IMG/VR virus record: IMGVR_UViG_3300041955_000566
DNA: 64,000 nt
From: an uncultured virus (IMG/VR IMGVR_UViG_3300041955_000566)
Taxonomy: Duplodnaviria; Heunggongvirae; Uroviricota; Caudoviricetes
Direction: 5' to 3' (one strand)
Positions 1 through 64,000 of the stretch are shown here, piece by piece (the first letter of the stretch is position 1; each line of letters opens with the position of its first letter). The notes beneath the pieces were generated by a model, which saw only the letters and a program-made list of their open reading frames with translations, did no database searches and had not been told where the DNA came from. Made by a program: the position numbers and the translations under genes.

Positions 1-130
1 CCAAGTTGGTCCCCGGTGATAGGATAAACGTCGTGGTTCCAGTGATGATCGCGGCGGTAAACCCAACAGCGGTAGTCGGAGTTACGGCCACGGAGATAAC
101 CCCCATTGGTGTACAGGCTTGGCTAATCAT
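1..130 (-). CDS. Partial putative virion protein (runs off window start)
   Basis: ATG at 130 with GGAG RBS; open to the window edge (MISQACTPMGVISVAVT...). Confidence 0.55.
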   Translation of the reverse strand, partial: MISQACTPMGVISVAVTPTTAVGFTAAIITGTTTFILSPGTNL

Positions 131-146
131 CTCATTCTCCTCATCA

Positions 147-479
147 TCAGAGCGCGTTCAGATTTGCATTATTGGCCGCAACTGTGAAACTGCCTTCTGC
201 AGCATAAATTGGCTGCACACTTGGATCAGTAAATACGGACCAGAACACTTCGCAGGGATCGATGCCAGATGAATCCCAGTTATAATTCCACATTCCCGAG
301 AAACTGTTGAAGATCATTGGGAAATCCTGCGTCGCTCTGGCTCCATTCTGCGCATAGTCGAAGCTTGCCATCACTGAGGACGGTTCCGCAGGTTCGCCAT
401 ATTGGTCAAAGAATTGTGCCGTGACAAAAACGGTGTTTCCACGAACCGTGCAGGTTATGATCTGGGGGCAGTCGCTCAT
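147..479 (-). CDS. Small beta-rich virion protein (Ig/BppU-like, tentative)
   Basis: 110 aa; ATGA-coupled to the upstream gene; beta-strand pattern with YxWD. Confidence 0.6.
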   Translation of the reverse strand: MSDCPQIITCTVRGNTVFVTAQFFDQYGEPAEPSSVMASFDYAQNGARATQDFPMIFNSFSGMWNYNWDSSGIDPCEVFWSVFTDPSVQPIYAAEGSFTVAANNANLNAL

Positions 480-2653
480 AACAATTCGCCTTCATTCCCA
501 TCGATTGGAATCGTCTTTATAGTCACCATGACTTTGCCGGTGGCCAGCGATACGATACCCTTAACGAAGTTTGGAGAGTACAGCCGCATGAACTCATCGG
601 CAACAGCACTATCAGTTGTAATAGCTGCCGTTATCTCGAACTGGACGGCGGCATCACCGGCTGCAGAATAGAGGTCGCTCTGGAATTCCATTTCGGCTGC
701 GGCATCTGCAACAATCTTCCGGATCAATTCGGCCAATGCCGGCTTGTCGACAGTGATCCCGCTAAGAATTTCTGTCCCTCCTGCTGAGTTGCTGAGCCAA
801 GTCAGCATCCATTCTGGCGGGGCACCGGAATCCGCCGCAGTTCCGGCTGTCAATTCTATCTCTGCCTCGGTGTTTGATGCACTCTCGATCGTGAATTCCA
901 GGTCCAGAGATGAATCAATCTTCGCCGAGGCGAGAAATTCTACTTGGGTAGCTCCATCGGACGGCAATGTGCGCAGAAGCCATTCAACAGGACTCCCGAC
1001 ATCGGACATCGATCCGGCGAGAAACTCCGCCGAACCGGAGATATCGGTGCGCGTGCCGGCGAGAAATTCTATGAGCGCAGCGCTATCTGCCGTTAATACT
1101 AAAGTTCCTAAATTCTCTAGCGTTATTGCGGAATCAGTGGTCAGGCTGGAAATATTCTCGGTGGTGCTTGGTGCATCAGAAAAAACTTCTGGCGTGATCT
1201 CGATGGGAGGAATGGCATCTCGTCGCACATCGATCAGACTCTCCAGCGGAATTGCCGCACCAGCAGAAATGATCTCCCCCAAATCCCACTCTACTTGAAT
1301 CGTTGCATCCGTCATGTTTTGAGTCAGCAAGTCCAACTGCGATGCTGCATCAGATGCTACTGTCGGCGTGATCTCCAAAGGCGCATCTGCATCTCTGGCG
1401 AGACCAAATAAAAATTCATCAGGCAGCCGAGAAAAACTGAATACCGTTGAGATAGTCTCGGCTTGGATCATTGCATCGGCAAAAACCACACCCATTGTCT
1501 CGACTTGGGTCGCCGCATCATTCTGAAGAGATAATACAAATTCGGTAGCTCCGACAGTCTGCGAAACTTGTCCGGCGCCGAATTCGGCAGGCACCACAGA
1601 TAATGTCATATCAATGGACAAGAATTCATCTTGCACGGCATCATCACGAATAAATAAATTCAATGATTCCATTTGTGCAGCGAAATCATTATTTAGACTG
1701 GAAATGAATTCCAACTGACTGCGGCCATCATTGCGCAAATAAAGAAGGAGCTCTGGAACCGCCAGACCATCAATTCTCATAAGTAGATTAGCTTCGATCT
1801 GAATGGCATCATCTTTCTGGAAGTCGGAAAGAAATTCCAGTTCGGCAACCGAACTTGAGAACGAAACATCGGCGGATTCCCATTCCAATTGAGTTACGGA
1901 ATCCGATCCGATCACTATGACACTGGACAGCGCTTCGAGCTGTGCGGCAGAATCAAAGTTGAGATTAAGCAAACTCTCCAAATTGATCACAGAATATTGC
2001 GAGAAGTTTGAACTGATACTTTCTATCTCTGGTATTGAATCCGCAATAAACAAGGACATGATTTCGCTAAGGGAACCGCTATCCCTCGCCAAACCAGCGG
2101 CTATCTCTATGCCATTAGCAATGTCGGCTATATTGACCGATAAGAATTCAACTGGAGATAACCTGTCAATGCTCAAATTCAGCAAAATCTCTGCCGAATC
2201 TGTCCGATCAACATTAATGCTCAATATATTTTCGAACGGTATCGCACTGTCGACTTGCGAGTTGGTAATGAATTCGATCTGTGCAGCGGCGCCGATGGCT
2301 TGCTTGCTGATAAATTCAGTCAGAGACAACATCAATCGAACGTAATTGCCTGTGAATTCTATTGGGACCGACAGGTCTGACTTTAAGTTACTGAACCAAT
2401 CGATGCCAGCAGGCGCATCAGTGCGTACAGTTGGGATGTTCTCTATCTCAAAATCAGCATCAATACTTTGTATTGTCAAAAATTCCAATGATGAGATAAC
2501 ATCTCGCCTAAAATTGATTTGCGCTTCTAGCGGTACAACATCATCGATTCGAATCGAAGACATGGTTTCCGTATCACCAGCCGCACTGCAAGTAACCAGA
2601 AAGAATCGCTCCTCTTGGCCGAGCGCGAACTGTCCGAGAGCGCCGCCCCACAT
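476..2653 (-). CDS. Acidic virion/fibre protein with a ~14-aa repeat
   Basis: 725 aa; periodic D-x5-E-hydrophobic units (DSAIPFENILSINV/DRTDSAEILLNLSI/DRLSPVEFLSVNIA). Confidence 0.75.
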   Translation of the reverse strand: MWGGALGQFALGQEERFFLVTCSAAGDTETMSSIRIDDVVPLEAQINFRRDVISSLEFLTIQSIDADFEIENIPTVRTDAPAGIDWFSNLKSDLSVPIEFTGNYVRLMLSLTEFISKQAIGAAAQIEFITNSQVDSAIPFENILSINVDRTDSAEILLNLSIDRLSPVEFLSVNIADIANGIEIAAGLARDSGSLSEIMSLFIADSIPEIESISSNFSQYSVINLESLLNLNFDSAAQLEALSSVIVIGSDSVTQLEWESADVSFSSSVAELEFLSDFQKDDAIQIEANLLMRIDGLAVPELLLYLRNDGRSQLEFISSLNNDFAAQMESLNLFIRDDAVQDEFLSIDMTLSVVPAEFGAGQVSQTVGATEFVLSLQNDAATQVETMGVVFADAMIQAETISTVFSFSRLPDEFLFGLARDADAPLEITPTVASDAASQLDLLTQNMTDATIQVEWDLGEIISAGAAIPLESLIDVRRDAIPPIEITPEVFSDAPSTTENISSLTTDSAITLENLGTLVLTADSAALIEFLAGTRTDISGSAEFLAGSMSDVGSPVEWLLRTLPSDGATQVEFLASAKIDSSLDLEFTIESASNTEAEIELTAGTAADSGAPPEWMLTWLSNSAGGTEILSGITVDKPALAELIRKIVADAAAEMEFQSDLYSAAGDAAVQFEITAAITTDSAVADEFMRLYSPNFVKGIVSLATGKVMVTIKTIPIDGNEGELL

Positions 2654-2689
2654 TAGAGGTTGACCTGTTTTGAAATAATCATCACTATC

Positions 2690-4048
2690 TCACAAATTGA
2701 TTTGTTTTGTATTCTGCGGCGCGCCGGCGCCGCCAGTAATACCGCTTGGCGCAGCACCAAGTGAGCCAGAAACCGAATTAGTTACAGTCAACAATTGTGT
2801 GCTAAAATTATAAAGATGTAACACACCACTACAGCCTGAGGCACCGCCATACCCGCCCTTGTAAATGCTATTTGTGTTGCCGCCGCTTTCGCCTGCGCCG
2901 CCGCTTAAATCGATCGCGCCAACAATTGTCGATCCGGTCAATTGGCCAAAAGCAAGAATGATCCAACCACCGCCTGCGCCTGATCCGCCGCCAGATGCGG
3001 GGGCCAAAGTAACGTTAGATCCAGCAGACCCATTGCCGCCCTTTGCTTGGATTATTCCCGCCGTCGTATTGGTGCCGCGAGCGATTATTCTTGCAACAAT
3101 AACGAGCACGCCGGCACCGCTGCCGCCAGCTCCGCTATAACCAGATGATACCGATCCGCCGCTTGGTCCAGAAGCGCCGCCAATGGCTAACGCCTCATCG
3201 GGGCCGCTGATCACCAGACCAAATTTAGTGTTTGGGAATTGCGTTCCGAGGAATGTGTTTGTTGCCCCGAGACCACCGACACTCGTATTGCTACCGTCGG
3301 CACCCGCTGCCAATGTCGATCCGCCGTTAGCCCCGATCGTTCCGTTGTTTCCGATGGCGCCATAAGCAGCGCCCGCGCCGCTAGGACTGCCGCCAAGATT
3401 GGCATTTGAAAGCGGTAAACCACCGCTGGTGCCGACTGCGGCATTACCATTCCATTGAATAGCGCCAGCCGGTGCGGCCGAAATGTCCAAAATTCCGGCG
3501 ACATAGATGCGATAGCCATTCGTGACGATCTGGCCAGTGCCGTTAATCGTCAAATTGTTGTAGTACATATCGCGCGACAACGTTGTCGTGCCGCTGCTGA
3601 CCGTCACATTGCCGTCGCTGCCGTCGCCCCAAATCCACTCAACTGCACCTGTTGGTACAGCACCGCCGTCCACTAATGTATTGGTTTGCGTACCCCACGT
3701 AGCCAAGTGACCCGCTGTTACCGATCCTGAAGGTGACAGAATAGCCGACGCAATAGCCGTGAACGACACGTAGGCTGTGGTCGAAGCGTTGATCGCTGCA
3801 TTTGAATTGGTTGACGTAATAACCGTAGTGCGGGTTAGCACCGTGCCCGACGCGGCGTATGATCCTACCCCAGTTTCCGAGGCCCCGTTGGCCGGATCAA
3901 CTATAGAATAATAAACAACAGTAGCACCGCTATTGAACGGCGCGCCGTACTGGGCCGGCGTCATGAACGGGGAGGCCGCTCCGGTAACGGTAAGGTTACC
4001 GGAGCCCCCGTTCGTGAAGAACTGTACGAGATCGGCCAGTACGGGCAT
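2690..4048 (-). CDS. Glycine-rich tail-fibre-like virion protein
   Basis: 452 aa; N-terminal ETGVGSY..GTVLTRTT segment; C-terminal Gly-rich domain (WGDGSDG, GGSGAGG). Confidence 0.75.
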   Translation of the reverse strand: MPVLADLVQFFTNGGSGNLTVTGAASPFMTPAQYGAPFNSGATVVYYSIVDPANGASETGVGSYAASGTVLTRTTVITSTNSNAAINASTTAYVSFTAIASAILSPSGSVTAGHLATWGTQTNTLVDGGAVPTGAVEWIWGDGSDGNVTVSSGTTTLSRDMYYNNLTINGTGQIVTNGYRIYVAGILDISAAPAGAIQWNGNAAVGTSGGLPLSNANLGGSPSGAGAAYGAIGNNGTIGANGGSTLAAGADGSNTSVGGLGATNTFLGTQFPNTKFGLVISGPDEALAIGGASGPSGGSVSSGYSGAGGSGAGVLVIVARIIARGTNTTAGIIQAKGGNGSAGSNVTLAPASGGGSGAGGGWIILAFGQLTGSTIVGAIDLSGGAGESGGNTNSIYKGGYGGASGCSGVLHLYNFSTQLLTVTNSVSGSLGAAPSGITGGAGAPQNTKQINL

Positions 4049-4057
4049 TGGTTAGAT

Positions 4058-5209
4058 TTAAGTCGTCGCCCCGGTAACGCGCAGGTCTGCCGTGCCTTCA
4101 TAGACGGTCGTACCGGCAGGCAGCGTCAGTCTTAGCCAGCCTCCTTGTGCCACCGACGCCGAGTTGCCGTTCGGCAGTGATCCCGGAGAGGCAATGACAC
4201 TGATCGAAGATGGCTGAGTGACAAACACGAGTGCTGAGCTGTCACCATTGGTCGGTAACGTCTGCCGGTTGGCCGATGTCTGGGTATCATCAAGTGCTTT
4301 GGTTAGTGCGAGATCGAGTAGCGCGCCGCTCGGTAGCGTGCCGGACTCGCTGAGTACTTCCATCGCGGCATTAACCAATGCTGTGCTTGAATTGGTGTTT
4401 ATCCAGTTAATCTTCTCGTAAAAGACGCGCTGCGAACCGCCTGGCACATCAGCCTGTGATGTCGCGAAGATACGAGTGATGGCCGTGACCGGATTCGGCA
4501 GAATATCGAACAACATGCCGTAGCCGATACTGTAGACTGAAGTCGAATCGAGCGGCGTATCCCAGTCGCGGTTGACCGCCACAACATCGGTGCCATAGGC
4601 ACCGGAAGCATAAGGCACCGAAATCATACGGAGCTGGTGGGCACCGGTGCCGCCCGTGATGAGGATGATCAGACCAAGGCCTGAATAAGTCAGCGCCCCG
4701 ATGGTGGAACCATCCCCAGATTTGAGCGTCATGGTAGGAGGTGTCGTTCCGCTTGTCTGCGTCGATCCTTGAGCATGGTTGCCTGAAAGCACTCTGGTAT
4801 GACCGATGACGGCTACATCACCGACTGGTGCCGTACCGATGAGAGCGGTTACTTGCGTGCCAGTGAATGTACCGAAGGCATGAGTGCTCGATGTCACACC
4901 ACTGGTCATGCCGGCAATCAGACGCTGGAATGATTGGCCGCCGAACGAGTTGGCGATCAGCGTGGTACCAGTCAATGTAATCGCGGCTGGATATTGGATG
5001 ACGCCGGTACTGTCTCGGCCGCAGATCTGAACCGTTGGGCCGCTGGCATCAGATGCCGAGGATGAAACGACGTCGAACTCCATAGCCGAAGGAATATCAT
5101 AGAAGCTGACACGCTTCGTGAGGTCCGGCGCGCCGCCGACGGTGACACCATCGGCTTCCGGCATGTTTGCGCAGCCGTATACCACACACTGATTCGGGGT
5201 CACCGACAT
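4058..5209 (-). CDS. Putative virion structural protein
   Basis: 383 aa, Thr/Gly/Ser rich, strong AAGGAG RBS, late-operon context. Confidence 0.75.
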   Translation of the reverse strand: MSVTPNQCVVYGCANMPEADGVTVGGAPDLTKRVSFYDIPSAMEFDVVSSSASDASGPTVQICGRDSTGVIQYPAAITLTGTTLIANSFGGQSFQRLIAGMTSGVTSSTHAFGTFTGTQVTALIGTAPVGDVAVIGHTRVLSGNHAQGSTQTSGTTPPTMTLKSGDGSTIGALTYSGLGLIILITGGTGAHQLRMISVPYASGAYGTDVVAVNRDWDTPLDSTSVYSIGYGMLFDILPNPVTAITRIFATSQADVPGGSQRVFYEKINWINTNSSTALVNAAMEVLSESGTLPSGALLDLALTKALDDTQTSANRQTLPTNGDSSALVFVTQPSSISVIASPGSLPNGNSASVAQGGWLRLTLPAGTTVYEGTADLRVTGATT

Positions 5210-5257
5210 TGTATTTCTCCTTGCGTTTCAACTTTTGCGATATTTGCTGCGCTCATC

Positions 5258-5632
5258 TCATGAACCGTCTTGCAAAGTTACAGCGCACTTTGACCAGTTA
5301 GGCCAGTATTCTAAAACCATCGCACAGAGCCAGACCTTGCCATCCTGCGTCGTAATTAAATCGCCGCCCTTCCGATCTACTCTGACTAGGCCTTCGACAT
5401 GACCATTGAAGTAGATCGCACGCCGCGTTCCTTGCAGGTTGAGTCCTTCGATCTGCTGGAGGTCCTTGTAGGTCAAAGATTGAACGTCACCATAGACAGT
5501 CACGGCACGCCGATAAACTGGGACGCGGACACCATCCGGTCCGTCGATTGATCCTGCACTGACTTGGACAACAAGAGGCTGCAGCGGATTTACCGCCGCC
5601 GTCACTCCCGCTGCCACTGCATGCAAGTTCAT
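5258..5632 (-). CDS. Putative head-closure/neck protein
   Basis: 124 aa; resembles the neck protein that accompanies DUF4054 genes (GGDLI...W...LEYWP.W). Confidence 0.65.
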   Translation of the reverse strand: MNLHAVAAGVTAAVNPLQPLVVQVSAGSIDGPDGVRVPVYRRAVTVYGDVQSLTYKDLQQIEGLNLQGTRRAIYFNGHVEGLVRVDRKGGDLITTQDGKVWLCAMVLEYWPNWSKCAVTLQDGS

Positions 5633-5653
5633 GCCGATTCCTTCTTGTTAAGT

Positions 5654-6628
5654 TCAGGTGGCCAGAACACCAAGTCCTGTTGTGCCGCCGCCACCCGCGC
5701 TGATCTGACCAACCCACACATTGCCTGTTGTCGCGATGGCATTAGCTCCAACAGAGATGCAGCTCGGGGTAAGAATAATATCGCCACTTGGGCTGCCGCC
5801 AGCATTCGAGATTGCTGCGGTCATCGCTGTGCCGAAGTTGTGCAATGTCACATCATCGAGCACCAAAGATCGATCCATACCGTTCGCCTGGACGAGAATG
5901 TGCTGGTTACCGGCGAGACCGTTCCATGCCTGGAAGATGCCGCCCTGTAGTATGTTGCGCGGCGATCCGTCGACGATTTCGAGTGTGGCATTGGCGTTCG
6001 TGATGCGCTCGACGGTGTCGAGGCCGTAGGTGCAGTCAACGAGAACATTCTCACCACTGCCACCAAGTACGAGTGAGCGCATAGCGGCATTCAGTGCGGT
6101 GTTGGAATCGCCGCCGCCGAAGAACTGCACGTTCGAATAGCGGTTGCGTCCACCGAGGTCTTGCCAGCAGATCGGAGTGGTCGGTGCCGTCAGGCTCGAA
6201 GCACCATAGCCGTGGAAGCTTCCGAGATTGATAAAGGAGCAACCCTGCGCGGTGACGTTCACCAGTGGTCCAAGCGCAGTCCATTGTGGCTGTGTCAATG
6301 ATGCTGCCGTCGATATCCTCGCGCGATCGTTATCGGATGGAGCGGTGAGGCCGACGATGGAGACGCCGTTTTTGTTCCAGTTCAGTATTGTCGATCGATG
6401 GGATGATCCCATCAAATAAACGACATCATTATTGTTCGCCGTTGATGCTGCGAGTGCTGCATCTAGCGTCGCAAACGGGGAAGAAGAGCTTCCCTGGTTG
6501 TTGTCGTTCCCGGTCAATTCATTGACGAACCAGGAGTTGCCAATGCCCAGAATTTGATTGATTGTCTGAGCGTTGAGGACGAAGTCGCCCCTCGCGGTAT
6601 CGAGAAGATTGTAGCTGCGGATGGTCAT
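5654..6628 (-). CDS. Right-handed beta-helix (pectin-lyase-like) virion protein
   Basis: 324 aa; GNDNNQGSSSSPFATLDAA...NNDVVYL start motif typical of beta-helix proteins. Confidence 0.65.
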   Translation of the reverse strand: MTIRSYNLLDTARGDFVLNAQTINQILGIGNSWFVNELTGNDNNQGSSSSPFATLDAALAASTANNNDVVYLMGSSHRSTILNWNKNGVSIVGLTAPSDNDRARISTAASLTQPQWTALGPLVNVTAQGCSFINLGSFHGYGASSLTAPTTPICWQDLGGRNRYSNVQFFGGGDSNTALNAAMRSLVLGGSGENVLVDCTYGLDTVERITNANATLEIVDGSPRNILQGGIFQAWNGLAGNQHILVQANGMDRSLVLDDVTLHNFGTAMTAAISNAGGSPSGDIILTPSCISVGANAIATTGNVWVGQISAGGGGTTGLGVLAT

Positions 6629-6725
6629 CGTTATGACTCCTGGGTTCTAAGGCCTTGACTTCGATATCTCTGATTCTCGCCCATTAAGGCGCTTCTAACA
6701 TATTCCGACTTCTAACACACTCCGG

Positions 6726-7217
6726 TCATTCCTTCACTTGATAGTTGATGCTGTTAAGCATATGGCCAGTATGTACAAGTGGTTTCGCTGCGAAAGTGCT
6801 GAGATCTGCTGGATTGTAAACCATGCCTGATGTTCCGCCTTTGCGCTTGATGGTCGCTGGCTTCAAAGGCGGTGAATTTGTATCCACAATGCTCTGTCTT
6901 AACTGACTGGCGATGGCTTCCCCGGTAAGCTGGAGCGTGCGTAGCGCATCATAGCCGTTGTCTTTCAGCAGTTCCTTGACGGCGTCCGGCCACTCGCCCT
7001 TGCGTTTTGCAATCATGTTTCGGAAGAATGGGCGTGGCGGAATTCCGCGAGAAGCCGCACCATATTCTTGAATCGCAGCAATAGTTGCAACATATTGGCC
7101 CGAAGGATAAGTCGATTCGGCCAAAAATCCGACCCTAACTGAAGATGCATTTGAGATAAGCGATGCAATATCTTGCAGTTTTTTAGCGAGAAGATCACCA
7201 CCTTTGATGTGAGCCAT
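6726..7217 (-). CDS. Phage neck/tail-completion protein
   Basis: Start at MAHIKGG; motifs EYGA..IPPRPFFR, PPLKPATIKRKG, KPLVHTGHMLNSINY. Confidence 0.75.
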   Translation of the reverse strand: MAHIKGGDLLAKKLQDIASLISNASSVRVGFLAESTYPSGQYVATIAAIQEYGAASRGIPPRPFFRNMIAKRKGEWPDAVKELLKDNGYDALRTLQLTGEAIASQLRQSIVDTNSPPLKPATIKRKGGTSGMVYNPADLSTFAAKPLVHTGHMLNSINYQVKE

Positions 7218-7218
7218 A

Positions 7219-8238
7219 TCATGATTCCAAGAAGATTTTTTTAGCTTTGGCTGCGGCGATCCCTGCGGCGATTCTAGCACAAGCTTCAGGTGATCGTTTC
7301 TTCCCCGTATTAGATTTAGATATTTTGTTGCGCGTTTCTTGAGATGGAGATTGTCCCATCATCCTAATAGATTGCGCCGCGTTGCGTTCTGGAGAATGTT
7401 TTTTCCCTGTCAATGCTGCGCTAATAGCTGCACGCTGTTCCGGTGATCTAACTTTGTCCTTATTGCTTGCGGATATTTTTGCGCGTGTTTCAAGAGACGA
7501 AATTCGGCCAATACCAGCAGCCGCTATCGCGGCACAATGTTCCGGAGAATGTTTCCGTCCCCGATTCTTAGCAGCAGTCTTTTCGATAGCTTCGGAATTT
7601 ATCCAGTATCCACGCGCCTCAGCATTAGCTCGTCGCGTTTCCAAGGATCGCCGTATAACATCGGGAGGACGCTTTTTACCTTTTGTTTGCGCTGAAACAG
7701 CTGCCCTTCGCTCAGGGGACTGATTTAATCTCGTAAGTCGTTCTGCACTCAATCTACGATGTTCTACATTTGCCAGGAGCGATGCGGAACGTTTCTCTTT
7801 CGTCTCTAATGAATCTTTTCGCCCCGTATGGGTTCTAATTACCCCCTCGATTGCCTGCGGCGATGGCTTGCGCCCTTTAGCAGATGCCGATTGTTTTGCC
7901 CTTGTCTCAGGTGGCGTTACAACGCCCAACCGCGATTCGACACATTCGCGCTGAATATTATAAACAGTAGAAACATCATAACTATCCAGTACGCGCTGCT
8001 CATACATACTCAGTGTCTTTTTGTCGCGATTGCAAACAAGCAATATTTCAAATGAGAAGGCTTTTTGGCCGTATTTTTTGAACGCATTCTGAAGCAAAGG
8101 ATTCTTATGAATACCGCCGCGCATAGTTACGAAATGGCCCTTGCGTCGAACCCGAAATGACGATGCCTGTCCGATATAGAACTTCGGAGGCTTTTCTCCG
8201 CGCTCTACTCGAATCCGATAGATACCTGCTCTATTCAT
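7219..8238 (-). CDS. GIY-YIG homing endonuclease with NUMOD3 repeats
   Basis: GIYRI...FYIGQ motif; repeated G(R/K)KHSPE/ETRAKIS units; leaderless start behind an extended -10. Confidence 0.9.
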   Translation of the reverse strand: MNRAGIYRIRVERGEKPPKFYIGQASSFRVRRKGHFVTMRGGIHKNPLLQNAFKKYGQKAFSFEILLVCNRDKKTLSMYEQRVLDSYDVSTVYNIQRECVESRLGVVTPPETRAKQSASAKGRKPSPQAIEGVIRTHTGRKDSLETKEKRSASLLANVEHRRLSAERLTRLNQSPERRAAVSAQTKGKKRPPDVIRRSLETRRANAEARGYWINSEAIEKTAAKNRGRKHSPEHCAAIAAAGIGRISSLETRAKISASNKDKVRSPEQRAAISAALTGKKHSPERNAAQSIRMMGQSPSQETRNKISKSNTGKKRSPEACARIAAGIAAAKAKKIFLES

Positions 8239-8270
8239 GATTTGATTGTAGCACAGAGCGGATACGGCCA

Positions 8271-9065
8271 TCAGTAAATCCTCCCGTAAGGAGCGGAAGG
8301 AAAGGCACCATTGGCGACGCGGGTCGGTCTGGGACTATATCGCATTGTCCTGAATTGGGAGGTCGCGGCCCAAAATGAGTAGCCATAGCGCGTCTGATTA
8401 AAGAAGGCCTCCGACGGCGATCCGCTGGATGTCAGTTCGGTTTGAACCGTGACCGATCCCTCAGTAGCCGAACTGATTCGACCTATTAACATCGGAGCTA
8501 TCGTGCCCGTCGATGATGGGTTTCCCTGTCCATCGCGCGGCGAATAGAGCCATGCGATATGGGCTGTCAACATGTTCAAAAGCGTAGATGCCTGCGACAG
8601 GGCTCCGGTCCAGCCGCAATTCGCGAAATAGAGTCCTGCCTCATCGAAATATGCCTGCGCCATCGTCCTAGAAATGTTCGCGAACTCAGGATATCTGGCG
8701 GCCCAGACTGCATAGTTGAATGCGACGGTTTGATTCGGCCCCGGCGTCGGGGTCGGTGGGGCCGGCGGAGTCGGTGGTACCAGAGGAGATGCAACGACTT
8801 GATCCGTAAAGTCTGTGTTGTCCGCAAGCGCCGCAGTGATGTGATAAGAAAGATCTCCTGCAACATTGGTGTCCGTGATGGAGAGATATACTTCATACCA
8901 TCCATCACCGACCTCTGTGATTGGACCGGCTGCGGTATAGAATGGTGCCCCAGCTTTCGACAGCATGACGATTGGTGAGGCACCGAGTAATGGGCTAACG
9001 TGGTCAGCCGATGCCACCAGGATAAACATCCTGTTGTAGATCACCCCCTGCCGGACAACACTCAT
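8271..9065 (-). CDS. DUF4054-type head-tail connector with an extra N-terminal domain and Pro linker
   Basis: C-terminal FNY..W.ARYPEF...LTAHIA...GRISSATEGSVTV...QTRYG; PPTPPAPPTPTP linker. Confidence 0.8.
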   Translation of the reverse strand: MSVVRQGVIYNRMFILVASADHVSPLLGASPIVMLSKAGAPFYTAAGPITEVGDGWYEVYLSITDTNVAGDLSYHITAALADNTDFTDQVVASPLVPPTPPAPPTPTPGPNQTVAFNYAVWAARYPEFANISRTMAQAYFDEAGLYFANCGWTGALSQASTLLNMLTAHIAWLYSPRDGQGNPSSTGTIAPMLIGRISSATEGSVTVQTELTSSGSPSEAFFNQTRYGYSFWAATSQFRTMRYSPRPTRVANGAFPSAPYGRIY

Positions 9066-9131
9066 CCCTCGGCCTGCCGATGGCCAACACCAGTTCCGAC
9101 TGGCGAAAGCGTCTTGCGGAAGAAGACCGCC

Positions 9132-10844
9132 CTACCCGATACTAATATTGCTAGTATTATCAACGACATGACCACAGTATCTCCACCACATTTTTCGATA
9201 GGCTTCTTCTACTGATCTAGCATAGCGTGGGCCGCAGATACCGGAGTTCAGAAGCTCCTCGCGCAGAACAGGGCGCGCCGCCGCCAAAGTAGACCGATTC
9301 TCGCTCAGATCAATGGCCTTGTTGATGTAGTCTTTTATTGAATCCGCGATCCACGCCCGTCGCCCCATCGCGCGCAAAGCAACGCTGGTCGTGCGACCGC
9401 CGACTTGTCCGTTGTAGAGTGTGATGATAGGAACCCCCATGAACAGGATTTCGAGCGCTGTGACGCCGCCAGTATGCGGAAAGGTATCGAGCACCAGATC
9501 GACGGTCTGGTAGGCCAGCATCTGTTCTGGATGAGAACTGTCCTGCATGAATAGCAATCGCTTCGGATCGATATCGTGCATGACCTCTCGGATGCGCCGG
9601 ATCGCGTAGGGGCGCCGCATCATCTGGTCCTTGAATAACAGGCGGCTTCCAGGTGTCCGCAACATGATTTTATGCCAAGCCTCGATCGATTGTGGACTTA
9701 ACTTCTCGTAGCGGCCAAATACTCCGAAGGTGAAAAATCCCTTGTGCTCGACTGGGGGCGCGCTGATGCCTGGTTGCCCATATTCCGGCGGCGTGTATCC
9801 GATGATTGTCTGGAGATCCCATATTTTCTCGGCAAAATGTTCTCGCTCATCCTCCGGAATCGAGTACGGGCACGCCATGAAGTAATCTATCTCTGGCAGA
9901 CCTGAGCCGTGGGCAAATCCCCAACCGTGACATTGAATCGGTGCTGGTTTCCTGGTGAGCAATGGGAGTCTGTTGCCGCCAGTATGACCTGACAAATCGA
10001 CTAAGATGTCTATCTTGTCTTCTCTGATCATTGCTTCGGCTTTGTCGTCATCAAGTGCCGAGATATCGCGCCATATCGTGCCATCCATAAACTTCTTAGT
10101 CGTGGCGTCTGCATTCGGGTCCGATCCCATGCTCATGTAGCAGTATGGTTCGACCACTGACTTGTCATGGTTGAGGATGACGGTGCCAAAGATAAAAGCC
10201 GCCGAGTGCATCTTGAAGTCGCCGCCGACATATCCAACACGAATCTGACGGTCAGGAGTTTTGTCATTTGCATGGGACTTCTTCTCACCGATCCAGTGAT
10301 GATTCTCGTACCATCGCTTCCTGGCGGCATAGTTGTCCGCTGGCGACGTATTCTTGAGCGTGCGAACAAACAAAGCATTGTAGCTGGCGAGTCCATGTTT
10401 GGGATCTTTCATTAACGCTTTTTCATATGCCTCAGTTGCTTCCGCGGCGAGGCCATTTGATGTCAAAATCATGCCCTGCGCGGTATAGCCGTCAGCACTA
10501 TCAACCAGAGACAACGACTTCTCAATCGCTGGGATTGCCTCGTCGGCGCGTTCGGCCTCGAGCAACGCCAGCGCGTAATTGTACCATGTTGTGGCATTAT
10601 TTTCGTCAAATAGCAGTGCTCGCTCTAGCCGCTGCGCTGCCAAATTCACATTTCCCTGTTGCGCCGCCATGATACCGAGGTTGGCAACAATCGGCCCGCA
10701 GTTCGGATCAACGCGCAGACCTTTCATGTAAGCCTGCTCGGCTTCGGCGAGACGGTTCGCGCAATGGTGATTGAGACCAATGTCAAGCCATTCCTCGGCC
10801 ATCGAAGATCCAATACGAGGCAAAAGATGATAGGGCTGGGTCAT
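9132..10844 (-). CDS. TPR + GT41 (OGT/SPINDLY-like) protein glycosyltransferase
   Basis: TPRs, then RVGYVGGDFKMHS, IDILVDLSGHT, DLVLDTFPHTGGVTALEILFMGVP; start may be 10802. Confidence 0.9.
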   Translation of the reverse strand: MTQPYHLLPRIGSSMAEEWLDIGLNHHCANRLAEAEQAYMKGLRVDPNCGPIVANLGIMAAQQGNVNLAAQRLERALLFDENNATTWYNYALALLEAERADEAIPAIEKSLSLVDSADGYTAQGMILTSNGLAAEATEAYEKALMKDPKHGLASYNALFVRTLKNTSPADNYAARKRWYENHHWIGEKKSHANDKTPDRQIRVGYVGGDFKMHSAAFIFGTVILNHDKSVVEPYCYMSMGSDPNADATTKKFMDGTIWRDISALDDDKAEAMIREDKIDILVDLSGHTGGNRLPLLTRKPAPIQCHGWGFAHGSGLPEIDYFMACPYSIPEDEREHFAEKIWDLQTIIGYTPPEYGQPGISAPPVEHKGFFTFGVFGRYEKLSPQSIEAWHKIMLRTPGSRLLFKDQMMRRPYAIRRIREVMHDIDPKRLLFMQDSSHPEQMLAYQTVDLVLDTFPHTGGVTALEILFMGVPIITLYNGQVGGRTTSVALRAMGRRAWIADSIKDYINKAIDLSENRSTLAAARPVLREELLNSGICGPRYARSVEEAYRKMWWRYCGHVVDNTSNISIG

Positions 10845-10853
10845 TTTAATGTC

Positions 10854-12320
10854 TCACGCATGGATGTTATTGGCCGCCGATGCCTGCCACACCTTGACGG
10901 ATTGTATGGTTATCGGCTCGCTTACACCGGTCCCCAAAATCGGAACAAGATGCTGGCTGTCGAGCACGCTGATCGGAGTGTAATCCTGGACTTGAATGCT
11001 GGTAATGAATAAACATTCGCCAGCTTCCGGATAAGGCGTTCCAGCCGGAGCCGTTTGGTTACTGGTATCGCCAGATCCGATGACGTAGGTCTCAGCGCCG
11101 CTCAAGCCAGTCTGGGCGCTTTCGTAATCAGCGGACCCAGAAAATGCGAAGGCGATGATAAGGTTTTTGGCGCTGTTGAAAGTAAAAGCTACTGGATCGC
11201 TTTCAAATATTTGGTTCCCTTGTCCCATTACAAACGACGGACTACCGTTGCTGAAGGTAACTTGGACTTGGTTGCCATCAAAATTATAGGCGTTTCCGGA
11301 GGGTGCGGCCTCCCCAATCCAACATGACGTCACAACGCAGTTTGAGGTCTCTGCGCCACTTTCGAAGGTGATCGTCGTATAAGCCCCGCTCACAGCACCA
11401 AGCAACGAAGAATTCAGGACGACGCGGACCGAATACCCCGTATAGCCGTAGTCGTCGATTGAATGCGTTGCTGTAAAAGCCGCAGCCGGGGGAGGAACCG
11501 CGCTCGGGTTATATTGCTTCCATGTCGTTAGCGCCGTAAGACCGCCGTTGTACTGGTTTTGTTGAAGCAGGTAGTCATCGAAATAATATTGAAGATGGCC
11601 GAGTGTCGTCGCCGTAGCCGGAACCCACAAACACCCGTATTTGTGCCATTGGGTGAGGTCGGGCGAAGATGCGCCGATATACGTCTGCGTTTGCAGGTAT
11701 TGAGGCGTAATTTGGTTTGCACTGTTGACGCCGTACCAATCATGATAATCGATCGAATAAAAATCATATCCGTTGGTTGGAACAAATCCGCTTGCGTTGT
11801 ACTCGAAAAAATCCACTTCTGCGTAATGAAGATAGTTCGATGCTTGCCCAGGCCACTGCTGCTGGGTCGTAGTCTGCATCAAGTGTTCCCACGCCATTGC
11901 CCACCAGGACGGCCATCCGACAAACCCCTGACTAACAACATTTGCGGGATTGAATTTGAGCGTCGCTTCAAAGTAGGCGCCGCCTCCGAAAGCTGTCCCA
12001 ACATAGGAGCCGGCGGAGCCGAGGTATGATGCCGTGGAAATCTCACCATTGGGCCCCGTAGTATCGCCCCCCAATGTGACACTGCCGTCACTATTGATTG
12101 TGATTTCGGCCAGGTTAGTGTTGCTTCCAAAATAATTATAAGGATACCAGTTGAAGCCGGATGCCTGCGTATTTCCGATGTCCAATTCCGCCGCGGTGAA
12201 CGAGCTAATGAATGTAGGAGTGTTATAACCGACGGCGACGGCCTGCGGCGGCGGGTTTTCGGTAAGACCAGGCCACGTCAAAGGAAGCGTCAGATTTATG
12301 GTTGCGTTGATGAGTGCCAC
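10854..12320 (-). CDS. GH16-like glycoside hydrolase/lectin-fold protein
   Basis: GWPSWW, catalytic-type ExDxxE (EVDFFE), WHKYGCLW..YYFD; extra inserted beta domain. Confidence 0.65.
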   Translation of the reverse strand: MALINATINLTLPLTWPGLTENPPPQAVAVGYNTPTFISSFTAAELDIGNTQASGFNWYPYNYFGSNTNLAEITINSDGSVTLGGDTTGPNGEISTASYLGSAGSYVGTAFGGGAYFEATLKFNPANVVSQGFVGWPSWWAMAWEHLMQTTTQQQWPGQASNYLHYAEVDFFEYNASGFVPTNGYDFYSIDYHDWYGVNSANQITPQYLQTQTYIGASSPDLTQWHKYGCLWVPATATTLGHLQYYFDDYLLQQNQYNGGLTALTTWKQYNPSAVPPPAAAFTATHSIDDYGYTGYSVRVVLNSSLLGAVSGAYTTITFESGAETSNCVVTSCWIGEAAPSGNAYNFDGNQVQVTFSNGSPSFVMGQGNQIFESDPVAFTFNSAKNLIIAFAFSGSADYESAQTGLSGAETYVIGSGDTSNQTAPAGTPYPEAGECLFITSIQVQDYTPISVLDSQHLVPILGTGVSEPITIQSVKVWQASAANNIHA

Positions 12321-12326
12321 GGTGAC

Positions 12327-15300
12327 CTACGGGAACAAGTAACCAGCGACAACGGCACCGTTGAAGTTGCACGTCGTCGCCGCAGAAACACCCATGGCAA
12401 GGAAGCTCGTCGCCGGCAGGTCCTGCGCGAGACCTATGACTTGGTTGCTCACCACACCGCTCGTCGTTGCCCCGGCCGACACCTGAACGGCGGCCAAGAA
12501 CCCGACCGTCGCGGCAAATGTTGGCAAGACGCCGGTCGTGCTGACAAGGATAGCCACGGTGGCGCGAACCGGCGTAGTTGAGATCGAGCACGATATGCCT
12601 GCTTGGATCGCCAGCACCCGGAATGTCTTCCCTGGCGGGACAGTCCACGACGTCGTTCCAGCGCCGGATTGAATGATGCCCTGATAGAGCGTGAACGCGA
12701 CGGTCGTGGCCCCAGCCGGTAGCGCTGTGGACGTCACCACGATCTGTATGTTGGTGCGAGCAACATCCATCTGGCCGAGATAGACGACTTGGCCGGTGAC
12801 GGATGCACCTACAGGGGCGGCTGTCGTGAACGACGCGCCGACCTGGCTTATAGAGACCGTACCGGAGACGGCAACAGTCATGGTCTGCGTCGGGGCCAGC
12901 CACATCACCTGAGCAGTAACAGCCACCTGCGTCGTGGAGACGGCAATGTTGGAAACCGTAATCGTGCCGCTGACCGTGACCGTAATCGTAACCGTGACGG
13001 TCGCGCTCACCGCATTGGAGACGGAGACGGTGCCCTGAACCGTTGCGGTGCCAGAAACGGAGACAGATCCAACGACGGTGGCCGTGATCGTCTGCGTAGG
13101 AGCAAGCCAATTCACATATCCCGCGGTTGCAACTTGAGTTGCAGAAACTATGGGAGATCCGGACAAAGCAACAGCAACGGTGTTTGTGACCGCCACAGAA
13201 AGACCAGCGCTGACGACCACAGAACCAGAAACCGAGACGGCTCCGGTAATCGCTGGCGTTCCTGAGATGGAAATTGATCCAGTAACAACCGGTGTCCCAG
13301 AAATGGAGATAGAACCGCTGATTCCGACAGACCCGGAAACTACTGCAGTGCCAGAAATTGAGATCGATCCCGTGACGGCTGGAGTATTTGTGACGGCGAC
13401 GGAGCCAGCAATAGTTGCCGTTCCCTGCATCGTGACCGATACGGTCTGAGAAGGCGCCAGCCAGGTGATTAACCCGGATGTAGCTATCTGCGATCCCGCG
13501 AGGACCGGGCCGATGAGTGCGACACTGCCGGAAATGTTGATCTGGTTCGAGACAGAAACTGTTCCCGATATGACGGCCGTGTTTGACAATGAAATCGTGC
13601 CGGAAACACCGACTGAGCCGCTGACTACCGCCGTGCCGCTGATCGAAACAGAGCCTGTGACGGCGGGCATCGAACTGATGCTTACTATGCCGGTACCAAC
13701 CGTGACAGTTCCGGACGTTGGATTTGAGATCGATACCGTACCGCTTATTACGATCGTGTTTGACACACTGATCGTACCAGAGGTCGGATTTGATATACTC
13801 ACAGTCCCGGAAATAACCACGGTGTTCGAGACGGAGACAACTCCGGTGGAGATCGCCACGGTCCCGGAGACAACTGCGCTGACTGACATGCCGGCGCTGA
13901 CAACCACGGATCCGCCGACGCGAACTACCAATCCAGTCGCCGTAGTGGTCGGGATCGCCGTTGTGTAGAGCACAAGCGCATCCGTGACGCCTACGATTCC
14001 GGAAATGCTCACGGTGCCCGTCGACACAGACACTGTTCCGCTGATGACCTCGCCAGAAATCGAGACGGTGCCTGATATAACGATCGTATTCGATACGCTT
14101 ACCGTCCCGGAAACGAGAGCAGATCCGCTCACCGAGACGGAGCCGGTGACGGCCGGCATGGACGAAATGCTGACGATCCCCGTGCTTATGGCAACCGCTC
14201 CGCTGACTACCGCCGCGACCGTCCCGGAAATGTTGATCTGGTTCGAGACGGAGACCGTGCCGCTGATGGCCGGCATCGAACTGATCGAGATGGTGCCAGA
14301 TACCGCCGCCGACACCGTTTGCGTCGGGGCCAACCAGACCAGCGCGCCGGTGGCACCGGTCTGCGTCGTCGCCGTCGGGCTGGCGCCGGTCGCGTTGCTG
14401 ACCGAGATCGTGCCGCTGATGACAACGGTATTTGTGACAGCCACGGAACCGCCGATGGTCTGCGTGCCAGACAGGCTGATTGTTCCGCTCACGGCCGCGG
14501 TGACGCCACCGGAAACCGAGATCGTGCCGCTGATCGCGGGCAGCGAAGTCACGCTCACGGTCCCAGATACCGGAACACTTCCGCTGATCGAGACAGGCCC
14601 CGATATACTGACGGTGCCGGAGACATCTTCAACAGTAACACTGACATTCGCGGTGACCGTACCGGATACCTGGACCGGACCGCTAACCGAGACAGATCCT
14701 GTGATGGTGGGAATGCCACTCAACGAAACCGATCCGCTGACGGGAACACTGCCAGAGATGGCAACGGCGCCAGTGATCGCGGGAAGGCTGGATATGCTGA
14801 CGGTGCCGCTGACCGGCGGCATGGCCGATACGCTGACAGTTCCAGATACCAAAGCAGAAACTTGGCCAGAAATCGAAACCGATCCGGTGACAGATGGCGT
14901 TCCGCTGAGAGAAACTGTGCCGCTGACCGGGACGCTTCCGCTGACGGCGACTGGACCAGATATACTGACCGTACCGCTGGCCTGTGCCTGCACCGATCCT
15001 GAGACGCCAATGTTGCCGGTGACAGGGATTGTCCCGCTGACTGAGACGGTTCCGGACACTTGGGCGTCGACCGACGAACCGGCGTTGAGCGTCACGGTTC
15101 CGGAAACCGGCACGGAACCGGCCACCCGGACGATCTCGCCGCTCGACGTCGGATCAGGCGCCGCAGTCGTGTACTGCGCGTTGACGTCGGAGACTAGGGC
15201 CGTTCCCGAAATGGCCACCGAGCCGGCGACCGTCGGCGTCCCACTTATGCTGACGCTCCCGGAAATGATCTGCGTTCCGGAGATCGACACCGTACCGCTG

Positions 15301-15611
15301 ACAGCCCCGATCTGGACGGTCCCGGAGATTGGAACCGAACCGCTGATCGAGACCGGCCCGGAAACGGAAATAGTGCCGGAAACCGGCGGCATAGAAGCGA
15401 CGGTGACGGTGACCGTCCCGCTGACCTCCACGCTGCCGGAGACGGCAACGGGGAGCGGGTTGGACGACCCGACCATTCCCTCGTCCACTCCGGTCGCGCC
15501 GAGCGCGACCTTCATGCGCTGGAAAAGAACGCCGCCGACCTCGTCGGCGGCTACCGTGACGGTGACCGAGACGCCGGTTGTCGGGTTGAGGACGACGCCT
15601 TCTTCGCTCAT
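12327..15611 (-). CDS. 1094-aa Ser/Val/Gly/Thr hexapeptide-repeat fibre protein
   Basis: Dozens of (V/I)SG(T/S)V(S/P) units, four WLAP(T/S)QT spacers, almost no charged residues; ATGA-coupled to the upstream gene. Confidence 0.85.
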   Translation of the reverse strand: MSEEGVVLNPTTGVSVTVTVAADEVGGVLFQRMKVALGATGVDEGMVGSSNPLPVAVSGSVEVSGTVTVTVASMPPVSGTISVSGPVSISGSVPISGTVQIGAVSGTVSISGTQIISGSVSISGTPTVAGSVAISGTALVSDVNAQYTTAAPDPTSSGEIVRVAGSVPVSGTVTLNAGSSVDAQVSGTVSVSGTIPVTGNIGVSGSVQAQASGTVSISGPVAVSGSVPVSGTVSLSGTPSVTGSVSISGQVSALVSGTVSVSAMPPVSGTVSISSLPAITGAVAISGSVPVSGSVSLSGIPTITGSVSVSGPVQVSGTVTANVSVTVEDVSGTVSISGPVSISGSVPVSGTVSVTSLPAISGTISVSGGVTAAVSGTISLSGTQTIGGSVAVTNTVVISGTISVSNATGASPTATTQTGATGALVWLAPTQTVSAAVSGTISISSMPAISGTVSVSNQINISGTVAAVVSGAVAISTGIVSISSMPAVTGSVSVSGSALVSGTVSVSNTIVISGTVSISGEVISGTVSVSTGTVSISGIVGVTDALVLYTTAIPTTTATGLVVRVGGSVVVSAGMSVSAVVSGTVAISTGVVSVSNTVVISGTVSISNPTSGTISVSNTIVISGTVSISNPTSGTVTVGTGIVSISSMPAVTGSVSISGTAVVSGSVGVSGTISLSNTAVISGTVSVSNQINISGSVALIGPVLAGSQIATSGLITWLAPSQTVSVTMQGTATIAGSVAVTNTPAVTGSISISGTAVVSGSVGISGSISISGTPVVTGSISISGTPAITGAVSVSGSVVVSAGLSVAVTNTVAVALSGSPIVSATQVATAGYVNWLAPTQTITATVVGSVSVSGTATVQGTVSVSNAVSATVTVTITVTVSGTITVSNIAVSTTQVAVTAQVMWLAPTQTMTVAVSGTVSISQVGASFTTAAPVGASVTGQVVYLGQMDVARTNIQIVVTSTALPAGATTVAFTLYQGIIQSGAGTTSWTVPPGKTFRVLAIQAGISCSISTTPVRATVAILVSTTGVLPTFAATVGFLAAVQVSAGATTSGVVSNQVIGLAQDLPATSFLAMGVSAATTCNFNGAVVAGYLFP

Positions 15612-16165
15612 TTGGCCCTGGCGTTCCGGTAGTAATCGGTGTGCTCGACGACGATGGTGCTGCCGTCCGATTCGAGCGCGCGGGCGTAAACCGGCACAAT
15701 CTCATCGGCGGAACGCAAGGACACAACTTTTACTGTGCGAAGCATAGCACGAAATGCATCGGTAAAATCATCGTCGTGTTGGGATTGAGGGTTAAATGGA
15801 CTTACACTAGGCGCTGCTACACGGATGATGACCTTTGGTCGATATCCCCCACCGGAATAGATCGGAAGACGATCAAGATGGTTGATGATCTGGTCCGCGG
15901 CGCGCAGCGCAAAATTCCAGCGGGGTACGACCGAGATAGGAATAAAACCATTCAAACTCATGCCAATAGAGAGGCCTATTTGCATCTCCTCAGCAACTGG
16001 AAATTCGATCCGTTTTTCGGCCGGGACTCCGGCAAAGGTATCAGACATGGACGTGCCAGCATTGCCGACACCCTGCCCAATAAAGATTGTTCGATCTTGC
16101 TGCCCAAGCCAAGTCATCGCCCGGCAAAGTTCTTTGTGATAATCGAGAATGCCATTCTGAATCAT
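15608..16165 (-). CDS. TPP-dependent enzyme, E1-beta/transketolase pyrimidine-binding subunit
   Basis: EFPVAEEMQIGLSIGMSLNG...DQIINH; only the pyrimidine-binding domain is present. Confidence 0.85.
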   Translation of the reverse strand: MIQNGILDYHKELCRAMTWLGQQDRTIFIGQGVGNAGTSMSDTFAGVPAEKRIEFPVAEEMQIGLSIGMSLNGFIPISVVPRWNFALRAADQIINHLDRLPIYSGGGYRPKVIIRVAAPSVSPFNPQSQHDDDFTDAFRAMLRTVKVVSLRSADEIVPVYARALESDGSTIVVEHTDYYRNARAK

Positions 16166-16175
16166 GAAATAGTCT

Positions 16176-16784
16176 TCATAGCCCACCAAACTTTACGAAA
16201 GTTCCAGTCCCGACATGGGGCCATATACCGAGATTATAATCATAATGATCGAGGTCGTCGCCAGATGTTTCTTGACTTCCCCAAACTGCGGCGGTGTCGG
16301 TGTAAACCGATTTCCCGTTGTCCTCGATGATCCACCTGACCGGCAGTCCGTGGCCAACGGCATACCGGACACACTCATCAGCGAGGCCCGTGGAAGCCGT
16401 CATATCCCCTATGAAGCAGAACACCCTATCCTCGCTCCCAGAACGCATGGACGCCCATGCCAGCCCCAAGGCGATAGGCATAATCCCGGCTACCACCGCT
16501 GAGCAGATAATCCGGTGCTCCGGGAAGCAAAGCGCGATCGATCGGCCGTCGATGATGGCCGCCTTCAAATCGTCTGCCGGTATCCCCTTGAGCAGACAGT
16601 GAAAATGGGAACGCCAGGATCCGCAGACCCAGTCCTGCGGCCGGATATCCTTGAAAATCTTGATAAGTTCGAGTTCGTTGCCGTCGGCAAGATGCACCGG
16701 GGCCTTGATCTCGCCGCGGTTGAATGTCGCCGCGATGTCCCGCTCGAATGCCTGGAGGGTGGCCGGCGTCCAGTCGGTGTTCAT
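16176..16784 (-). CDS. TPP-dependent enzyme, E1-alpha-like subunit
   Basis: HLADGNE, WRSH, FIGDM...EDN TPP-binding motif. Confidence 0.85.
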   Translation of the reverse strand: MNTDWTPATLQAFERDIAATFNRGEIKAPVHLADGNELELIKIFKDIRPQDWVCGSWRSHFHCLLKGIPADDLKAAIIDGRSIALCFPEHRIICSAVVAGIMPIALGLAWASMRSGSEDRVFCFIGDMTASTGLADECVRYAVGHGLPVRWIIEDNGKSVYTDTAAVWGSQETSGDDLDHYDYNLGIWPHVGTGTFVKFGGL

Positions 16785-16984
16785 TTCTGGCTCTCTGATC
16801 CGCCACCCCATCCCTGCTCAGCTATACCCCATAGAATCACCATCAGGATGAATATTCCGGCCGCTAGACGGCTGGCGCGGGAGACCGTGCGGATCATGTT
16901 CCAGTCCTGACTGGAGACAAACAAAATTACGGCGATGCTGAGGATCGCAAACCAACTGTAAACCATCATCTTCAGTGCGGTCAC
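16781..16984 (-). CDS. Small membrane protein
   Basis: 67 aa with two hydrophobic segments; start/stop overlaps with both neighbours. Confidence 0.6.
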   Translation of the reverse strand: MTALKMMVYSWFAILSIAVILFVSSQDWNMIRTVSRASRLAAGIFILMVILWGIAEQGWGGGSESQK

Positions 16985-19284
16985 AGAAACTCCGAATGTG
17001 CCGGCATCGGCGCATCATTGATTGAGACTTGGCCAGCCCTGTACCGGAACAACCAATCATTCGTATTGTGCTGAAGACAATTGGCCCCGCAGCGCTCCTG
17101 CGGATTGAAGTAATCCGAGGCAAGGTAAGCCATCACTTCATCATAGCGGGAACTGCGCCAGATATCACGGAATCTGTCTGTGACGATATTCCCGATGTGA
17201 AATTTCGAGAACTCGCGGTTGAACAAGAATCCGCATGGCGCGATAAGGCCGTTGCCGGACATCTGAAGAATGAAGGGTGGGCCGAAGCATTTCGAATAAT
17301 TTCGCCTTCCTTCATTTTCAATTCGAGACCACTTAACGACGACTCGGAAATCCTCATCGCCCATTGCTTCTACACGCTGGAAATCTTCGAAGCATCGATC
17401 ATACTCACGATAATCGACGCCGAGCCTGTTTTCGCTATCCGATGCGCAGTGTTTGTAAATCAAGTAATCCGGCCGCAGCTCATCTCGGCAAAGCTCAGCG
17501 AGTGGAATGATCTGATCGACGAATGATGGCATTGTCACCATTTGGCAGTTGATGGTCACCGGCAGATTGTCGCGCCGCTTGATCTCCATTGCATCCTTGA
17601 CGTTTTGGATCACTTGCCAGTAGTCGCGTTCCCGCAGCCCCATGATTTCCTTGTATCGTTCCAGAGTTCCGGCACTAAAATTAAAGCGCAGATAAGAAAG
17701 GTGAGGCAAAATTCGCTCCAGAACTGCACGCCTGAGACGAACACCGTTTGTTCCAATTCCAACTTTTAGCCCACACCCTGCAGCATGTTCGATGCTTTCC
17801 TCGTACCAAGGGACAACGGTGCTTTCACCATCGCTGATCAAACTGACTCCTTTGACGCCGATCTCGGCGGCGTCCTCGAGAAAAGCGAAGGCATGATGCT
17901 TTTCAATCTTCTGGCCCTCGCTGGCCTGTAGGGTGGCGTAGCAGTTGTGAACGACTATTCCTCCCGCGACGAAGTTGTGATGTGGTCGACATTCCAAGTC
18001 ATACACTGGCGAAATACCGGCGTCTGAGATTGAGATGATGCGATCTCGTGTAACCACGATTTCACTTCCGTCTCGATCCCAGGAAGCATCCATTTGCTGA
18101 TCCGTTTGGTCCACAACACAAACAGATTCCAGCCGGCCACTGCGTAGTCCGCTATTTCCTGGGACGATTTCTCTCCGTCTCGGTGCCAGTACATTCCATG
18201 GAGTAGAAGTGCCGTCTTTCTCTTCGGATGGCCGAACAAAAAATCTGGGTTCCGCCTGATGCCACTCGGAGTCACCGCAATCCAAAAAGTCCCATCCCCG
18301 ACGAATCTCGCCCCCATTGGCTCCAGAATTGGAAACAGTTTCAACTCCGTTTTGTTGGCTGGCTTGACGTTGCCCTCGCCGCGAAACATTGCTGGCGTAA
18401 TCCGCCCATTCGCCCATGTCTGCTTCATTGTGGCGGACATCATCTGGCGCCTCTCCGCCGTGAAAGTGGCTCGCGCCTTGGCAACCACTTCTGGATTCTT
18501 CATCGGATTCTTGGCCAGCATCCGCTGCCGATGCATCTCTCTTTCTTCGTCCGATATTGATCGAGTGGTTTGAATCTTTCCCTCTGCCCATAGACGCTTG
18601 AACATCTCCGATGAGAAGTTCTCGCCATATCATTCCTTCTTGGTGGCCACCATCTTGGTCGCTACTTCTTTGCGCCGCATCGGGTTGTTCGCCTTCATAC
18701 GTGCGCTGGAGTCCTGTCGAGTTTTTAAGCTGTGCTTTCGCCCAGCGGCCTGCTTGTTTCCAAGCATCCGCTGCCTGTGCATTTCCTTTTCGGCTTCGGT
18801 CATTGGACCGCGCCGATGCTTGTTTCCTGATAGAAATGGCATAATCCCCAACCCTCAAGTCCCCTGCGGCGACCCACCCGCGATCCGTAAGAACCAGATG
18901 GTCAGCCGTGCACTTGAGTATGCCAAAAGACGTGTTAATTCTCAACCCGCTCATTCTGGGGGCGGTTTGGAATTGAGCGACGACAGCGGACTCAGAACGC
19001 CTGCCATTGTCATCAATCGAAATGACGCGATCCCCAGCGCGAACATCTACCATGCGCTTCGTCGATCCATCGGCCATGAGAACTGGCACATCAGGAAAGA
19101 CGCAAAACACACAGGCCGCATTGCATTGGCGGGTCCAGGCAACATCCATCGTGACCGGCGCAATCTTCTCGCCACGGTCCCATGCCTCGACGCGGTCGCG
19201 CCACCACCCCACCTTGGTGCCGTCGAGCTGGAGGTCGCGCACATTGACGACGTGCTCCAGAAGATCTGGCATTGCGGATGTCAT
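16981..19284 (-). CDS. Radical SAM/SPASM protein interrupted by an intein
   Basis: CNAACVF|C motif rejoined by splicing; C-terminal C..PF...SGNG.IAPC...IGNI..W...C...C. Confidence 0.9.
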   Translation of the reverse strand: MTSAMPDLLEHVVNVRDLQLDGTKVGWWRDRVEAWDRGEKIAPVTMDVAWTRQCNAACVFCVFPDVPVLMADGSTKRMVDVRAGDRVISIDDNGRRSESAVVAQFQTAPRMSGLRINTSFGILKCTADHLVLTDRGWVAAGDLRVGDYAISIRKQASARSNDRSRKGNAQAADAWKQAGRWAKAQLKNSTGLQRTYEGEQPDAAQRSSDQDGGHQEGMIWRELLIGDVQASMGRGKDSNHSINIGRRKRDASAADAGQESDEESRSGCQGASHFHGGEAPDDVRHNEADMGEWADYASNVSRRGQRQASQQNGVETVSNSGANGGEIRRGWDFLDCGDSEWHQAEPRFFVRPSEEKDGTSTPWNVLAPRRREIVPGNSGLRSGRLESVCVVDQTDQQMDASWDRDGSEIVVTRDRIISISDAGISPVYDLECRPHHNFVAGGIVVHNCYATLQASEGQKIEKHHAFAFLEDAAEIGVKGVSLISDGESTVVPWYEESIEHAAGCGLKVGIGTNGVRLRRAVLERILPHLSYLRFNFSAGTLERYKEIMGLRERDYWQVIQNVKDAMEIKRRDNLPVTINCQMVTMPSFVDQIIPLAELCRDELRPDYLIYKHCASDSENRLGVDYREYDRCFEDFQRVEAMGDEDFRVVVKWSRIENEGRRNYSKCFGPPFILQMSGNGLIAPCGFLFNREFSKFHIGNIVTDRFRDIWRSSRYDEVMAYLASDYFNPQERCGANCLQHNTNDWLFRYRAGQVSINDAPMPAHSEFL
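17944..19104 (-). mobile_element. Intein, 387 aa, inserted before the third Cys of CxxxCxxC
   Basis: Starts CVFPDVPVLMADG; block B CTADH; ends VYDLEC..HNFVAGGIVVHN/C. Confidence 0.92.
17955..18842 (-). CDS. Nested +1-frame NUMOD3 + Vsr/DUF559-like endonuclease, broken by one TGA at 18630-18632
   Basis: The 73-aa and 216-aa ORFs share a frame; NPM repeats, GRKHS, PDFLF..K.A..HGMYWH..GW..FVLW. Confidence 0.8.
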
Positions 19285-19481
19285 AATTTATCTCTCTGTT
19301 CCGTGGTCATCATAGTCCGCAGCTTGCTGTCGTCACCCATGCGATCTAGAAAAACTTCGACAGGCTTCCCGGTGAACAATCTCGCGACGCGCTCCCACTC
19401 CAGAAGCAAATGATTGCGCTCGGTGAAGGTCAACCCAGTACCAAGGAATGTCACACGAACATGACAGGATTTGTCGGTCAC
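19281..19481 (-). CDS. Hypothetical protein
   Basis: 66 aa; start/stop overlaps with both neighbours. Confidence 0.6.
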   Translation of the reverse strand: MTDKSCHVRVTFLGTGLTFTERNHLLLEWERVARLFTGKPVEVFLDRMGDDSKLRTMMTTEQRDKL

Positions 19482-20098
19482 AATCTCTCCTCCAAAGCGT
19501 TAAACCCGGTCATTTCAGAAACATACTGCGATCCCATCCCAGCGGCATCTATCATCATTAATCCAACCATATCGGTAATCGCATGCAAAATTGTTTGATG
19601 TGCAAGTTCGATGTGTCCGTATGCCTTGGATGGCGTCCAAAAATTGATATCGCCGAGACGCCGGAGTTCATTGATTACATCAAACCCTGAAAATGTGATG
19701 ACTTTCATCTTCTTAAAGAACTTCGCGACATCACAGCACCGCAGGATATTTTTCGATTTTCCAGAACTGGATATTGCAATCAGAACATTATCCTTAGCTC
19801 CATGCAGGCTGATCTGATCGCTGAAAACACGCTCATAGCCGTGATCATTTGTCAGACAGGTCATCGCTGCAATATCGCTCAGCGTCATGGCGGCGATCCC
19901 GGCCCGCATCAGATCGATTGCAACATGGCTGGCGATGGCGGCTGATCCGCCATTACCGATGACAAAAACGCGATGAGACATGATGGCAGATGCAACATTT
20001 ATGACCGCCTGGCCGAGATTCCATTCTGCCCCGAATGGTGCCGCTGTGCAGACAGTACCTTCCACTGCAGCATTGAGATCGGCAAGATATTTTTTCAT
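19478..20098 (-). CDS. gmhA: Phosphoheptose (sedoheptulose-7-phosphate) isomerase, SIS domain
   Basis: GNGGSAAIASH, NDHGYERVFSDQ, ISSSGKSKN, ELAHQ. Confidence 0.88.
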   Translation of the reverse strand: MKKYLADLNAAVEGTVCTAAPFGAEWNLGQAVINVASAIMSHRVFVIGNGGSAAIASHVAIDLMRAGIAAMTLSDIAAMTCLTNDHGYERVFSDQISLHGAKDNVLIAISSSGKSKNILRCCDVAKFFKKMKVITFSGFDVINELRRLGDINFWTPSKAYGHIELAHQTILHAITDMVGLMMIDAAGMGSQYVSEMTGFNALEERL

Positions 20099-21504
20099 TT
20101 CAGCAGTGTTCCAGCAAATTTGAGAAGCGCTACTTTTTCCACGGAACTTCTGTGACCGAGGATGCCGACCTTGATGGCTCCGGCGGCGTTTCCGAGGAAA
20201 GCTATTTGCTCCATCGTCGCACCGGCCGCAGCCAATGGAGCCGTCACCGCAAAGAAAGCATCGCCGGCACCAACGGTATCTACCACGGTTTTTGTGAAGG
20301 CTGGGGCACGGATGAAACCTTCCACCGCGTTATGGCCGATGCAACCATGCTTGCCATTCGTGATGACGAGGTTATTGCACTTGATCCTATCCATCAGATC
20401 GCCGGCCAAAGTTTCCGAATCATCGACGCGCTCGGCCAGTGCAAGGCGCGCCTCTGGGGCATCGACGCAGATGTAATCCACCCCGATTCCGTATCGTGTG
20501 ATCAGGTTAAATCCGTGGTTTCCAGTATTGGTTTGTGCGTTCACGGCGAGAAACTTGGCGCGCTGCTTGAGGGTGTCGATCATCGCTGGAGTAACAAGAC
20601 CGTGGCCGAAATCTGTGACAATGACGACATCGTATTCCTCGACTGGAGCCACAAGGTAATTGCGACCGCCATCTGGGGAGGCTTGATAAACCTCAAACAA
20701 CTTCCGCATGTAATCCTTGTCGATGTACCGGATCTTGCGCGTCGGAGATCCGGTGACGATGTCCACCGTCTTGCAGAAGCTGGCGACGTGCTTGGCCGCG
20801 GCGTGGACGCCGCCGGCAAATTCTTCGCAGCTTTCCTCTTGAACGCAGATAATTGGTTCCTTGGAGGACTTCCCCATCGTGGAGACGTAGCGGTAGTCAT
20901 CTGTGATGGAATCTCCAATCATCAAAACGCGGTAATCCTTGACGCGGTCTAGTAGAGCAACCAAGTCGTCCAGCCGGATTCGTGATCGAAAGTCCCCCAG
21001 GTAAGCCGCCAAGTCCCCGTCATGGACCCCGAAGTGGCGGTTGAGGAGAACAGACGAAGAGTGCGTTTCCTCATCAGTGAACTCAACGCGACCCCCGAAA
21101 GCAATGACCGCATCATATTCCTTTTTGAAATTTCCAGTGATGTCGGTATCGGCATATTCGATCCCCTTCACATAGATATCCGGCCGCAGTGCAGCGATCG
21201 CCGGCAATGCCGTGGCGTCGTGCACAATCGAAACGGCATCTACAAAATCAAGCGCGGCCAGCATCTCGGCGCGTTGATGTTCGTTGAAGACAGGGCGTCC
21301 AGGACCGCGATTGATGTCGGCATCGGCGGTGATGGTGACGACAAGCCATGCTCCCATCGCCTTGGCGGCGCGGAGGTGGTGCACATGGCCGATGTGGAGG
21401 AGATCAAAGGTCCCGTGGCAAAGAACCGCTGGACGGCAGCAGCGCTCGGTTAAATCTCCGAGCGCCACAATCTTTGATCTGGCGGTAGCCGATTTCAGCA
21501 TCAC
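20095..21504 (-). CDS. hldE: Bifunctional nucleotidyltransferase + PfkB kinase (HldE/RfaE-like, reversed domain order)
   Basis: HGTFDLLHIGH...GPGRPV...PDIYVKG at the N-terminus; DTVGAGD at the C-terminus. Confidence 0.85.
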   Translation of the reverse strand: MMLKSATARSKIVALGDLTERCCRPAVLCHGTFDLLHIGHVHHLRAAKAMGAWLVVTITADADINRGPGRPVFNEHQRAEMLAALDFVDAVSIVHDATALPAIAALRPDIYVKGIEYADTDITGNFKKEYDAVIAFGGRVEFTDEETHSSSVLLNRHFGVHDGDLAAYLGDFRSRIRLDDLVALLDRVKDYRVLMIGDSITDDYRYVSTMGKSSKEPIICVQEESCEEFAGGVHAAAKHVASFCKTVDIVTGSPTRKIRYIDKDYMRKLFEVYQASPDGGRNYLVAPVEEYDVVIVTDFGHGLVTPAMIDTLKQRAKFLAVNAQTNTGNHGFNLITRYGIGVDYICVDAPEARLALAERVDDSETLAGDLMDRIKCNNLVITNGKHGCIGHNAVEGFIRAPAFTKTVVDTVGAGDAFFAVTAPLAAAGATMEQIAFLGNAAGAIKVGILGHRSSVEKVALLKFAGTLLK

Positions 21505-21530
21505 CGCCTCCAGAATGATGGTAGGAAAAA

Positions 21531-22013
21531 TTACTCGGCGACGGCGGCTTCTGCTTCGCCTTTGGCGAGATGGCCGGTCACCAACTTCTTCGGCATCCTG
21601 CGGTCGTTGTCCGGTGTCAGCGCCTGCAATCCGCTCTGGATGTCCTTAAACTCTCTGGCCTTTGCCTTGACACCCTCCGTTGTCGTCGCCGCAAAGATGA
21701 GATGGTTTTTCACCATCGAGGTATCCTTGTTCTGCTCCATCCAGGCATCGAAGAAGTCCTTGTCGACGCCGAAGGTCAGCGCGGACCCATTCGCCATTTG
21801 CGGGCGATCCGGCATGCCTTCGGGAAGCTGCCCATTGGGGTAAGCCGTTCCGTTGATGACGACGACCTTCCCAGACTTCGTCCATTGATCCTCGACCCAT
21901 GCCGTGTTGCCGTTCTTCATCTGCACGGTTCGTTTCGTGCAGCACTGCATCTCGAACGACATCGGTAATTTGCTTGCTACGGTGACTTTTGCTCCCGCGG
22001 TAGCCATGATCAC
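21531..22013 (-). CDS. Conserved post-capsid phage protein
   Basis: VASKLP...LTFGVDKDFFDAW..QNKD...IFA pattern; position after the capsid gene. Confidence 0.7.
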   Translation of the reverse strand: MIMATAGAKVTVASKLPMSFEMQCCTKRTVQMKNGNTAWVEDQWTKSGKVVVINGTAYPNGQLPEGMPDRPQMANGSALTFGVDKDFFDAWMEQNKDTSMVKNHLIFAATTTEGVKAKAREFKDIQSGLQALTPDNDRRMPKKLVTGHLAKGEAEAAVAE

Positions 22014-22273
22014 TCCTGTTGCTGTGCTTCGGCGACGATCAACTCGTTAATCACGAATCCGCCTGTTTTGTTGGCCTCGAACCATTTCCGCCAGAACTCG
22101 CCGTCGATCCTGTTGCGACCCGGTTTGACGTGAACACCGTCTCCGTTGCGGCGCGCCGTCGGTGTCCCGGATACATTCTGAGAGAATCCGATATGCTCGC
22201 CCTCAACCATATCGTAGAGGCGAAGCTCGATGGCGTTCTGCAGCCTGCTGACGACGACGACTTCCATCGACAC
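22010..22273 (-). CDS. Small post-capsid protein, apparent paralog of 21531-22013
   Basis: VVVVSRL...IDGEFWRKWFEANK...LIVA mirrors its neighbour. Confidence 0.65.
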   Translation of the reverse strand: MSMEVVVVSRLQNAIELRLYDMVEGEHIGFSQNVSGTPTARRNGDGVHVKPGRNRIDGEFWRKWFEANKTGGFVINELIVAEAQQQE

Positions 22274-22279
22274 CCCTTT

Positions 22280-23371
22280 TTAGATGCCGAGCATCCCTGT
22301 GACTCCTAACGGCATCCTCAGAATCGATCCCCATGTGCCACTGGTCGTTTTCTGCTTCCAGGCCGATGGTTCCGCGATGATTTTGTGGGCGCGGAGCTTC
22401 TCGTTGAAAGCGGCGTAGGCGACGCGTTGACCCTGGATTTCGTCGACGATGAGTTGCATCGCGTTGCCGGCGAGGGAGTAACCCTGCGGATTGGTTGCGG
22501 TTTGCTGCCCGTACTGCGGTGCGGTTTCAATCCGCATATTCGGAAACCCCTCCTTGAGGAGATCGCGGACAGAGACACCGAAGCTGTTTGCGAAGCGGAG
22601 CGCCAGTGCCGATGTCGGCGACAGCGCCAATGTCATCTTGTCGTCCAACTCAACCGTGCCATTGGTCTGCTGGATCAGTTTCTCGACCAGAGAAACGATG
22701 TCATTGTAGACTTCATTCGCCGTGGCGTTCGGCGCCGTTCCACTGAACCATGTCGTACCGCCGGCCGCTTTCGTTGCCGGGGTAATGTAGGATGACAGGA
22801 ATGGATTGTTGATGATGCCATAATTCTGCAGCCCGGCGACACCGAAGGCATAACTCAGGTTCTGGTAACGGTTGAGGAGCCCTGCTGCAGAGACACCGAG
22901 TTCGCTGACATAGTTGATCTTGGCCAGCCCAGCCCGTTCCAGCTCGCGCTCACCGTACCGCACGAAGGTCTGGAAGAGATAGGACTGGAAGTTCGGGAAG
23001 TTCAGGTTGACGCCGGCACGACCGTTATTGTTGAAGTCTCCGTAACTGGAAACCTCGCCGGTCTCTTCAACGACTGGGAAGATACGGGTTTCTTCGAGCC
23101 AATCGCCAGCCTTCCGTTCGGTCAGGATCTTGGCAAAGTTCAGCGGAGTAAAGACAACGCGGATGACCTGCGGATCGATGACCGTAGTCAGGAACGCCGG
23201 GATCGACGCGCTGGGATCGGTGGACAGCGTCGGCTGGGCGTCCATCGCCATCCGGTAGTCGCGCTTCCACTCATCCGGCAAATACATCGTAACGCCGGGG
23301 AGGACGATGCCCTTTTCTTCGAGCATCGCCTTATCGGCTTGCCACTCGGTCCTGGCTTCGTGAAGATTCAT
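22280..23371 (-). CDS. Major capsid protein (DUF2184-type)
   Basis: 363 aa; AMDAQP, KAGDW, GEVSSYGD, ERELERAG, GIINNP; follows the decoration gene. Confidence 0.88.
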   Translation of the reverse strand: MNLHEARTEWQADKAMLEEKGIVLPGVTMYLPDEWKRDYRMAMDAQPTLSTDPSASIPAFLTTVIDPQVIRVVFTPLNFAKILTERKAGDWLEETRIFPVVEETGEVSSYGDFNNNGRAGVNLNFPNFQSYLFQTFVRYGERELERAGLAKINYVSELGVSAAGLLNRYQNLSYAFGVAGLQNYGIINNPFLSSYITPATKAAGGTTWFSGTAPNATANEVYNDIVSLVEKLIQQTNGTVELDDKMTLALSPTSALALRFANSFGVSVRDLLKEGFPNMRIETAPQYGQQTATNPQGYSLAGNAMQLIVDEIQGQRVAYAAFNEKLRAHKIIAEPSAWKQKTTSGTWGSILRMPLGVTGMLGI

Positions 23372-23414
23372 TTTGCAGCTCCTGTTGCAAGCGTTCCGGT
23401 GTCAGCTCTCTGAA

Positions 23415-24389
23415 TCAACCGACGGGATGGTCGGAAATTTTCACCAATTCCCCGTTCAGGCCGGTGCTTCGCGCATACCATTTAGTTTCATAGGCGACGT
23501 TGCCCTGAATGGCATGCGATGTCTGCGATGTCGTTCCGCTGTTGACGGCAAACGTCGATCCGGTGAGGCCGGCACCAGTGATCAGGTAAGTCAGGACAGG
23601 CGGTGGGCTGGTCGACAGTGTGGTACCACCGCTGAGATACATACCGACGGCAAATGGGGTCGAGGCATTGGTACCGACGGTGTAGACACCGTAGCTGCCA
23701 CCGATCGTGGTACCGGCCGCGACATTCTGTTCGTCGATGTCAAGCGCATAGGTGCCATTGCCACCGGTGCCGGTAGTACCAGCGGTACCGTATGGCTGGA
23801 CGTAACCAGCACCATTGCTGCTGAGCAATGCGCCTGGATAGACGACACCAGCGCTGACGTTGGTGACGGTCAGGATATCGTTGCTGATGCTGCCGGTAAC
23901 TGTCAGTGTGGTCGCGACGACGGCACCACCGCTGGTATCATTGGCACCGCCAGGATTGCTGCCGGCCGCCCCGAAGGAGACCTTGCCGGTGGTCAGGTTG
24001 GCAAATGCCTTGTATCCGATGTCGGCTTCTGCGGATCCTGTATTGACAACCCAGAAGTCGCCGCCAGTCATCAAAGTCATTGGCTGGCCTTGGAGAATGG
24101 TCATGCTGGCATCAGCCAAATACGTGATGATGCTGGCCTGCATGGCGCGCTGCACAAATCCGGCAACCGGACCGAAGCCGTAGTTTTGCGCCGCCGTCGG
24201 GGTGCCATCGGGATCATCTGGCGGATAGGTCCAAGCGAAGACACCGACGTCGCACCCACCGCTGCCGGCGACGAGACCGCCTGGACCGGCATCGTAGGTG
24301 AAGTACGGATTTTGCGATGCAAAATCACCTGCGATGGCCATCGCAGGTTGATTGAAGGCAAATTGTTGAAATCCACCGGATCCGCTCAT
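23415..24389 (-). CDS. Capsid decoration/cement protein
   Basis: GFQQ...AGDFASQNP...AGPGGLVAG...GDFWV; directly upstream of the MCP. Confidence 0.75.
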   Translation of the reverse strand: MSGSGGFQQFAFNQPAMAIAGDFASQNPYFTYDAGPGGLVAGSGGCDVGVFAWTYPPDDPDGTPTAAQNYGFGPVAGFVQRAMQASIITYLADASMTILQGQPMTLMTGGDFWVVNTGSAEADIGYKAFANLTTGKVSFGAAGSNPGGANDTSGGAVVATTLTVTGSISNDILTVTNVSAGVVYPGALLSSNGAGYVQPYGTAGTTGTGGNGTYALDIDEQNVAAGTTIGGSYGVYTVGTNASTPFAVGMYLSGGTTLSTSPPPVLTYLITGAGLTGSTFAVNSGTTSQTSHAIQGNVAYETKWYARSTGLNGELVKISDHPVG

Positions 24390-24449
24390 GTCTTTGGTCT
24401 CCTCAGAAAGTTGCGAGGGGAGGCCACTCGGCCTCCGCGGTTAAACGGT

Positions 24450-25538
24450 TCAAGCGGACTGGATACGCTCGCTGCCGGGATACTTCTTGGCGAAGGCATC
24501 AACAGCGGCGGCATCCATGCCGAGAGTTTGTTCTCGCTCGACTGGTTTTGCACCGGCCTTCGGAAGCAATGACAGCATGGCCCGGAACGCCGATGGATGA
24601 ACATCTTTGATTTCGACGTTACGCATCGTGAGCGCCTGCTTGTAGACATCCTCGGCGCTGTCGAAAGCCATCGATGGCGAGATCTCGCCGACGAATGGCT
24701 TGACGTCCTGGAGCGCGGCGCGGATCTTGCGCTCGGTATCCCGGACTTCGGCCTTCGCGGCTTTGATCGCGGCGTCCATCGCCGGCTTCTTGACCATGTC
24801 CTTCATTTCCTCGTCCTTGGCTTTGAGGGCATCCTCGGCAGCCTTTGCGGCTTCCTTGGCGGCCTTCTCTTCCTCAGACTTGTCGCCGACCTGCGCGGCC
24901 TTGGCTGCTGCAGCCTTGGCTGCTTTCTCTTCCTCGGTCTCTTCGTCCATCGCCGGCTTCGGAAGCATGTCCATCGCCTTGGTGATGTCTTCGTCGCCGA
25001 GGCCCTTTTCCTTGAGGAAATTTTTCAGCGGCTCAGCATCGAAGGTCTTGCCTTTGTCGGCCTTCATGAACTCTTCGCCGACACCCTTCGGAATACCGAG
25101 ATTGCTGTTGCCACCAGCGGCGGCACCCATCGCATTGTGCTGGGCCTCGGATACCGATTCGTCGGCGCTTTCCTGCTTCATGGCTGGTTCCAAAGCATCG
25201 AGCATGTCGGCGACGTGCTGGATGCTGGCATCCTTCGCTAGTTTACCCTTCAGCGCGGAGTCCAGTGCCAACTTGACATCCTTCGCCTTGAAATTTTTGG
25301 TGGTGATACCTGCGAAGACCGGGAGCAAGTCGATCTTGGCATCTTTTGCGAGGACCGGCTTGATGTGACTCGCGGTGAGCGCGAGGAGAGTTGCGGCGAG
25401 ACGTGTCGGCTTCGCGGTCATTGTGTTCTCCGTGCGGTGGGCATCGCGTATCAAGCTTTCATCCAAGCCTAATGCTTGGAGCGCAAGCTTCGGGTTGTTA
25501 TGAAACTTCTCGCGGAGCGCCGTACCAAGCTTGGTCAC
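24450..25538 (-). CDS. Capsid scaffolding protein (alternative start 25421)
   Basis: Lys/Ala/Glu coiled coil, PAMDAA, VKPFVGE..MAFDSAEDVY; lies between protease and decoration genes. Confidence 0.75.
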   Translation of the reverse strand: MTKLGTALREKFHNNPKLALQALGLDESLIRDAHRTENTMTAKPTRLAATLLALTASHIKPVLAKDAKIDLLPVFAGITTKNFKAKDVKLALDSALKGKLAKDASIQHVADMLDALEPAMKQESADESVSEAQHNAMGAAAGGNSNLGIPKGVGEEFMKADKGKTFDAEPLKNFLKEKGLGDEDITKAMDMLPKPAMDEETEEEKAAKAAAAKAAQVGDKSEEEKAAKEAAKAAEDALKAKDEEMKDMVKKPAMDAAIKAAKAEVRDTERKIRAALQDVKPFVGEISPSMAFDSAEDVYKQALTMRNVEIKDVHPSAFRAMLSLLPKAGAKPVEREQTLGMDAAAVDAFAKKYPGSERIQSA

Positions 25539-25623
25539 CTGAGAATCTTCCCGAAGCGAAAACAGTTCAGCAATAAATGAACTATTTTATGTTGCGGGGC
25601 TAGTGCGTGGGGAACGTATAGGA

Positions 25624-25842
25624 TTAGGAAGCTACGGCGAGTGCTTCTCGAACCGCATCAGGCGAATGAGAGATAATTGAAAGCAGCGCTCTCGCCGCCT
25701 TGTCTGGGCAGCACCGTCCTTGTTCCCATTGCTGAAGGGTTCTCAGATTGAAACCAAATTTGTCAGCAAATTCCGGCTGACTCATTTGCAGACTATGGCG
25801 AAGCTTTTTAACGTCAACCACGGATATTTGAACCTTAAGCAT
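25624..25842 (-). CDS. XRE-family HTH protein
   Basis: LRHSLQMSQPEFA..FG..LRTLQQWEQGR..P. Confidence 0.85.
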   Translation of the reverse strand: MLKVQISVVDVKKLRHSLQMSQPEFADKFGFNLRTLQQWEQGRCCPDKAARALLSIISHSPDAVREALAVAS

Positions 25843-27634
25843 TGGTCATCAATTCCGTTAGGGCGTCCTCGATGATGGCCCACTGCAATTCGACGGAGTT
25901 GTCTCCGACGATGATGTCGGTTCCCTGCCGACCATCCTCGACGAGTGCCAGATGATTGAAAACGATATCAGTCATCCTGCCATCATATGGTTCACCATTA
26001 AATTTGCCAGGTTCCATGATTGGCTTGTAATGATAGCCAGGACTCAGCTCGCGCTTTTCTCCTGATTCGATTCCGTTGATGTCATCGGCAGCCCAGATTG
26101 TCAGACCGTTTTTGATGTATGGATCATCAAACGTGGCTGTTGTCCCAACTGCTCCGGCGACGTCCCACGGTTTGTGGTCGTCAACGCTGACGGGGATATG
26201 CTTCCGCAAAATCTGGACACCATTGACGCTCGGTGTCGCCTTTTCAAGTTCCTCCGGAGGTCGGAGCATCTGATAGATTTTATCCGGATCGAGCCCAAGT
26301 TCCTTGTAGCCTGGGATTTCGTCGCCCTTATACGGCGAGATGCATGCCTTGCAGATGTTCGCCACGGCAATGTGCAGACGCCCATCTTTATCCTTTTGGC
26401 GGACCGAGTCGCGATCCAGTGCCAGTCGCAGGGCGGAATCGGTGGCCGTGCATTCATCCTCGCCTTCCCCGGCACCAAACTCACGTTCGCGAATTGAATC
26501 CGCACGATTGGCCAGCGATTCGTTCCCATTCATGCGGGCGCGCCGCGCCGCGGCGAGCAGCATCTTGCGGGTGTACTTCCATTCACCGTCGGACTTTTCC
26601 TTGACCGGATACTTCCGACTCGCCGGCATCAGGAAAACACTAGCCGGCATCTCGTCACGCTTCTCGCTGCCTACGGTGCCGATGGCGGCTTCCTGGCGCT
26701 CGCTCAGTTTGCCGTGGGCGGTGTCCTTTTCGCTGAGATCATCGGCAACGCATTCCACGGCATCTTCTGTAACACCTGATTTTCTGTGCCACAGGCGTGA
26801 TTCGACATTTCCAGGCTTTCCGTAATCCGAGTGATGTGTGTATTCAGCGGAGTGCTCTCCGCTTCCGATATGCTTTCCGACCTTTCCTGTCGCCGAATAT
26901 GTTTTACCCTTATGCGAAAGGGTAGCCGGATGCGACCCACCACCACCTGATGTAAATTGGCCAGTACTAGGATCGTGCTTTGTCTCAGCATCGCCGGCTT
27001 GGCCGTCGTCTTCATCGTTGAAGAACTTCAGCTTGAGACTTTTGACGCCACCTTCATCGGTGGCCCCATTGTCGACGATACGATCCAGCGTGGCCTTGAC
27101 GCCGGGATGCAGCGGTTGCGGTGCCTGGTTCAGATGCGCCCAGGTGTAGTCATCGTGTTCATCATCAAGCGTCGGGACGAATGGCTCCGGTAGCCGGTGA
27201 TGGTAGGTGGCAAAATTCACACTCTCTCCGCTCAGCGCTTCATGGATAGGATTTTCATCCATCTCGGCGAGATGCTTCGGATCGACACCGGTTTCCTCGG
27301 CGGCCTCCCGTTTCGCGGCGTCATGGTAGCTTTCATCGGCTTCGACGCCCCCACCAGGAAAGCACCACTCCCCGGCATGATCACCGGTTCCGGATCGCTT
27401 GACGAACAGCGCCCGCCCATCGGGTGCCGTCATCATCAAGCCGGCAGCCGGGATGGCATCATCCTCGGCGTGCTCGGATTCCTGCGCTTCCTCGCCGAGA
27501 AACTTGATCAGACCGCCGACCAGTCCGCGCCAATCCTCGGGTATCATATCCCTGGCCTCGAGCGCATCCATAGCCTTCTTGCGGATGTTGGCAGGGATGC
27601 CAGCGGATGCTGTCGTCGAAAGAGCGGGCTGCAT
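25835..27634 (-). CDS. Nudix hydrolase fused to DUF2213 (putative prohead protease)
   Basis: Nudix box GGGVEADESYHDAAKREAAEETG; C-terminal DGRLH..RPPEEL..KRELSPGY..NHLALVEDGRQG. Confidence 0.85.
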   Translation of the reverse strand: MQPALSTTASAGIPANIRKKAMDALEARDMIPEDWRGLVGGLIKFLGEEAQESEHAEDDAIPAAGLMMTAPDGRALFVKRSGTGDHAGEWCFPGGGVEADESYHDAAKREAAEETGVDPKHLAEMDENPIHEALSGESVNFATYHHRLPEPFVPTLDDEHDDYTWAHLNQAPQPLHPGVKATLDRIVDNGATDEGGVKSLKLKFFNDEDDGQAGDAETKHDPSTGQFTSGGGGSHPATLSHKGKTYSATGKVGKHIGSGEHSAEYTHHSDYGKPGNVESRLWHRKSGVTEDAVECVADDLSEKDTAHGKLSERQEAAIGTVGSEKRDEMPASVFLMPASRKYPVKEKSDGEWKYTRKMLLAAARRARMNGNESLANRADSIREREFGAGEGEDECTATDSALRLALDRDSVRQKDKDGRLHIAVANICKACISPYKGDEIPGYKELGLDPDKIYQMLRPPEELEKATPSVNGVQILRKHIPVSVDDHKPWDVAGAVGTTATFDDPYIKNGLTIWAADDINGIESGEKRELSPGYHYKPIMEPGKFNGEPYDGRMTDIVFNHLALVEDGRQGTDIIVGDNSVELQWAIIEDALTELMTNA

Positions 27635-27636
27635 GG

Positions 27637-27888
27637 TCAGTGTCCCGGACCATTCGGATGATCCCAAGGTCGCGGATAGTATGGCGGGTAGTAAACCGGC
27701 GGCGGAACGTAAACTTGGGGCGGCGTATAGACTGGAGCCGGTGCTGCCACGCACTCGTAGTAGCCCTGCGCGGTCGCGGTCGGTGCCACCCATTGGAACA
27801 GGTTGCTAGGGCACGGTGCACTTGGTGCCTGCGCCTGCGCGGTGCCGACAATGAATACCGTCAGGATCAGCGCGAGAAAGACTTTCAT
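27637..27888 (-). CDS. Small exported Pro/Tyr-rich protein
   Basis: GGAGG RBS; signal peptide MKVFLALILTVFIVGTAQA. Confidence 0.65.
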   Translation of the reverse strand: MKVFLALILTVFIVGTAQAQAPSAPCPSNLFQWVAPTATAQGYYECVAAPAPVYTPPQVYVPPPVYYPPYYPRPWDHPNGPGH

Positions 27889-27932
27889 GTGATGGCCTCC
27901 TGTAGTGATTCGTATCATAACGGATTTGGCGT

Positions 27933-28118
27933 CTAACTTCTCTGCCCTAAGTTTCGACGGAACCTAGCACATTCCTTATCGATCTTGATCTTGGCGTCGG
28001 CGACGCAAATCGCGCAGCGATACTTCGGCGTCTGCCGCTTCCCAGTGGCACCATACCACATCATGGGAATGTCGTGCTTGCCGCAGCGGGGTGGCGGTTT
28101 TTTCTGGACGTCGTTCAC
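27933..28118 (-). CDS. Small Zn-ribbon protein
   Basis: CGKH...CAIC; coupled to the upstream stop codon. Confidence 0.55.
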   Translation of the reverse strand: MNDVQKKPPPRCGKHDIPMMWYGATGKRQTPKYRCAICVADAKIKIDKECARFRRNLGQRS

Positions 28119-28810
28119 GGTAATCCCCGGCCATCGACGCCGCGATTGGCGAGGTCCTTTGTGAAGTGCCCCGGTGGTGCGCCGTTGATTCCAAGAAATC
28201 CATATTTTTTTGAATAATGATTTGGAATTTTGCCTATTGCTCGTATCTGTCCAGATCGCATCATGTCAAAAACTTTTGCTCTACCGATATGAAGCGATCG
28301 ACACAACTTTGCGATGCTTTCGTATATAACGCCTTGGTATTCTATCTTGATTGTGCTGGCATTTCGTTCAGCACAGTAAGATCCACTCGCTTGTCTGGTG
28401 GCCACCATCCGAGAAAAATATTCATCACTTTTTCGATTACGATGCCATTTCTTCCTGGCTTCTGAGCACCGAAGTTTATGCACGGCTGTCATTTTCCGAC
28501 CAGCAAATGATGGCGGCAAATCTCCTCCTGGAGTTACGTTATATCCTATTCCTCGAAGATTTGCTCCGGTGGCCGCGATCATAGCTATCTCTGCCGCCAA
28601 CCCTTCTTTCATCGTCGAATATCTTCCTATTATTTCGATCTTAAAAGATGTTTCACCATATTTTCTAATTGCCTTATGCAAAGGCAATGATGATCCACGT
28701 CTAGCCTCCCACACATGTTCTTTGAAACGCTGAATTGAAGTTCTAGAAGTAAATCCCAAATAAATTAGTCCGCTTGGTGCTGTTAGTTTGTAAATCAAAT
28801 ATCTCTTCAT
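28115..28810 (-). CDS. GIY-YIG homing endonuclease
   Basis: LIYKLT...IYLGFT...R..EH...AIRKYG...GYNVTPGG; AT-rich. Confidence 0.88.
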   Translation of the reverse strand: MKRYLIYKLTAPSGLIYLGFTSRTSIQRFKEHVWEARRGSSLPLHKAIRKYGETSFKIEIIGRYSTMKEGLAAEIAMIAATGANLRGIGYNVTPGGDLPPSFAGRKMTAVHKLRCSEARKKWHRNRKSDEYFSRMVATRQASGSYCAERNASTIKIEYQGVIYESIAKLCRSLHIGRAKVFDMMRSGQIRAIGKIPNHYSKKYGFLGINGAPPGHFTKDLANRGVDGRGLP

Positions 28811-29613
28811 TATGAAAATCCCTTAACAATACTTTTACTGACGCATCTGCACCGCGGCAATTCTCCAGGAAAAATGAATCTTTTGACCTTTGGATCTGGA
28901 TCATACCATCCTTGCTTTACATCGTATGACTTCCCGCTATTTGCCACGTGTGTTCGGCGAGGAGATTTTCCTCCGTGACTATGAAGCCATATTGCACGGG
29001 TGATTCCAACTTCGATTTGCCTCACCCTTGTAAATGCCGCCGTGGCTTTGTTGTTTTGATCCAACGATATAAAGGCCGCTCGACGCCTTGTGACCCCATA
29101 CTGTTCTTGAAGTTCTTTCGCCAGCGAACCGACATCGCGTCCGGCTGTAACGCTGCGCATCACCGCACCCTGCACGTTTGTTAAATATTGTTCGGGGATG
29201 CTTTTTATCAACTGCACGTTTTGTTCAACTGTGGCCTTCAAAATATCGCGCATGGCTGGGGTAAGTTTGAAATCAACTGTAAAGCCTGCTTTTTTCAAGA
29301 TGGCCCTGAGAGCAGCATCAGATCGCTTGGACGCCGACTTGGCAAAATAAGCAGCAAGCTCTGGCGCACCCTCTCTAAACCGTTTCCGCCATCGCTTGGC
29401 TAATTCTTCGATCGCAGCCTGAAGTTCTGCCGCCGGAGTGGCATCTTGCGCGATTGCAGGCTCATTTTTTTTGTAGGCAGCTTTGATAAAATACTCAAAA
29501 CTATTTGCCATTTCATCTACAAGGTCGCGGAGCTTCTTCCTAAACTCGGCTTCAATGCCAGCATTAGGATGGACGGCTGGGAGTATTTTTTCATTGCGGC
29601 GACGTGAAGCCAT
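28810..29613 (-). CDS. Phage head morphogenesis protein (MuF/SPP1 gp7)
   Basis: NVQLIKSIP, RAAFISLDQNNK, W.HS...R.TH, PGELPRCRC. Confidence 0.9.
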   Translation of the reverse strand: MASRRRNEKILPAVHPNAGIEAEFRKKLRDLVDEMANSFEYFIKAAYKKNEPAIAQDATPAAELQAAIEELAKRWRKRFREGAPELAAYFAKSASKRSDAALRAILKKAGFTVDFKLTPAMRDILKATVEQNVQLIKSIPEQYLTNVQGAVMRSVTAGRDVGSLAKELQEQYGVTRRRAAFISLDQNNKATAAFTRVRQIEVGITRAIWLHSHGGKSPRRTHVANSGKSYDVKQGWYDPDPKVKRFIFPGELPRCRCVSKSIVKGFS

Positions 29614-29660
29614 CAGGCTTTATAGCCTATTCAGACGATTTCTGTCTTGCCCTTTGAACA

Positions 29661-31004
29661 TCAATCCTTGAAAGGATCGAACTCGCCATCGCCAGCCATC
29701 GCCACGGCGAACGGTCGAAGTGTGTGGAGAACTTTGATTGAGCTGGCGTGGCAGGCCAAGACCTCCGGTAGCCTGCGATAGGCCATCGGGCTCTCATCAA
29801 GATCTGCGCCGACAAGAGTGACGTTGCGGCGTATCAGCCATGCATCCATCTCCGTCTTTTTGAACCGTCGCTTCGCTTCTTTTCGACCGAATAGTCGACC
29901 AGCACCGTGAACTGTCGAGTAGAGCGAGGCCCTCGCCTCCAGACTGTCGATGCCTTCGATGATGACGGCATCGTCTCCCATTGAGCCTCCGACAAAACCG
30001 CGCTGGCCGGGGAAGGCTGGTGTCGCACCTTTGCGAATTACCCACAGATCGCGACCGCCATGCGTCTCGCGCCAAGCATAGTTATGATGGTTGTGTACCA
30101 TATCAGTGACGGTTCCACCGATAATTTTGCGGACGCGTTCGACTACCCATTCGCGGCCGGCATAAGCGTAGCGACCGGCGAGTTCCATCGCGGCGATATA
30201 ACGGCGTCCGATCTCGCTGTCCTCGTCAATGATGGCTGGCGGAACGTTCATGCCATCCTTGCCGCCAGCAGCCTTAAGATATTTGGTCGCGCTGGTGTGA
30301 CCCAGTCCGCGCGATCCGAAGTGGACGCCGATCCAAACGAATCCGGCCTCGTCGCGCATTATGTCGACGTAGTGATTGCCGGAGCCAACGGTCCCGAGTT
30401 GTGCAGCCGCCCTTGAGCGGTAGTCTTCTCTGTCAGATGTACGCCATGCCTCTACATCATCGAGAAGTTCGTGCTCAACACGCTCATCGTTGGTTCGGCC
30501 AATGCCGAATGAAATGATCCGCTGGACGTCCCTGATGATCGGTCCGATATGATCATGAATGTCAGCAAATGGTGTGTCGAGCCGAACGGCCATATTTCCG
30601 CATCCGATATCAAATCCGACCCCGGAAATGCTGATCTGTTTTTCATAGGCAATTACGCCGCCGACCGGTTGAGCATAACCAAGGTGGCCGTCAGCGCAAA
30701 TCACACCAGCCACAGCATTGCCGACGCTCATACAATTGCGCATCTGCATCAGCGTGTTTTCATCATGCTCTCCAAATACCTTGAGCGGACTGTTCTGGTA
30801 TTGGTGTGCCTGCGGAGCGATGGTCGGCAAAGAGGCCGCAAGTTCGGCGGCTTCCTTGCCCGCATGTTCCTTGCGAGCGGCATCGCGGAATGTACACCAA
30901 GCCGGCATTCCCCTGCCTTCGCCGAGGCGCCCATCCGGATCGTGACCGGCGATGCGCGCTAATTCGCGAGCGCGAGCCTGATATGGATCTGATCTTTGAT
31001 TCAT
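29661..31004 (-). CDS. rtcB: RtcB RNA ligase with an N-terminal extension
   Basis: ADGHLG..QPVGG, GFDIGCG, LGTVGSGNHY, HFGSRG, HHN, RKGAT, HGAGR, DESP.AY. Confidence 0.95.
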   Translation of the reverse strand: MNQRSDPYQARARELARIAGHDPDGRLGEGRGMPAWCTFRDAARKEHAGKEAAELAASLPTIAPQAHQYQNSPLKVFGEHDENTLMQMRNCMSVGNAVAGVICADGHLGYAQPVGGVIAYEKQISISGVGFDIGCGNMAVRLDTPFADIHDHIGPIIRDVQRIISFGIGRTNDERVEHELLDDVEAWRTSDREDYRSRAAAQLGTVGSGNHYVDIMRDEAGFVWIGVHFGSRGLGHTSATKYLKAAGGKDGMNVPPAIIDEDSEIGRRYIAAMELAGRYAYAGREWVVERVRKIIGGTVTDMVHNHHNYAWRETHGGRDLWVIRKGATPAFPGQRGFVGGSMGDDAVIIEGIDSLEARASLYSTVHGAGRLFGRKEAKRRFKKTEMDAWLIRRNVTLVGADLDESPMAYRRLPEVLACHASSIKVLHTLRPFAVAMAGDGEFDPFKD

Positions 31005-31064
31005 GATTGGATTCTCTCCTACGCACTTCACATACATTTCGTCATCGTGAACATCCAGATGATT

Positions 31065-31084
31065 ATCTTTAAATCAACTTGATT
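31065..31084. promoter_or_regulatory. 20-bp site containing the palindrome AATCAAcTTGATT (copy 1, upstream of rtcB)
   Basis: 19/20 identical to 45475-45494. Confidence 0.55.
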
Positions 31085-31093
31085 ATTTTAAGA

Positions 31094-31168
31094 TGGCGAG
31101 GGAGCCAAGATTTGAACTTGGATCGCAAGGTTTTGGAGACCTGCATTCTACCGTTGAAATACACCCCC
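31094..31168 (-). tRNA. trnW: tRNA-Trp(CCA)
   Basis: Manual cloverleaf; encoded CCA end. Confidence 0.9.
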
Positions 31169-31172
31169 GAAT

Positions 31173-31249
31173 TGGCACTGGCGTGGTGAGTCGAACACCT
31201 TAGAGCGCGGTTCACAGCCGTCTCGCGGATACCCTCCGCTAACGCCAGC
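31173..31249 (-). tRNA. trnH: tRNA-His(GTG), no encoded G-1
   Basis: Manual cloverleaf; loop CT-GTG-AA. Confidence 0.85.
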
Positions 31250-31255
31250 ATGAAA

Positions 31256-31329
31256 TGGTAGCGGTCCCCGGTGATGATCCGGGCAAACGGTCCTTATGAG
31301 AGACCATCGCGCACCAGCGCGCGACCGCT
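31256..31329 (-). tRNA. tRNA(CAT), atypical, probably elongator Met
   Basis: GGTCT-CTCATAA-GGACC; short D loop. Confidence 0.75.
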
Positions 31330-31333
31330 GTAT

Positions 31334-31407
31334 TGGCAGCCGGTGAAGGAATCGAACCCTCGTAGGTGCCTTCAAAGGGCACCGTCCTGCCACTGAACGA
31401 ACCGGCC
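31334..31407 (-). tRNA. trnQ: tRNA-Gln(TTG)
   Basis: Manual cloverleaf; CCA. Confidence 0.9.
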
Positions 31408-31411
31408 GTAT

Positions 31412-31486
31412 TGGCACGCCCTGCCGGTGCTGACCCGGCTTCTTCGGGATGAAGGCCCGATATCCTAGCTGGTAGACGAAGGGCGC
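31412..31486 (-). tRNA. trnE: tRNA-Glu(TTC)
   Basis: Manual cloverleaf; atypical T loop GTCAGCA. Confidence 0.85.
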
Positions 31487-31493
31487 ATAAAAT

Positions 31494-31567
31494 TGGTGCG
31501 GGCTGCGAGTGCTGCCCTCGCGACCTCGGTTTGGAAGACCGATACGTTGCTGTTACGCCAAGCCCGC
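31494..31567 (-). tRNA. trnG: tRNA-Gly(TCC)
   Basis: Manual cloverleaf; atypical T loop GGCAGCA. Confidence 0.82.
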
Positions 31568-31568
31568 G

Positions 31569-31652
31569 CGGAGAGTTGAGAGCACGATTCCCATGCCACG
31601 AAGGCACCAACGGTTTAGCAAACCGCGTCCGCACCTAGCGGATTAACTCTCC
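31569..31652 (-). tRNA. trnS: tRNA-Ser(GCT), no encoded CCA
   Basis: Long variable arm; 1 nt from the next tRNA. Confidence 0.82.
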
Positions 31653-31656
31653 GTAT

Positions 31657-31733
31657 TGGCCTTGCCGGGACGACTCGAACGCCCACGCAACCGCTTAGGA
31701 GGCGGTGGCTCTATCCAGTTGAGCTACGGCAAG
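31657..31733 (-). tRNA. trnR: tRNA-Arg(CCT)
   Basis: Manual cloverleaf; CCA. Confidence 0.9.
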
Positions 31734-31765
31734 AATTATAATGGCATTTAAATGCCATTATAATT
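31734..31765. repeat. Perfect 32-bp AT-rich palindrome
   Basis: AATTATAATGGCATTT|AAATGCCATTATAATT. Confidence 0.95.
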
Positions 31766-31838
31766 GGCGGCCTTGCGAGGACTCGAACCTCGATCCCACG
31801 CTTAGAAGGCGCGGCTTTATCCCGTTAAGTACAAGGCC
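31765..31838 (-). tRNA. trnR: tRNA-Arg(TCT)
   Basis: Manual cloverleaf; CCA. Confidence 0.9.
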
Positions 31839-31843
31839 GTGTT

Positions 31844-31917
31844 TGGAGACGACGGCAGGATTTTAACCTGCGTGGGTTGGGTTGCAGCCAACAGCCTAGT
31901 CATTCGGCCACGTCGTC
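31844..31917 (-). tRNA. trnC: tRNA-Cys(GCA)
   Basis: Manual cloverleaf; U73. Confidence 0.88.
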
Positions 31918-31922
31918 ATAAC

Positions 31923-31996
31923 TGGCACCCCTTGATGGAATCAAACCACCGTCAGCACGTTCAGAGCGTGCGGTCCTATCATTGAACGAAAGGGGT
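31923..31996 (-). tRNA. trnQ: tRNA-Gln(CTG)
   Basis: Manual cloverleaf; CCA. Confidence 0.9.
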
Positions 31997-31998
31997 AT

Positions 31999-32075
31999 TG
32001 GTCAGGGAGGCGGGCTTCGATCCCGCGATCTCTTGCTTCCAAGGCAAGCGGATTACCAAGCTTTCCCACTCCCTG
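31999..32075 (-). tRNA. trnP: tRNA-Pro(TGG)
   Basis: Manual cloverleaf; CCA. Confidence 0.9.
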
Positions 32076-32079
32076 TTAT

Positions 32080-32156
32080 TGGCGATCTACCGAGGACTCG
32101 AACCCCGACCTGACTGATTCGTAGTCAGCCGCTCTATCCAGTTAAGCTAGTAGACC
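32080..32156 (-). tRNA. trnR: tRNA-Arg(ACG)
   Basis: Manual cloverleaf; CCA. Confidence 0.9.
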
Positions 32157-32160
32157 GTAT

Positions 32161-32234
32161 TGGCACCGCCTACGGGTTTCGATCCCGTCTTTCCGCTGTG
32201 AGAGAGCGGTGTCCTGCCAATAGACGAAGGCGGC
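32161..32234 (-). tRNA. trnE: tRNA-Glu(CTC)
   Basis: Manual cloverleaf; CCA. Confidence 0.9.
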
Positions 32235-32237
32235 AAA

Positions 32238-32311
32238 TGGCTCCCCTTCGTGGAATCGAACCACGATTGACCGATTAACAGTCGGGTATCCTACCGTTGG
32301 ACGAAAGGGGA
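32238..32311 (-). tRNA. trnN: tRNA-Asn(GTT)
   Basis: Manual cloverleaf; CCA. Confidence 0.9.
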
Positions 32312-32353
32312 ATTAACTTGAATTGCGCAATCTAACTATGTTACACTTGGTTT

Positions 32354-32929
32354 ATGAAGATCGAAAAGAAATGTCTCCGTTGTAACAAACCGTTCATCAC
32401 GGAAACAAAATACATAAAGCGTGGACATGGAAAATATTGCTCACAAGATTGCGCACACAAGTCAAAATTAAAAAAGGTTCACAAACCAAACACTACTTGC
32501 GCTCAATGTGGCAACACATTCTATCGACCACCTTCTCACCTAAAGAAAAGCAAAAGTGGTTATTTGTTTTGTTGCCGCGCTTGCAAAGATCAAGCTCAGC
32601 AAGCTGGCGGTATTGTTGATATTAGACCTAAACTTTATACTGGACGTAGTTCCTACCGACAGATTGCCAGACGGGCACACGGAAAAGTATGTATTGCATG
32701 TGGATATGATCGTAGTAATCGCGTACTGCAGGTCCATCACATCGATAAAAATAAACACAATCATTCGCCAGAAAATTTAGCCGTCCTTTGCCCAACATGC
32801 CATCGTGAAATTCATGCCGGTATCCGCATGGCAACGCGCCCATTTGAACTAATTGGTGGAGAAACGCAGAATCGAACTGCGAACGACAGCCGTGCAAAGG
32901 GTGTCTGTGTCCCAACACTTTCCCCGTGA
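32354..32929 (+). CDS. HNH homing endonuclease with Zn-finger repeats, antisense to the tRNA array
   Basis: CxxC repeats; LQVHHID..K.NH..ENLAVLCPTCH; 3' end overlaps tRNA-Ala. Confidence 0.88.
   Translation: MKIEKKCLRCNKPFITETKYIKRGHGKYCSQDCAHKSKLKKVHKPNTTCAQCGNTFYRPPSHLKKSKSGYLFCCRACKDQAQQAGGIVDIRPKLYTGRSSYRQIARRAHGKVCIACGYDRSNRVLQVHHIDKNKHNHSPENLAVLCPTCHREIHAGIRMATRPFELIGGETQNRTANDSRAKGVCVPTLSP
32854..32925 (-). tRNA. trnA: tRNA-Ala(TGC) with a short D arm
   Basis: G3:U70 retained; 72 nt. Confidence 0.75.
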
Positions 32930-32932
32930 GAA

Positions 32933-33008
32933 TGGTGCCTGATCGTGGTTTCGATCCACGCTCTCTGCGTCTTCAGCGCAGCGCTTTCACCAGATTAGCT
33001 TATCAGGC
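32933..33008 (-). tRNA. trnF: tRNA-Phe(GAA)
   Basis: Manual cloverleaf; CCA. Confidence 0.9.
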
Positions 33009-33012
33009 GGAT

Positions 33013-33086
33013 TGGAGCGGCCAGCCGGTAACGATCCGGCGTCTTCTGCTTGGCAAGCAGAAACTCTACCTTTGAGCTATGGCCGC
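33013..33086 (-). tRNA. trnG: tRNA-Gly(GCC)
   Basis: Manual cloverleaf; U73. Confidence 0.9.
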
Positions 33087-33087
33087 A

Positions 33088-33171
33088 TGGTGGGTAGGGA
33101 CGGAGTTGAACCGCCACGGTCTAAGACGTCGCGTTTACAGCGCGGTGAGCCCGCCAATGCTCAGCCTACCC
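33088..33171 (-). tRNA. trnY: tRNA-Tyr(GTA)
   Basis: Cloverleaf with variable arm. Confidence 0.9.
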
Positions 33172-33175
33172 GAAT

Positions 33176-33250
33176 TGGAAGCGGGAGCCGGACTTGCACC
33201 GACGACCTTCTGGTTATGAGCCAGACGAGCTGCTGCTGCTCCATCCCGCA
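33176..33250 (-). tRNA. tRNA-fMet-like (CAT)
   Basis: TGCGGGATGGAGCAG...AGCTCGTC body; 1:72 mismatch. Confidence 0.8.
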
Positions 33251-33270
33251 AGCTTTACTGTAGCATGAAA

Positions 33271-33359
33271 TGGCGGAAAGCCGAGGTCTCGATCCCCAAT
33301 GCCTTGCGGCATCCATCCCGCTTCGAACGGGCGGCCGGCGCTTGCCGACTTGACTTTCC
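33271..33359 (-). tRNA. trnS: tRNA-Ser(CGA)
   Basis: Long V arm; G73. Confidence 0.88.
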
Positions 33360-33363
33360 ATAA

Positions 33364-33450
33364 TGGCGGAAGGCTGAGGTCTTGATCCCCGACGCTGTTG
33401 CGCCGCTTCGCTTTCCAAGCGAGCCCGCCGTCCCCGGCGGTTAACCTTCC
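33364..33450 (-). tRNA. trnS: tRNA-Ser(GGA)
   Basis: Long V arm; G73. Confidence 0.88.
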
Positions 33451-33454
33451 GTAT

Positions 33455-33539
33455 TGGCGGATGGCCGAAGTGTCGATCTCCACACCTTTCGGTGCCACGA
33501 GTATTCAAAGCTCGCTGCCGGGCCGCCGGCTGACCATCC
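33455..33539 (-). tRNA. trnS: tRNA-Ser(TGA)
   Basis: Long V arm; G73. Confidence 0.88.
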
Positions 33540-33544
33540 ATTAT

Positions 33545-33621
33545 TGGCCGTCTCTCGGGAATTCGAATCCCGATCTCCCGCCTTCGGAGGGCGGCGCTCT
33601 TTCCGGTTGAGCTAAGAGACG
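33545..33621 (-). tRNA. trnR: tRNA-Arg(CCG)
   Basis: Manual cloverleaf; CCA. Confidence 0.9.
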
Positions 33622-33953
33622 TTTGTCTTGAACTTACTCAATCGCCGGATCGTTCCGATCAGGCTGTCATCGACGAGGATGCCTGGCGGTTTCAGTGTTG
33701 CCCCATCCATCGCCTGGTAAAGCGCGCAGAGCAGGTTGTCGTAATCCGGCGAGCAGGGATCGATAAAATGCACGGCCAGGTCGACCGTGGTGTCGATCGG
33801 GATATGAATACCGGCGGCGATGCAGGCCTTCCGGATCTCTTCTCGGTACTGCTGAATCATCTTGACGTGCATGCGCCGATGCGGGGCACCGTGGATGATC
33901 AAGTGAAACGTGGCCGGCACCGTGGTGCCATCCATCTTGGCTATGACGCGCAT
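33612..33953 (-). CDS. RusA-like Holliday junction resolvase
   Basis: GGAGGAG RBS; PDYDNL...D...GILVDD..I acidic motifs. Confidence 0.7.
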   Translation of the reverse strand: MRVIAKMDGTTVPATFHLIIHGAPHRRMHVKMIQQYREEIRKACIAAGIHIPIDTTVDLAVHFIDPCSPDYDNLLCALYQAMDGATLKPPGILVDDSLIGTIRRLSKFKTNVS

Positions 33954-33966
33954 GCTCTCCTCCTGG

Positions 33967-34042
33967 TGGTGCCAGCGGCGAGGACTCGAACCCGCACCCC
34001 AACCGTTATGAGCGATCGGCTCCACCTTTGAGCTACGCTGGC
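33967..34042 (-). tRNA. tRNA-Ile2-like (CAT)
   Basis: GAGCCGATCG-CTCATAA-CGGTT resembles lysidine-type Ile tRNAs. Confidence 0.8.
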
Positions 34043-34046
34043 GAAA

Positions 34047-34124
34047 TGGTCAGGGCAGGAGGATTTGAACCTCCGCTCGCTCCGTCCGAGGGAGCGCGAC
34101 TGAGCCAGACTATCTTATGCCCTG
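34047..34124 (-). tRNA. trnP: tRNA-Pro(CGG)
   Basis: Manual cloverleaf; CCA. Confidence 0.88.
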
Positions 34125-34127
34125 TAA

Positions 34128-34202
34128 TGGCGCGGACTGGGAGAATCGAACTCCCGACTGGATGATCGACAATCATCTGATCTGCCACTGATCTAAGCCC
34201 GC
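34128..34202 (-). tRNA. trnD: tRNA-Asp(GTC)
   Basis: Manual cloverleaf; G73. Confidence 0.88.
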
Positions 34203-34204
34203 AT

Positions 34205-34281
34205 TGGTGCGCGCAGGAGAACTCGAATCTCCACACACAACGTTCTCAACGTTGCGGCTTTACCGATTTGCCTATGCGCGC
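34205..34281 (-). tRNA. trnL: tRNA-Leu(GAG), short variable region
   Basis: 77 nt; A73. Confidence 0.85.
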
Positions 34282-34285
34282 GATT

Positions 34286-34361
34286 TGGCGAACGCTCCCG
34301 GAGTTGAACCGGGGACCACCGACTTAAGAGGACGGCGCTCTACCTGCTGAGCTAAGCGTCC
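34286..34361 (-). tRNA. trnK: tRNA-Lys(CTT)
   Basis: Manual cloverleaf; CCA. Confidence 0.88.
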
Positions 34362-35002
34362 GAAGGAACCCAGTCTAATTTGTTTGACTTCCGCCGATTA
34401 TCCAACTTCGGAAGATATTGAAGATTGTTTTGGTGATGCTGGCCACCGCGAGAGATCGGTATTTTATGATCTACCTCATGACCGACTGGGCAGTTCGCAT
34501 AGAACGTTGCAATCTTCTCTGGATCAGCATCTGCTGGCGTTTGCTGTAGGCGCTTTGCTTGATACCGGCGAACCGCCAGCAATGTTTTAAGTCGGCGCTT
34601 TTTTATCCGTTCTTCAGTCAGCGGTTTTTTGCTCGCCTCATGTGCACATGCTTGCGAACAATAGAAACGGTTTCTGTGTTCAGCGCCGCACCACAAGCAC
34701 GGCTTCGGCATGTTCCTGCCGGGCACCCCATGCCTGTTGATGCCACGGTTCATAACTTTCGCTCGACAACTGAGCGAACAGAATTGCTGCTGACCCTTGT
34801 GTAGCGCGGTGTCGCAATTCTTGCATTTACCGCGATCTTTAGTTTTGCACCCACGCTCAGGAACGTAGACGCCAGCCGCGATAAGCCTTTTTTGGATGCC
34901 TACTTTGGACATACCGAATAGTTTCGACAGCCGCTTAAGGCCGAGGCCGCTCTGGTATGATGCGGCCAATTCTGATGTGTCGATGTCAGCGCGCCTTTTC
35001 AT
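34352..35002 (-). CDS. HNH homing endonuclease (HTH + Zn fingers + HNH)
   Basis: HEVDHKIPISRGGQHHQNNLQYL...N..KSN; leaderless start. Confidence 0.88.
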   Translation of the reverse strand: MKRRADIDTSELAASYQSGLGLKRLSKLFGMSKVGIQKRLIAAGVYVPERGCKTKDRGKCKNCDTALHKGQQQFCSLSCRAKVMNRGINRHGVPGRNMPKPCLWCGAEHRNRFYCSQACAHEASKKPLTEERIKKRRLKTLLAVRRYQAKRLQQTPADADPEKIATFYANCPVGHEVDHKIPISRGGQHHQNNLQYLPKLDNRRKSNKLDWVPSDA

Positions 35003-35022
35003 GCGTGAAGTATAGCATAATT

Positions 35023-35109
35023 TGGCGGACCCGGTAGGACTCGAACCTACGGTGGCCTTTCGGCACGAGATTAAAAGTCTCGCCTCCTCGCCGCTAGAGT
35101 GACGGGTCC
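35023..35109 (-). tRNA. tRNA with Lys(TTT) anticodon and a long variable arm
   Basis: CGAGA-CTTTTAA-TCTCG followed by TGCCGAAAGGCCACC; 87 nt. Confidence 0.85.
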
Positions 35110-35156
35110 GTGACCCGTTTGCTTCCGGCACTCATCGTTTGTGTTCCTTTCGGTGT

Positions 35157-35233
35157 TGGTGGGCCAGGCGGGCATTGCTCCCGCGACCTTCCGCTTATCG
35201 GGCGGACGCTCTTCATTGCTGAGCTACTGGCCG
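35157..35233 (-). tRNA. trnI: tRNA-Ile(GAT)
   Basis: Cloverleaf; C1:C72 mismatch; T loop AGCAATG. Confidence 0.8.
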
Positions 35234-35237
35234 TCAA

Positions 35238-35312
35238 TGGTGCGTCTTGGGTTAATCGAAAACCCGACCTTCGCCGTGTCGAGGCGATGCTCTGCCGCTG
35301 AGCTAAAGACGC
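35238..35312 (-). tRNA. trnV: tRNA-Val(GAC)
   Basis: Manual cloverleaf; CCA. Confidence 0.88.
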
Positions 35313-35318
35313 GATGAA

Positions 35319-35393
35319 TGGTAGGCGCTGCAGGGATCGAACCCGCGACATTCTCGGTGTAAACGAGAAGCTCTACCGCTGAGCTAAGCGCCC
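35319..35393 (-). tRNA. trnV: tRNA-Val(TAC)
   Basis: Manual cloverleaf; CCA. Confidence 0.9.
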
Positions 35394-35398
35394 GTGGA

Positions 35399-35902
35399 TT
35401 ATGTGCCCTTAAGCTGTTCGTACTTCGCCTCCGCTGCTGCGGCGGCCTCAACGCTCACGGTGCCTTCGATCGGCCCGTCTGTCGCTATCGGCACATCGGC
35501 GCGGCTATCAACGATGCCAACGCCACGAGCGCCAACCTTGCGGTTCTCGTCTTTGTGGACGCGCACCATCTCGTAGCTGATGATGTCGCCCAAGATACCG
35601 ACCCATGTGGCCTCTTCGCATGGCCCATCATGGAGATCATTACCGCGAGCCCAATCCTCGCCGGCGCGCGGCTTGCGAGCCTGCGCGGTGCAACCGAGAT
35701 AGCCGCTCCTGCGACCGGACGACGATGGACCAGCGCTGATCGCGAAACGATGGACCTCGGTGAAGATGTTGATCCGCACGGTCCCGTCGCGCTCGATCGC
35801 GACCAGTTCGACGTCGCGGTCCCATCTCGCGTACCTTCCGAGATCGCGCTCGAACCAACCTTTGAGAATGTTGAGATAATCGTATTTTCCCGGTTCGGCC
35901 AT
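35399..35902 (-). CDS. Hypothetical protein inside the tRNA array
   Basis: AGGAGG RBS; 167 aa; YLGC...RKPRAGEDW.RGNDL.DG looks like a conserved core. Confidence 0.75.
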   Translation of the reverse strand: MAEPGKYDYLNILKGWFERDLGRYARWDRDVELVAIERDGTVRINIFTEVHRFAISAGPSSSGRRSGYLGCTAQARKPRAGEDWARGNDLHDGPCEEATWVGILGDIISYEMVRVHKDENRKVGARGVGIVDSRADVPIATDGPIEGTVSVEAAAAAEAKYEQLKGT

Positions 35903-35967
35903 AACAGCCTCCTTTCGTTCGGGTCATCGACGATGCCGACTATATACCGACGACTGCGAAAGGCAAA

Positions 35968-36054
35968 TGGTGCCAGCCACGAACGTGTGATTTCCGCCAC
36001 GTCGATCTGGCTCTGTCGATGCGCGCCAACGACAGCCACCGGGTTGTCCGGTTT
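35968..36054 (-). ncRNA. Candidate structured RNA ending in CCA (not a cloverleaf)
   Basis: Three hairpins, then ...GGCTGGCACCA; occupies a tRNA-sized slot in the array. Confidence 0.4.
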
Positions 36055-36060
36055 TCGTAT

Positions 36061-36138
36061 TGGTGCTCGCCGCAGGAATCGAACCCGCACTTGAGGAGAT
36101 TTTAAATCTCCCGCCTCTGCCAGTTGGGCTACGCGAGC
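36061..36138 (-). tRNA. trnL: tRNA-Leu(TAA), short variable region
   Basis: Manual cloverleaf; A73. Confidence 0.85.
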
Positions 36139-36139
36139 A

Positions 36140-36216
36140 TGGTGCCCGTGCGAGAAATCGAATCTCGAAACACCTCGTTTTGAAGGAGGCCGCTTTGCCT
36201 GTTTGCGTACACGGGC
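36140..36216 (-). tRNA. trnL: tRNA-Leu(CAA), short variable region
   Basis: Manual cloverleaf; A73. Confidence 0.85.
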
Positions 36217-36221
36217 CGATA

Positions 36222-36306
36222 TGGTGCGAGCGGGGAGATTTGAACTCCCAAAGCTACCCGGTCTGAACGGGCAAGGTGTGCCGATTTCCAATGAAGCCAC
36301 GCTCGC
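36222..36306 (-). tRNA. trnL: tRNA-Leu(CAG), short V region and enlarged D loop
   Basis: 85 nt; the extra length is in the D arm. Confidence 0.8.
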
Positions 36307-36312
36307 ATAATT

Positions 36313-36401
36313 GATCAGGCGAGCCGGCAGCCCTGAAGGCAGACGCCGGCCGTTTAGTTTTCCCGTCGGGGCACACCAGTCGCGCTGGGGCTCGCCCGAT
36401 C
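36313..36401 (-). ncRNA. Candidate multi-stem junction RNA
   Basis: 13-bp closing stem GATCGGGCGAGCC/GGCTCGCCTGATC with internal hairpins; a G:U pair favours the minus strand. Confidence 0.5.
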
Positions 36402-36415
36402 GCCTGAAGCCAACG

Positions 36416-36985
36416 TTAGTGTTTTGGCAGACCACGCGCGGCTCGGCCATTTCCTCTGTTCTTACCCTTTGAGGTTGGCATCTGAGCATGGCAATTTGGA
36501 CATAAGAGACGGATGTTATCCGGCTTATTATTTCCAGCATTACCGTCAGCATGATCTATTTCAAGAGGGATCAACGATCCAAACCATTCGGTATTTCCAC
36601 ATCGCTCACACGTTCTTCCGCGCTTTCTAATGAGCCATTTTTTAAGCGTTCCCCTTGTGGACACAAAACCAAGTTCAACTTGCCTATCTAGTTCGTGCGT
36701 TTGGCACCGATCCCCACTCATCTTATGCGGCTTATCGCAGACCACACAATATGGTGTTGTGCGCGGTGGCCCTCGGCGTACTTTAGACAAGGCACTGAGC
36801 TTTAGAGCTGCACAACGATGGCTGCAAAATCTTTGAACCAACCTTTCTTCAAAGCGAATAATTGAATTACAATTTTCGCAGCGCTTTGGGTTCTTAAGAT
36901 ATTCCTCTCTCTTAGAGAGAGATCTAATTTTCGTAGCTTCACGAGCAGCAATCCCACCAAGCCTACCAGCCTCACTACGGTTCAA
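36416..36985 (-). CDS. HNH homing endonuclease
   Basis: CERCG...LEIDHADGN..NN..DNIRLLCPNCH; probable TTG start just after tRNA-Thr. Confidence 0.85.
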   Translation of the reverse strand: MNRSEAGRLGGIAAREATKIRSLSKREEYLKNPKRCENCNSIIRFEERLVQRFCSHRCAALKLSALSKVRRGPPRTTPYCVVCDKPHKMSGDRCQTHELDRQVELGFVSTRGTLKKWLIRKRGRTCERCGNTEWFGSLIPLEIDHADGNAGNNKPDNIRLLCPNCHAQMPTSKGKNRGNGRAARGLPKH

Positions 36986-36987
36986 TT

Positions 36988-37062
36988 TGGTGCCCCAAGG
37001 TTGAGTTGAACAACCGTCTCTGTCGTACCAAGACAGTGTACTGCCGCTTGTACTATAGGGGC
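36988..37062 (-). tRNA. trnT: tRNA-Thr(GGT)
   Basis: Manual cloverleaf; CCA. Confidence 0.88.
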
Positions 37063-37071
37063 AATAATATC

Positions 37072-37145
37072 TGGAGCCCGGTGGAGGAATCGAACCCCCG
37101 TTGCGGCCGTACAAAGGGCGTCGCCTGCCACTGACGGAACCGGGC
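37072..37145 (-). tRNA. trnT: tRNA-Thr(TGT)
   Basis: Manual cloverleaf; CCA. Confidence 0.88.
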
Positions 37146-37149
37146 GAAA

Positions 37150-37223
37150 TGGAGCCCGCGCCGGGAGTCGAATCCGGCTCTCCTGCTTACGAGGCAAGTG
37201 CATCGCCGCAATGCTTCGCGGGC
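37150..37223 (-). tRNA. trnT: tRNA-Thr(CGT)
   Basis: Manual cloverleaf; CCA. Confidence 0.88.
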
Positions 37224-37237
37224 AAAAATGGACAAAA

Positions 37238-37500
37238 TGGTCGCAGGCCTCCGTTCCGGTAGGCATTCCGAAACGGAAGCCGGCGACCTGTTCTGGACGT
37301 TCACGATGTGTGGTCGCATTGGCGCGACCTAAACAACCCGAAGACGCGCGTACATCCGGCGTCATCGTCAGGCAGTTTGATCGTGAAAGGCCCGGAATTT
37401 GACTTGGAGGAACTTGGCTTGGGCCGTCTCGTTCTCTCTGCCTGTGTCGGCAGAGAAGGCCTCTGCCGGTTATCCTAGTGGTGTCCCTTGTTCGGGCATT
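37238..37500 (-). ncRNA. Candidate large structured RNA leading the tRNA array
   Basis: ~21-bp hairpin 37239-37288; multibranch domain 37291-37397; hairpins 37432-37467; G:U pairs on the minus strand. Confidence 0.55.
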
Positions 37501-37653
37501 CTTTTCGTTAACCAATACCTATTCACGCATGCGCAATCGCTCGCCGGTCGAATAAACGACCGGGAGGCGGCATGGGCTATGGTTGGTAAGCGTTTGTTAA
37601 TCATGGCGCGGCTTTTACCACCAAAGCTGGCGGCAGTCCACCATTAATTTTGG

Positions 37654-38040
37654 TCATCGTCTGCGAACCGGACATTGCTTGTTCTGGCAAAATCCAACGG
37701 TTAGCGGTCCAATAGCTTCTTCGCACTTCGGGCAAACTTTCAGCGCCGATGGAGCTACTTGGATTATTTCCACTGGTTCATAGGCGTGCTCGGCTTTTTC
37801 GACGTACATCGCGACGGGCGGCTGCCATGAAACAACGCGGAGGATGATTGATCCTCCCTTGTTGAGCTGTTCCAGCTCCGCTGGCGTCGGCTCCCAAGCA
37901 CTCTCGCACCAACCGCTTCCATGTCGCGGGTCGCCAGATGTCCGGATTGCAAGATGACCGCAGTCACCATCCTTATCTGGTTTCCATCTCGCTGGAGCAC
38001 CGAGCCAGTGCGTGGCATTCATGATGCGACGTGGAATCAT
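37654..38040 (-). CDS. Hypothetical protein
   Basis: 128 aa; LGAP..W...C..L...SAWEPT..EL..L..GG...QPPV. Confidence 0.7.
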   Translation of the reverse strand: MIPRRIMNATHWLGAPARWKPDKDGDCGHLAIRTSGDPRHGSGWCESAWEPTPAELEQLNKGGSIILRVVSWQPPVAMYVEKAEHAYEPVEIIQVAPSALKVCPKCEEAIGPLTVGFCQNKQCPVRRR

Positions 38041-38310
38041 CTCACGGCTCTCTGCTGGTGACGTACCAAACCGCGATGATGACGCAAAAAATAATCGTCC
38101 ACATCGCGAGATACCATAGCATCAGGCATCCATGTAAATCGAGAGGGCGTATCCGATCAATATCATAACGACTACTGCAGCAGCAATAACTACGATGATG
38201 TGGATCAGCACGTAAACCCTCCTGTTATTCCAATTCTATGGCTAATGGTCATTGATTTATACAGGATTGTAATCCTTTATTTCTGTAACATTTAGTGATT
38301 GGTTCTCTAG

Positions 38311-38348
38311 TTATGCCTTCTTGACGTATGCGACTGGATGGCGTACAT
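38311..38348 (+). promoter_or_regulatory. Early promoter/operator, copy 1 (CTTGAC-N17-GTACAT)
   Basis: Same architecture at 39761 and 41923. Confidence 0.6.
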
Positions 38349-38377
38349 GGTAAAAGTAAGAGGAAAGGAAACCAGCT

Positions 38378-38515
38378 ATGAAATATCTGTTCGCCTTTGC
38401 CGTTGTTGTCCTGGCCGTCGTGATGGCCGTGACCTTCGGTTCCGCCCCTGGCTTCGTCGTGCAGGCCAAGCCGATCGATGCGACAGCGTTCGCCACTTAT
38501 TCCACTCCGGAGTGA
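38378..38515 (+). CDS. Small membrane/exported peptide
   Basis: AAGGA RBS; MKYLFAFAVVVLAVV. Confidence 0.55.
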   Translation: MKYLFAFAVVVLAVVMAVTFGSAPGFVVQAKPIDATAFATYSTPE

Positions 38516-38520
38516 CCACA

Positions 38521-38775
38521 ATGACCACCCTCTATTCCGATCTCTCGCCGGCCCAAAAATTGTTCGTTGATCGGGTCGAGGCTGGCTTGCGGAACATGGC
38601 CAAGGATAAGGCCGTCGTCGCGGTCTATGGCGATGGAACGTCTTTGGATTCACCTAACGGCGAGAAGTTTGCCGCGCGAAAGATCGGTGCTTCTTTTGAA
38701 GTTGTCTTCGACTTCCCGATGCCGGGCGGATGGTTTTGCTATCACACCGCCGTTCAACTTCCTCTCAACGCCTAA
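38521..38775 (+). CDS. Hypothetical early protein
   Basis: GGAG RBS; MTTLYSDL start. Confidence 0.6.
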   Translation: MTTLYSDLSPAQKLFVDRVEAGLRNMAKDKAVVAVYGDGTSLDSPNGEKFAARKIGASFEVVFDFPMPGGWFCYHTAVQLPLNA

Positions 38776-38787
38776 CGGAGAATTGCG

Positions 38788-39180
38788 ATGAAGAAACAGA
38801 AAGTGTTCAAGCCAACCTGTCCTTGGATCAAGAAGGATATGGCCGCAGCCAAGCGAGCGCTCAACGCTTGGTATTTCCTAGGTTCCGCCGCGTTCGGCGA
38901 CCCCTGCATAGTTACTCCGTACTTATCGTTCTCGCCGATGGCGAAGAAGTACAAGGCGAAACACAACGATCTTGTTCTCTATGGCGCCGCCCTTGGCCAG
39001 AAGCGGAAGCAACTTCCGGTCGATCTGACAGGTTGGCAAGGCCGAGCCTCATGGAATGGTGATCTCGGTGCCGTGACCTTCGTCAAGTTGGATCAGCCAT
39101 CGACTACCGTGACCGTGCCGCTGCGGTTCCTAGAGTGGCCGCCGGATGTGGCCGCCGAGCCCATGAAGGAGGCCGCATGA
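38788..39180 (+). CDS. Hypothetical early protein
   Basis: GGAG RBS; 130 aa. Confidence 0.65.
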   Translation: MKKQKVFKPTCPWIKKDMAAAKRALNAWYFLGSAAFGDPCIVTPYLSFSPMAKKYKAKHNDLVLYGAALGQKRKQLPVDLTGWQGRASWNGDLGAVTFVKLDQPSTTVTVPLRFLEWPPDVAAEPMKEAA

Positions 39181-39383
39181 ACACCAGCGATCCATCATTT
39201 CTAGGCGCCGAGCGCTTAGTGCAGTTCAACGGTAACACCTACGCCGTCAATCTTTCCTCCGGCGATAGTTCTTTGGTGCGCGTCATAAAACGCAACGCCA
39301 ACGGAGAATATCGCCAAACCATCAAACCGGATTCGCAAAACTGGAAGCGCGCAGTTCGATTGGCACGGGAGCAGACACCATGA
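39177..39383 (+). CDS. Hypothetical early protein
   Basis: GGAGG RBS; ATGA coupling. Confidence 0.6.
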   Translation: MNTSDPSFLGAERLVQFNGNTYAVNLSSGDSSLVRVIKRNANGEYRQTIKPDSQNWKRAVRLAREQTP

Positions 39384-39739
39384 GCAAGCGTTACATCACC
39401 CTCGGTTGCGGCCGACAGATCGGCCTCGGTACCTACGTTAAGGCATGGAAGACTTGCCTTGAGCTGCCCGCCGGTGCGTTTATAGGCAAGGGTGTGAGCG
39501 GATGGGGCCAGACCGCCGCCGAAGCGCTCCAAGACCTCCGCAAAGGCATGGATGACCGGATTAACCGGAACATCCCAGGCTACGGCATCGGCCGGAAGTG
39601 GGATCCGGACTGGTATTTCCTGATCTGGCGGGCTTCTCGGGACCTCAATCAGCCCCGCCTGCTGATCCGATACTTGCCCCCTGATTTGATGAAAATCCCT
39701 CGATTCCTGGAGCGGGTTGAATATGCCAGAGCCGCATAG
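39380..39739 (+). CDS. Hypothetical early protein
   Basis: ATGA coupling; 119 aa. Confidence 0.65.
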   Translation: MSKRYITLGCGRQIGLGTYVKAWKTCLELPAGAFIGKGVSGWGQTAAEALQDLRKGMDDRINRNIPGYGIGRKWDPDWYFLIWRASRDLNQPRLLIRYLPPDLMKIPRFLERVEYARAA

Positions 39740-39760
39740 CTCCTATACCAATTATATGCC

Positions 39761-39797
39761 TACGACATCTTGACGTAGGCTCCATTAATGTGTATGT
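39761..39797 (+). promoter_or_regulatory. Early promoter/operator, copy 2 (CTTGAC-N17-GTATGT)
   Basis: TACGAC-N5-GACGTA dyad overlaps the -35. Confidence 0.6.
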
Positions 39798-39833
39798 AGA
39801 ATATGAAGGAACGAGAGATAGAGGAGGCCTGTC

Positions 39834-40031
39834 ATGTCGGACTTTGAATTGTGTATCCCCAAGAATGGATCGAAGAAGACCTCGAAGAAGATGAGCGCCT
39901 ATGTCGGTGCTGACTTTGAGTTGTGGATGCCGGAGCCGGGGGCTTTGTTAGACCTCGAATTCGATGAGGTCGAGCCAGGCGTCTTCTTGGCTCAGTTTGA
40001 TTCATCCAGCGTGAAGGCAAAGTATGCATGA
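39834..40031 (+). CDS. Hypothetical early protein
   Basis: GAGGAGG RBS; 65 aa. Confidence 0.6.
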   Translation: MSDFELCIPKNGSKKTSKKMSAYVGADFELWMPEPGALLDLEFDEVEPGVFLAQFDSSSVKAKYA

Positions 40032-40170
40032 CCGCTCCCACAACAAATCCCATTGTTGTCGCTGTCGCAGAAGCGATGAAGCAAAAAAGAAAAGAGCTTC
40101 TCAGCCAGCCGCTTGAGAGAATATGGATGGCACTCGCTGAGGTGGCGATCGCCAAGTTGGAGACCCAATC

Positions 40171-40638
40171 ATGAAACTTGAGACTGAGACTTGCTCGCGA
40201 TGCGGCGGATGCGGAGAGCATTCGTACTGCGAGATGTATGGCCGAGTCTGTTTCAAGTGCCACGGTACCGGGCAACAATTCACGAAGAGAGGTCGGGCCG
40301 CTGCAGCATGGCTCAAAGAATTGCGGACTATCAAGGCAGGCGACGTCAAGGTCGGTATGCGGATCAAGGTTCCGAGCGTTGGCACCTTCAATGTGAAAAT
40401 TGCAGAACTTGAAACCAAGTCGAGCGGGAAGTCTCTCCAGAATGGTGTCTGGATCGATATGCCTCCTCACTTCCATCTGAAAGGAGAGAAACTTGGCATC
40501 TACACTTTCTCCGATGCGGATGTCGAACTAGTGCTGAGCAAGGAAGAACGAGCAGCTCAGTTTCAGCGAGCAATTGATTTTCAAAACAGTCTGACGAAAG
40601 AGGGCAAGCCTCGAAAGATGAAGGAGATTAAATCATGA
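40171..40638 (+). CDS. Zn-finger (CxxCxGxG) protein
   Basis: CSRCGGCG...CFKCHGTG. Confidence 0.7.
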   Translation: MKLETETCSRCGGCGEHSYCEMYGRVCFKCHGTGQQFTKRGRAAAAWLKELRTIKAGDVKVGMRIKVPSVGTFNVKIAELETKSSGKSLQNGVWIDMPPHFHLKGEKLGIYTFSDADVELVLSKEERAAQFQRAIDFQNSLTKEGKPRKMKEIKS

Positions 40639-40862
40639 CGAAAACGGTCAGGATGGTTCGTGAATTTAGTTCGATCGGACCGTGCATCCAGCTTGGGGAA
40701 TTTGTGAAGCGCACCGAAAATACCATCACGTTTATCGAGCGTGATGGCTCACGATGCACGCGCGGCGGTCAGCGGCTCAAAAACGGGCTCATTCACACCT
40801 TGCCTTGCCGCAGTTGCCGCGATCATCCCGAGTCTCAATATCCGAACGGCTACGAAAACTAA
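40635..40862 (+). CDS. Hypothetical early protein
   Basis: AAGGAG RBS; H..PC.SC.DH...QYP.GY. Confidence 0.65.
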   Translation: MTKTVRMVREFSSIGPCIQLGEFVKRTENTITFIERDGSRCTRGGQRLKNGLIHTLPCRSCRDHPESQYPNGYEN

Positions 40863-40877
40863 ACCAAGGAGAGAAAT

Positions 40878-41144
40878 ATGACTAAGTGGATCGAAGTGTC
40901 AGAAGAGCGTTTCGATGAAATGCTCGGAGTGTTGCCGCCAGAGATTTATACCGGACTCGGTTTTCTGGTTGGCGAACCATCAGATCATGTCGTTTGCAGC
41001 GTGACTAAGCGGATCGCACCAAACTTCCAGCCGTTCGCTCATATCAGCGATAAGTTCTACGAGGCGGTTAATTGCATGACCATCGCCGAGTTCAAAAAGG
41101 TTACGCCGGCAGATGTGTTGGCAAACGTGAAGGAGGATGCGTGA
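40878..41144 (+). CDS. Hypothetical protein (DUF1419-like, tentative)
   Basis: W.EVSEE.FDEMLGVLPP...FLVGEP. Confidence 0.65.
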   Translation: MTKWIEVSEERFDEMLGVLPPEIYTGLGFLVGEPSDHVVCSVTKRIAPNFQPFAHISDKFYEAVNCMTIAEFKKVTPADVLANVKEDA

Positions 41145-41935
41145 TGAACTGGTACGAAGAGAAGCAAGAAGCAAAGCGCCAGCGGCTCGAGGATCGGGCG
41201 GATCGGCTAACACGCGAAGGAGCGGCCAGGGTCAAGAGCGGATTTGATCGGCTGTCGCTAATTCCATTCGGTCAACCCATCCTTGTCGGACACCACAGCG
41301 AAAAGGGCGATCGCTCCTATCGTCGCAAGGCTTGCAACTCGATTGACAAGGGATTCGAACTGCAGAAAGCGGGCGGCGAGTTGGCTGCGCGGGCGGCGAG
41401 CATTGGTGCCGCCGGTGTCTCTTCGGATGATCCCGATGGCGTCGAGAAGTTGACAGAGCAGTTAAACGAACGCAAGGCCAAGCAAGAAAAGATGGCCCTG
41501 GTGAATAAGTTGGTCCGTAAGCAGGACCGAGAAGGTTTGATCGCGGCCGGCTTCGCGGCAAAGCTTGTCGATCTCTGGCTCGAGAAGCCAAGTTGGGGCG
41601 GCAAGTACCGCGCCTATGAGCCATACGAGCTCAGCAACAATAACGCGAACATCCGGCGGATCGAACAGCGGATCAAGGAACTGTCAGCGAATGCAACCCG
41701 CGAAACGAAGGTGACCGAAGCCGGTGACGTGAAGCTGGTCGAGAACGCAGAGATCAATCGGGTGCAGTTGATATTCCCCGGCAAGCCGAATGCTGAGATC
41801 CGGACCTTACTCAAGAGCCGAGGCTTTCGCTGGTCGCCGATGGAAGGTGCATGGCAGCGTCATCTAAATGGCAGCGGTGTCTACGCCGCGAAGGATATCC
41901 TGCATTTTCTAACAAAAGAAATTGCGACTTCTTGA
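41144..41935 (+). CDS. DUF3560-family protein
   Basis: IPFGQPILVGHHSE, SSDDPD, LSNNNANIRR, F.GKP...R..LKSRGFRW. Confidence 0.85.
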   Translation: MNWYEEKQEAKRQRLEDRADRLTREGAARVKSGFDRLSLIPFGQPILVGHHSEKGDRSYRRKACNSIDKGFELQKAGGELAARAASIGAAGVSSDDPDGVEKLTEQLNERKAKQEKMALVNKLVRKQDREGLIAAGFAAKLVDLWLEKPSWGGKYRAYEPYELSNNNANIRRIEQRIKELSANATRETKVTEAGDVKLVENAEINRVQLIFPGKPNAEIRTLLKSRGFRWSPMEGAWQRHLNGSGVYAAKDILHFLTKEIATS

Positions 41936-41959
41936 CGCATTGGCCATCAGTGTATATAT
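41923..41959 (+). promoter_or_regulatory. Early promoter/operator, copy 3 (CTTGAC-N17-ATATAT)
   Basis: TGCGAC-N5-GACGCA dyad directly upstream of an HTH gene. Confidence 0.6.
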
Positions 41960-41986
41960 GCAAATCGGAGGAAAGGATGTTTCAAC

Positions 41987-42178
41987 ATGAAATTCGACCA
42001 ATATCGCAGCATACTTAAATCGCTCGGTCTTTCGATCGTTGGTGCTGCACCAGTAATCGGCATCAGTCGCCGACAATCTCAGCGCATCGCTGCTGGTGGT
42101 TCACCAGTACCAGAACCAGTTGCCAAACTCTTGCGGCTCATCATCAAGCACAAGATCAAACCGGAGGATGTCAAATGA
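41987..42178 (+). CDS. Small HTH regulator
   Basis: LGLSIVGAAPVIGISRRQSQRIAAG..PVP.PVAKLL. Confidence 0.75.
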   Translation: MKFDQYRSILKSLGLSIVGAAPVIGISRRQSQRIAAGGSPVPEPVAKLLRLIIKHKIKPEDVK

Positions 42179-42387
42179 CAATCACAAAGATCAACTATTG
42201 CTCCTGGGAGGGCACGCCAGCTGTCTCGGCCTATTATCCCGATGGTCGGATACTGGCTTACGAATATAATGATGATAAATGGGTACAGGTCCACGAAGCC
42301 GATGTCAGCACGAAAGCAGTTCTGATCGGGGAAGCTGCATTCAAGAAACGCTGGCCAGATTTAGTTCTCCCCGCTTTTCCGGAATAG
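42175..42387 (+). CDS. Hypothetical protein converging on the portal fusion 3' end
   Basis: GGAGG RBS; ATGA coupling; 27-nt tail-to-tail overlap. Confidence 0.7.
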   Translation: MTITKINYCSWEGTPAVSAYYPDGRILAYEYNDDKWVQVHEADVSTKAVLIGEAAFKKRWPDLVLPAFPE

Positions 42388-45300
42388 GCTCTTCCATACG
42401 GCCGGAAGAGCCGCTTCAACTTTCGCATAGATATCAATCATTTGTTGTTCAATCTCTTGGGCGTGCGCACTTCCCTTCGGAAGCGTCCGCCATTTTTCAT
42501 AGAGATGATGACCACTGCCGGTCTCCTTCGCTTCGAACATGCCAGGCGGCCACATCTGAATCTCGCCAACTTGGCCGTCCGCGAACCTTACCATTGTCTT
42601 CCGATCAAAATAGCCGGTGCCATTCTTCTGCCAGCCTTCATCGGCGACCTCAAAATCCTGTGCCAACATATGGATGATTTTGTCGCCGTCTTCCGGGGTA
42701 TCGACATTGAACCCACCACGCACTGCATCGGTCACGCTCTCTGCCGAGCGACCACCAGCGATCTTTTCAAGCAGACGTTTTTCACTCTTCGCGCCAGGAT
42801 TTGCAAAATTGGTTTTCACCTTTGCTGCCGCCTTTTCACATGCCTTTGCCAACGCTTCTTGGTTCGCAGGGGAAACCTTGAGGATGTCCTCAGCCGACTT
42901 CGGTGCTGTCTTTTTCCATTCAACTTTCTGCGCTTCGGCATGTTCGAGACCGAAGGCTTTGATTCCAGCCTTATAAGGTGCGGTAGCCGGTTGGATAGCT
43001 GGTGCCGCACTGGTCTCTAACTTGCCGGCTTTGCCTTCATGTGATGATTTCGATCCTCCACCACCAGAACCAAACTTCCCATCCAGTGCCCGGGGATGGT
43101 CGGACTCCTTGAACTCGGCATCAGCAACTATCCCCGTTAGATTGCGTGCCGCTGCCAATATATTAGCAACCGGCACATCGATATCCATGACGGCGCCGGT
43201 ATGCTCGCCTTTCTTGCAGAATACCGACTTATCGATCTCGCCATCTGATGGTGATCCATTTGCAATCCAAGCCTTCAGCAAACGCTCGTCACGATGATGA
43301 GTGACAACCGCAATCTTGCCGGGATATTTTTGGATGATTTCGGCGAGGCCACAGAAGAACCGCTTTGCAAAATCATCAAAGCTTTCGCCACCGGGTACCT
43401 TTTCATCGGGCCGATCGGTAGCGTAGTCGGCTAGAATCGGAACAGCTTCAGAAGTAACCCAGCCGGAGTATTTTCCGCAGTTCCACGGCCTCAAATCCTT
43501 GGTGGTTTCCTTGACTGGAACACCTGTAATTTCAGAAATGATTTCCGCTGTATCGGCTGCCCGCTTGAGATCAGACGTCACAATGACATCGGGAGGGTCA
43601 TCCGACATCTGCTGCCCAAGTTTTTTAGCTTCGGCTTCGCCGTCCGGCGACAGCGGAATGTCTTTCCAGCCTCGGATCCGATCAACAGAGACATCCTCAT
43701 TATTTAATGATGTTGCCCCGTGGCGAACCATCAAAATAGTCCTAGTCAATGCAGCATCAAGTCCATGTTGTTCGGCGAGAGGATCAGGCCGGCCGCCTTT
43801 TGGTTCCAAGCCTTCGATTTCTTCTTGACGAAGATCCGGTGCATCTTCTGCATCAAGATCAGCATACGGTAATTCTGGATCATTAACGATCCGCTTCCGG
43901 ACTTCCTTCGGTGCCAATGCTCCCATGTCAACATAGATCTGGTCGCGCTCGGCTTCGGCCTTTTGCTTGTCGCCTTGTTCCTTATCGGTCAACTGCCGCA
44001 GCGGTTCGAAGACGATGCTGATCTCGGGATCGACTTCCTCCCAGAGCGAGAGCTGCTCGAAATTGACGACACGGGTCAGATGCGGCCGGAAGAAGCGGTT
44101 CTGATAAGCCGAAATGGTATCATCATAAACCTTGATTTCGCCGTCGGATGTCGCGTTCAAACCAGATGGCTGGATGCCGGTGAACTTGACGAGCGGTATC
44201 CTCGCCACCGATGCGACGTGCTCCTGTGCCTGGGCCTGCAGCTCGTGGAGCCCGGCCATCGAAGCGGAGACATTTTTGAAGTCTTCGGTCGCCTTGTTGA
44301 TCATCATCAGCCCTTGATTGTCACGCAGGGCATTGAACATGGCGGCTCGCGCAATCAGGGCATCGGCATTACCGGGCTGCAGCACGGTCTGCAGATCGGT
44401 CATCAGCACCATGACTGAGAACGAGTGGATGAGGTCGGCGACGCTCTGCCTGGTCGTCAGCCAGATATCGACGTATGGCTTCGCCATCTGTGACAGCGCC
44501 AAACCACCGAAGCTGTAGGCCGGTTTCAGAAGGTCCGGGACCGGGTGACCGATGAAGGTGAGCAGGCGCGAGGCATGGGCTTCCTTGCCCATGACGTACC
44601 AGACCTGTGGATTGTACCAATCATCCCGGAGCGGGTTCACCGCATTGTAGGTAGTCGGATAGGTCCAGACCGCTTCGACGACTTTGAGTTCCTTGAATTT
44701 GCCGCGTCCTACTTTGGCTTGACTCATCTGGTTGCGGCCGTCACCGATATCGGTTTTTAGCTCGGAAGTATCGAGATCGAGATCGGTGCCGAAGTTCAGG
44801 AAGAGATGGCTGCGCCCGAAGAAGCCGTCATCTCGGGCGATGTTGTAGAACTTGTCTCGGACTTCGAGCCTGGCCTGATCATCCTTGAGCGCTTTTACTT
44901 TGTCTGTTTTTCCGGCGGCAGCGATGCGCTTCTTTCGCTCGTCGGGGTCCGCCATTCTCTCGGCCTCGCCTTCGGGATCCTGCTCGGCCCGCCGTTTGTT
45001 TTCCTCATCGTTGCCGGTGACTTCAAAATCGATCCATTTCCGCGTCGCATCATCCGCAATGGTCTCCGATATAACACGGTATTCTGGTCGCTGCGCCAGT
45101 TCGGCGAGGTATGGATATCCAAGGAACATGATTCCTTCGGATGCCACACTCGAGAAGATTCCGCCGGCCCATTGTTGTCCGGCCCAGCTCATCGACTGGT
45201 CCATTGCCATCCGGAGGTCTTTTTGCTTCGGGATGACCTTGGGCGGGAATGCTGGCAATTGGAACGGGTTGAATTCCGGTTTGCGGCTGTGCTGCTTGGC

Positions 45301-45444
45301 GTACTTCTCGCTGGCTGCAATGATGGCTTCGGTCATCCGGATCGATGTCGACCGCTTCGGTTCGGCCGATACGGTGGCAACTGCTGTGCTTTTCGGCTTT
45401 GCCTTCCGACCGGAGCCCGGACGCGCGCCTCCCCAGGTTCCCAT
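42361..45444 (-). CDS. DUF1073-type portal fused to histidine phosphatase and RelA/SpoT-like domains
   Basis: Follows terL; FLGYPYLAELAQRPEYR, RIPLVKFTGIQPSGLNA; VRHGAT..SDLKRA..GGES..VVTH; KS..R..EK..D.VR..GY..EIQ. Confidence 0.88.
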   Translation of the reverse strand: MGTWGGARPGSGRKAKPKSTAVATVSAEPKRSTSIRMTEAIIAASEKYAKQHSRKPEFNPFQLPAFPPKVIPKQKDLRMAMDQSMSWAGQQWAGGIFSSVASEGIMFLGYPYLAELAQRPEYRVISETIADDATRKWIDFEVTGNDEENKRRAEQDPEGEAERMADPDERKKRIAAAGKTDKVKALKDDQARLEVRDKFYNIARDDGFFGRSHLFLNFGTDLDLDTSELKTDIGDGRNQMSQAKVGRGKFKELKVVEAVWTYPTTYNAVNPLRDDWYNPQVWYVMGKEAHASRLLTFIGHPVPDLLKPAYSFGGLALSQMAKPYVDIWLTTRQSVADLIHSFSVMVLMTDLQTVLQPGNADALIARAAMFNALRDNQGLMMINKATEDFKNVSASMAGLHELQAQAQEHVASVARIPLVKFTGIQPSGLNATSDGEIKVYDDTISAYQNRFFRPHLTRVVNFEQLSLWEEVDPEISIVFEPLRQLTDKEQGDKQKAEAERDQIYVDMGALAPKEVRKRIVNDPELPYADLDAEDAPDLRQEEIEGLEPKGGRPDPLAEQHGLDAALTRTILMVRHGATSLNNEDVSVDRIRGWKDIPLSPDGEAEAKKLGQQMSDDPPDVIVTSDLKRAADTAEIISEITGVPVKETTKDLRPWNCGKYSGWVTSEAVPILADYATDRPDEKVPGGESFDDFAKRFFCGLAEIIQKYPGKIAVVTHHRDERLLKAWIANGSPSDGEIDKSVFCKKGEHTGAVMDIDVPVANILAAARNLTGIVADAEFKESDHPRALDGKFGSGGGGSKSSHEGKAGKLETSAAPAIQPATAPYKAGIKAFGLEHAEAQKVEWKKTAPKSAEDILKVSPANQEALAKACEKAAAKVKTNFANPGAKSEKRLLEKIAGGRSAESVTDAVRGGFNVDTPEDGDKIIHMLAQDFEVADEGWQKNGTGYFDRKTMVRFADGQVGEIQMWPPGMFEAKETGSGHHLYEKWRTLPKGSAHAQEIEQQMIDIYAKVEAALPAVWKSLFRKSGEN

Positions 45445-45474
45445 TTAGGCGGCGCTCCAATCTTGAAAAAAGGA

Positions 45475-45494
45475 ATCTTTCAATCAACTTGATT
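45475..45494. promoter_or_regulatory. 20-bp site containing the palindrome AATCAAcTTGATT (copy 2, upstream of portal)
   Basis: 19/20 identical to 31065-31084. Confidence 0.55.
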
Positions 45495-45509
45495 TTTTAC
45501 ACATCGCCG

Positions 45510-45884
45510 TCAGCCCGTCAATGTCTGACGTTGTTGAGATTGTTGCAGCGGTGGCATGCCGTCATCAATAATTGCGCAGACGAGATGATCCTGGGAGATG
45601 ATGCCGATGAGCCATTGCTCCAATGCTGCCGGTGTTAGCCCGCGGCGAGCGGCTTCTTGGTCGAAATAAATCTTAGCACCGATGCGGCCCTGAAACTTTT
45701 TGTTCGCGTTCTCTCGTCTGATCTCGACCATTTTATTCTTGCGTGATGGCAGTCCTAGCTTCTTGGCGAGCAGGCTGATGTAGGCATCGCTACAGCCCCA
45801 TTCCTTTGCAAGCACTCTGATCGGTTCGAGACCACCCCAGAACGCACGCAACTGCGCCTCTTTGATCGTGTTGAACATCAGCAT
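45510..45884 (-). CDS. HTH protein (GcrA-N-like, tentative)
   Basis: LRAFW....IRVLAKEWGCS...ISLLAKKLGLPSR; GGAGG RBS. Confidence 0.6.
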   Translation of the reverse strand: MLMFNTIKEAQLRAFWGGLEPIRVLAKEWGCSDAYISLLAKKLGLPSRKNKMVEIRRENANKKFQGRIGAKIYFDQEAARRGLTPAALEQWLIGIISQDHLVCAIIDDGMPPLQQSQQRQTLTG

Positions 45885-45948
45885 GACGCACCTCCATCGA
45901 TTCGGATGCGGGTCGATGTTTCAAGATAACTTGATTTAAGTGCTGAGG

Positions 45949-47196
45949 TCAAAAACGTCGCCGCATCCCGCTGCGCTGGATCTGCGTGATGATGTCTGCG
46001 GTGATCTTCATCGGTGGCGCGCTTTGACCTTTATGCAATACTGCCAACGCCAACGCCATTACAGCGTCGTCATGATAACCTTCTGGCGCGGAATAGGATA
46101 TTGAAGTTCTTTTGTACACATATTCAAACTGTTCGAGTTCTTGCACTAGCACCCCATCAGGGAATCGAACAGCGCGGCTTTGAATGGCAACAGCCAGTCC
46201 TTCCATAAGCTTCTGCTTGGACTGCGCCGTAAATTGATAACCCTCAAAATTGGTTCCCGGTCTTTTATGAAGAAAATCGACGATGGGATCACCGACGCCC
46301 GTGGAGTCCACCAATGCTGGCATCCGTCCCGTAATGGTAACAACATTCTCGAGAATTTGGTCCCACGGGATATGATGAAATCGTTCAAGCCGGCAGACGT
46401 GACCGAAATGATCCAAGCCGACGCCGACAGTGTAGTCCTGCCTTTTGGCGAGGTCCCATCCCCAGGCAACTGGTGGCTTCTCCGATAATTGCGGAATGAT
46501 GCAGGCCTTGATGTGCTGGAGCCCAAACGGGTTACCGCCGTCATCGGACGGTTCGGCGAGGTAAAGCTCGCGAAAGACAGCCTCGGGAAGATCCCGTTTG
46601 GCATCCTCGATTTCCTTGGCATCGAGTACGCCGGCCGCTACCGCATCGGCGGCGACGATCCTATGATATCCTATGTCGGAGTCACCATGCTCGGCGCGGC
46701 GGGCCATCTGATAGAACCAGCCCCGGCGTCCCTTCACGTTCCCGATGATTCTAATCGGCCCCCTAGTCGCCGTCAGTGTAGTTCTGACGGCGTGCCAAGC
46801 TTCCTCTTTGAAGCGGGAGGCCTCATCAATCACTGCGGCATAGACATCCTCCCCATAGAGCCCATCGGGGTGATCGCCGGATTTGAACCAGATAATGGCC
46901 CCATTCGCCAAGGTCAGCGTCTTGAGCTGAATATGAGCGGCATAGAAATCGCGGGGTAATGCCATCCGCATCCGTCGGAATGCGATTTCGGCCTGCACAC
47001 CAACTGGGGCTACCCACCAATAATTTTGGCCCGCAGTGCCATTTAGAGCTTGCTCGGTGAGCCAAACAATGCTCGCGCTTGTCTTCCCACTCTTAGTCGA
47101 CGCTTCCACTACTGACACACGTTTGGGGTCAAAAATGGCCGCAAACTGCTTCGGATAAAGATAAGGCCGCTCGTACTCTAAATTGACCGCCAACAT
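45949..47196 (-). CDS. terL: Terminase large subunit
   Basis: Walker A ASTKSGKT; Walker B AVIDEA; nuclease GWDLAK..D, DSTGVG, HDDAVMA. Confidence 0.93.
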   Translation of the reverse strand: MLAVNLEYERPYLYPKQFAAIFDPKRVSVVEASTKSGKTSASIVWLTEQALNGTAGQNYWWVAPVGVQAEIAFRRMRMALPRDFYAAHIQLKTLTLANGAIIWFKSGDHPDGLYGEDVYAAVIDEASRFKEEAWHAVRTTLTATRGPIRIIGNVKGRRGWFYQMARRAEHGDSDIGYHRIVAADAVAAGVLDAKEIEDAKRDLPEAVFRELYLAEPSDDGGNPFGLQHIKACIIPQLSEKPPVAWGWDLAKRQDYTVGVGLDHFGHVCRLERFHHIPWDQILENVVTITGRMPALVDSTGVGDPIVDFLHKRPGTNFEGYQFTAQSKQKLMEGLAVAIQSRAVRFPDGVLVQELEQFEYVYKRTSISYSAPEGYHDDAVMALALAVLHKGQSAPPMKITADIITQIQRSGMRRRF

Positions 47197-47198
47197 GG

Positions 47199-47702
47199 TT
47201 ATGCCGCATCGTTACGGGATTGCTCGATCATCTTCATATCAATCTCCCGCTGAGGATTATCGAAAATCGTAAGCACAAAACGTTTCCGCTGCTCGGATGG
47301 TCCCTCCGGCGTCGGTGCAACCATAACAGCCCGGAACTTCGGGCTCTGAAAATCAGCCAGCCGGAAACCGATATCGGCAAATATTTTCAGCCATTCTTTG
47401 AATTCGGTTAGATCACCCGTAATCCGGAGCGTACCATCTGGTTCCTTCTTCATCACTTGCCGCTGGAAATGCGCCAGAACGTTTTTGACGATCGGTAGTA
47501 TCTCTTTCATCTCATCGACGGCCAACCGGTTCCCGGCCATCGCTTTCTTGATGGCGAGGATATTGGTGTTCTTGTTCTCTGGGTCACCGATCTGCGCGGC
47601 GATCTGCTCTGCGATGCGCTCGCGTTCCGCACGCTCTTTGGTAACCGTGGCGTAGGAGCCTTTCGGTCGGCCAGCGTTTGGGCGGTATCCACCTCTTGGC
47701 AT
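47199..47702 (-). CDS. terS: Terminase small subunit
   Basis: Directly upstream of terL; MPRGGYRPNAGRPKGS; LADFQSPK. Confidence 0.75.
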   Translation of the reverse strand: MPRGGYRPNAGRPKGSYATVTKERAERERIAEQIAAQIGDPENKNTNILAIKKAMAGNRLAVDEMKEILPIVKNVLAHFQRQVMKKEPDGTLRITGDLTEFKEWLKIFADIGFRLADFQSPKFRAVMVAPTPEGPSEQRKRFVLTIFDNPQREIDMKMIEQSRNDAA

Positions 47703-48025
47703 CGGGCTAATATGGGCCAGAAAATCAAAATAATCAAACGTGTTTTGATTTCTCTATAGTCGCTAAGCGATATGCAGCTCTACGTTTTCGCATCAGTTCT
47801 CTCTGGTATACCCGACGATCGAAGATTCCGGTATAAACGGATCATCAGCGGCCCACCCTTGCAGGCTTATCCAATGCGGCTCTCGTTCACTTAGTCGCAT
47901 CAAATCCTCCTTTGATGTTTACTGGCTCATGCTCTTGCCAAAGGCAGCCAAAAAATAAACAAGAATTGCGACAACGAGAGTGATACCTCCAGCGGCAAGT
48001 CCCCACCAAACTAGATCGCCTATCG

Positions 48026-48232
48026 TTATAGCGTGCTGCATGGGTCGCTCCTATTCGTGCATCTCGTCTCAACTGTTACCTGCTCAAACAAATCTAACTC
48101 TTGCAGGGGCCGTGCAACTACAAAACAATTTTTGTCCACTAACCTAGCCCAACCATTTTGGATGGCGTCGATGCGCCATTCCCACCCTGTTTTCGGATTG
48201 CGCACCATGTCCCCCTTACGCCATTCGGTCAT
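48026..48232 (-). CDS. Hypothetical small protein
   Basis: GGAG RBS; 68 aa. Confidence 0.6.
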   Translation of the reverse strand: MTEWRKGDMVRNPKTGWEWRIDAIQNGWARLVDKNCFVVARPLQELDLFEQVTVETRCTNRSDPCSTL

Positions 48233-48246
48233 GTTGCGCTCGCTCC

Positions 48247-48429
48247 CTACTGTTTGAGGTCTGCTTTGAGATTCTTTATTTTTTGGCGCAACTCAGTTCC
48301 GCGCTTAACTTTTTCTGCCGGCGATCGATAACCATGCGCGTAAGCCAGTCCAAATAATCCAGCCTCCGACGCCGTGAGCAATTCTATATATTCGTCGTAA
48401 GTGGCGATCAGTTCTTTAATGTCTGCCAC
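48247..48429 (-). CDS. Hypothetical small protein
   Basis: GAGGAG RBS; GTG start; ends LKQ*. Confidence 0.55.
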   Translation of the reverse strand: MADIKELIATYDEYIELLTASEAGLFGLAYAHGYRSPAEKVKRGTELRQKIKNLKADLKQ

Positions 48430-48439
48430 GCGGTGCTCC

Positions 48440-48667
48440 TCAATTGTGTGCCGCATCGAGAATATCAGCGCATAGACGCAAACGGAGCGCGACCAAAGCA
48501 TGATCCTGTTCCGGCGCGCCAAGTATCCACTGACCGTCTTTCCCATCGTGCATTGACATGATCGTGATTGCGGTCAGCTTCTCGGTTTTCGGGTTGTTGC
48601 CAAACATTGACCGCAGATCGTCATGAAGCTTTTTCGCCTGTGCATACACGTCCTGATCTGCCGCCAT
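48440..48667 (-). CDS. Hypothetical small protein
   Basis: AGGA RBS; 75 aa. Confidence 0.55.
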   Translation of the reverse strand: MAADQDVYAQAKKLHDDLRSMFGNNPKTEKLTAITIMSMHDGKDGQWILGAPEQDHALVALRLRLCADILDAAHN

Positions 48668-48676
48668 GTGCCGATC

Positions 48677-48868
48677 CTATTTCGTGTTTAAGTCGCTATG
48701 GTTTTTGCGAACACGGTTTTTTAGCAGCGCCCCGTACTCGCACGTACACTCGCCGGCATAAATGCAGGCTTCTATGTCCTGCATACCGGCGACGTTGAAC
48801 GGACACGGGGCGCGACCAAGCGCTTCCTCTAGCGCCTTGATGCGATTATTTCGTGTTGTCATCGCCAC
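48677..48868 (-). CDS. Hypothetical small Cys-containing protein
   Basis: GGAGG RBS; 63 aa. Confidence 0.55.
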   Translation of the reverse strand: MAMTTRNNRIKALEEALGRAPCPFNVAGMQDIEACIYAGECTCEYGALLKNRVRKNHSDLNTK

Positions 48869-49300
48869 GCCTCCTTTGATGTTTATAGTGGCCCGCCACG
48901 GCGGCTTACGGAATGTCTAGCTACAATTCGCCGTATCGGTTGCCCCAGTGTGCGCGGTCTATAGGACTGCGTAGTAACCAGGGACCTTCCTTCGGCTACC
49001 CGCCGCGAGCGTGGACGGCGCAGGACATTCACCACTAGTTCTCCTATGTGTTCTTTAGTACCATAATAGCAACAATAAAAGCCGCGATCAAAAATGATCC
49101 CGCAAGCAAGATTACAGATGGTGTTATTTTCATATTCGCCTCCCTTCGCGGCCAAAATTATAAGCTCGCTTCAATGCAGCCATCATTTCCTGAACCCACG
49201 CCTCTCGGCGATAGCGAATAGTTGCTTCGTCCGGACCACCAGGCCAGTTGTCCGGCAGCAATGCTTCGGCCTCTTGTTTGAAGTTCATGCGCTGCCTTCC

Positions 49301-49483
49301 TCAAGTATTTGACCTAAATTCCGCCAACGACGCCCACAACTCGCGTTTGTTCTTCCATTCTCGGTATGGAGTATTAGCAAGCAGTCGGATCATTTCAAGA
49401 GCGCGTCCGCGCAGTTCCGGTGACCAGGTTTCCGGAGAATTGGTAAGCATTTCAATTTTTGCTTCTCTGGCGTCCGGTGTCAT
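49301..49483 (-). CDS. Hypothetical small protein
   Basis: AAGGAAG RBS; MTPDAREAK start. Confidence 0.55.
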   Translation of the reverse strand: MTPDAREAKIEMLTNSPETWSPELRGRALEMIRLLANTPYREWKNKRELWASLAEFRSNT

Positions 49484-49497
49484 CAAACTCTTCCTTT

Positions 49498-49650
49498 TTA
49501 ATTGACCTGACACCACCAGAACGCACGAACTGAATTATCGGTTACGCCAACAGGAATCTCTCTATCGTTTTTCAGGAAGCCGTATTCATAGCGACCATCA
49601 GACAATCGCTTGTAGTAGGTCGAGTGCGCCCATTTGCTAATGGCTGGCAT
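49498..49650 (-). CDS. Hypothetical 50-aa protein
   Basis: AAGGAG RBS; hand-translated MPAISKWAH...CQVN*. Confidence 0.5.
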   Translation of the reverse strand: MPAISKWAHSTYYKRLSDGRYEYGFLKNDREIPVGVTDNSVRAFWWCQVN

Positions 49651-49659
49651 GATCGCTCC

Positions 49660-49896
49660 TTAATCGTTGATTGGCTCTGGACAAGAACTGCAATATAGCA
49701 GACGACCGGCATGGGTCAGTTGCCATCCCTTAACTGTGACAGGAAACCGTCCGCCGAAAGTGCGCTCCATTGGAGCGACGAGACCATCATCGCTCAGGTC
49801 CAAATAAATAAGCGCCCTTGATTGGAATGGAAGCCGGTCATTTATCTCAGCAGCAAAGACCCGCTCCAATGCTGCGATGACTTTTTTTGTTGCCAC
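49660..49896 (-). CDS. Hypothetical small protein (winged-helix-like)
   Basis: 78 aa; GWQLTHAGR. Confidence 0.6.
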   Translation of the reverse strand: MATKKVIAALERVFAAEINDRLPFQSRALIYLDLSDDGLVAPMERTFGGRFPVTVKGWQLTHAGRLLYCSSCPEPIND

Positions 49897-49915
49897 TTAT
49901 ACCACTCCCATCCGT

Positions 49916-50104
49916 TTATCGGTTCGGTGCGTTATCGCGCAATTCATTGCCGTACATTGCTTTGAGTGCTGCGCCAATCTTGTCGCGCATCTGCTGGTCC
50001 CATTCGGTCCACCATCCTTCGCGCAATGCATCTTGACGCACTGTATCAATAAACTGCGCGGCATCAGTGAGCGCGTCTCTAGCGAGTTCCATTGAAGATG
50101 CCAC
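49916..50104 (-). CDS. Hypothetical small protein
   Basis: AGGAG RBS; 62 aa. Confidence 0.55.
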   Translation of the reverse strand: MASSMELARDALTDAAQFIDTVRQDALREGWWTEWDQQMRDKIGAALKAMYGNELRDNAPNR

Positions 50105-50120
50105 GAAGCTCTCCTTTCGT

Positions 50121-50303
50121 TTACTGCCCCAAAAGTTCTAGCGTGGTTTTTTTCGATGCTTCACACATTGATTTAATCGTCGGTGCAATTTTATCGAGAA
50201 CTTCGTCCAAAGTTTTTTCAGCAATCAACATCCCTTTGAGGTCCGGGCTAACTGCGTACCACAGGCCAGAACTACCTTCCTCGATTGTGATTATCATTTT
50301 CAT
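50121..50303 (-). CDS. HicB/DUF1902-like small protein
   Basis: IEEG..GLWYA.SPDL.G....KTLDE. Confidence 0.6.
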   Translation of the reverse strand: MKMIITIEEGSSGLWYAVSPDLKGMLIAEKTLDEVLDKIAPTIKSMCEASKKTTLELLGQ

Positions 50304-50310
50304 GTGCCTC

Positions 50311-50490
50311 CTATTTCGTTGACGCAGGATAAGCATGACGAATTGCCGCAACAATCAAATCTCTAGCTGCCATATCGATTCTAATAGAACGTGCCCAATC
50401 ATGGGCGGCGGTGAAAATTAGAGAGTCAAGAGTATTAGCTATATCGCGGGCTGACATTGAAGAAATATCGGTGTTTGGTTTAGTAGACAT
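50311..50490 (-). CDS. Hypothetical small protein
   Basis: GGAG RBS; 59 aa. Confidence 0.55.
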   Translation of the reverse strand: MSTKPNTDISSMSARDIANTLDSLIFTAAHDWARSIRIDMAARDLIVAAIRHAYPASTK

Positions 50491-50513
50491 TCCCCGCTCC
50501 CTTTCCGTATGGC

Positions 50514-50960
50514 CTACCAAGGCCAATCCCATCCAGTAAGCTTTTTGAATGCCATTCCAGAACGCGCGTGCCAGCTTGAGTGATCTAGTAGCTCAAGCTG
50601 CCGCGCGTAATTTCGTTCGCGTTGGGTTGCAATTTTTACTGACATTGACCAGCTTCGTTTGGCAGCAAGATCAGGATCGAGACAACTGACGTACTGGCTG
50701 TTACGGCGAAGCTGCTCCTTGACAAATTCAGGAACGCCAACAAGGCGAGCGTAATCCGCGGCGGCAACCCTAGCCTTATTGTACTCGTCCATGCCAACCG
50801 GCACCCCATATCCAGGCGCATATTGCGTGGAAGGAGCACCTTCAAGAGCGACGCCCGCAAGTTTTGCTATCTCTGAATCAGTTGCAGCTTTTGCCGCCAA
50901 AGGGGCGGCCATCGGCGCAAGACCGAGAAATTTAGCAAAGCTGCGACGGCTCAAGTTCAC
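50514..50960 (-). CDS. Protein with a twin-arginine-like signal
   Basis: MNLSRRSFAKFLGLAP. Confidence 0.7.
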   Translation of the reverse strand: MNLSRRSFAKFLGLAPMAAPLAAKAATDSEIAKLAGVALEGAPSTQYAPGYGVPVGMDEYNKARVAAADYARLVGVPEFVKEQLRRNSQYVSCLDPDLAAKRSWSMSVKIATQRERNYARQLELLDHSSWHARSGMAFKKLTGWDWPW

Positions 50961-50972
50961 GCCACAATCCTC

Positions 50973-52271
50973 CTATTTTGTTTGCGTCTCAGCGAACATT
51001 CCAGCGTCGGCGTGAATGCGCCGCTCTGCCATGTCCGCATATTCTGGATTGAGTTCGATCAGGATTGCGTTGCGCTTTAGACGATCCGCCACCATGCCGG
51101 TCGTTCCTGCACCGCCGAACGGGTCGAGTACCGTTCCGCCTTCAGGACAACCGGCCAAGATGCACGGTTCGATCAGCGCGGGTGGGAAGGTGGCGAAGTG
51201 GGCCTCAGAGAATGGCTGCGTCGTGACGGTCCAAACGCTTCGCTTGTTGCGCTTTTCAAATATGCCGAAATTATTTGCTGGCCCGCGCGGTGCAGATTGG
51301 GGATGCGGGTAGGCATGGGCGGTATAAGTGTCTGTCGCTCGCCCAACGGCTTTCATCGGGCCATTCGTCTTGCCGGGAACGCGCTCGCTACCGCGCTGTT
51401 TGGGGACGTTTTGGCCCAGCCGCTCAATGCTGGCCTGCGAGAGCGGTTCGACGATGGCTTCCTGATCGAAATAATATCGTTCCGACTTTGCCAGCAGAAA
51501 CAGATACTCATGCGCCTTCGTGCAGCGATCGGTGACGCTTTCCGGCATTGGATTTGGCTTCGACCAAATAATGTCCTGCCGTAAATACCAGCCATCGGCG
51601 CGAAGGGCGAACGCCGTCATCCAAGGAATGCCGATTAAGTCCTTAGCCTTGAGGCCGCTTGCACCATTCCGAACGGGCGCGCGGTTGCCACGTCCAACTT
51701 TACCGTCAGAACTACCCCGCGCCTCGCTTTGGAGGTCCACACAGGCGCTCGCTCGGCCTCCGCCGTGGTCATAGATATATCCCTGTTTCCCGCAATCTCC
51801 GGGCTTGTGCTGGCCCTTCCGGGCGTCTCTGGCGTAGCTGTCGCCAAGGTTCAGCCAAAGCGTTCCCTCTCGGCGTAATACGCGATGGACCTCTCGGAAA
51901 ATATCAATGGCATGAGCGACATACAGTTCTGGCGTTGGCTCAAGCCCAAACACACCGCGCCAAGCCTTGCAACGCAGGCAGAAAGCGCCAGTTTCAGGAT
52001 TAAGCGTGATATTGTCGGCAAGCTTATCAGTGGCACGGCCAGAATGAAGGCCACCTTCCGCGCCATTCCTCTGACGCTGGCCACTTTTGCCGATTTCGCC
52101 CCATGTGTGTTCCCTTCCGATGCAGGCATCATTGCCGTCCCATATTGACGGCGCGACTCCGTAATCGCGCAAGCCCCAATAAGGAGGAGAAGTCACAACG
52201 CAATCGACTGAGCCGGCCGGCAGCCGTGCCAAAAGTTCTAAGCAATTTCCCTTGAGAATACGGACGGTCAT
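50973..52271 (-). CDS. Orphan DNA methyltransferase (N4/N6, beta class)
   Basis: TSPPY precedes VLDPFGGAGTT; HFATFP. Confidence 0.92.
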   Translation of the reverse strand: MTVRILKGNCLELLARLPAGSVDCVVTSPPYWGLRDYGVAPSIWDGNDACIGREHTWGEIGKSGQRQRNGAEGGLHSGRATDKLADNITLNPETGAFCLRCKAWRGVFGLEPTPELYVAHAIDIFREVHRVLRREGTLWLNLGDSYARDARKGQHKPGDCGKQGYIYDHGGGRASACVDLQSEARGSSDGKVGRGNRAPVRNGASGLKAKDLIGIPWMTAFALRADGWYLRQDIIWSKPNPMPESVTDRCTKAHEYLFLLAKSERYYFDQEAIVEPLSQASIERLGQNVPKQRGSERVPGKTNGPMKAVGRATDTYTAHAYPHPQSAPRGPANNFGIFEKRNKRSVWTVTTQPFSEAHFATFPPALIEPCILAGCPEGGTVLDPFGGAGTTGMVADRLKRNAILIELNPEYADMAERRIHADAGMFAETQTK

Positions 52272-52894
52272 CGCTTGCCTTTTTCCTTTAGCGCATCATT
52301 GATGATCTTGTGCTTTCCGCCCTTAAAGTTGCCGTTAAAGCTCGATGTAGAGATACCGAACTTAGTGGCGATGTCCTCAATCGAGGCGCGCGGGTTGCGA
52401 ACCACAAACTTAGTGATCCGCTGCCGCATCTTTTCATCAACCTTCCGCTCGCGTCCCAACGATGCACCTCTTGCTTTCAACGCGGCCATTCCGGCCTTAG
52501 TCCGCTCAATGGTTAGTTGGCGCTCAAACTCAGCGAATGCACCAGCGATGGCGACGTACAAACGGCCCATTGCCGTTGTAATGTCGAAATTCTCTTGCAG
52601 ACTTTTGAACGACGCGCCAGCTTCCACGATCTGATCAAGCCGCGCATGAAGATCGCGCAATGAACGCGCCAGCCGGTCGAGCCGCCATACCACCAGCGTA
52701 TCGCCAGGTCGCAAGTCCTTGATAGCAAGATCGAGTTGTGGGCGATTTTTAGCAGCACCAGAAATCTTTTCCTTGTAGATATTGAGACACCCGATTTTTT
52801 CGAGGGCGTCGGTCTGTAGGCTAAAGACCTGATCTTCGGTCGAGACACGGGCATAGCCGATATACTCGCCTTTGGCTGTTTCGGTCTGCGTCAT
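52268..52894 (-). CDS. Small serine recombinase (resolvase/invertase family)
   Basis: IGYARVSTEDQ, RPQL, GDTLVVWRLDRLARS, AEFER...ERT..G; C-terminal HTH. Confidence 0.93.
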   Translation of the reverse strand: MTQTETAKGEYIGYARVSTEDQVFSLQTDALEKIGCLNIYKEKISGAAKNRPQLDLAIKDLRPGDTLVVWRLDRLARSLRDLHARLDQIVEAGASFKSLQENFDITTAMGRLYVAIAGAFAEFERQLTIERTKAGMAALKARGASLGRERKVDEKMRQRITKFVVRNPRASIEDIATKFGISTSSFNGNFKGGKHKIINDALKEKGKR

Positions 52895-52925
52895 CGCCAA
52901 CAACCTAGTTGGCTGACACGATAAA

Positions 52926-52980
52926 GTCAACAGCCTAGCGTCCGCCTTTTTGTTGACAGACACAAATTAAAGGTATATGC
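52926..52980. promoter_or_regulatory. Divergent promoter / candidate recombinase binding region
   Basis: GTCAACA-N18-TGTTGAC inverted repeat gives TTGAC boxes on both strands. Confidence 0.45.
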
Positions 52981-53004
52981 AGATTTCAAAGGTAGGAGAT
53001 CGTG

Positions 53005-53166
53005 ATGGCAATTTCTGACGTTCTATCTGAAGCTATTGAGGAAATTCGTTCCTATCTCAAGGATGATCCCTGCTACGCTGAACCGAACTTCCAAACGCGC
53101 TGCAAAAAGCTCGTAGCCGATATGGAAGCCATGCGGATCGATCTGGATACACCACCGAAACAATAG
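53005..53166 (+). CDS. Cassette ORF A (53 aa)
   Basis: AGGAG RBS; hand-translated; ends CAA TAG in the junction motif. Confidence 0.6.
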   Translation: MAISDVLSEAIEEIRSYLKDDPCYAEPNFQTRCKKLVADMEAMRIDLDTPPKQ

Positions 53167-53177
53167 AGGCCGGAAAC

Positions 53178-53588
53178 ATGGGACAGATGGGAATTGGCGC
53201 GATGATCCACATGCTCGGCGGCGGTTCCGAGCATTCGGCTTCGGAGTATTATGGCCGCACGATCTGCGGTGCCGAGATCGTGGACAATCGCCTGCGGCTC
53301 ACCCTGGATGGCGGCCAAAAGATCGAGATTTGGGACAACGGACAGTCATGCTGCGAGAGCCGCTACATGACGTGCGACGACGATCTTAACTCTCTGTGCG
53401 GGCATAAGATCGTTCGCATCGAGGCGAAGGATGGGCCGAACCAGTCGGCCGACGATGACGAGCACGAAACCTGCTTCGTCGAGGTCGGCACCGACAAGGG
53501 TTTTGTCACCCTCACGAACCACAACGAGCACAACGGTTATTACGGAGGCTTTAGCCTCACGATTACCGAAGTCGCCAATCCACAATAG
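53178..53588 (+). CDS. Cassette ORF B, hypothetical
   Basis: 136 aa; QSCCE, HNEHNGYYGG. Confidence 0.75.
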   Translation: MGQMGIGAMIHMLGGGSEHSASEYYGRTICGAEIVDNRLRLTLDGGQKIEIWDNGQSCCESRYMTCDDDLNSLCGHKIVRIEAKDGPNQSADDDEHETCFVEVGTDKGFVTLTNHNEHNGYYGGFSLTITEVANPQ

Positions 53589-53595
53589 AGGCCAC

Positions 53596-53835
53596 ATGGC
53601 TGAGATCGTGAGCATAAATCGAGAGACAGTGCCGGAATTTATCCGGCGCAATGGTCCTACGCTCACGCATGAGGTAGCTGCAAGATTTTGCATCGACCAA
53701 AAAACCGCGCTCGCTACTTTGAAGGGCCTTCAAGAAATGGGTCACTTAGCTTCGCGGCGCGTCCGGTATTGCGGCGGAGATCAAGCTGGATCGGGAGCCG
53801 GATACGAGTGGATCGCAATTCCGACAGGCTTTTAA
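53596..53835 (+). CDS. Cassette ORF C, winged-helix-like
   Basis: 79 aa; GPTLTHEVAARF.I....A...L..L...G.L. Confidence 0.6.
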   Translation: MAEIVSINRETVPEFIRRNGPTLTHEVAARFCIDQKTALATLKGLQEMGHLASRRVRYCGGDQAGSGAGYEWIAIPTGF

Positions 53836-53849
53836 CAGAAAGGCCGCTG

Positions 53850-54056
53850 ATGACCAATGCCACAGCAGAGCGATTAAATGCGGCGGTCTATAAACATCGC
53901 CTGATGTGGACTGATCTATCGGCCCGCGTTATGTCAAACGAAGGATGCCCGAAAGAGTTGGCCGATGAAATGGTAGCGCGGCTTATCGAAAAGAAATCAT
54001 GTCCATTTCCGGTCGCCATCGCGCTGATTGATCTGATCGTCGAACTCAAACAATAG
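53850..54056 (+). CDS. Cassette ORF D, hypothetical
   Basis: 68 aa between two junction motifs. Confidence 0.6.
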   Translation: MTNATAERLNAAVYKHRLMWTDLSARVMSNEGCPKELADEMVARLIEKKSCPFPVAIALIDLIVELKQ

Positions 54057-54065
54057 AGGCCGCCG

Positions 54066-54299
54066 ATGCTGAAATACCCCGTAGCCGAAGGTGACAGGCT
54101 TATTTCCATTTCCTATCCCGGCGAGGATTTGGGCAAGACCACATACAAAGTGGGCACCCACGTTTACGGTATTAGCGTTGTCCGGCTTCCTGGCCCAATG
54201 GGAGAATACCTTGCGGCCAACGTAGTGTTTGAAGATGACCGTCCAGACATTATTGCGCCGCTCCACATGCTCCGCAATTTTGAAGTCCTTAACCCATAA
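54066..54299 (+). CDS. Cassette ORF E, hypothetical
   Basis: 77 aa between two junction motifs. Confidence 0.6.
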   Translation: MLKYPVAEGDRLISISYPGEDLGKTTYKVGTHVYGISVVRLPGPMGEYLAANVVFEDDRPDIIAPLHMLRNFEVLNP

Positions 54300-54315
54300 A
54301 CGAAAAGGGCCAACC

Positions 54316-54492
54316 ATGAGCGACGGATTGCAGATGAAGTATTTTGTCCTCAAACCGAAGGGCAATGATCCCTATCATGCAGCCTCGCGAGCGGCGATGG
54401 TTGCCTATGCCGAAGCAATCCGCTCCACCAATCTTGAGCTTTGCGATGACCTACTAAAGTGGGTTATCCGCGAAACGCCTAGTCAACAATAA
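54316..54492 (+). CDS. Cassette ORF F, hypothetical
   Basis: 58 aa; KYFVLKP..D....A...YA. Confidence 0.65.
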   Translation: MSDGLQMKYFVLKPKGNDPYHAASRAAMVAYAEAIRSTNLELCDDLLKWVIRETPSQQ

Positions 54493-54500
54493 GGCCACTG

Positions 54501-54689
54501 ATGACCGACCTTACGGATAGCGACATTGTTAACGTCATCAAGGCCGAAAGAGCGGCTGAGAGAGCCGCCGAGCGCGAGCGGTGCGCTAAGATTGCGGACG
54601 CCGCCGCGAAGGGCGCGCTTACCGTGAAGGGCGTCAATCTTCATCACGGAACGGCAGCGGCGATAGCCGAGCGCATCCGTCAACAATAG
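54501..54689 (+). CDS. Cassette ORF G, hypothetical
   Basis: 62 aa; ERERCAKIAD. Confidence 0.65.
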   Translation: MTDLTDSDIVNVIKAERAAERAAERERCAKIADAAAKGALTVKGVNLHHGTAAAIAERIRQQ

Positions 54690-54698
54690 AGGCCGCCA

Positions 54699-54902
54699 GT
54701 GGCACTAACAAGCAGATTGCAGACAATGCCGCGCTGGCAACGCGCCACGATAGATTTTCTTGGCTTATTTGCTGTCAGCGTGATTGCTATTTATTTTGGC
54801 GATGTGTTCCCTGGTCATAAGCTAATTGTCGGCGGTGTCTGCGGTTATATATGGGGTGCTACAATGTGGTGGCGGTGGGCTTGGATCAACGCAAACAACT
54901 GA
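54699..54902 (+). CDS. Cassette ORF H, two-TM membrane protein
   Basis: 67 aa with two hydrophobic segments. Confidence 0.6.
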   Translation: MALTSRLQTMPRWQRATIDFLGLFAVSVIAIYFGDVFPGHKLIVGGVCGYIWGATMWWRWAWINANN

Positions 54903-54945
54903 AGCCGCCGTTTGCAACAGGGTTTATATAGGTACAAATCCTCGC

Positions 54946-55012
54946 AAGAGGTGAGCGCTGGTGCGCCAGGCAAAGCGGATATAGCAGGCTGGAATACCTG
55001 CCGCTCTCTCCC
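54946..55012 (+). ncRNA. Candidate tRNA-like small RNA cassette
   Basis: GAGCG/CGCTC closing stem; GCAGG-CTGGAATA-CCTGC T-arm-like hairpin; promoter-like TTGCAA...TACAAA upstream. Confidence 0.4.
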
Positions 55013-55032
55013 CAACGATAGAGGCCGCCACG

Positions 55033-55392
55033 ATGGCAAGCCTGATAAAAACATTCAGCGGTACCGGCGACTTTGACGCCATGAGAGACGCAGAGGACTT
55101 TTTGAAGCTCGCTGGCTTTTCTGTCGCCAGCAATCAGCGCGGTGCGCCTCGCGGCATCATGTTCGGAGACTACGCGATCTCAAAATGGCGCAACTTACGC
55201 GAGATCGAACGCCAGAGCCTTCATGGTCAGATGACTGGCGACATGCGATCTGGACCTGTGCGCGTCGAGATTTTCGAGAACGCGCCGCAGGAAGGGAAGT
55301 TGGAATTTCACAAGACCGCGATAGCACTTCAACTCGCACAAACAATAAGGGCCGCCATTATGACAATCAACAAATATGACCGCCATGACTGA
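55033..55392 (+). CDS. Cassette ORF J, hypothetical
   Basis: 119 aa; reads through the last junction motif. Confidence 0.7.
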   Translation: MASLIKTFSGTGDFDAMRDAEDFLKLAGFSVASNQRGAPRGIMFGDYAISKWRNLREIERQSLHGQMTGDMRSGPVRVEIFENAPQEGKLEFHKTAIALQLAQTIRAAIMTINKYDRHD

Positions 55393-55738
55393 TCTTTTTG
55401 AATATGGCGAGGCTATCCGTCGGCGTAATGAGGGCATGACGCTGGCAGCTTCTCACTCTCCGTCTTTCGGAGAAGCGGCTTATATTGCACTCATTGCTCT
55501 GGCGCAGCGGAAAGAGTTTATTCATATCGATGATTTTTTGCGCGCTTTTCCAGAACGTCCCAATAGTCCTAATGCGATGGGTTCAGTCTGGCAGCGTGCA
55601 ATAAAAAACAAAATCATCAAACATTCAGGGCGAGTAGCGCCTTGCAGGACAGAAGCAAAGAAACATGCCCATCAATATCCGATCTATTGTTCTCTAATTT
55701 TTAAACCGATTACGGAGACTTCAACATGGTACAAATAG
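55385..55738 (+). CDS. Hypothetical protein
   Basis: 117 aa; P..PNAMGSVW. Confidence 0.65.
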   Translation: MTDLFEYGEAIRRRNEGMTLAASHSPSFGEAAYIALIALAQRKEFIHIDDFLRAFPERPNSPNAMGSVWQRAIKNKIIKHSGRVAPCRTEAKKHAHQYPIYCSLIFKPITETSTWYK

Positions 55739-56033
55739 TCTATCCTTCCGAAAACATTAGTTCACTACATTCAATAACTCGCTATGAAATAACTCGGCAT
55801 GAATGCAAGACCTGTCGTGGCTGGTTCATCAGCCAACGCACGGACTTTGGCGATGTTCCTTATTGAGTCCGATGTAGAGCTGGCTGTGAAGGCATCATGG
55901 TGCCAACTTCTGTTTCGCAGTCTGCCATTCCGATGTTTGAATGGTATTGTCCAGACAGATCCGAACGTGATGCGCTTCCGAAATTCACGCGCTGGGCTGT
56001 CGATGATGGCTTGCTTCTTCTGCGTCCGCTAAC

Positions 56034-56234
56034 TTAGCTTCCGCGCTTTCCTGGAAATGGTGATGGCAGACCACGACGTTTGCCACGTTTGGCTGCCGGA
56101 GGCAGCCTGACGCCGTCAAATCGTCTCTGGCGCTCGGCATGCAGGACCGGCAGGAAAATTACCTTGGCGGTCTCCGGATTGAGAACTAGAGGCATCCTGC
56201 AGCGATGTGGAAGCCTGACTATATTGTCGGTCAT
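56034..56234 (-). CDS. Hypothetical small protein
   Basis: ATGA coupling; MTDNIVRLP. Confidence 0.5.
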   Translation of the reverse strand: MTDNIVRLPHRCRMPLVLNPETAKVIFLPVLHAERQRRFDGVRLPPAAKRGKRRGLPSPFPGKRGS

Positions 56235-56974
56235 ATCAGTCTCGCCGGTTCCGGTGATATCCACTTCTTGGCGTCGGCCTGGATCTGTTCGTAAACTACG
56301 GGATGCTGCGCCTTGAAGTTTGGAAATCGTGGTCCGCGAGTATATCGCCCATCGGTTACGACAAGCCAGCCCTGTCCTGGAGCGATCCAGCGGCGGTGAT
56401 CGATACCGTGATGCTTGAAGTCCTGGCGGGTGACATGACCTCGGCGTTCAAGAGTCACCGCAATTTTTATCGCTTTGATTTTCCAGTCGGTGAGCTGCAG
56501 TGGAGCTGATGCTCCGGCGGCGACATCGGGAACATATTCTGGCAGATCATGGCGTTTGTCATGGGCCAACTCAAACCACTCCTGACGCCATCCCGCTTTC
56601 ATCGTCGGAAGATTGGGATCGAAGACGTTATGCCTGTAGATATATTTTTCGTCGGATCCAGGTGCTGTCACTCGGATGATGGTCAATCCGGCATAAGCGC
56701 AGATTTTATCAAAGCCTCTGGCATCGCCCCAAGGAACCAAAACAGCCCGGCAGTCCGGTCCTGTGGTGTGAACCCACTCGCTCTCGATGGCCTGGTTGAT
56801 GACGTCCGTACTCAGTTTTAGCTTGGCCTGAATTCCGATTTGAAATCCGTCATCCTTGCGAACCAGAAGGATATCCCAGCCAGCCGTCTCGTTATACGCG
56901 GTCCAATCATTGCCGATCGCCGCAATGAAACGGGCGCAGAGTTCGATCTCAGTTTTGAATGCTTTTGATTTCAT
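56231..56974 (-). CDS. Hypothetical protein, possible PD-(D/E)xK fold
   Basis: E..GWDILL...QIGIQAK; 247 aa. Confidence 0.7.
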   Translation of the reverse strand: MKSKAFKTEIELCARFIAAIGNDWTAYNETAGWDILLVRKDDGFQIGIQAKLKLSTDVINQAIESEWVHTTGPDCRAVLVPWGDARGFDKICAYAGLTIIRVTAPGSDEKYIYRHNVFDPNLPTMKAGWRQEWFELAHDKRHDLPEYVPDVAAGASAPLQLTDWKIKAIKIAVTLERRGHVTRQDFKHHGIDHRRWIAPGQGWLVVTDGRYTRGPRFPNFKAQHPVVYEQIQADAKKWISPEPARLI

Positions 56975-57261
56975 GAATCACGCAGAAATTTGGCCGTCAT
57001 CGGATCATACAACGGAAATACCGCTGTAACCAGTTCATGCGCAGAAATGCCGACAGCCTTGGACCATGCCGCGTAGAGATCGGGAGGCAGCCGGCAGGCA
57101 CCGCCTTCAACCTGCGAGACGAAGGTATAATGCTTGAACTTGAGCTTGGCCGCGAGATCGCGCTGGGAGAGCCCAGCATTGTGACGATACTTCGCCAGAA
57201 TATGGCCGGCTTGGCGCCGCAGTTTAACATTGCCTTTTGTTTTGCGCGTCGAGAAATACAT
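56971..57261 (-). CDS. XRE-family HTH regulator
   Basis: R..AGLSQRDLA.KL...YTFVSQVE.G. Confidence 0.85.
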   Translation of the reverse strand: MYFSTRKTKGNVKLRRQAGHILAKYRHNAGLSQRDLAAKLKFKHYTFVSQVEGGACRLPPDLYAAWSKAVGISAHELVTAVFPLYDPMTAKFLRDS

Positions 57262-57899
57262 TATCCTATCCTTATAAAAAACCGAGCGATGTCAGATGAA
57301 ACATTAAGATCGTCTCGCTTGAACTTATACTTTCCGATGATTTCCAATGCCAACTTGCGCATTTCTTCGGCCATCTTCGCATTCGAGATCGCGACTTCGA
57401 TGTTATCGATCTGACGTTCTAGTGAACGTTCGATAGGACGCTCCTTATCCTGACTACTGAATCGTTCGGTCATGTCTCGCAGAAAAGCGATAGTTTTATT
57501 ATGATGCTTGATTTCAGCCGCTAACTTATGAAGCTCCTCATCTATCATCGCGCGGAATTCAGCAAACAGATCGCGCCGTCTCGGATCCTTTTCATAAGCA
57601 AATCCTGAGTTGATGTAATCCATCAGGATTGGGCCAATGAATCTTTCGATGACCTGTAAGGCAGCTACGCGACGGTTGTCTGGCTTATCATCCTCGATTG
57701 TTCCGGTTCGATCGAACTTCTCCCGGCGCACCGGATCCAGCAAACACATCTCGGCCCGACGACTTCGCTGGAATGCATCGACATTGCCGCCAGCATCTGG
57801 ATGTGTCCGCTTCGCTGCACGACGGCCAGCCTTCTTGATCTCGGCTGCGGTGGCATCCCTGGATATACCTAATTCTTCATAGGGATCGATGCGTTTCAT
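57261..57899 (-). CDS. J-domain (DnaJ-like) protein
   Basis: DPYEELGI...EIKKA...HPDAGG...L.DP.RR..FD.TG. Confidence 0.85.
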   Translation of the reverse strand: MKRIDPYEELGISRDATAAEIKKAGRRAAKRTHPDAGGNVDAFQRSRRAEMCLLDPVRREKFDRTGTIEDDKPDNRRVAALQVIERFIGPILMDYINSGFAYEKDPRRRDLFAEFRAMIDEELHKLAAEIKHHNKTIAFLRDMTERFSSQDKERPIERSLERQIDNIEVAISNAKMAEEMRKLALEIIGKYKFKRDDLNVSSDIARFFIRIG

Positions 57900-57903
57900 G
57901 GTT

Positions 57904-58119
57904 TCAATAGATCTTCACGATTTTGAGCTGCTGAATGATATTCTTGCCGAGGCCACCGACACCAAATATGAAGTTGAGTTCAAAACCGGCATCCTTCGCT
58001 TCATCAAGAACTTGTAGAATTGGTCCTGCCGCAGCAATGGCCTTCTTTCTAAGCTCCTCGGCGATCTCAGCATCGGGCTTTGTCGGAACCAGTCGTGTAA
58101 CTTGCTCATTCATCATCAA
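57904..58119 (-). CDS. Hypothetical small protein
   Basis: 71 aa; coupled to the upstream ORF. Confidence 0.6.
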   Translation of the reverse strand: MMMNEQVTRLVPTKPDAEIAEELRKKAIAAAGPILQVLDEAKDAGFELNFIFGVGGLGKNIIQQLKIVKIY

Positions 58120-58481
58120 TTCCTTTTTTCTGTTAGCGGCGGCTGTTCGAGCTGCGGTGCAACACGCCGATGTTCGGGACCACCCAATTTGATACGGACC
58201 AACTTAGCTCTGGCGAAGTCAGGCTCCCTATAAGGTAGCCCAAGACGCTTGGCCTGCCCTTTGGCGGATGCCTGCGCGAAGGCGACGAAATTCGGCATCG
58301 CAATTTGGATCGCAGCATTCATTCGCATAGCACAACGTCGGCAAAGCTTGAGTCCGAGCACAATGCCGATGTCGTATCGTGGATTGAAAGGTTGATCCAC
58401 GGCGATCGGCATTATGATCTTGGGTACGACCTCAGCCTTTCGGCTGCAATTTCTGCTGTCGCAAATAGTCAATGAATTCAT
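58116..58481 (-). CDS. Hypothetical protein
   Basis: ATGA coupling; C..C pairs. Confidence 0.55.
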   Translation of the reverse strand: MNSLTICDSRNCSRKAEVVPKIIMPIAVDQPFNPRYDIGIVLGLKLCRRCAMRMNAAIQIAMPNFVAFAQASAKGQAKRLGLPYREPDFARAKLVRIKLGGPEHRRVAPQLEQPPLTEKRN

Positions 58482-58825
58482 TCCTTGCTCCTGATGATGT
58501 TCTCTTGGAGCCCGAGCAATGTAGCCCATACCTGTTGGTAAACTCGCGCCCGTTCCCATCCTTGATGGTGGTGAACTTCCTCCTTAAAATTCGGGTAGTC
58601 GATGTCCATCGCTATTTTGGCAACGGCGTGGGAGAAGTCCTTGCGACTGGCAAAGGCTCTGAACCGATAATCCGATACGTTCAATTCGAGAATGCGGCTC
58701 AATGTCGGAAGATAGTTCTGGCGTAATGCAATGAGATCGTTGCGAACTCTGGCGCGGATTGTTAACCGCTTCTCCCTTGGTTTTTGGACAATACTGTAGA
58801 ATCCCGTTTTTGCCATCAGCCACAT
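58478..58825 (-). CDS. Hypothetical phage protein
   Basis: MW....GFYSIV...RAR...DY.FR...IDY.NFK; GGAG RBS. Confidence 0.7.
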   Translation of the reverse strand: MWLMAKTGFYSIVQKPREKRLTIRARVRNDLIALRQNYLPTLSRILELNVSDYRFRAFASRKDFSHAVAKIAMDIDYPNFKEEVHHHQGWERARVYQQVWATLLGLQENIIRSKE

Positions 58826-58914
58826 TCGGTTCTCTCCCCTGTTCTGAGTATAGTGGACTTGAGGCAAGTTTGCGAGTAGATTCTTTTTCCCTGTGTAAAT
58901 GTAAGGAGAGAACC

Positions 58915-59373
58915 ATGTTGGATTCGCCCCGCGAAACTGTCCAACGGATGTCGAAGCAGCAGAGAGATTCCCTTATCGATCATGCTAATGGCCCGCAGCC
59001 AATTGTGATAGGACCAGATTCCGCAACGAGATCATCACTCATCGCCCGTGGTCTACTCAGATATGAAACACATAATCGCTGGAAGTCACCGACGCACCGC
59101 ACCGTTCTTACTGAGTTCGGCCGCGAAGTTCTTTGCATGGTGCTCGGCGATTATGCCGATGCTTTGGTCCGGACCAATTGTCTTGCTGAGATGCCGGAAA
59201 TAGCATTGATGCGTCCGCGACCAGAACGCACGGCGATATGCGGAACGGAAACTGAGCAGGCACTCCTCGAAGCTTGGCGTGGCGAGAGAGCCATTAGCAA
59301 AATATTAACTCGCACCGCTTATGGTCCATTTCATGCTGGACCAAATACTCAAAAAGCCGCTCCAAAAATCTGA
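58915..59373 (+). CDS. Hypothetical protein (winged-helix-like)
   Basis: AAGGAG RBS; T.SSLIARGL...LTEFGR. Confidence 0.65.
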   Translation: MLDSPRETVQRMSKQQRDSLIDHANGPQPIVIGPDSATRSSLIARGLLRYETHNRWKSPTHRTVLTEFGREVLCMVLGDYADALVRTNCLAEMPEIALMRPRPERTAICGTETEQALLEAWRGERAISKILTRTAYGPFHAGPNTQKAAPKI

Positions 59374-59613
59374 CCGTATACTTCCCTGCGGCTGTCGGCT
59401 CTGCGGTTGCGTCTGCCCCGATCACGCCGTTTTGCGCGGCACCGATTTGTGCGAATTCCACCGGGTAGAATTGGCCCAATCCACAGAATTTCATATTTTT
59501 AGCTCATATCCTATTGATATAACTCATTATTTTATGAGCATAATTCGCTGGACATTTCCATAATAATGAGCAAATGATGCATTATGTTTACTATACAAAA
59601 CCGGAGAGAACCA

Positions 59614-59961
59614 ATGGCCATTATTCCTAGATTTGAATCCGCCGCCGAGAACTGTGTCGCTTTCGCTGAAGAGCCGCAGGATTGTTCTATCTCATCCGGC
59701 AATAAAATCTTTACCGCAGCGATCCTGGCCGAACCGGCGGATGCCTGTCGGCTTCTGCAGCAGTCGCTCGGTATCGAGCACTGCGATGCCATGCAGATCG
59801 ATGTCCCCAGTCGACGCGAATGGATGCGGGCTGGTGTCGGGCGTCGCCTGCAGATGCTGGCGGATTGGCTGCATACCGCTGCGTTCGTTCTTGTCGACCG
59901 CACCGAGACTCCGGTCGAAGGGCATTACCCGATGGACTTCTCGCTTCGGACCAACGATTGA
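59614..59961 (+). CDS. Hypothetical protein
   Basis: GGAG RBS; 115 aa. Confidence 0.5.
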   Translation: MAIIPRFESAAENCVAFAEEPQDCSISSGNKIFTAAILAEPADACRLLQQSLGIEHCDAMQIDVPSRREWMRAGVGRRLQMLADWLHTAAFVLVDRTETPVEGHYPMDFSLRTND

Positions 59962-60061
59962 CCATACCGGCCTGCCGGCCACAGCAATGTGGTGCAGCAG
60001 CCCGGTGCGGTTCTCGCACTAACAGGCCGGCTAGTACCCGGTCCAAATAGGAGTAACTTTC

Positions 60062-61177
60062 ATGACTACATTAATGCAGGCCAGCCATCAATGGGCTACC
60101 CGTCCGGATGACGAACGCTTCACTTCGCTTGACGACATGGTGGCGCATTTCAATCGCATCAAAAACGAATCCTGCGAGGTCATCGTGCCATCGCGGCGCA
60201 TCCATGTTCTGCCACAACCTGACCACAAGGGCCTCGAAATCGTCGGTCCCAATGGTCATCCCTATGTCCCCACTCACTGGTCGTTTGGTCAGATCGCTTC
60301 GCTGGCGGAAGCGCCAGCTGGTTATCTGCGTACCATGCCGGCCGAAATCGCGGCCGACTGCATTAATTACGGTCTGCAGTTCAAGCGGAGCATTGAGGAC
60401 GTCGGTGTTCTTCTTCATAAAACCGCCGATAATGTTCCGGCTGAATTGCCGGGCAGCGTCAATACTATGCGTGCGGCGACTGGACCGAATTATGGCCGGG
60501 TGTGGAATCAAGAGATTGTTTCGACACTGCAGCATCGCTTCGGTGATGGTGTCACCGGCGATTAGCGAGTTCCTGGTGAGTTCGGCAAAGCAGTGAAGGT
60601 CACCAAAGCCAACACAACCTTGTTCGCATCGGACCGGGATATGTTTGTCTTCCTGGCCGATGAAGTGAATCGTATCGAGTTGCCCGGTCGTCGCGCCGGC
60701 ATGATGGGCACCTTTGCCCGTGGTTTCTTCACTTGGAACAGCGAGGTCGGCAGCAAGACGCTCGGTATCGCCAGCTTTCTGTTTGATTATACCTGCTGCA
60801 ACCGTATCGTGTGGGATGTCCAAGGGTTCAAGGAAATCACTATCCGCCACACCGCATCGGCTCCCGACAAATGGCTCGATGAGGTCACACCAGTTCTGAA
60901 AGCTTACTCACAGGGCAACAGTGCTCCCGTGATCGATGCCATCAAAGCGGCGCAAGCCAAGCGCATCGATGATGTCGAGAAGTTTCTCGGCGAGCGCTTC
61001 AGCAAACGGATGGCACAACCCATGATGGCGCTGCATCAAGTCGAAGAGCAACGCCAGATAGAGACATTGTGGGATGCTGCCACGGCGGCGACCGCTTACG
61101 CCCGGTCGATTGAGCATCAAGATGCCCGCGTCGATCTCGAACGCAAGGCTGGGGCAGTTCTCGCGCTCGCTGCCTAA
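60062..61177 (+). pseudogene. DUF932-like protein interrupted by an in-frame TAG at 60563-60565
   Basis: The 167-aa and 194-aa ORFs share a frame; GVTGD*RVPGEF; WATRPDDERF, ASDRDMFVF, RGFF.WNSEVG, C.N. Confidence 0.75.
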
Positions 61178-61188
61178 TCATTACATCG

Positions 61189-61220
61189 CGCGGTACCCCG
61201 GATAGGGTACCGCGCCTTTA
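61189..61220 (+). terminator. Rho-independent terminator-like hairpin
   Basis: GCGCGGTACCC-loop-GGGTACCGCGC followed by CTTTA. Confidence 0.6.
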
Positions 61221-61247
61221 TCTAGGTTCAAATAGGAGAGAACCAAA

Positions 61248-62435
61248 ATGGCTAAGAACGAAATCAAAACCGAACCAAAAGGCATCCATTTAACCAATGG
61301 AGCCCTAGACGAAATCGCTACATCGCGTGGTCAACAGATCGTGCTGCGCGGTGTCATCGATCCGGCTTCGCTATCACTACTGAAGGTCGATGAGTACCAG
61401 CGTGAACCGCTGCCGCTGTCGGCTCTGGCAAAGCTTTGGCAGGCACTGCGTGATGGTGAAAGCCTTCCCGATATCGAACTTGCCATGCGGTCGACCAACT
61501 TCGAATCCGTGAAAGGGACCGATGAATTCTGGCTGCCAGCGGATAAGGTCTACATTATCGACGGTCAGCAACGCCGCAATGCCGCAATGCATATTCTGTC
61601 CATCATGCCAAACCTCCCGGTTCGGCTCGGTGCAATGATTCATTTCGGTACTACACGGGAATGGGAACGGGATCGATTCAAAATTCTAAATCTTGAACGG
61701 TCTCGGGTTTCACCAAACGTGTTGCTACGGAATATGCGGCATCAAAGTGCTGCAGTCCTGACACTTTATGGTATCTGCCATAATGAACCGAAGTTCGCGC
61801 TGTTCGAGCGGGTCTGCTGGAAGCAGAGCCGGTCGCAAGATGAACTCATCACTGCCCGCACATTGGCAACTATTGCTGGTGTCCTGCATCTACACCGTTC
61901 GCCGGGGTATCGACATTCCCTCAATGATCTCGTCCCGGCACTTGATCGCCAAGCAAAGTTCGTGAAGCTGCAGCAATGGCGCCAGAATATCATCTACTTT
62001 TTTGATCTCATCGATGAGTGCTGGGGCATCCGGCAGATCAGCATGCGCGAACTCAGTCTACAAATCCGGACTGCATTCCTGATCCAAGTCGCCTTGGTTC
62101 TTTCGGATCACTGTAATTTCTGGCGCGGTGATCATGAAACCGAACTTTATGTCGAGCAGGAATGGCGGAAGCGTTTTCGGACGTTTCCGCTTCATGATCC
62201 CGCTGTTGTGCAAATCATTAGCTCTGCCGGTGCCGGTTACGGTTCCATCGGTGGCAGCGGCATGCAGTCGATGTTGTATTCTCTACTGCGTGACCATCTC
62301 AATAAGGGCCTGTCGACCAATCGTCTCCATAACCGCAAAGATGAACAGGCCGCAAAGGCCAATCCATCGTTCGCTGATCCGGTTCCCGGCATGAACGACG
62401 TCGACGACGAGGAGTTTGAAACCCCGGAGCACTGA
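61248..62435 (+). CDS. DGQHR/ParB-like (DndB-like) domain protein
   Basis: VDEYQRE...YIIDGQQR...F..LN; 395 aa. Confidence 0.75.
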   Translation: MAKNEIKTEPKGIHLTNGALDEIATSRGQQIVLRGVIDPASLSLLKVDEYQREPLPLSALAKLWQALRDGESLPDIELAMRSTNFESVKGTDEFWLPADKVYIIDGQQRRNAAMHILSIMPNLPVRLGAMIHFGTTREWERDRFKILNLERSRVSPNVLLRNMRHQSAAVLTLYGICHNEPKFALFERVCWKQSRSQDELITARTLATIAGVLHLHRSPGYRHSLNDLVPALDRQAKFVKLQQWRQNIIYFFDLIDECWGIRQISMRELSLQIRTAFLIQVALVLSDHCNFWRGDHETELYVEQEWRKRFRTFPLHDPAVVQIISSAGAGYGSIGGSGMQSMLYSLLRDHLNKGLSTNRLHNRKDEQAAKANPSFADPVPGMNDVDDEEFETPEH

Positions 62436-63036
62436 GGTGAAACAATCTATAGGCCCGAAAGAACTGGCACAACGCGAACTGCAAAAAAATAAACTGTCCC
62501 GCGCGCACCAGATGATGATCGAGGACGGTTGCCCCGAGAAATTCCTTCGGACCGGTTCTGGCCCGAAGATAAAACGGCCAAATGCGAGCAGTGGTGTCGC
62601 CCTGGCACCACCACTTGCGGTGCAGAAAGCGATTGCTGCCGATCTTGAGGATGATGAGGTCTCGACACCACCACTTCAGGAATTCCAAGCGGTCGCGAAG
62701 TTAAGAGAAAAAGTAAAACAAACAACTGCGCCGGTACTTCCGGTGACAGAACCAGCAAAGGAGAGAGCCATGAAGAAGGCCAAAACCAAAAAAACCAAAT
62801 CGAAGAAGGTAGCAGCGAAGGCGAAGATCGAAGGTGCCGTCCGCGCCGGCAGTAAATTGGAAATCGTTTCCGGACTCCTGCAGCGACCGGAAGGCTGCAC
62901 CGCTGCGGAGATTCTCGCAGCATGTGGCTGGCCTTCCGTGTCAGTTCCGGCAATGGCGAAGGCTGCAGGGCTCGTGCTGTCGAAGGAAAAGGACGGCAAG
63001 GTCTCCCGTTATCACGGTGTGCCGGCTGCGGCCTAA
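62416..63036 (+). CDS. DUF3489-like DNA-binding protein (alternative start 62770)
   Basis: RAGSK...LL.RPEG.T..EI..A.GW. Confidence 0.7.
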   Translation: MKPRSTEVKQSIGPKELAQRELQKNKLSRAHQMMIEDGCPEKFLRTGSGPKIKRPNASSGVALAPPLAVQKAIAADLEDDEVSTPPLQEFQAVAKLREKVKQTTAPVLPVTEPAKERAMKKAKTKKTKSKKVAAKAKIEGAVRAGSKLEIVSGLLQRPEGCTAAEILAACGWPSVSVPAMAKAAGLVLSKEKDGKVSRYHGVPAAA

Positions 63037-63078
63037 TACGTCAGTTTCTCAATTAGGCGGTTACTGGTGCGTTTATCG

Positions 63079-63107
63079 GAGGGGGCGGCTCTTGGGCCGC
63101 CCCTTTC
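63079..63107. terminator. Hairpin between convergent genes
   Basis: GGGGCGGC-TCTTGG-GCCGCCCC-TTT. Confidence 0.55.
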
Positions 63108-63112
63108 CCTGT

Positions 63113-63442
63113 TCAGGCTGTCTTTAAGCGCCGGTATTCGACTGGTCGCCCTTCGCGGCCAGCTCGATCGATGCCTTTTCGCATCCCTTCGCTGATCCCG
63201 TGGTCCTCATAAACGATCGTTGCTTCGGCGACGCGACCCCAAGCCAGCCCGGCTTCGATGCCGGCTCGGCGTTCCTCCGGCTTGGCATCATCGAGTATTC
63301 CCGGCCACAAGAGATGGCTCGCTATCGGGCTCTCCGATCTCCGCAGGCTGTCCAGCATGCACTGCTTTGCGTACCTTACGTTTGCGTCCGTTTCCTCTGG
63401 TGTCCGCCCGCGGAAAGGTGATTCCAAAATCACAAGTCGCAT
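63113..63442 (-). CDS. Conserved phage protein (nucleoside deoxyribosyltransferase-like fold, tentative)
   Basis: VILESPF.G...N..YA...P.ASHL...ER..G...GIS.GM. Confidence 0.75.
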   Translation of the reverse strand: MRLVILESPFRGRTPEETDANVRYAKQCMLDSLRRSESPIASHLLWPGILDDAKPEERRAGIEAGLAWGRVAEATIVYEDHGISEGMRKGIDRAGREGRPVEYRRLKTA

Positions 63443-63478
63443 CTAAATGCCCCACCTTTTGGTTTCTGTCGGTCCCAT

Positions 63479-63712
63479 TTAATGTGGCACCGACGACGGG
63501 ACTCTGAAAAATTGATTTCTACAACTTTGGCACGTTTCACGATTTCTATTTTCAGAATGAAAACGATAAGAATTTGCGAAAGATATTTTTGTAGAACATG
63601 ACTTACACCGAAGTGATTTATTATCTGATCTAATCAATTCATCCCGGCCACAATCAGTGCAAATGCGCAGCCTCGGTATGCTTCCTTTTGTTTTTAATTT
63701 ATGGGTCAGCAT
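63479..63712 (-). CDS. AT-rich Zn-ribbon ORF, possible homing endonuclease remnant
   Basis: Three CxxC pairs; no nuclease domain in frame. Confidence 0.4.
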   Translation of the reverse strand: MLTHKLKTKGSIPRLRICTDCGRDELIRSDNKSLRCKSCSTKISFANSYRFHSENRNRETCQSCRNQFFRVPSSVPH

Positions 63713-63810
63713 TGGCTTGCTGTGGAGGGGATTGGCACCGGGGTTAAGCCGGGTGGCTGGGGGGGTAGGGAGAATCCGGATTTGCCCCGGTGCCCGTCGG
63801 AGAGAACCAC

Positions 63811-63993
63811 CTACACCGACGCATCTTGATTACCCTGATCGGTTTCAGATTTCAACTCGGCACGGCGGGCCGCGCACAGTTCAGTTTGTAACGCGGCGAC
63901 TTCCTTTTGCATATCGGAGCTGCGCTCGCGGGCAAATTTCATGAGACCATCGGCTAATGACCGAGCTATATTAGCCATGTCGATATCACTCAC
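63811..63993 (-). CDS. Hypothetical small protein
   Basis: 60-aa helical ORF. Confidence 0.5.
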   Translation of the reverse strand: MSDIDMANIARSLADGLMKFARERSSDMQKEVAALQTELCAARRAELKSETDQGNQDASV

Positions 63994-64000
63994 GCGGTTC

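What the first reader, a model, noticed from the sequence alone, without database searches (positions are those of the whole stretch)
17944..19104. Intein whose endonuclease is overprinted in a different reading frame
Seen: the 387-aa intein has normal N- and C-terminal splicing blocks, but its central ~260 residues look like non-protein shadow sequence. The +1 frame over 17955-18842 encodes a recognisable NUMOD3-like DNA-binding region plus a Vsr/DUF559-like nuclease with its own ATG (18842) behind a G-rich RBS-like stretch. The intein frame has no stop across these ~890 nt. Known: canonical inteins carry the endonuclease in frame. Inference: a free-standing endonuclease invaded a mini-intein out of frame and is tolerated because the junk loop is spliced out, giving a dual-coding selfish element with separately translated nuclease.
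Basis: partly seen in the sequence, partly recalled or inferred. Interest (0 to 1): 0.85.

Follow-up and report, generated by a model that had tools for sequence, protein, structure and literature searches.

The report
Intein hiding an out-of-frame endonuclease gene
A self-splicing protein insert (intein) in a large phage's iron-sulfur enzyme gene carries its DNA-cutting "homing" gene one base out of frame, and selection keeps the enzyme's frame free of stops; the layout is real and widespread, but the general design was described in 2025-2026.

Summary
A radical SAM/SPASM gene (16981-19284, minus strand) carries a 387-aa intein (17944-19104) before the third Cys of CxxxCxxC. The intein's ~260-residue centre has no endonuclease domain in frame. 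The +1 frame encodes a Vsr-like nuclease with 20 close homologs (E 1e-73 to 1e-99).

It is not a sequencing artefact. The window and 11 of 12 non-redundant related loci have the nuclease gene at +1 inside an intein of a radical SAM gene. All 12 have zero host-frame stops where 5-15 are expected (P(0) at most 48/20000).

Between-locus substitutions follow the nuclease frame in the loop and the intein frame in blocks F/G. Extein and intein trees conflict (AU p 0.00035 and 0.015), which fits homing.

Only the +1 offset lets synonymous changes alone remove every host-frame stop.

The kind is known. Preprints of 2025-2026 describe out-of-frame LAGLIDADG and endonuclease VII-like genes and antisense Vsr-like genes in inteins. 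This scan has noted similar +1 Vsr-like cases on other DNA. New here are a same-strand +1 Vsr-like gene and radical SAM hosts in uncultured phages. Structure prediction failed.

The parts
16981..19284 (-). Host gene: radical SAM/SPASM protein precursor, 767 aa plus stop, stop-free through the intein
   Evidence: Pfam Radical_SAM E 1.6e-9, SPASM E 5.1e-7, Intein_splicing E 2.7e-11
19105..19284 (-). N-extein (aa 1-60), ending in C-N-A-A-C-V-F of the CxxxCxxC cluster motif
   Evidence: alignment with intein-bearing homologs
17944..19104 (-). Intein, 387 aa (Cys1 ... His-Asn), followed by Cys+1, which is the third cluster Cys
18829..19104 (-). Intein N-terminal splicing part (intein residues 1-92; blocks A and B with T-A-D-H)
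   Evidence: invariant C1, G13, H69, T73, G76, W77
18061..18828 (-). Host-frame loop (about 256 residues). Hydrophilic filler with no in-frame endonuclease domain; it shows 'shadows' of nuclease motifs and is absent in the mini-intein allele P0179
17944..18060 (-). Intein C-terminal splicing part (blocks F and G). Here purifying selection acts in the host frame
   Evidence: mismatch 0.20/0.12/0.54 at host codon positions 1/2/3
18633..18851 (-). +1-frame endonuclease gene, 5' part (TTG 18851, ATG 18842) with NNPM[KR]-type repeats. Its start overlaps intein codons G-D-Y-A
18630..18632 (-). In-frame TGA in the endonuclease frame, at a column that is Arg in 14 of 20 homologs. It is silent for host-frame openness
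   Evidence: the same base is read in contigs of runs X1 and X2
17955..18629 (-). +1-frame endonuclease gene, 3' part (a 216-aa ORF runs from ATG 18605). It holds the Vsr-like nuclease core (NPDF ... HGxYWH ... DY..GW) and a tail overlapping intein blocks F/G. The stop TAG 17955-17957 lies inside the block G codons GGA-ATA-GTC
16984..17943 (-). C-extein (aa 448-767), radical SAM core and SPASM domain

Best explanation
This is a contiguous class-1 intein in a phage radical SAM/SPASM gene. The usual in-frame homing-endonuclease domain is replaced by a free-standing Vsr-like homing endonuclease gene (HEG) written in the +1 frame of the same strand.

Proposed mechanism, with what is shown and what is inferred:
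- The host mRNA is translated straight through. This is shown only indirectly: the host frame is kept stop-free by selection on the HEG's synonymous sites, which never place a T-ending codon before an AA-, AG- or GA-starting codon.
- The ~256-residue hydrophilic read-through loop is excised with the intein by protein splicing (inferred). All canonical splicing residues are present, and a natural mini-intein allele lacks the loop.
- The HEG is translated separately from an internal start lying in the last codons of the intein's N-terminal part (inferred). A start at the homologous position is conserved in relatives.
- The HEG is expected to cut intein-free alleles, so that intein and HEG home together as one unit (inferred). 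Extein and intein trees conflict, which fits this.
- The +1 offset has a reason in the genetic code. Only with the host in the HEG's -1 frame can every stop be avoided by synonymous changes. The other frame would carry unavoidable TGAs from the HEG's Met-Lys/Asn/Thr dipeptides.
- In this window's copy the HEG carries a premature TGA at a conserved Arg column. It is probably inactive or truncated, an early decay stage of the homing cycle, while the host frame is still open.
For: Anatomy.

The +1 frame is a real, conserved protein:
- 20 homologs with E 1e-73 to 1e-99 among 264 candidates.
- 1671 representatives at E up to 1e-3, and 33 at E up to 1e-30.
- Residues aligned to Vsr Asp51 and Trp68-His69 are invariant in 21 of 21 family members and present here.
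- A family profile hits 3r3p_A at E 1.4e-7 and Vsr chains at E 2e-6 to 6e-6.
- 9 of 21 members match Pfam Vsr at E up to 0.01.

Stop avoidance:
- The window and 11 of 12 non-redundant relatives' loci found by HEG homology have 0 host-frame stops. These are L008, L009, L010, L011 (partial), L012, L014, L015, L016, L018, L019 and L020.
- Synonymous permutation expects 4.9-15.3 stops. P(0) is 0/20000 or 0/10000 in 10 loci, 1/20000 in L011 and 48/20000 in L009.
- T-ending codons before AA/AG/GA codons number 0 of 44-99 per locus, against 17-35% at other junctions.

Controls:
- The one non-embedded relative, L017, has 28 stops where 27.2 are expected.
- In-frame relatives have 40-51 stops, as expected by permutation. 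C-exteins have 2-18.

Frame of selection:
- Mismatches peak at HEG codon position 3 in 15 of 15 pairs.
- Amino-acid identity is higher in the HEG frame in 15 of 15 pairs.
- In the last 24 intein codons, mismatches peak at host position 3.

The loop is dispensable: the mini-intein allele P0179 lacks it.

Mobility: the extein split (100/99) and the intein split (95/94) are incompatible; AU p is 0.00035 and 0.015.

Frame logic: each HEG has 2-8 Met-[IMTNK] dipeptides, and the third frame has 7-23 stops.

Not an artefact or an intron: contigs of 3 runs show no differences over the parts they cover, including the TGA and the C-terminal junction, and there is no Rfam intron match.
Against: - There is no expression, splicing or cleavage evidence of any kind.
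- This copy's HEG is interrupted by a TGA. The downstream ATG at 18605 is not a conserved start.
- The G-rich stretch before ATG 18842 encodes conserved intein residues. Promoter-like sites are not above chance (3 found, 2.1 expected). RNA folding near the start is unremarkable (z -0.54).
- Disorder of the loop is not shown. Structure prediction failed. A crude charge-hydropathy test puts the loops on the disordered side in 10 of 11 loci, but it does the same for the HEG frame in 10 of 11, so it does not discriminate.
- Sequence divergence (36-54% amino-acid identity) is too high for a proper dN/dS estimate.
- L007 and runs X1-X3 may be the window's own source, so they are not independent.
- The trees have only 10 rows. 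P0172-P0174 and P0177 were left out because their inteins sit at other sites.
Confidence: 0.85

Rival explanations
1. Assembly or sequencing artefact. The endonuclease is really in frame with the intein, and two compensating indel errors shift it.
For: Depth in the public runs is low (2-5x contigs). The window itself has a stop in the +1 frame.
Against: Eleven divergent relatives from different metagenome and viral contigs have the same +1 offset. The HEG ends at a stop inside intein block G and starts at its own Met. Twenty independently predicted proteins begin with Met, and 19 of 20 end in the same overlapped tail. Contigs of 3 runs show no indel over the parts they cover.
Confidence: 0.01
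2. Decaying intein. A formerly in-frame endonuclease domain was frameshifted and is drifting, and the host frame is open by chance.
For: This copy has a TGA in the +1 frame. In-frame Vsr-like inteins exist (L001-L006; P0160 and P0133).
Against: The +1 frame is conserved as protein at E 1e-42 to 1e-99, with third-position-biased substitutions in 15 of 15 pairs. A chance open host frame has probability at most 48/20000 per locus, and it occurs in 12 loci.
Confidence: 0.03
3. Fractured gene with a split intein, as in Dassa 2009. The N- and C-halves are made separately and joined by trans-splicing, with the HEG between them.
For: The nuclease superfamily is the same, and the HEG's 3' end overlaps the C-terminal intein part as in 15 of the published loci. 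P0050 and P0127 are N-extein plus N-intein plus HEG proteins that end at a stop.
Against: There is no stop in the host frame in the window or the 11 relatives. There is no non-coding spacer before the HEG and no conserved Met ahead of block F. Gene callers predicted the host ORF as one protein in P0169-P0171, P0175, P0176, P0178 and P0180.
Confidence: 0.03
4. The nuclease is made by programmed +1 ribosomal frameshifting from the host frame, as an N-extein/N-intein/nuclease fusion, rather than from an internal start.
For: The offset is always +1. In-frame N-intein-nuclease fusions exist in relatives (P0050, P0127). No convincing ribosome-binding site was shown.
Against: The +1 ORF opens only 4-17 codons before a Met in the window, L008, L009 and L011. 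Homologs start at a conserved M-S-T-R-R-P-L-T or M-x-I-M position. No slippery motif is shared among the loci (by eye). The code-based reason for +1 explains the offset without frameshifting.
Confidence: 0.06

Closest known systems
Non-canonical inteins with a homing endonuclease in another reading frame. Two cases: the cyanobacterial dnaX intein with a +2-ORF LAGLIDADG (bioRxiv 10.64898/2026.09.14.751524; abstract, Results and one Discussion section read), and actinobacteriophage inteins with a frame-3 endonuclease VII-like gene (bioRxiv 10.1101/2025.01.02.630785; passages read). Both cite Gorbalenya 1998, which is not held and was not read.
   Same: A contiguous intein with intact splicing parts. 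The centre is an unstructured, stop-free read-through. A complete endonuclease ORF lies in another frame of the same DNA. Purifying selection follows the endonuclease frame. Secondary invasion by a free-standing gene is the suggested origin.
   Different: The nuclease here is Vsr-like, the offset is +1, and the hosts are radical SAM genes of uncultured (probably jumbo) phages. The actinophage preprint reports Vsr-like genes in inteins only on the antisense strand.
Fractured genes: split inteins with a free-standing Vsr-like endonuclease gene between the halves (Dassa et al. 2009, PMC2677866; abstract, section 13 and passages read)
   Same: A Vsr-like nuclease with an N-terminal repeat region, on the same strand, sitting between the intein's N- and C-parts. 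The HEG's 3' end overlaps the C-terminal intein coding region. Found mainly in phage and environmental DNA.
   Different: The host frame is not broken here (0 stops), and there is no 27-51-nt spacer. The HEG start also overlaps the N-intein. The Glu that Dassa et al. call invariant at the Vsr Phe62 position is Leu in this clade.
I-Bth0305I, the EDxHD homing endonuclease prototype (Taylor et al. 2011, PMC3239194; PDB 3r3p; passages read)
   Same: It is the best solved-structure match of the family profile (E 1.4e-7). It has the same bipartite plan, with an N-terminal DNA-binding repeat region and a C-terminal Vsr-fold nuclease.
   Different: I-Bth0305I is intron-encoded. This clade keeps the Vsr-type HG..WH signature where I-Bth0305I reads NG..WA in the alignment. 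No activity data exist for this clade.
[quoted passage not shown] 2025, PMC11855218; abstract, passages and section 4.3 read)
   Same: A hidden out-of-frame homing endonuclease in an uninterrupted host ORF. The read-through is tolerated as a loop.
   Different: ShiLan has no intein, so the loop stays in the mature protein. It is an HNH nuclease in the third frame.

Membership tests
Class 1 intein (Hint fold) | N-terminal Cys or Ser nucleophile | tested here: met
   Cys1 at aa 61 of the precursor; invariant in 10 of 10 aligned inteins
Class 1 intein (Hint fold) | Block B TxxH | tested here: met
   T-A-D-H; the His is invariant and the Thr nearly invariant in alignment A2
Class 1 intein (Hint fold) | C-terminal His-Asn followed by Cys, Ser or Thr at +1 | tested here: met
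   ...VVHN|C; H386 and N387 are invariant; Cys+1 is the third Cys of CxxxCxxC
Class 1 intein (Hint fold) | Profile match above the curated threshold | tested here: met
   PF14890 Intein_splicing, 45.7 bits against a cut-off of 35.8
Class 1 intein (Hint fold) | Protein splicing activity | not testable with these tools
   Needs expression and a gel or mass spectrometry
Vsr-like / EDxHD homing endonucleases | Homology to the Vsr nuclease core | tested here: met
   Family profile A3 against the PDB: 3r3p_A E 1.4e-7, 1cw0_A E 2e-6. 9 of 21 members match Pfam Vsr at E up to 0.01. The window's own copy is sub-threshold (15.3 bits against 27).
Vsr-like / EDxHD homing endonucleases | Residues equivalent to Vsr Asp51 and His69 (with Trp68) | tested here: met
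   NPDF and YWH align to Vsr PDF and FWH. D203, W222 and H223 are present in 21 of 21 members, including the window.
Vsr-like / EDxHD homing endonucleases | Invariant Glu at the position of Vsr Phe62 (Dassa 2009) | tested here: not met
   The aligned residue is a conserved Leu (A-l-L-v-H-G against V-I-F-T-H-G). I-Bth0305I has Glu there. I therefore call the clade Vsr-like and do not file it as an EDxHD member.
Vsr-like / EDxHD homing endonucleases | N-terminal NUMOD-type DNA-binding repeats | tested here: inconclusive
   Pfam NUMOD3 was not found at E up to 1. Repeated R-M-K-x-N-N-P-M-K motifs are conserved. The nearest Atlas clusters carry NUMOD3 in 39-77% of members (a lead only).
Vsr-like / EDxHD homing endonucleases | Site-specific cleavage of the element-free allele | not testable with these tools
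   Needs a biochemical assay with an intact relative
[quoted passage not shown] | Contiguous, stop-free intein ORF whose centre lacks an in-frame endonuclease domain | tested here: met
   0 stops. Only Hint-type Pfam hits in the host frame.
[quoted passage not shown] | Complete endonuclease ORF in another frame over the centre | tested here: inconclusive
   It is complete in 11 relatives. In the window it is interrupted by one TGA.
[quoted passage not shown] | Purifying selection in the endonuclease frame, and only stop avoidance in the host frame | tested here: met
   A formal dN/dS was not possible at this divergence.
Fractured genes (split intein plus free-standing endonuclease) | Host gene broken into two ORFs | tested here: not met
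   The host frame is uninterrupted in the window and all 11 embedded relatives

The most novel reading that the evidence does not exclude
This Vsr-like clade is a specialist of overprinting. A stop-free -1 frame would be a heritable property of the endonuclease gene itself, and the genetic code makes it free of amino-acid cost only at the +1 offset. That would let the gene sit in, and move between, mini-inteins at several sites of phage radical SAM genes without breaking them. At least five DNA-verified contexts were seen: before the 1st, 2nd or 3rd Cys of CxxxCxxC, and one site elsewhere. The family also shows every state: free-standing, fused to the N-intein only, +1 overprinted, fully in frame, and deleted to a mini-intein. 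It would then be the missing series between 'fractured genes' and canonical endonuclease-bearing inteins.
Probability: 0.35. Interest if true: 0.6.

Novelty: new variant of a known kind. Interest (0 to 1): 0.45.

Why it matters
It shows that an intein can shelter a separately encoded homing endonuclease of the Vsr-like type on the same strand. The two reading frames share ~890 nt under different constraints: protein sequence in one, mere openness in the other.

The recurrence is broad. The window plus 11 relatives cover several insertion sites in radical SAM genes of uncultured phages. Such elements are therefore common, and annotation misses them systematically. Gene callers report either the host ORF or the nuclease, never both, and the intein looks 'decayed'.

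The clade contains free-standing, N-fused, overprinted, in-frame and deleted forms. That makes it a good natural series for testing how free-standing endonuclease genes become intein domains.

The codon rule (never NNT before AA, AG or GA) is a simple signature. It could be used to find other hidden out-of-frame genes.

Tried and rejected
No fold search was possible, so neither the fold of the nuclease nor the disorder of the loop is shown structurally.
- Whole genome: none is held.
- RNA evidence: no RNA holder is listed among the runs.
- Runs X1-X3 are contigs at depth 2-5 and may be the window's own source.
- Charge-hydropathy test: it does not separate the loop from the nuclease frame.
- Promoter scan: 3 sites against 2.1 expected.
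- RNA fold around the nuclease start: z -0.54.
- Rfam: no intron or other family at E up to 1, apart from a chance snoRNA hit.
- GenBank phages: no tblastn match at E up to 1e-5 among 50,697 records.
- PHROGs: no family for the nuclease.
- Other copies in the window: none. The methylase at 50973-52271 has a long insert but no hidden ORF.
- A scan with the broad alignment A3 was impossible, so I used the smaller A4.
- Gorbalenya 1998 (PMC147447) is not held. I know it only through the citing preprints.
- Literature searches for this exact layout. One search found the two preprints. None of the listed papers puts a same-strand out-of-frame Vsr-like gene in an intein, or such an intein in a radical SAM gene. 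Supplements of the preprints are closed and might list such cases.
Full report
WHAT IS THERE

The minus strand carries a 767-aa ORF at 16981-19284. It matches Pfam Radical_SAM, SPASM and Intein_splicing.

The +1 Cys is therefore the third Cys of CxxxCxxC.

Block B (T-A-D-H) and blocks F/G are present, and they are invariant across ten aligned homologous inteins.

Between the N-terminal ~92 and C-terminal ~39 intein residues lie ~256 residues. They are rich in G, S, A, R, D and Q (GRAVY -1.09) and contain no endonuclease domain in frame.

THE +1 FRAME

Read one base downstream, 17955-18851 gives 298 codons. Features:
- Repeated R-M-K-x-N-N-P-M-K motifs.
- A core reading N-P-D-F ... L-L-H-G-x-Y-W-H-R-D ... 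D-Y-x-x-G-W.

On its own the sequence matches Pfam Vsr only weakly (E 0.019) and NCBIfam vsr at E 0.0093.

Read through by reference, it finds 20 proteins at E 1e-73 to 1e-99 with 51-59% identity, covering 83-99% of it including the stop position.

In the alignment:
- The TGA column is Arg in 14 of 20 homologs, Lys in 3, and Asn, His and Glu in one each. The likeliest history is a CGA-to-TGA change.
- The residues that HMMER aligns to Vsr Asp51 and Trp68-His69 are present in 21 of 21.

A profile search of 1.84 billion representatives finds 1671 relatives at E up to 1e-3, 180 at up to 1e-10, and 33 at up to 1e-30.

A profile of 83 of them hits the I-Bth0305I nuclease domain (3r3p_A, E 1.4e-7) and Vsr (E 2e-6 to 6e-6) among solved structures. 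9 of 21 close members reach Pfam Vsr at E up to 0.01. The ESM Atlas places it next to phage DUF559/NUMOD3/Vsr clusters (score 0.95; a lead only).

One published hallmark of the EDxHD group is missing: the Glu at the Vsr Phe62 position is a conserved Leu here. I call the clade Vsr-like and do not file it as EDxHD.

A TELLING DETAIL

19 of the 20 homologs end in the same tail, [RH]-Q-[FY]-[MT]-T-W-N-...-T-T-S. That tail is the +1 reading of the intein's block F/G codons (V-Y-D-L-E-C-x-P-H-H-N-F). In the window the nuclease stop TAG sits inside the block G codons GGA-ATA-GTC.

These independently predicted proteins therefore also lie inside inteins, out of frame.

IS IT MORE THAN CHANCE OR ERROR?

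Searching DNA collections by nuclease homology gave 15 loci. L007 is identical to the window, L013 duplicates L010, and L021 is a true Vsr. That leaves 12 non-redundant relatives.

In 11 of them the nuclease ORF lies at +1 inside an intein of a radical SAM gene whose frame runs through without a stop. These are L008, L009, L010, L011 (partial), L012, L014, L015, L016, L018, L019 and L020.

I permuted synonymous codons within each nuclease gene. The expected number of host-frame stops is 4.9-15.3. Zero stops occurred in:
- 0 of 20000 or 0 of 10000 permutations for ten loci;
- 1 of 20000 for L011;
- 48 of 20000 for L009.

The signature is simple. Host-frame stops can arise only where a T-ending nuclease codon precedes a codon starting AA, AG or GA. 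Such T's number 0 of 44-99 per locus, against 17-35% at other junctions.

Controls:
- The twelfth relative, L017, is not embedded in an open frame. It has 28 stops where 27.2 are expected, and 28 of 110 such T's.
- In-frame relatives in Sulfurovum NifU-like inteins have 40-51 stops, matching permutation.
- The C-exteins of the same host genes have 2-18 stops in that frame.

Logan contigs of three wetland runs match the window without differences or indels over the parts they cover, including the TGA and the C-terminal junction. Depth is low, and they may be the source sample.

WHICH FRAME IS UNDER SELECTION?

Across the loop, differences between loci peak at the nuclease frame's third codon position in 15 of 15 pairs. 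This is the same pattern the exteins show in the host frame. Amino-acid identity is higher in the nuclease frame in 15 of 15 pairs.

In the last 24 intein codons, which the nuclease tail overlaps, the pattern flips to the host frame: 0.20/0.12/0.54 at host positions 1/2/3.

Constraint therefore runs host frame, then nuclease frame, then host frame.

Divergence is too high for a formal dN/dS.

WHY ALWAYS +1?

With the host in the nuclease's -1 frame, every potential stop can be removed by a synonymous change, because each NNT codon has an NNC synonym.

In the other frame, every Met followed by Ile, Met, Thr, Asn or Lys gives an unavoidable TGA. Each nuclease gene has 2-8 such dipeptides, several of them in the conserved R-M-K / P-M-K motifs. 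That frame holds 7-23 stops.

This is an inference from the code and the sequences. It accounts for 12 of 12 loci having the same offset.

MOBILITY AND LIFE CYCLE

A search with the host protein found these alleles:
- Contiguous alleles whose loops show host-frame 'shadows' of nuclease motifs: P0169, P0170, P0171, P0175 and P0176. P0176 was confirmed on DNA as L016.
- The same kind of intein three residues upstream, before the second Cys: P0174.
- Mini-inteins: P0179 and P0173.
- A half-deleted intein: P0172.
- An unrelated LAGLIDADG intein elsewhere in the gene: P0177.
- Intein-free proteins of 422-426 aa.

The C-extein tree and the intein tree carry incompatible well-supported splits (100/99 and 95/94). 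Each data set rejects the other's grouping (AU p 0.00035 and 0.015). These trees have 10 rows; P0172-P0174 and P0177 were left out because their inteins sit at other sites. This fits horizontal movement of intein and nuclease as a unit.

The window's TGA fits the decay phase of a homing cycle.

CONTEXT

The window is phage DNA. It has a portal protein, a Mu-F-like protein, a minor capsid protein, DUF4054, DUF2213, RtcB and 30 tRNA genes at 31094-37223. Several relatives lie on IMG/VR viral contigs of 62-176 kb. No cultured phage in GenBank has a match.

WHAT IS KNOWN

- Dassa et al. 2009 described Vsr-like genes between split intein halves, with a 6-69 bp overlap onto the C-intein.
- A 2025 preprint on actinobacteriophage inteins reports antisense LAGLIDADG, antisense Vsr-like and frame-3 endonuclease VII-like genes inside contiguous inteins. 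It says Vsr-like genes were otherwise known only with split inteins.
- A 2026 preprint shows a +2-ORF LAGLIDADG in the cyanobacterial dnaX intein with frame-dependent omega, crediting Gorbalenya 1998.
- Arsenault et al. 2025 describe an out-of-frame HNH gene in a methylase gene without an intein.

The kind is therefore known. A same-strand +1 Vsr-like gene in contiguous inteins, and radical SAM hosts, did not appear in the papers found. The preprints' supplements could not be seen.

Earlier notes of this scan report the same layout on other DNA. I treat them as leads, not as support.

VERDICT

This is a real, selected dual-coding element. It is a new variant of a recently described kind.

Not shown: splicing, separate translation, cleavage, and loop disorder (the structure machine failed).

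Noticed in passing
window 31094-37223 (-): An array of 30 tRNA genes, with an RtcB ligase gene just downstream (29661-31037). Together with the portal, Mu-F-like and capsid genes, this marks the window as part of a large (jumbo-type) phage genome.
   Followed up: partly
window 7219-8271 (-): A second, unrelated homing-endonuclease-like gene: a free-standing 350-aa ORF with a GIY-YIG-type N-terminus (by eye) and many NUMOD3 repeats (Pfam E 3e-13).
   Followed up: partly
window 42361-45444 (-) and 25835-27793 (-): Unusual fusions: a phage portal protein fused to a histidine phosphatase domain (1027 aa), and NUDIX fused to DUF2213 (652 aa).
   Followed up: no
window 15608-16811 and 19478-21504 (-): The intein-bearing radical SAM gene sits in a sugar-nucleotide-like module: split transketolase/E1-like genes, a SIS-domain protein, and a PfkB kinase plus cytidylyltransferase fusion. 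A TPR/GT41 glycosyltransferase lies at 9132-10844.
   Followed up: no
proteins P0050 (588 aa) and P0127 (600 aa): B12-binding radical SAM N-extein, N-intein and Vsr-like nuclease all in one frame, ending at a stop before any C-intein. This is a further arrangement, with the nuclease fused to the N-half. No DNA was seen.
   Followed up: no
proteins P0172, P0173, P0174: In the same radical SAM/SPASM family, a related intein sits three residues upstream, before the second Cys of CxxxCxxC. It occurs as a ~490-aa form with nuclease 'shadows', a ~195-aa half-deleted form and a ~123-aa mini-intein.
   Followed up: partly
L001-L006 (Sulfurovum and Campylobacterota MAG contigs), e.g. L001:2302-4224: NifU-like proteins with an intein carrying a distant Vsr-like domain in frame. 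The domain lacks the HG..WH motif, so it is probably degenerate.
   Followed up: partly
L018:1186-4272: This intein ends in Glu-Asn instead of His-Asn before Cys+1, yet keeps the +1 nuclease gene and an open host frame.
   Followed up: no
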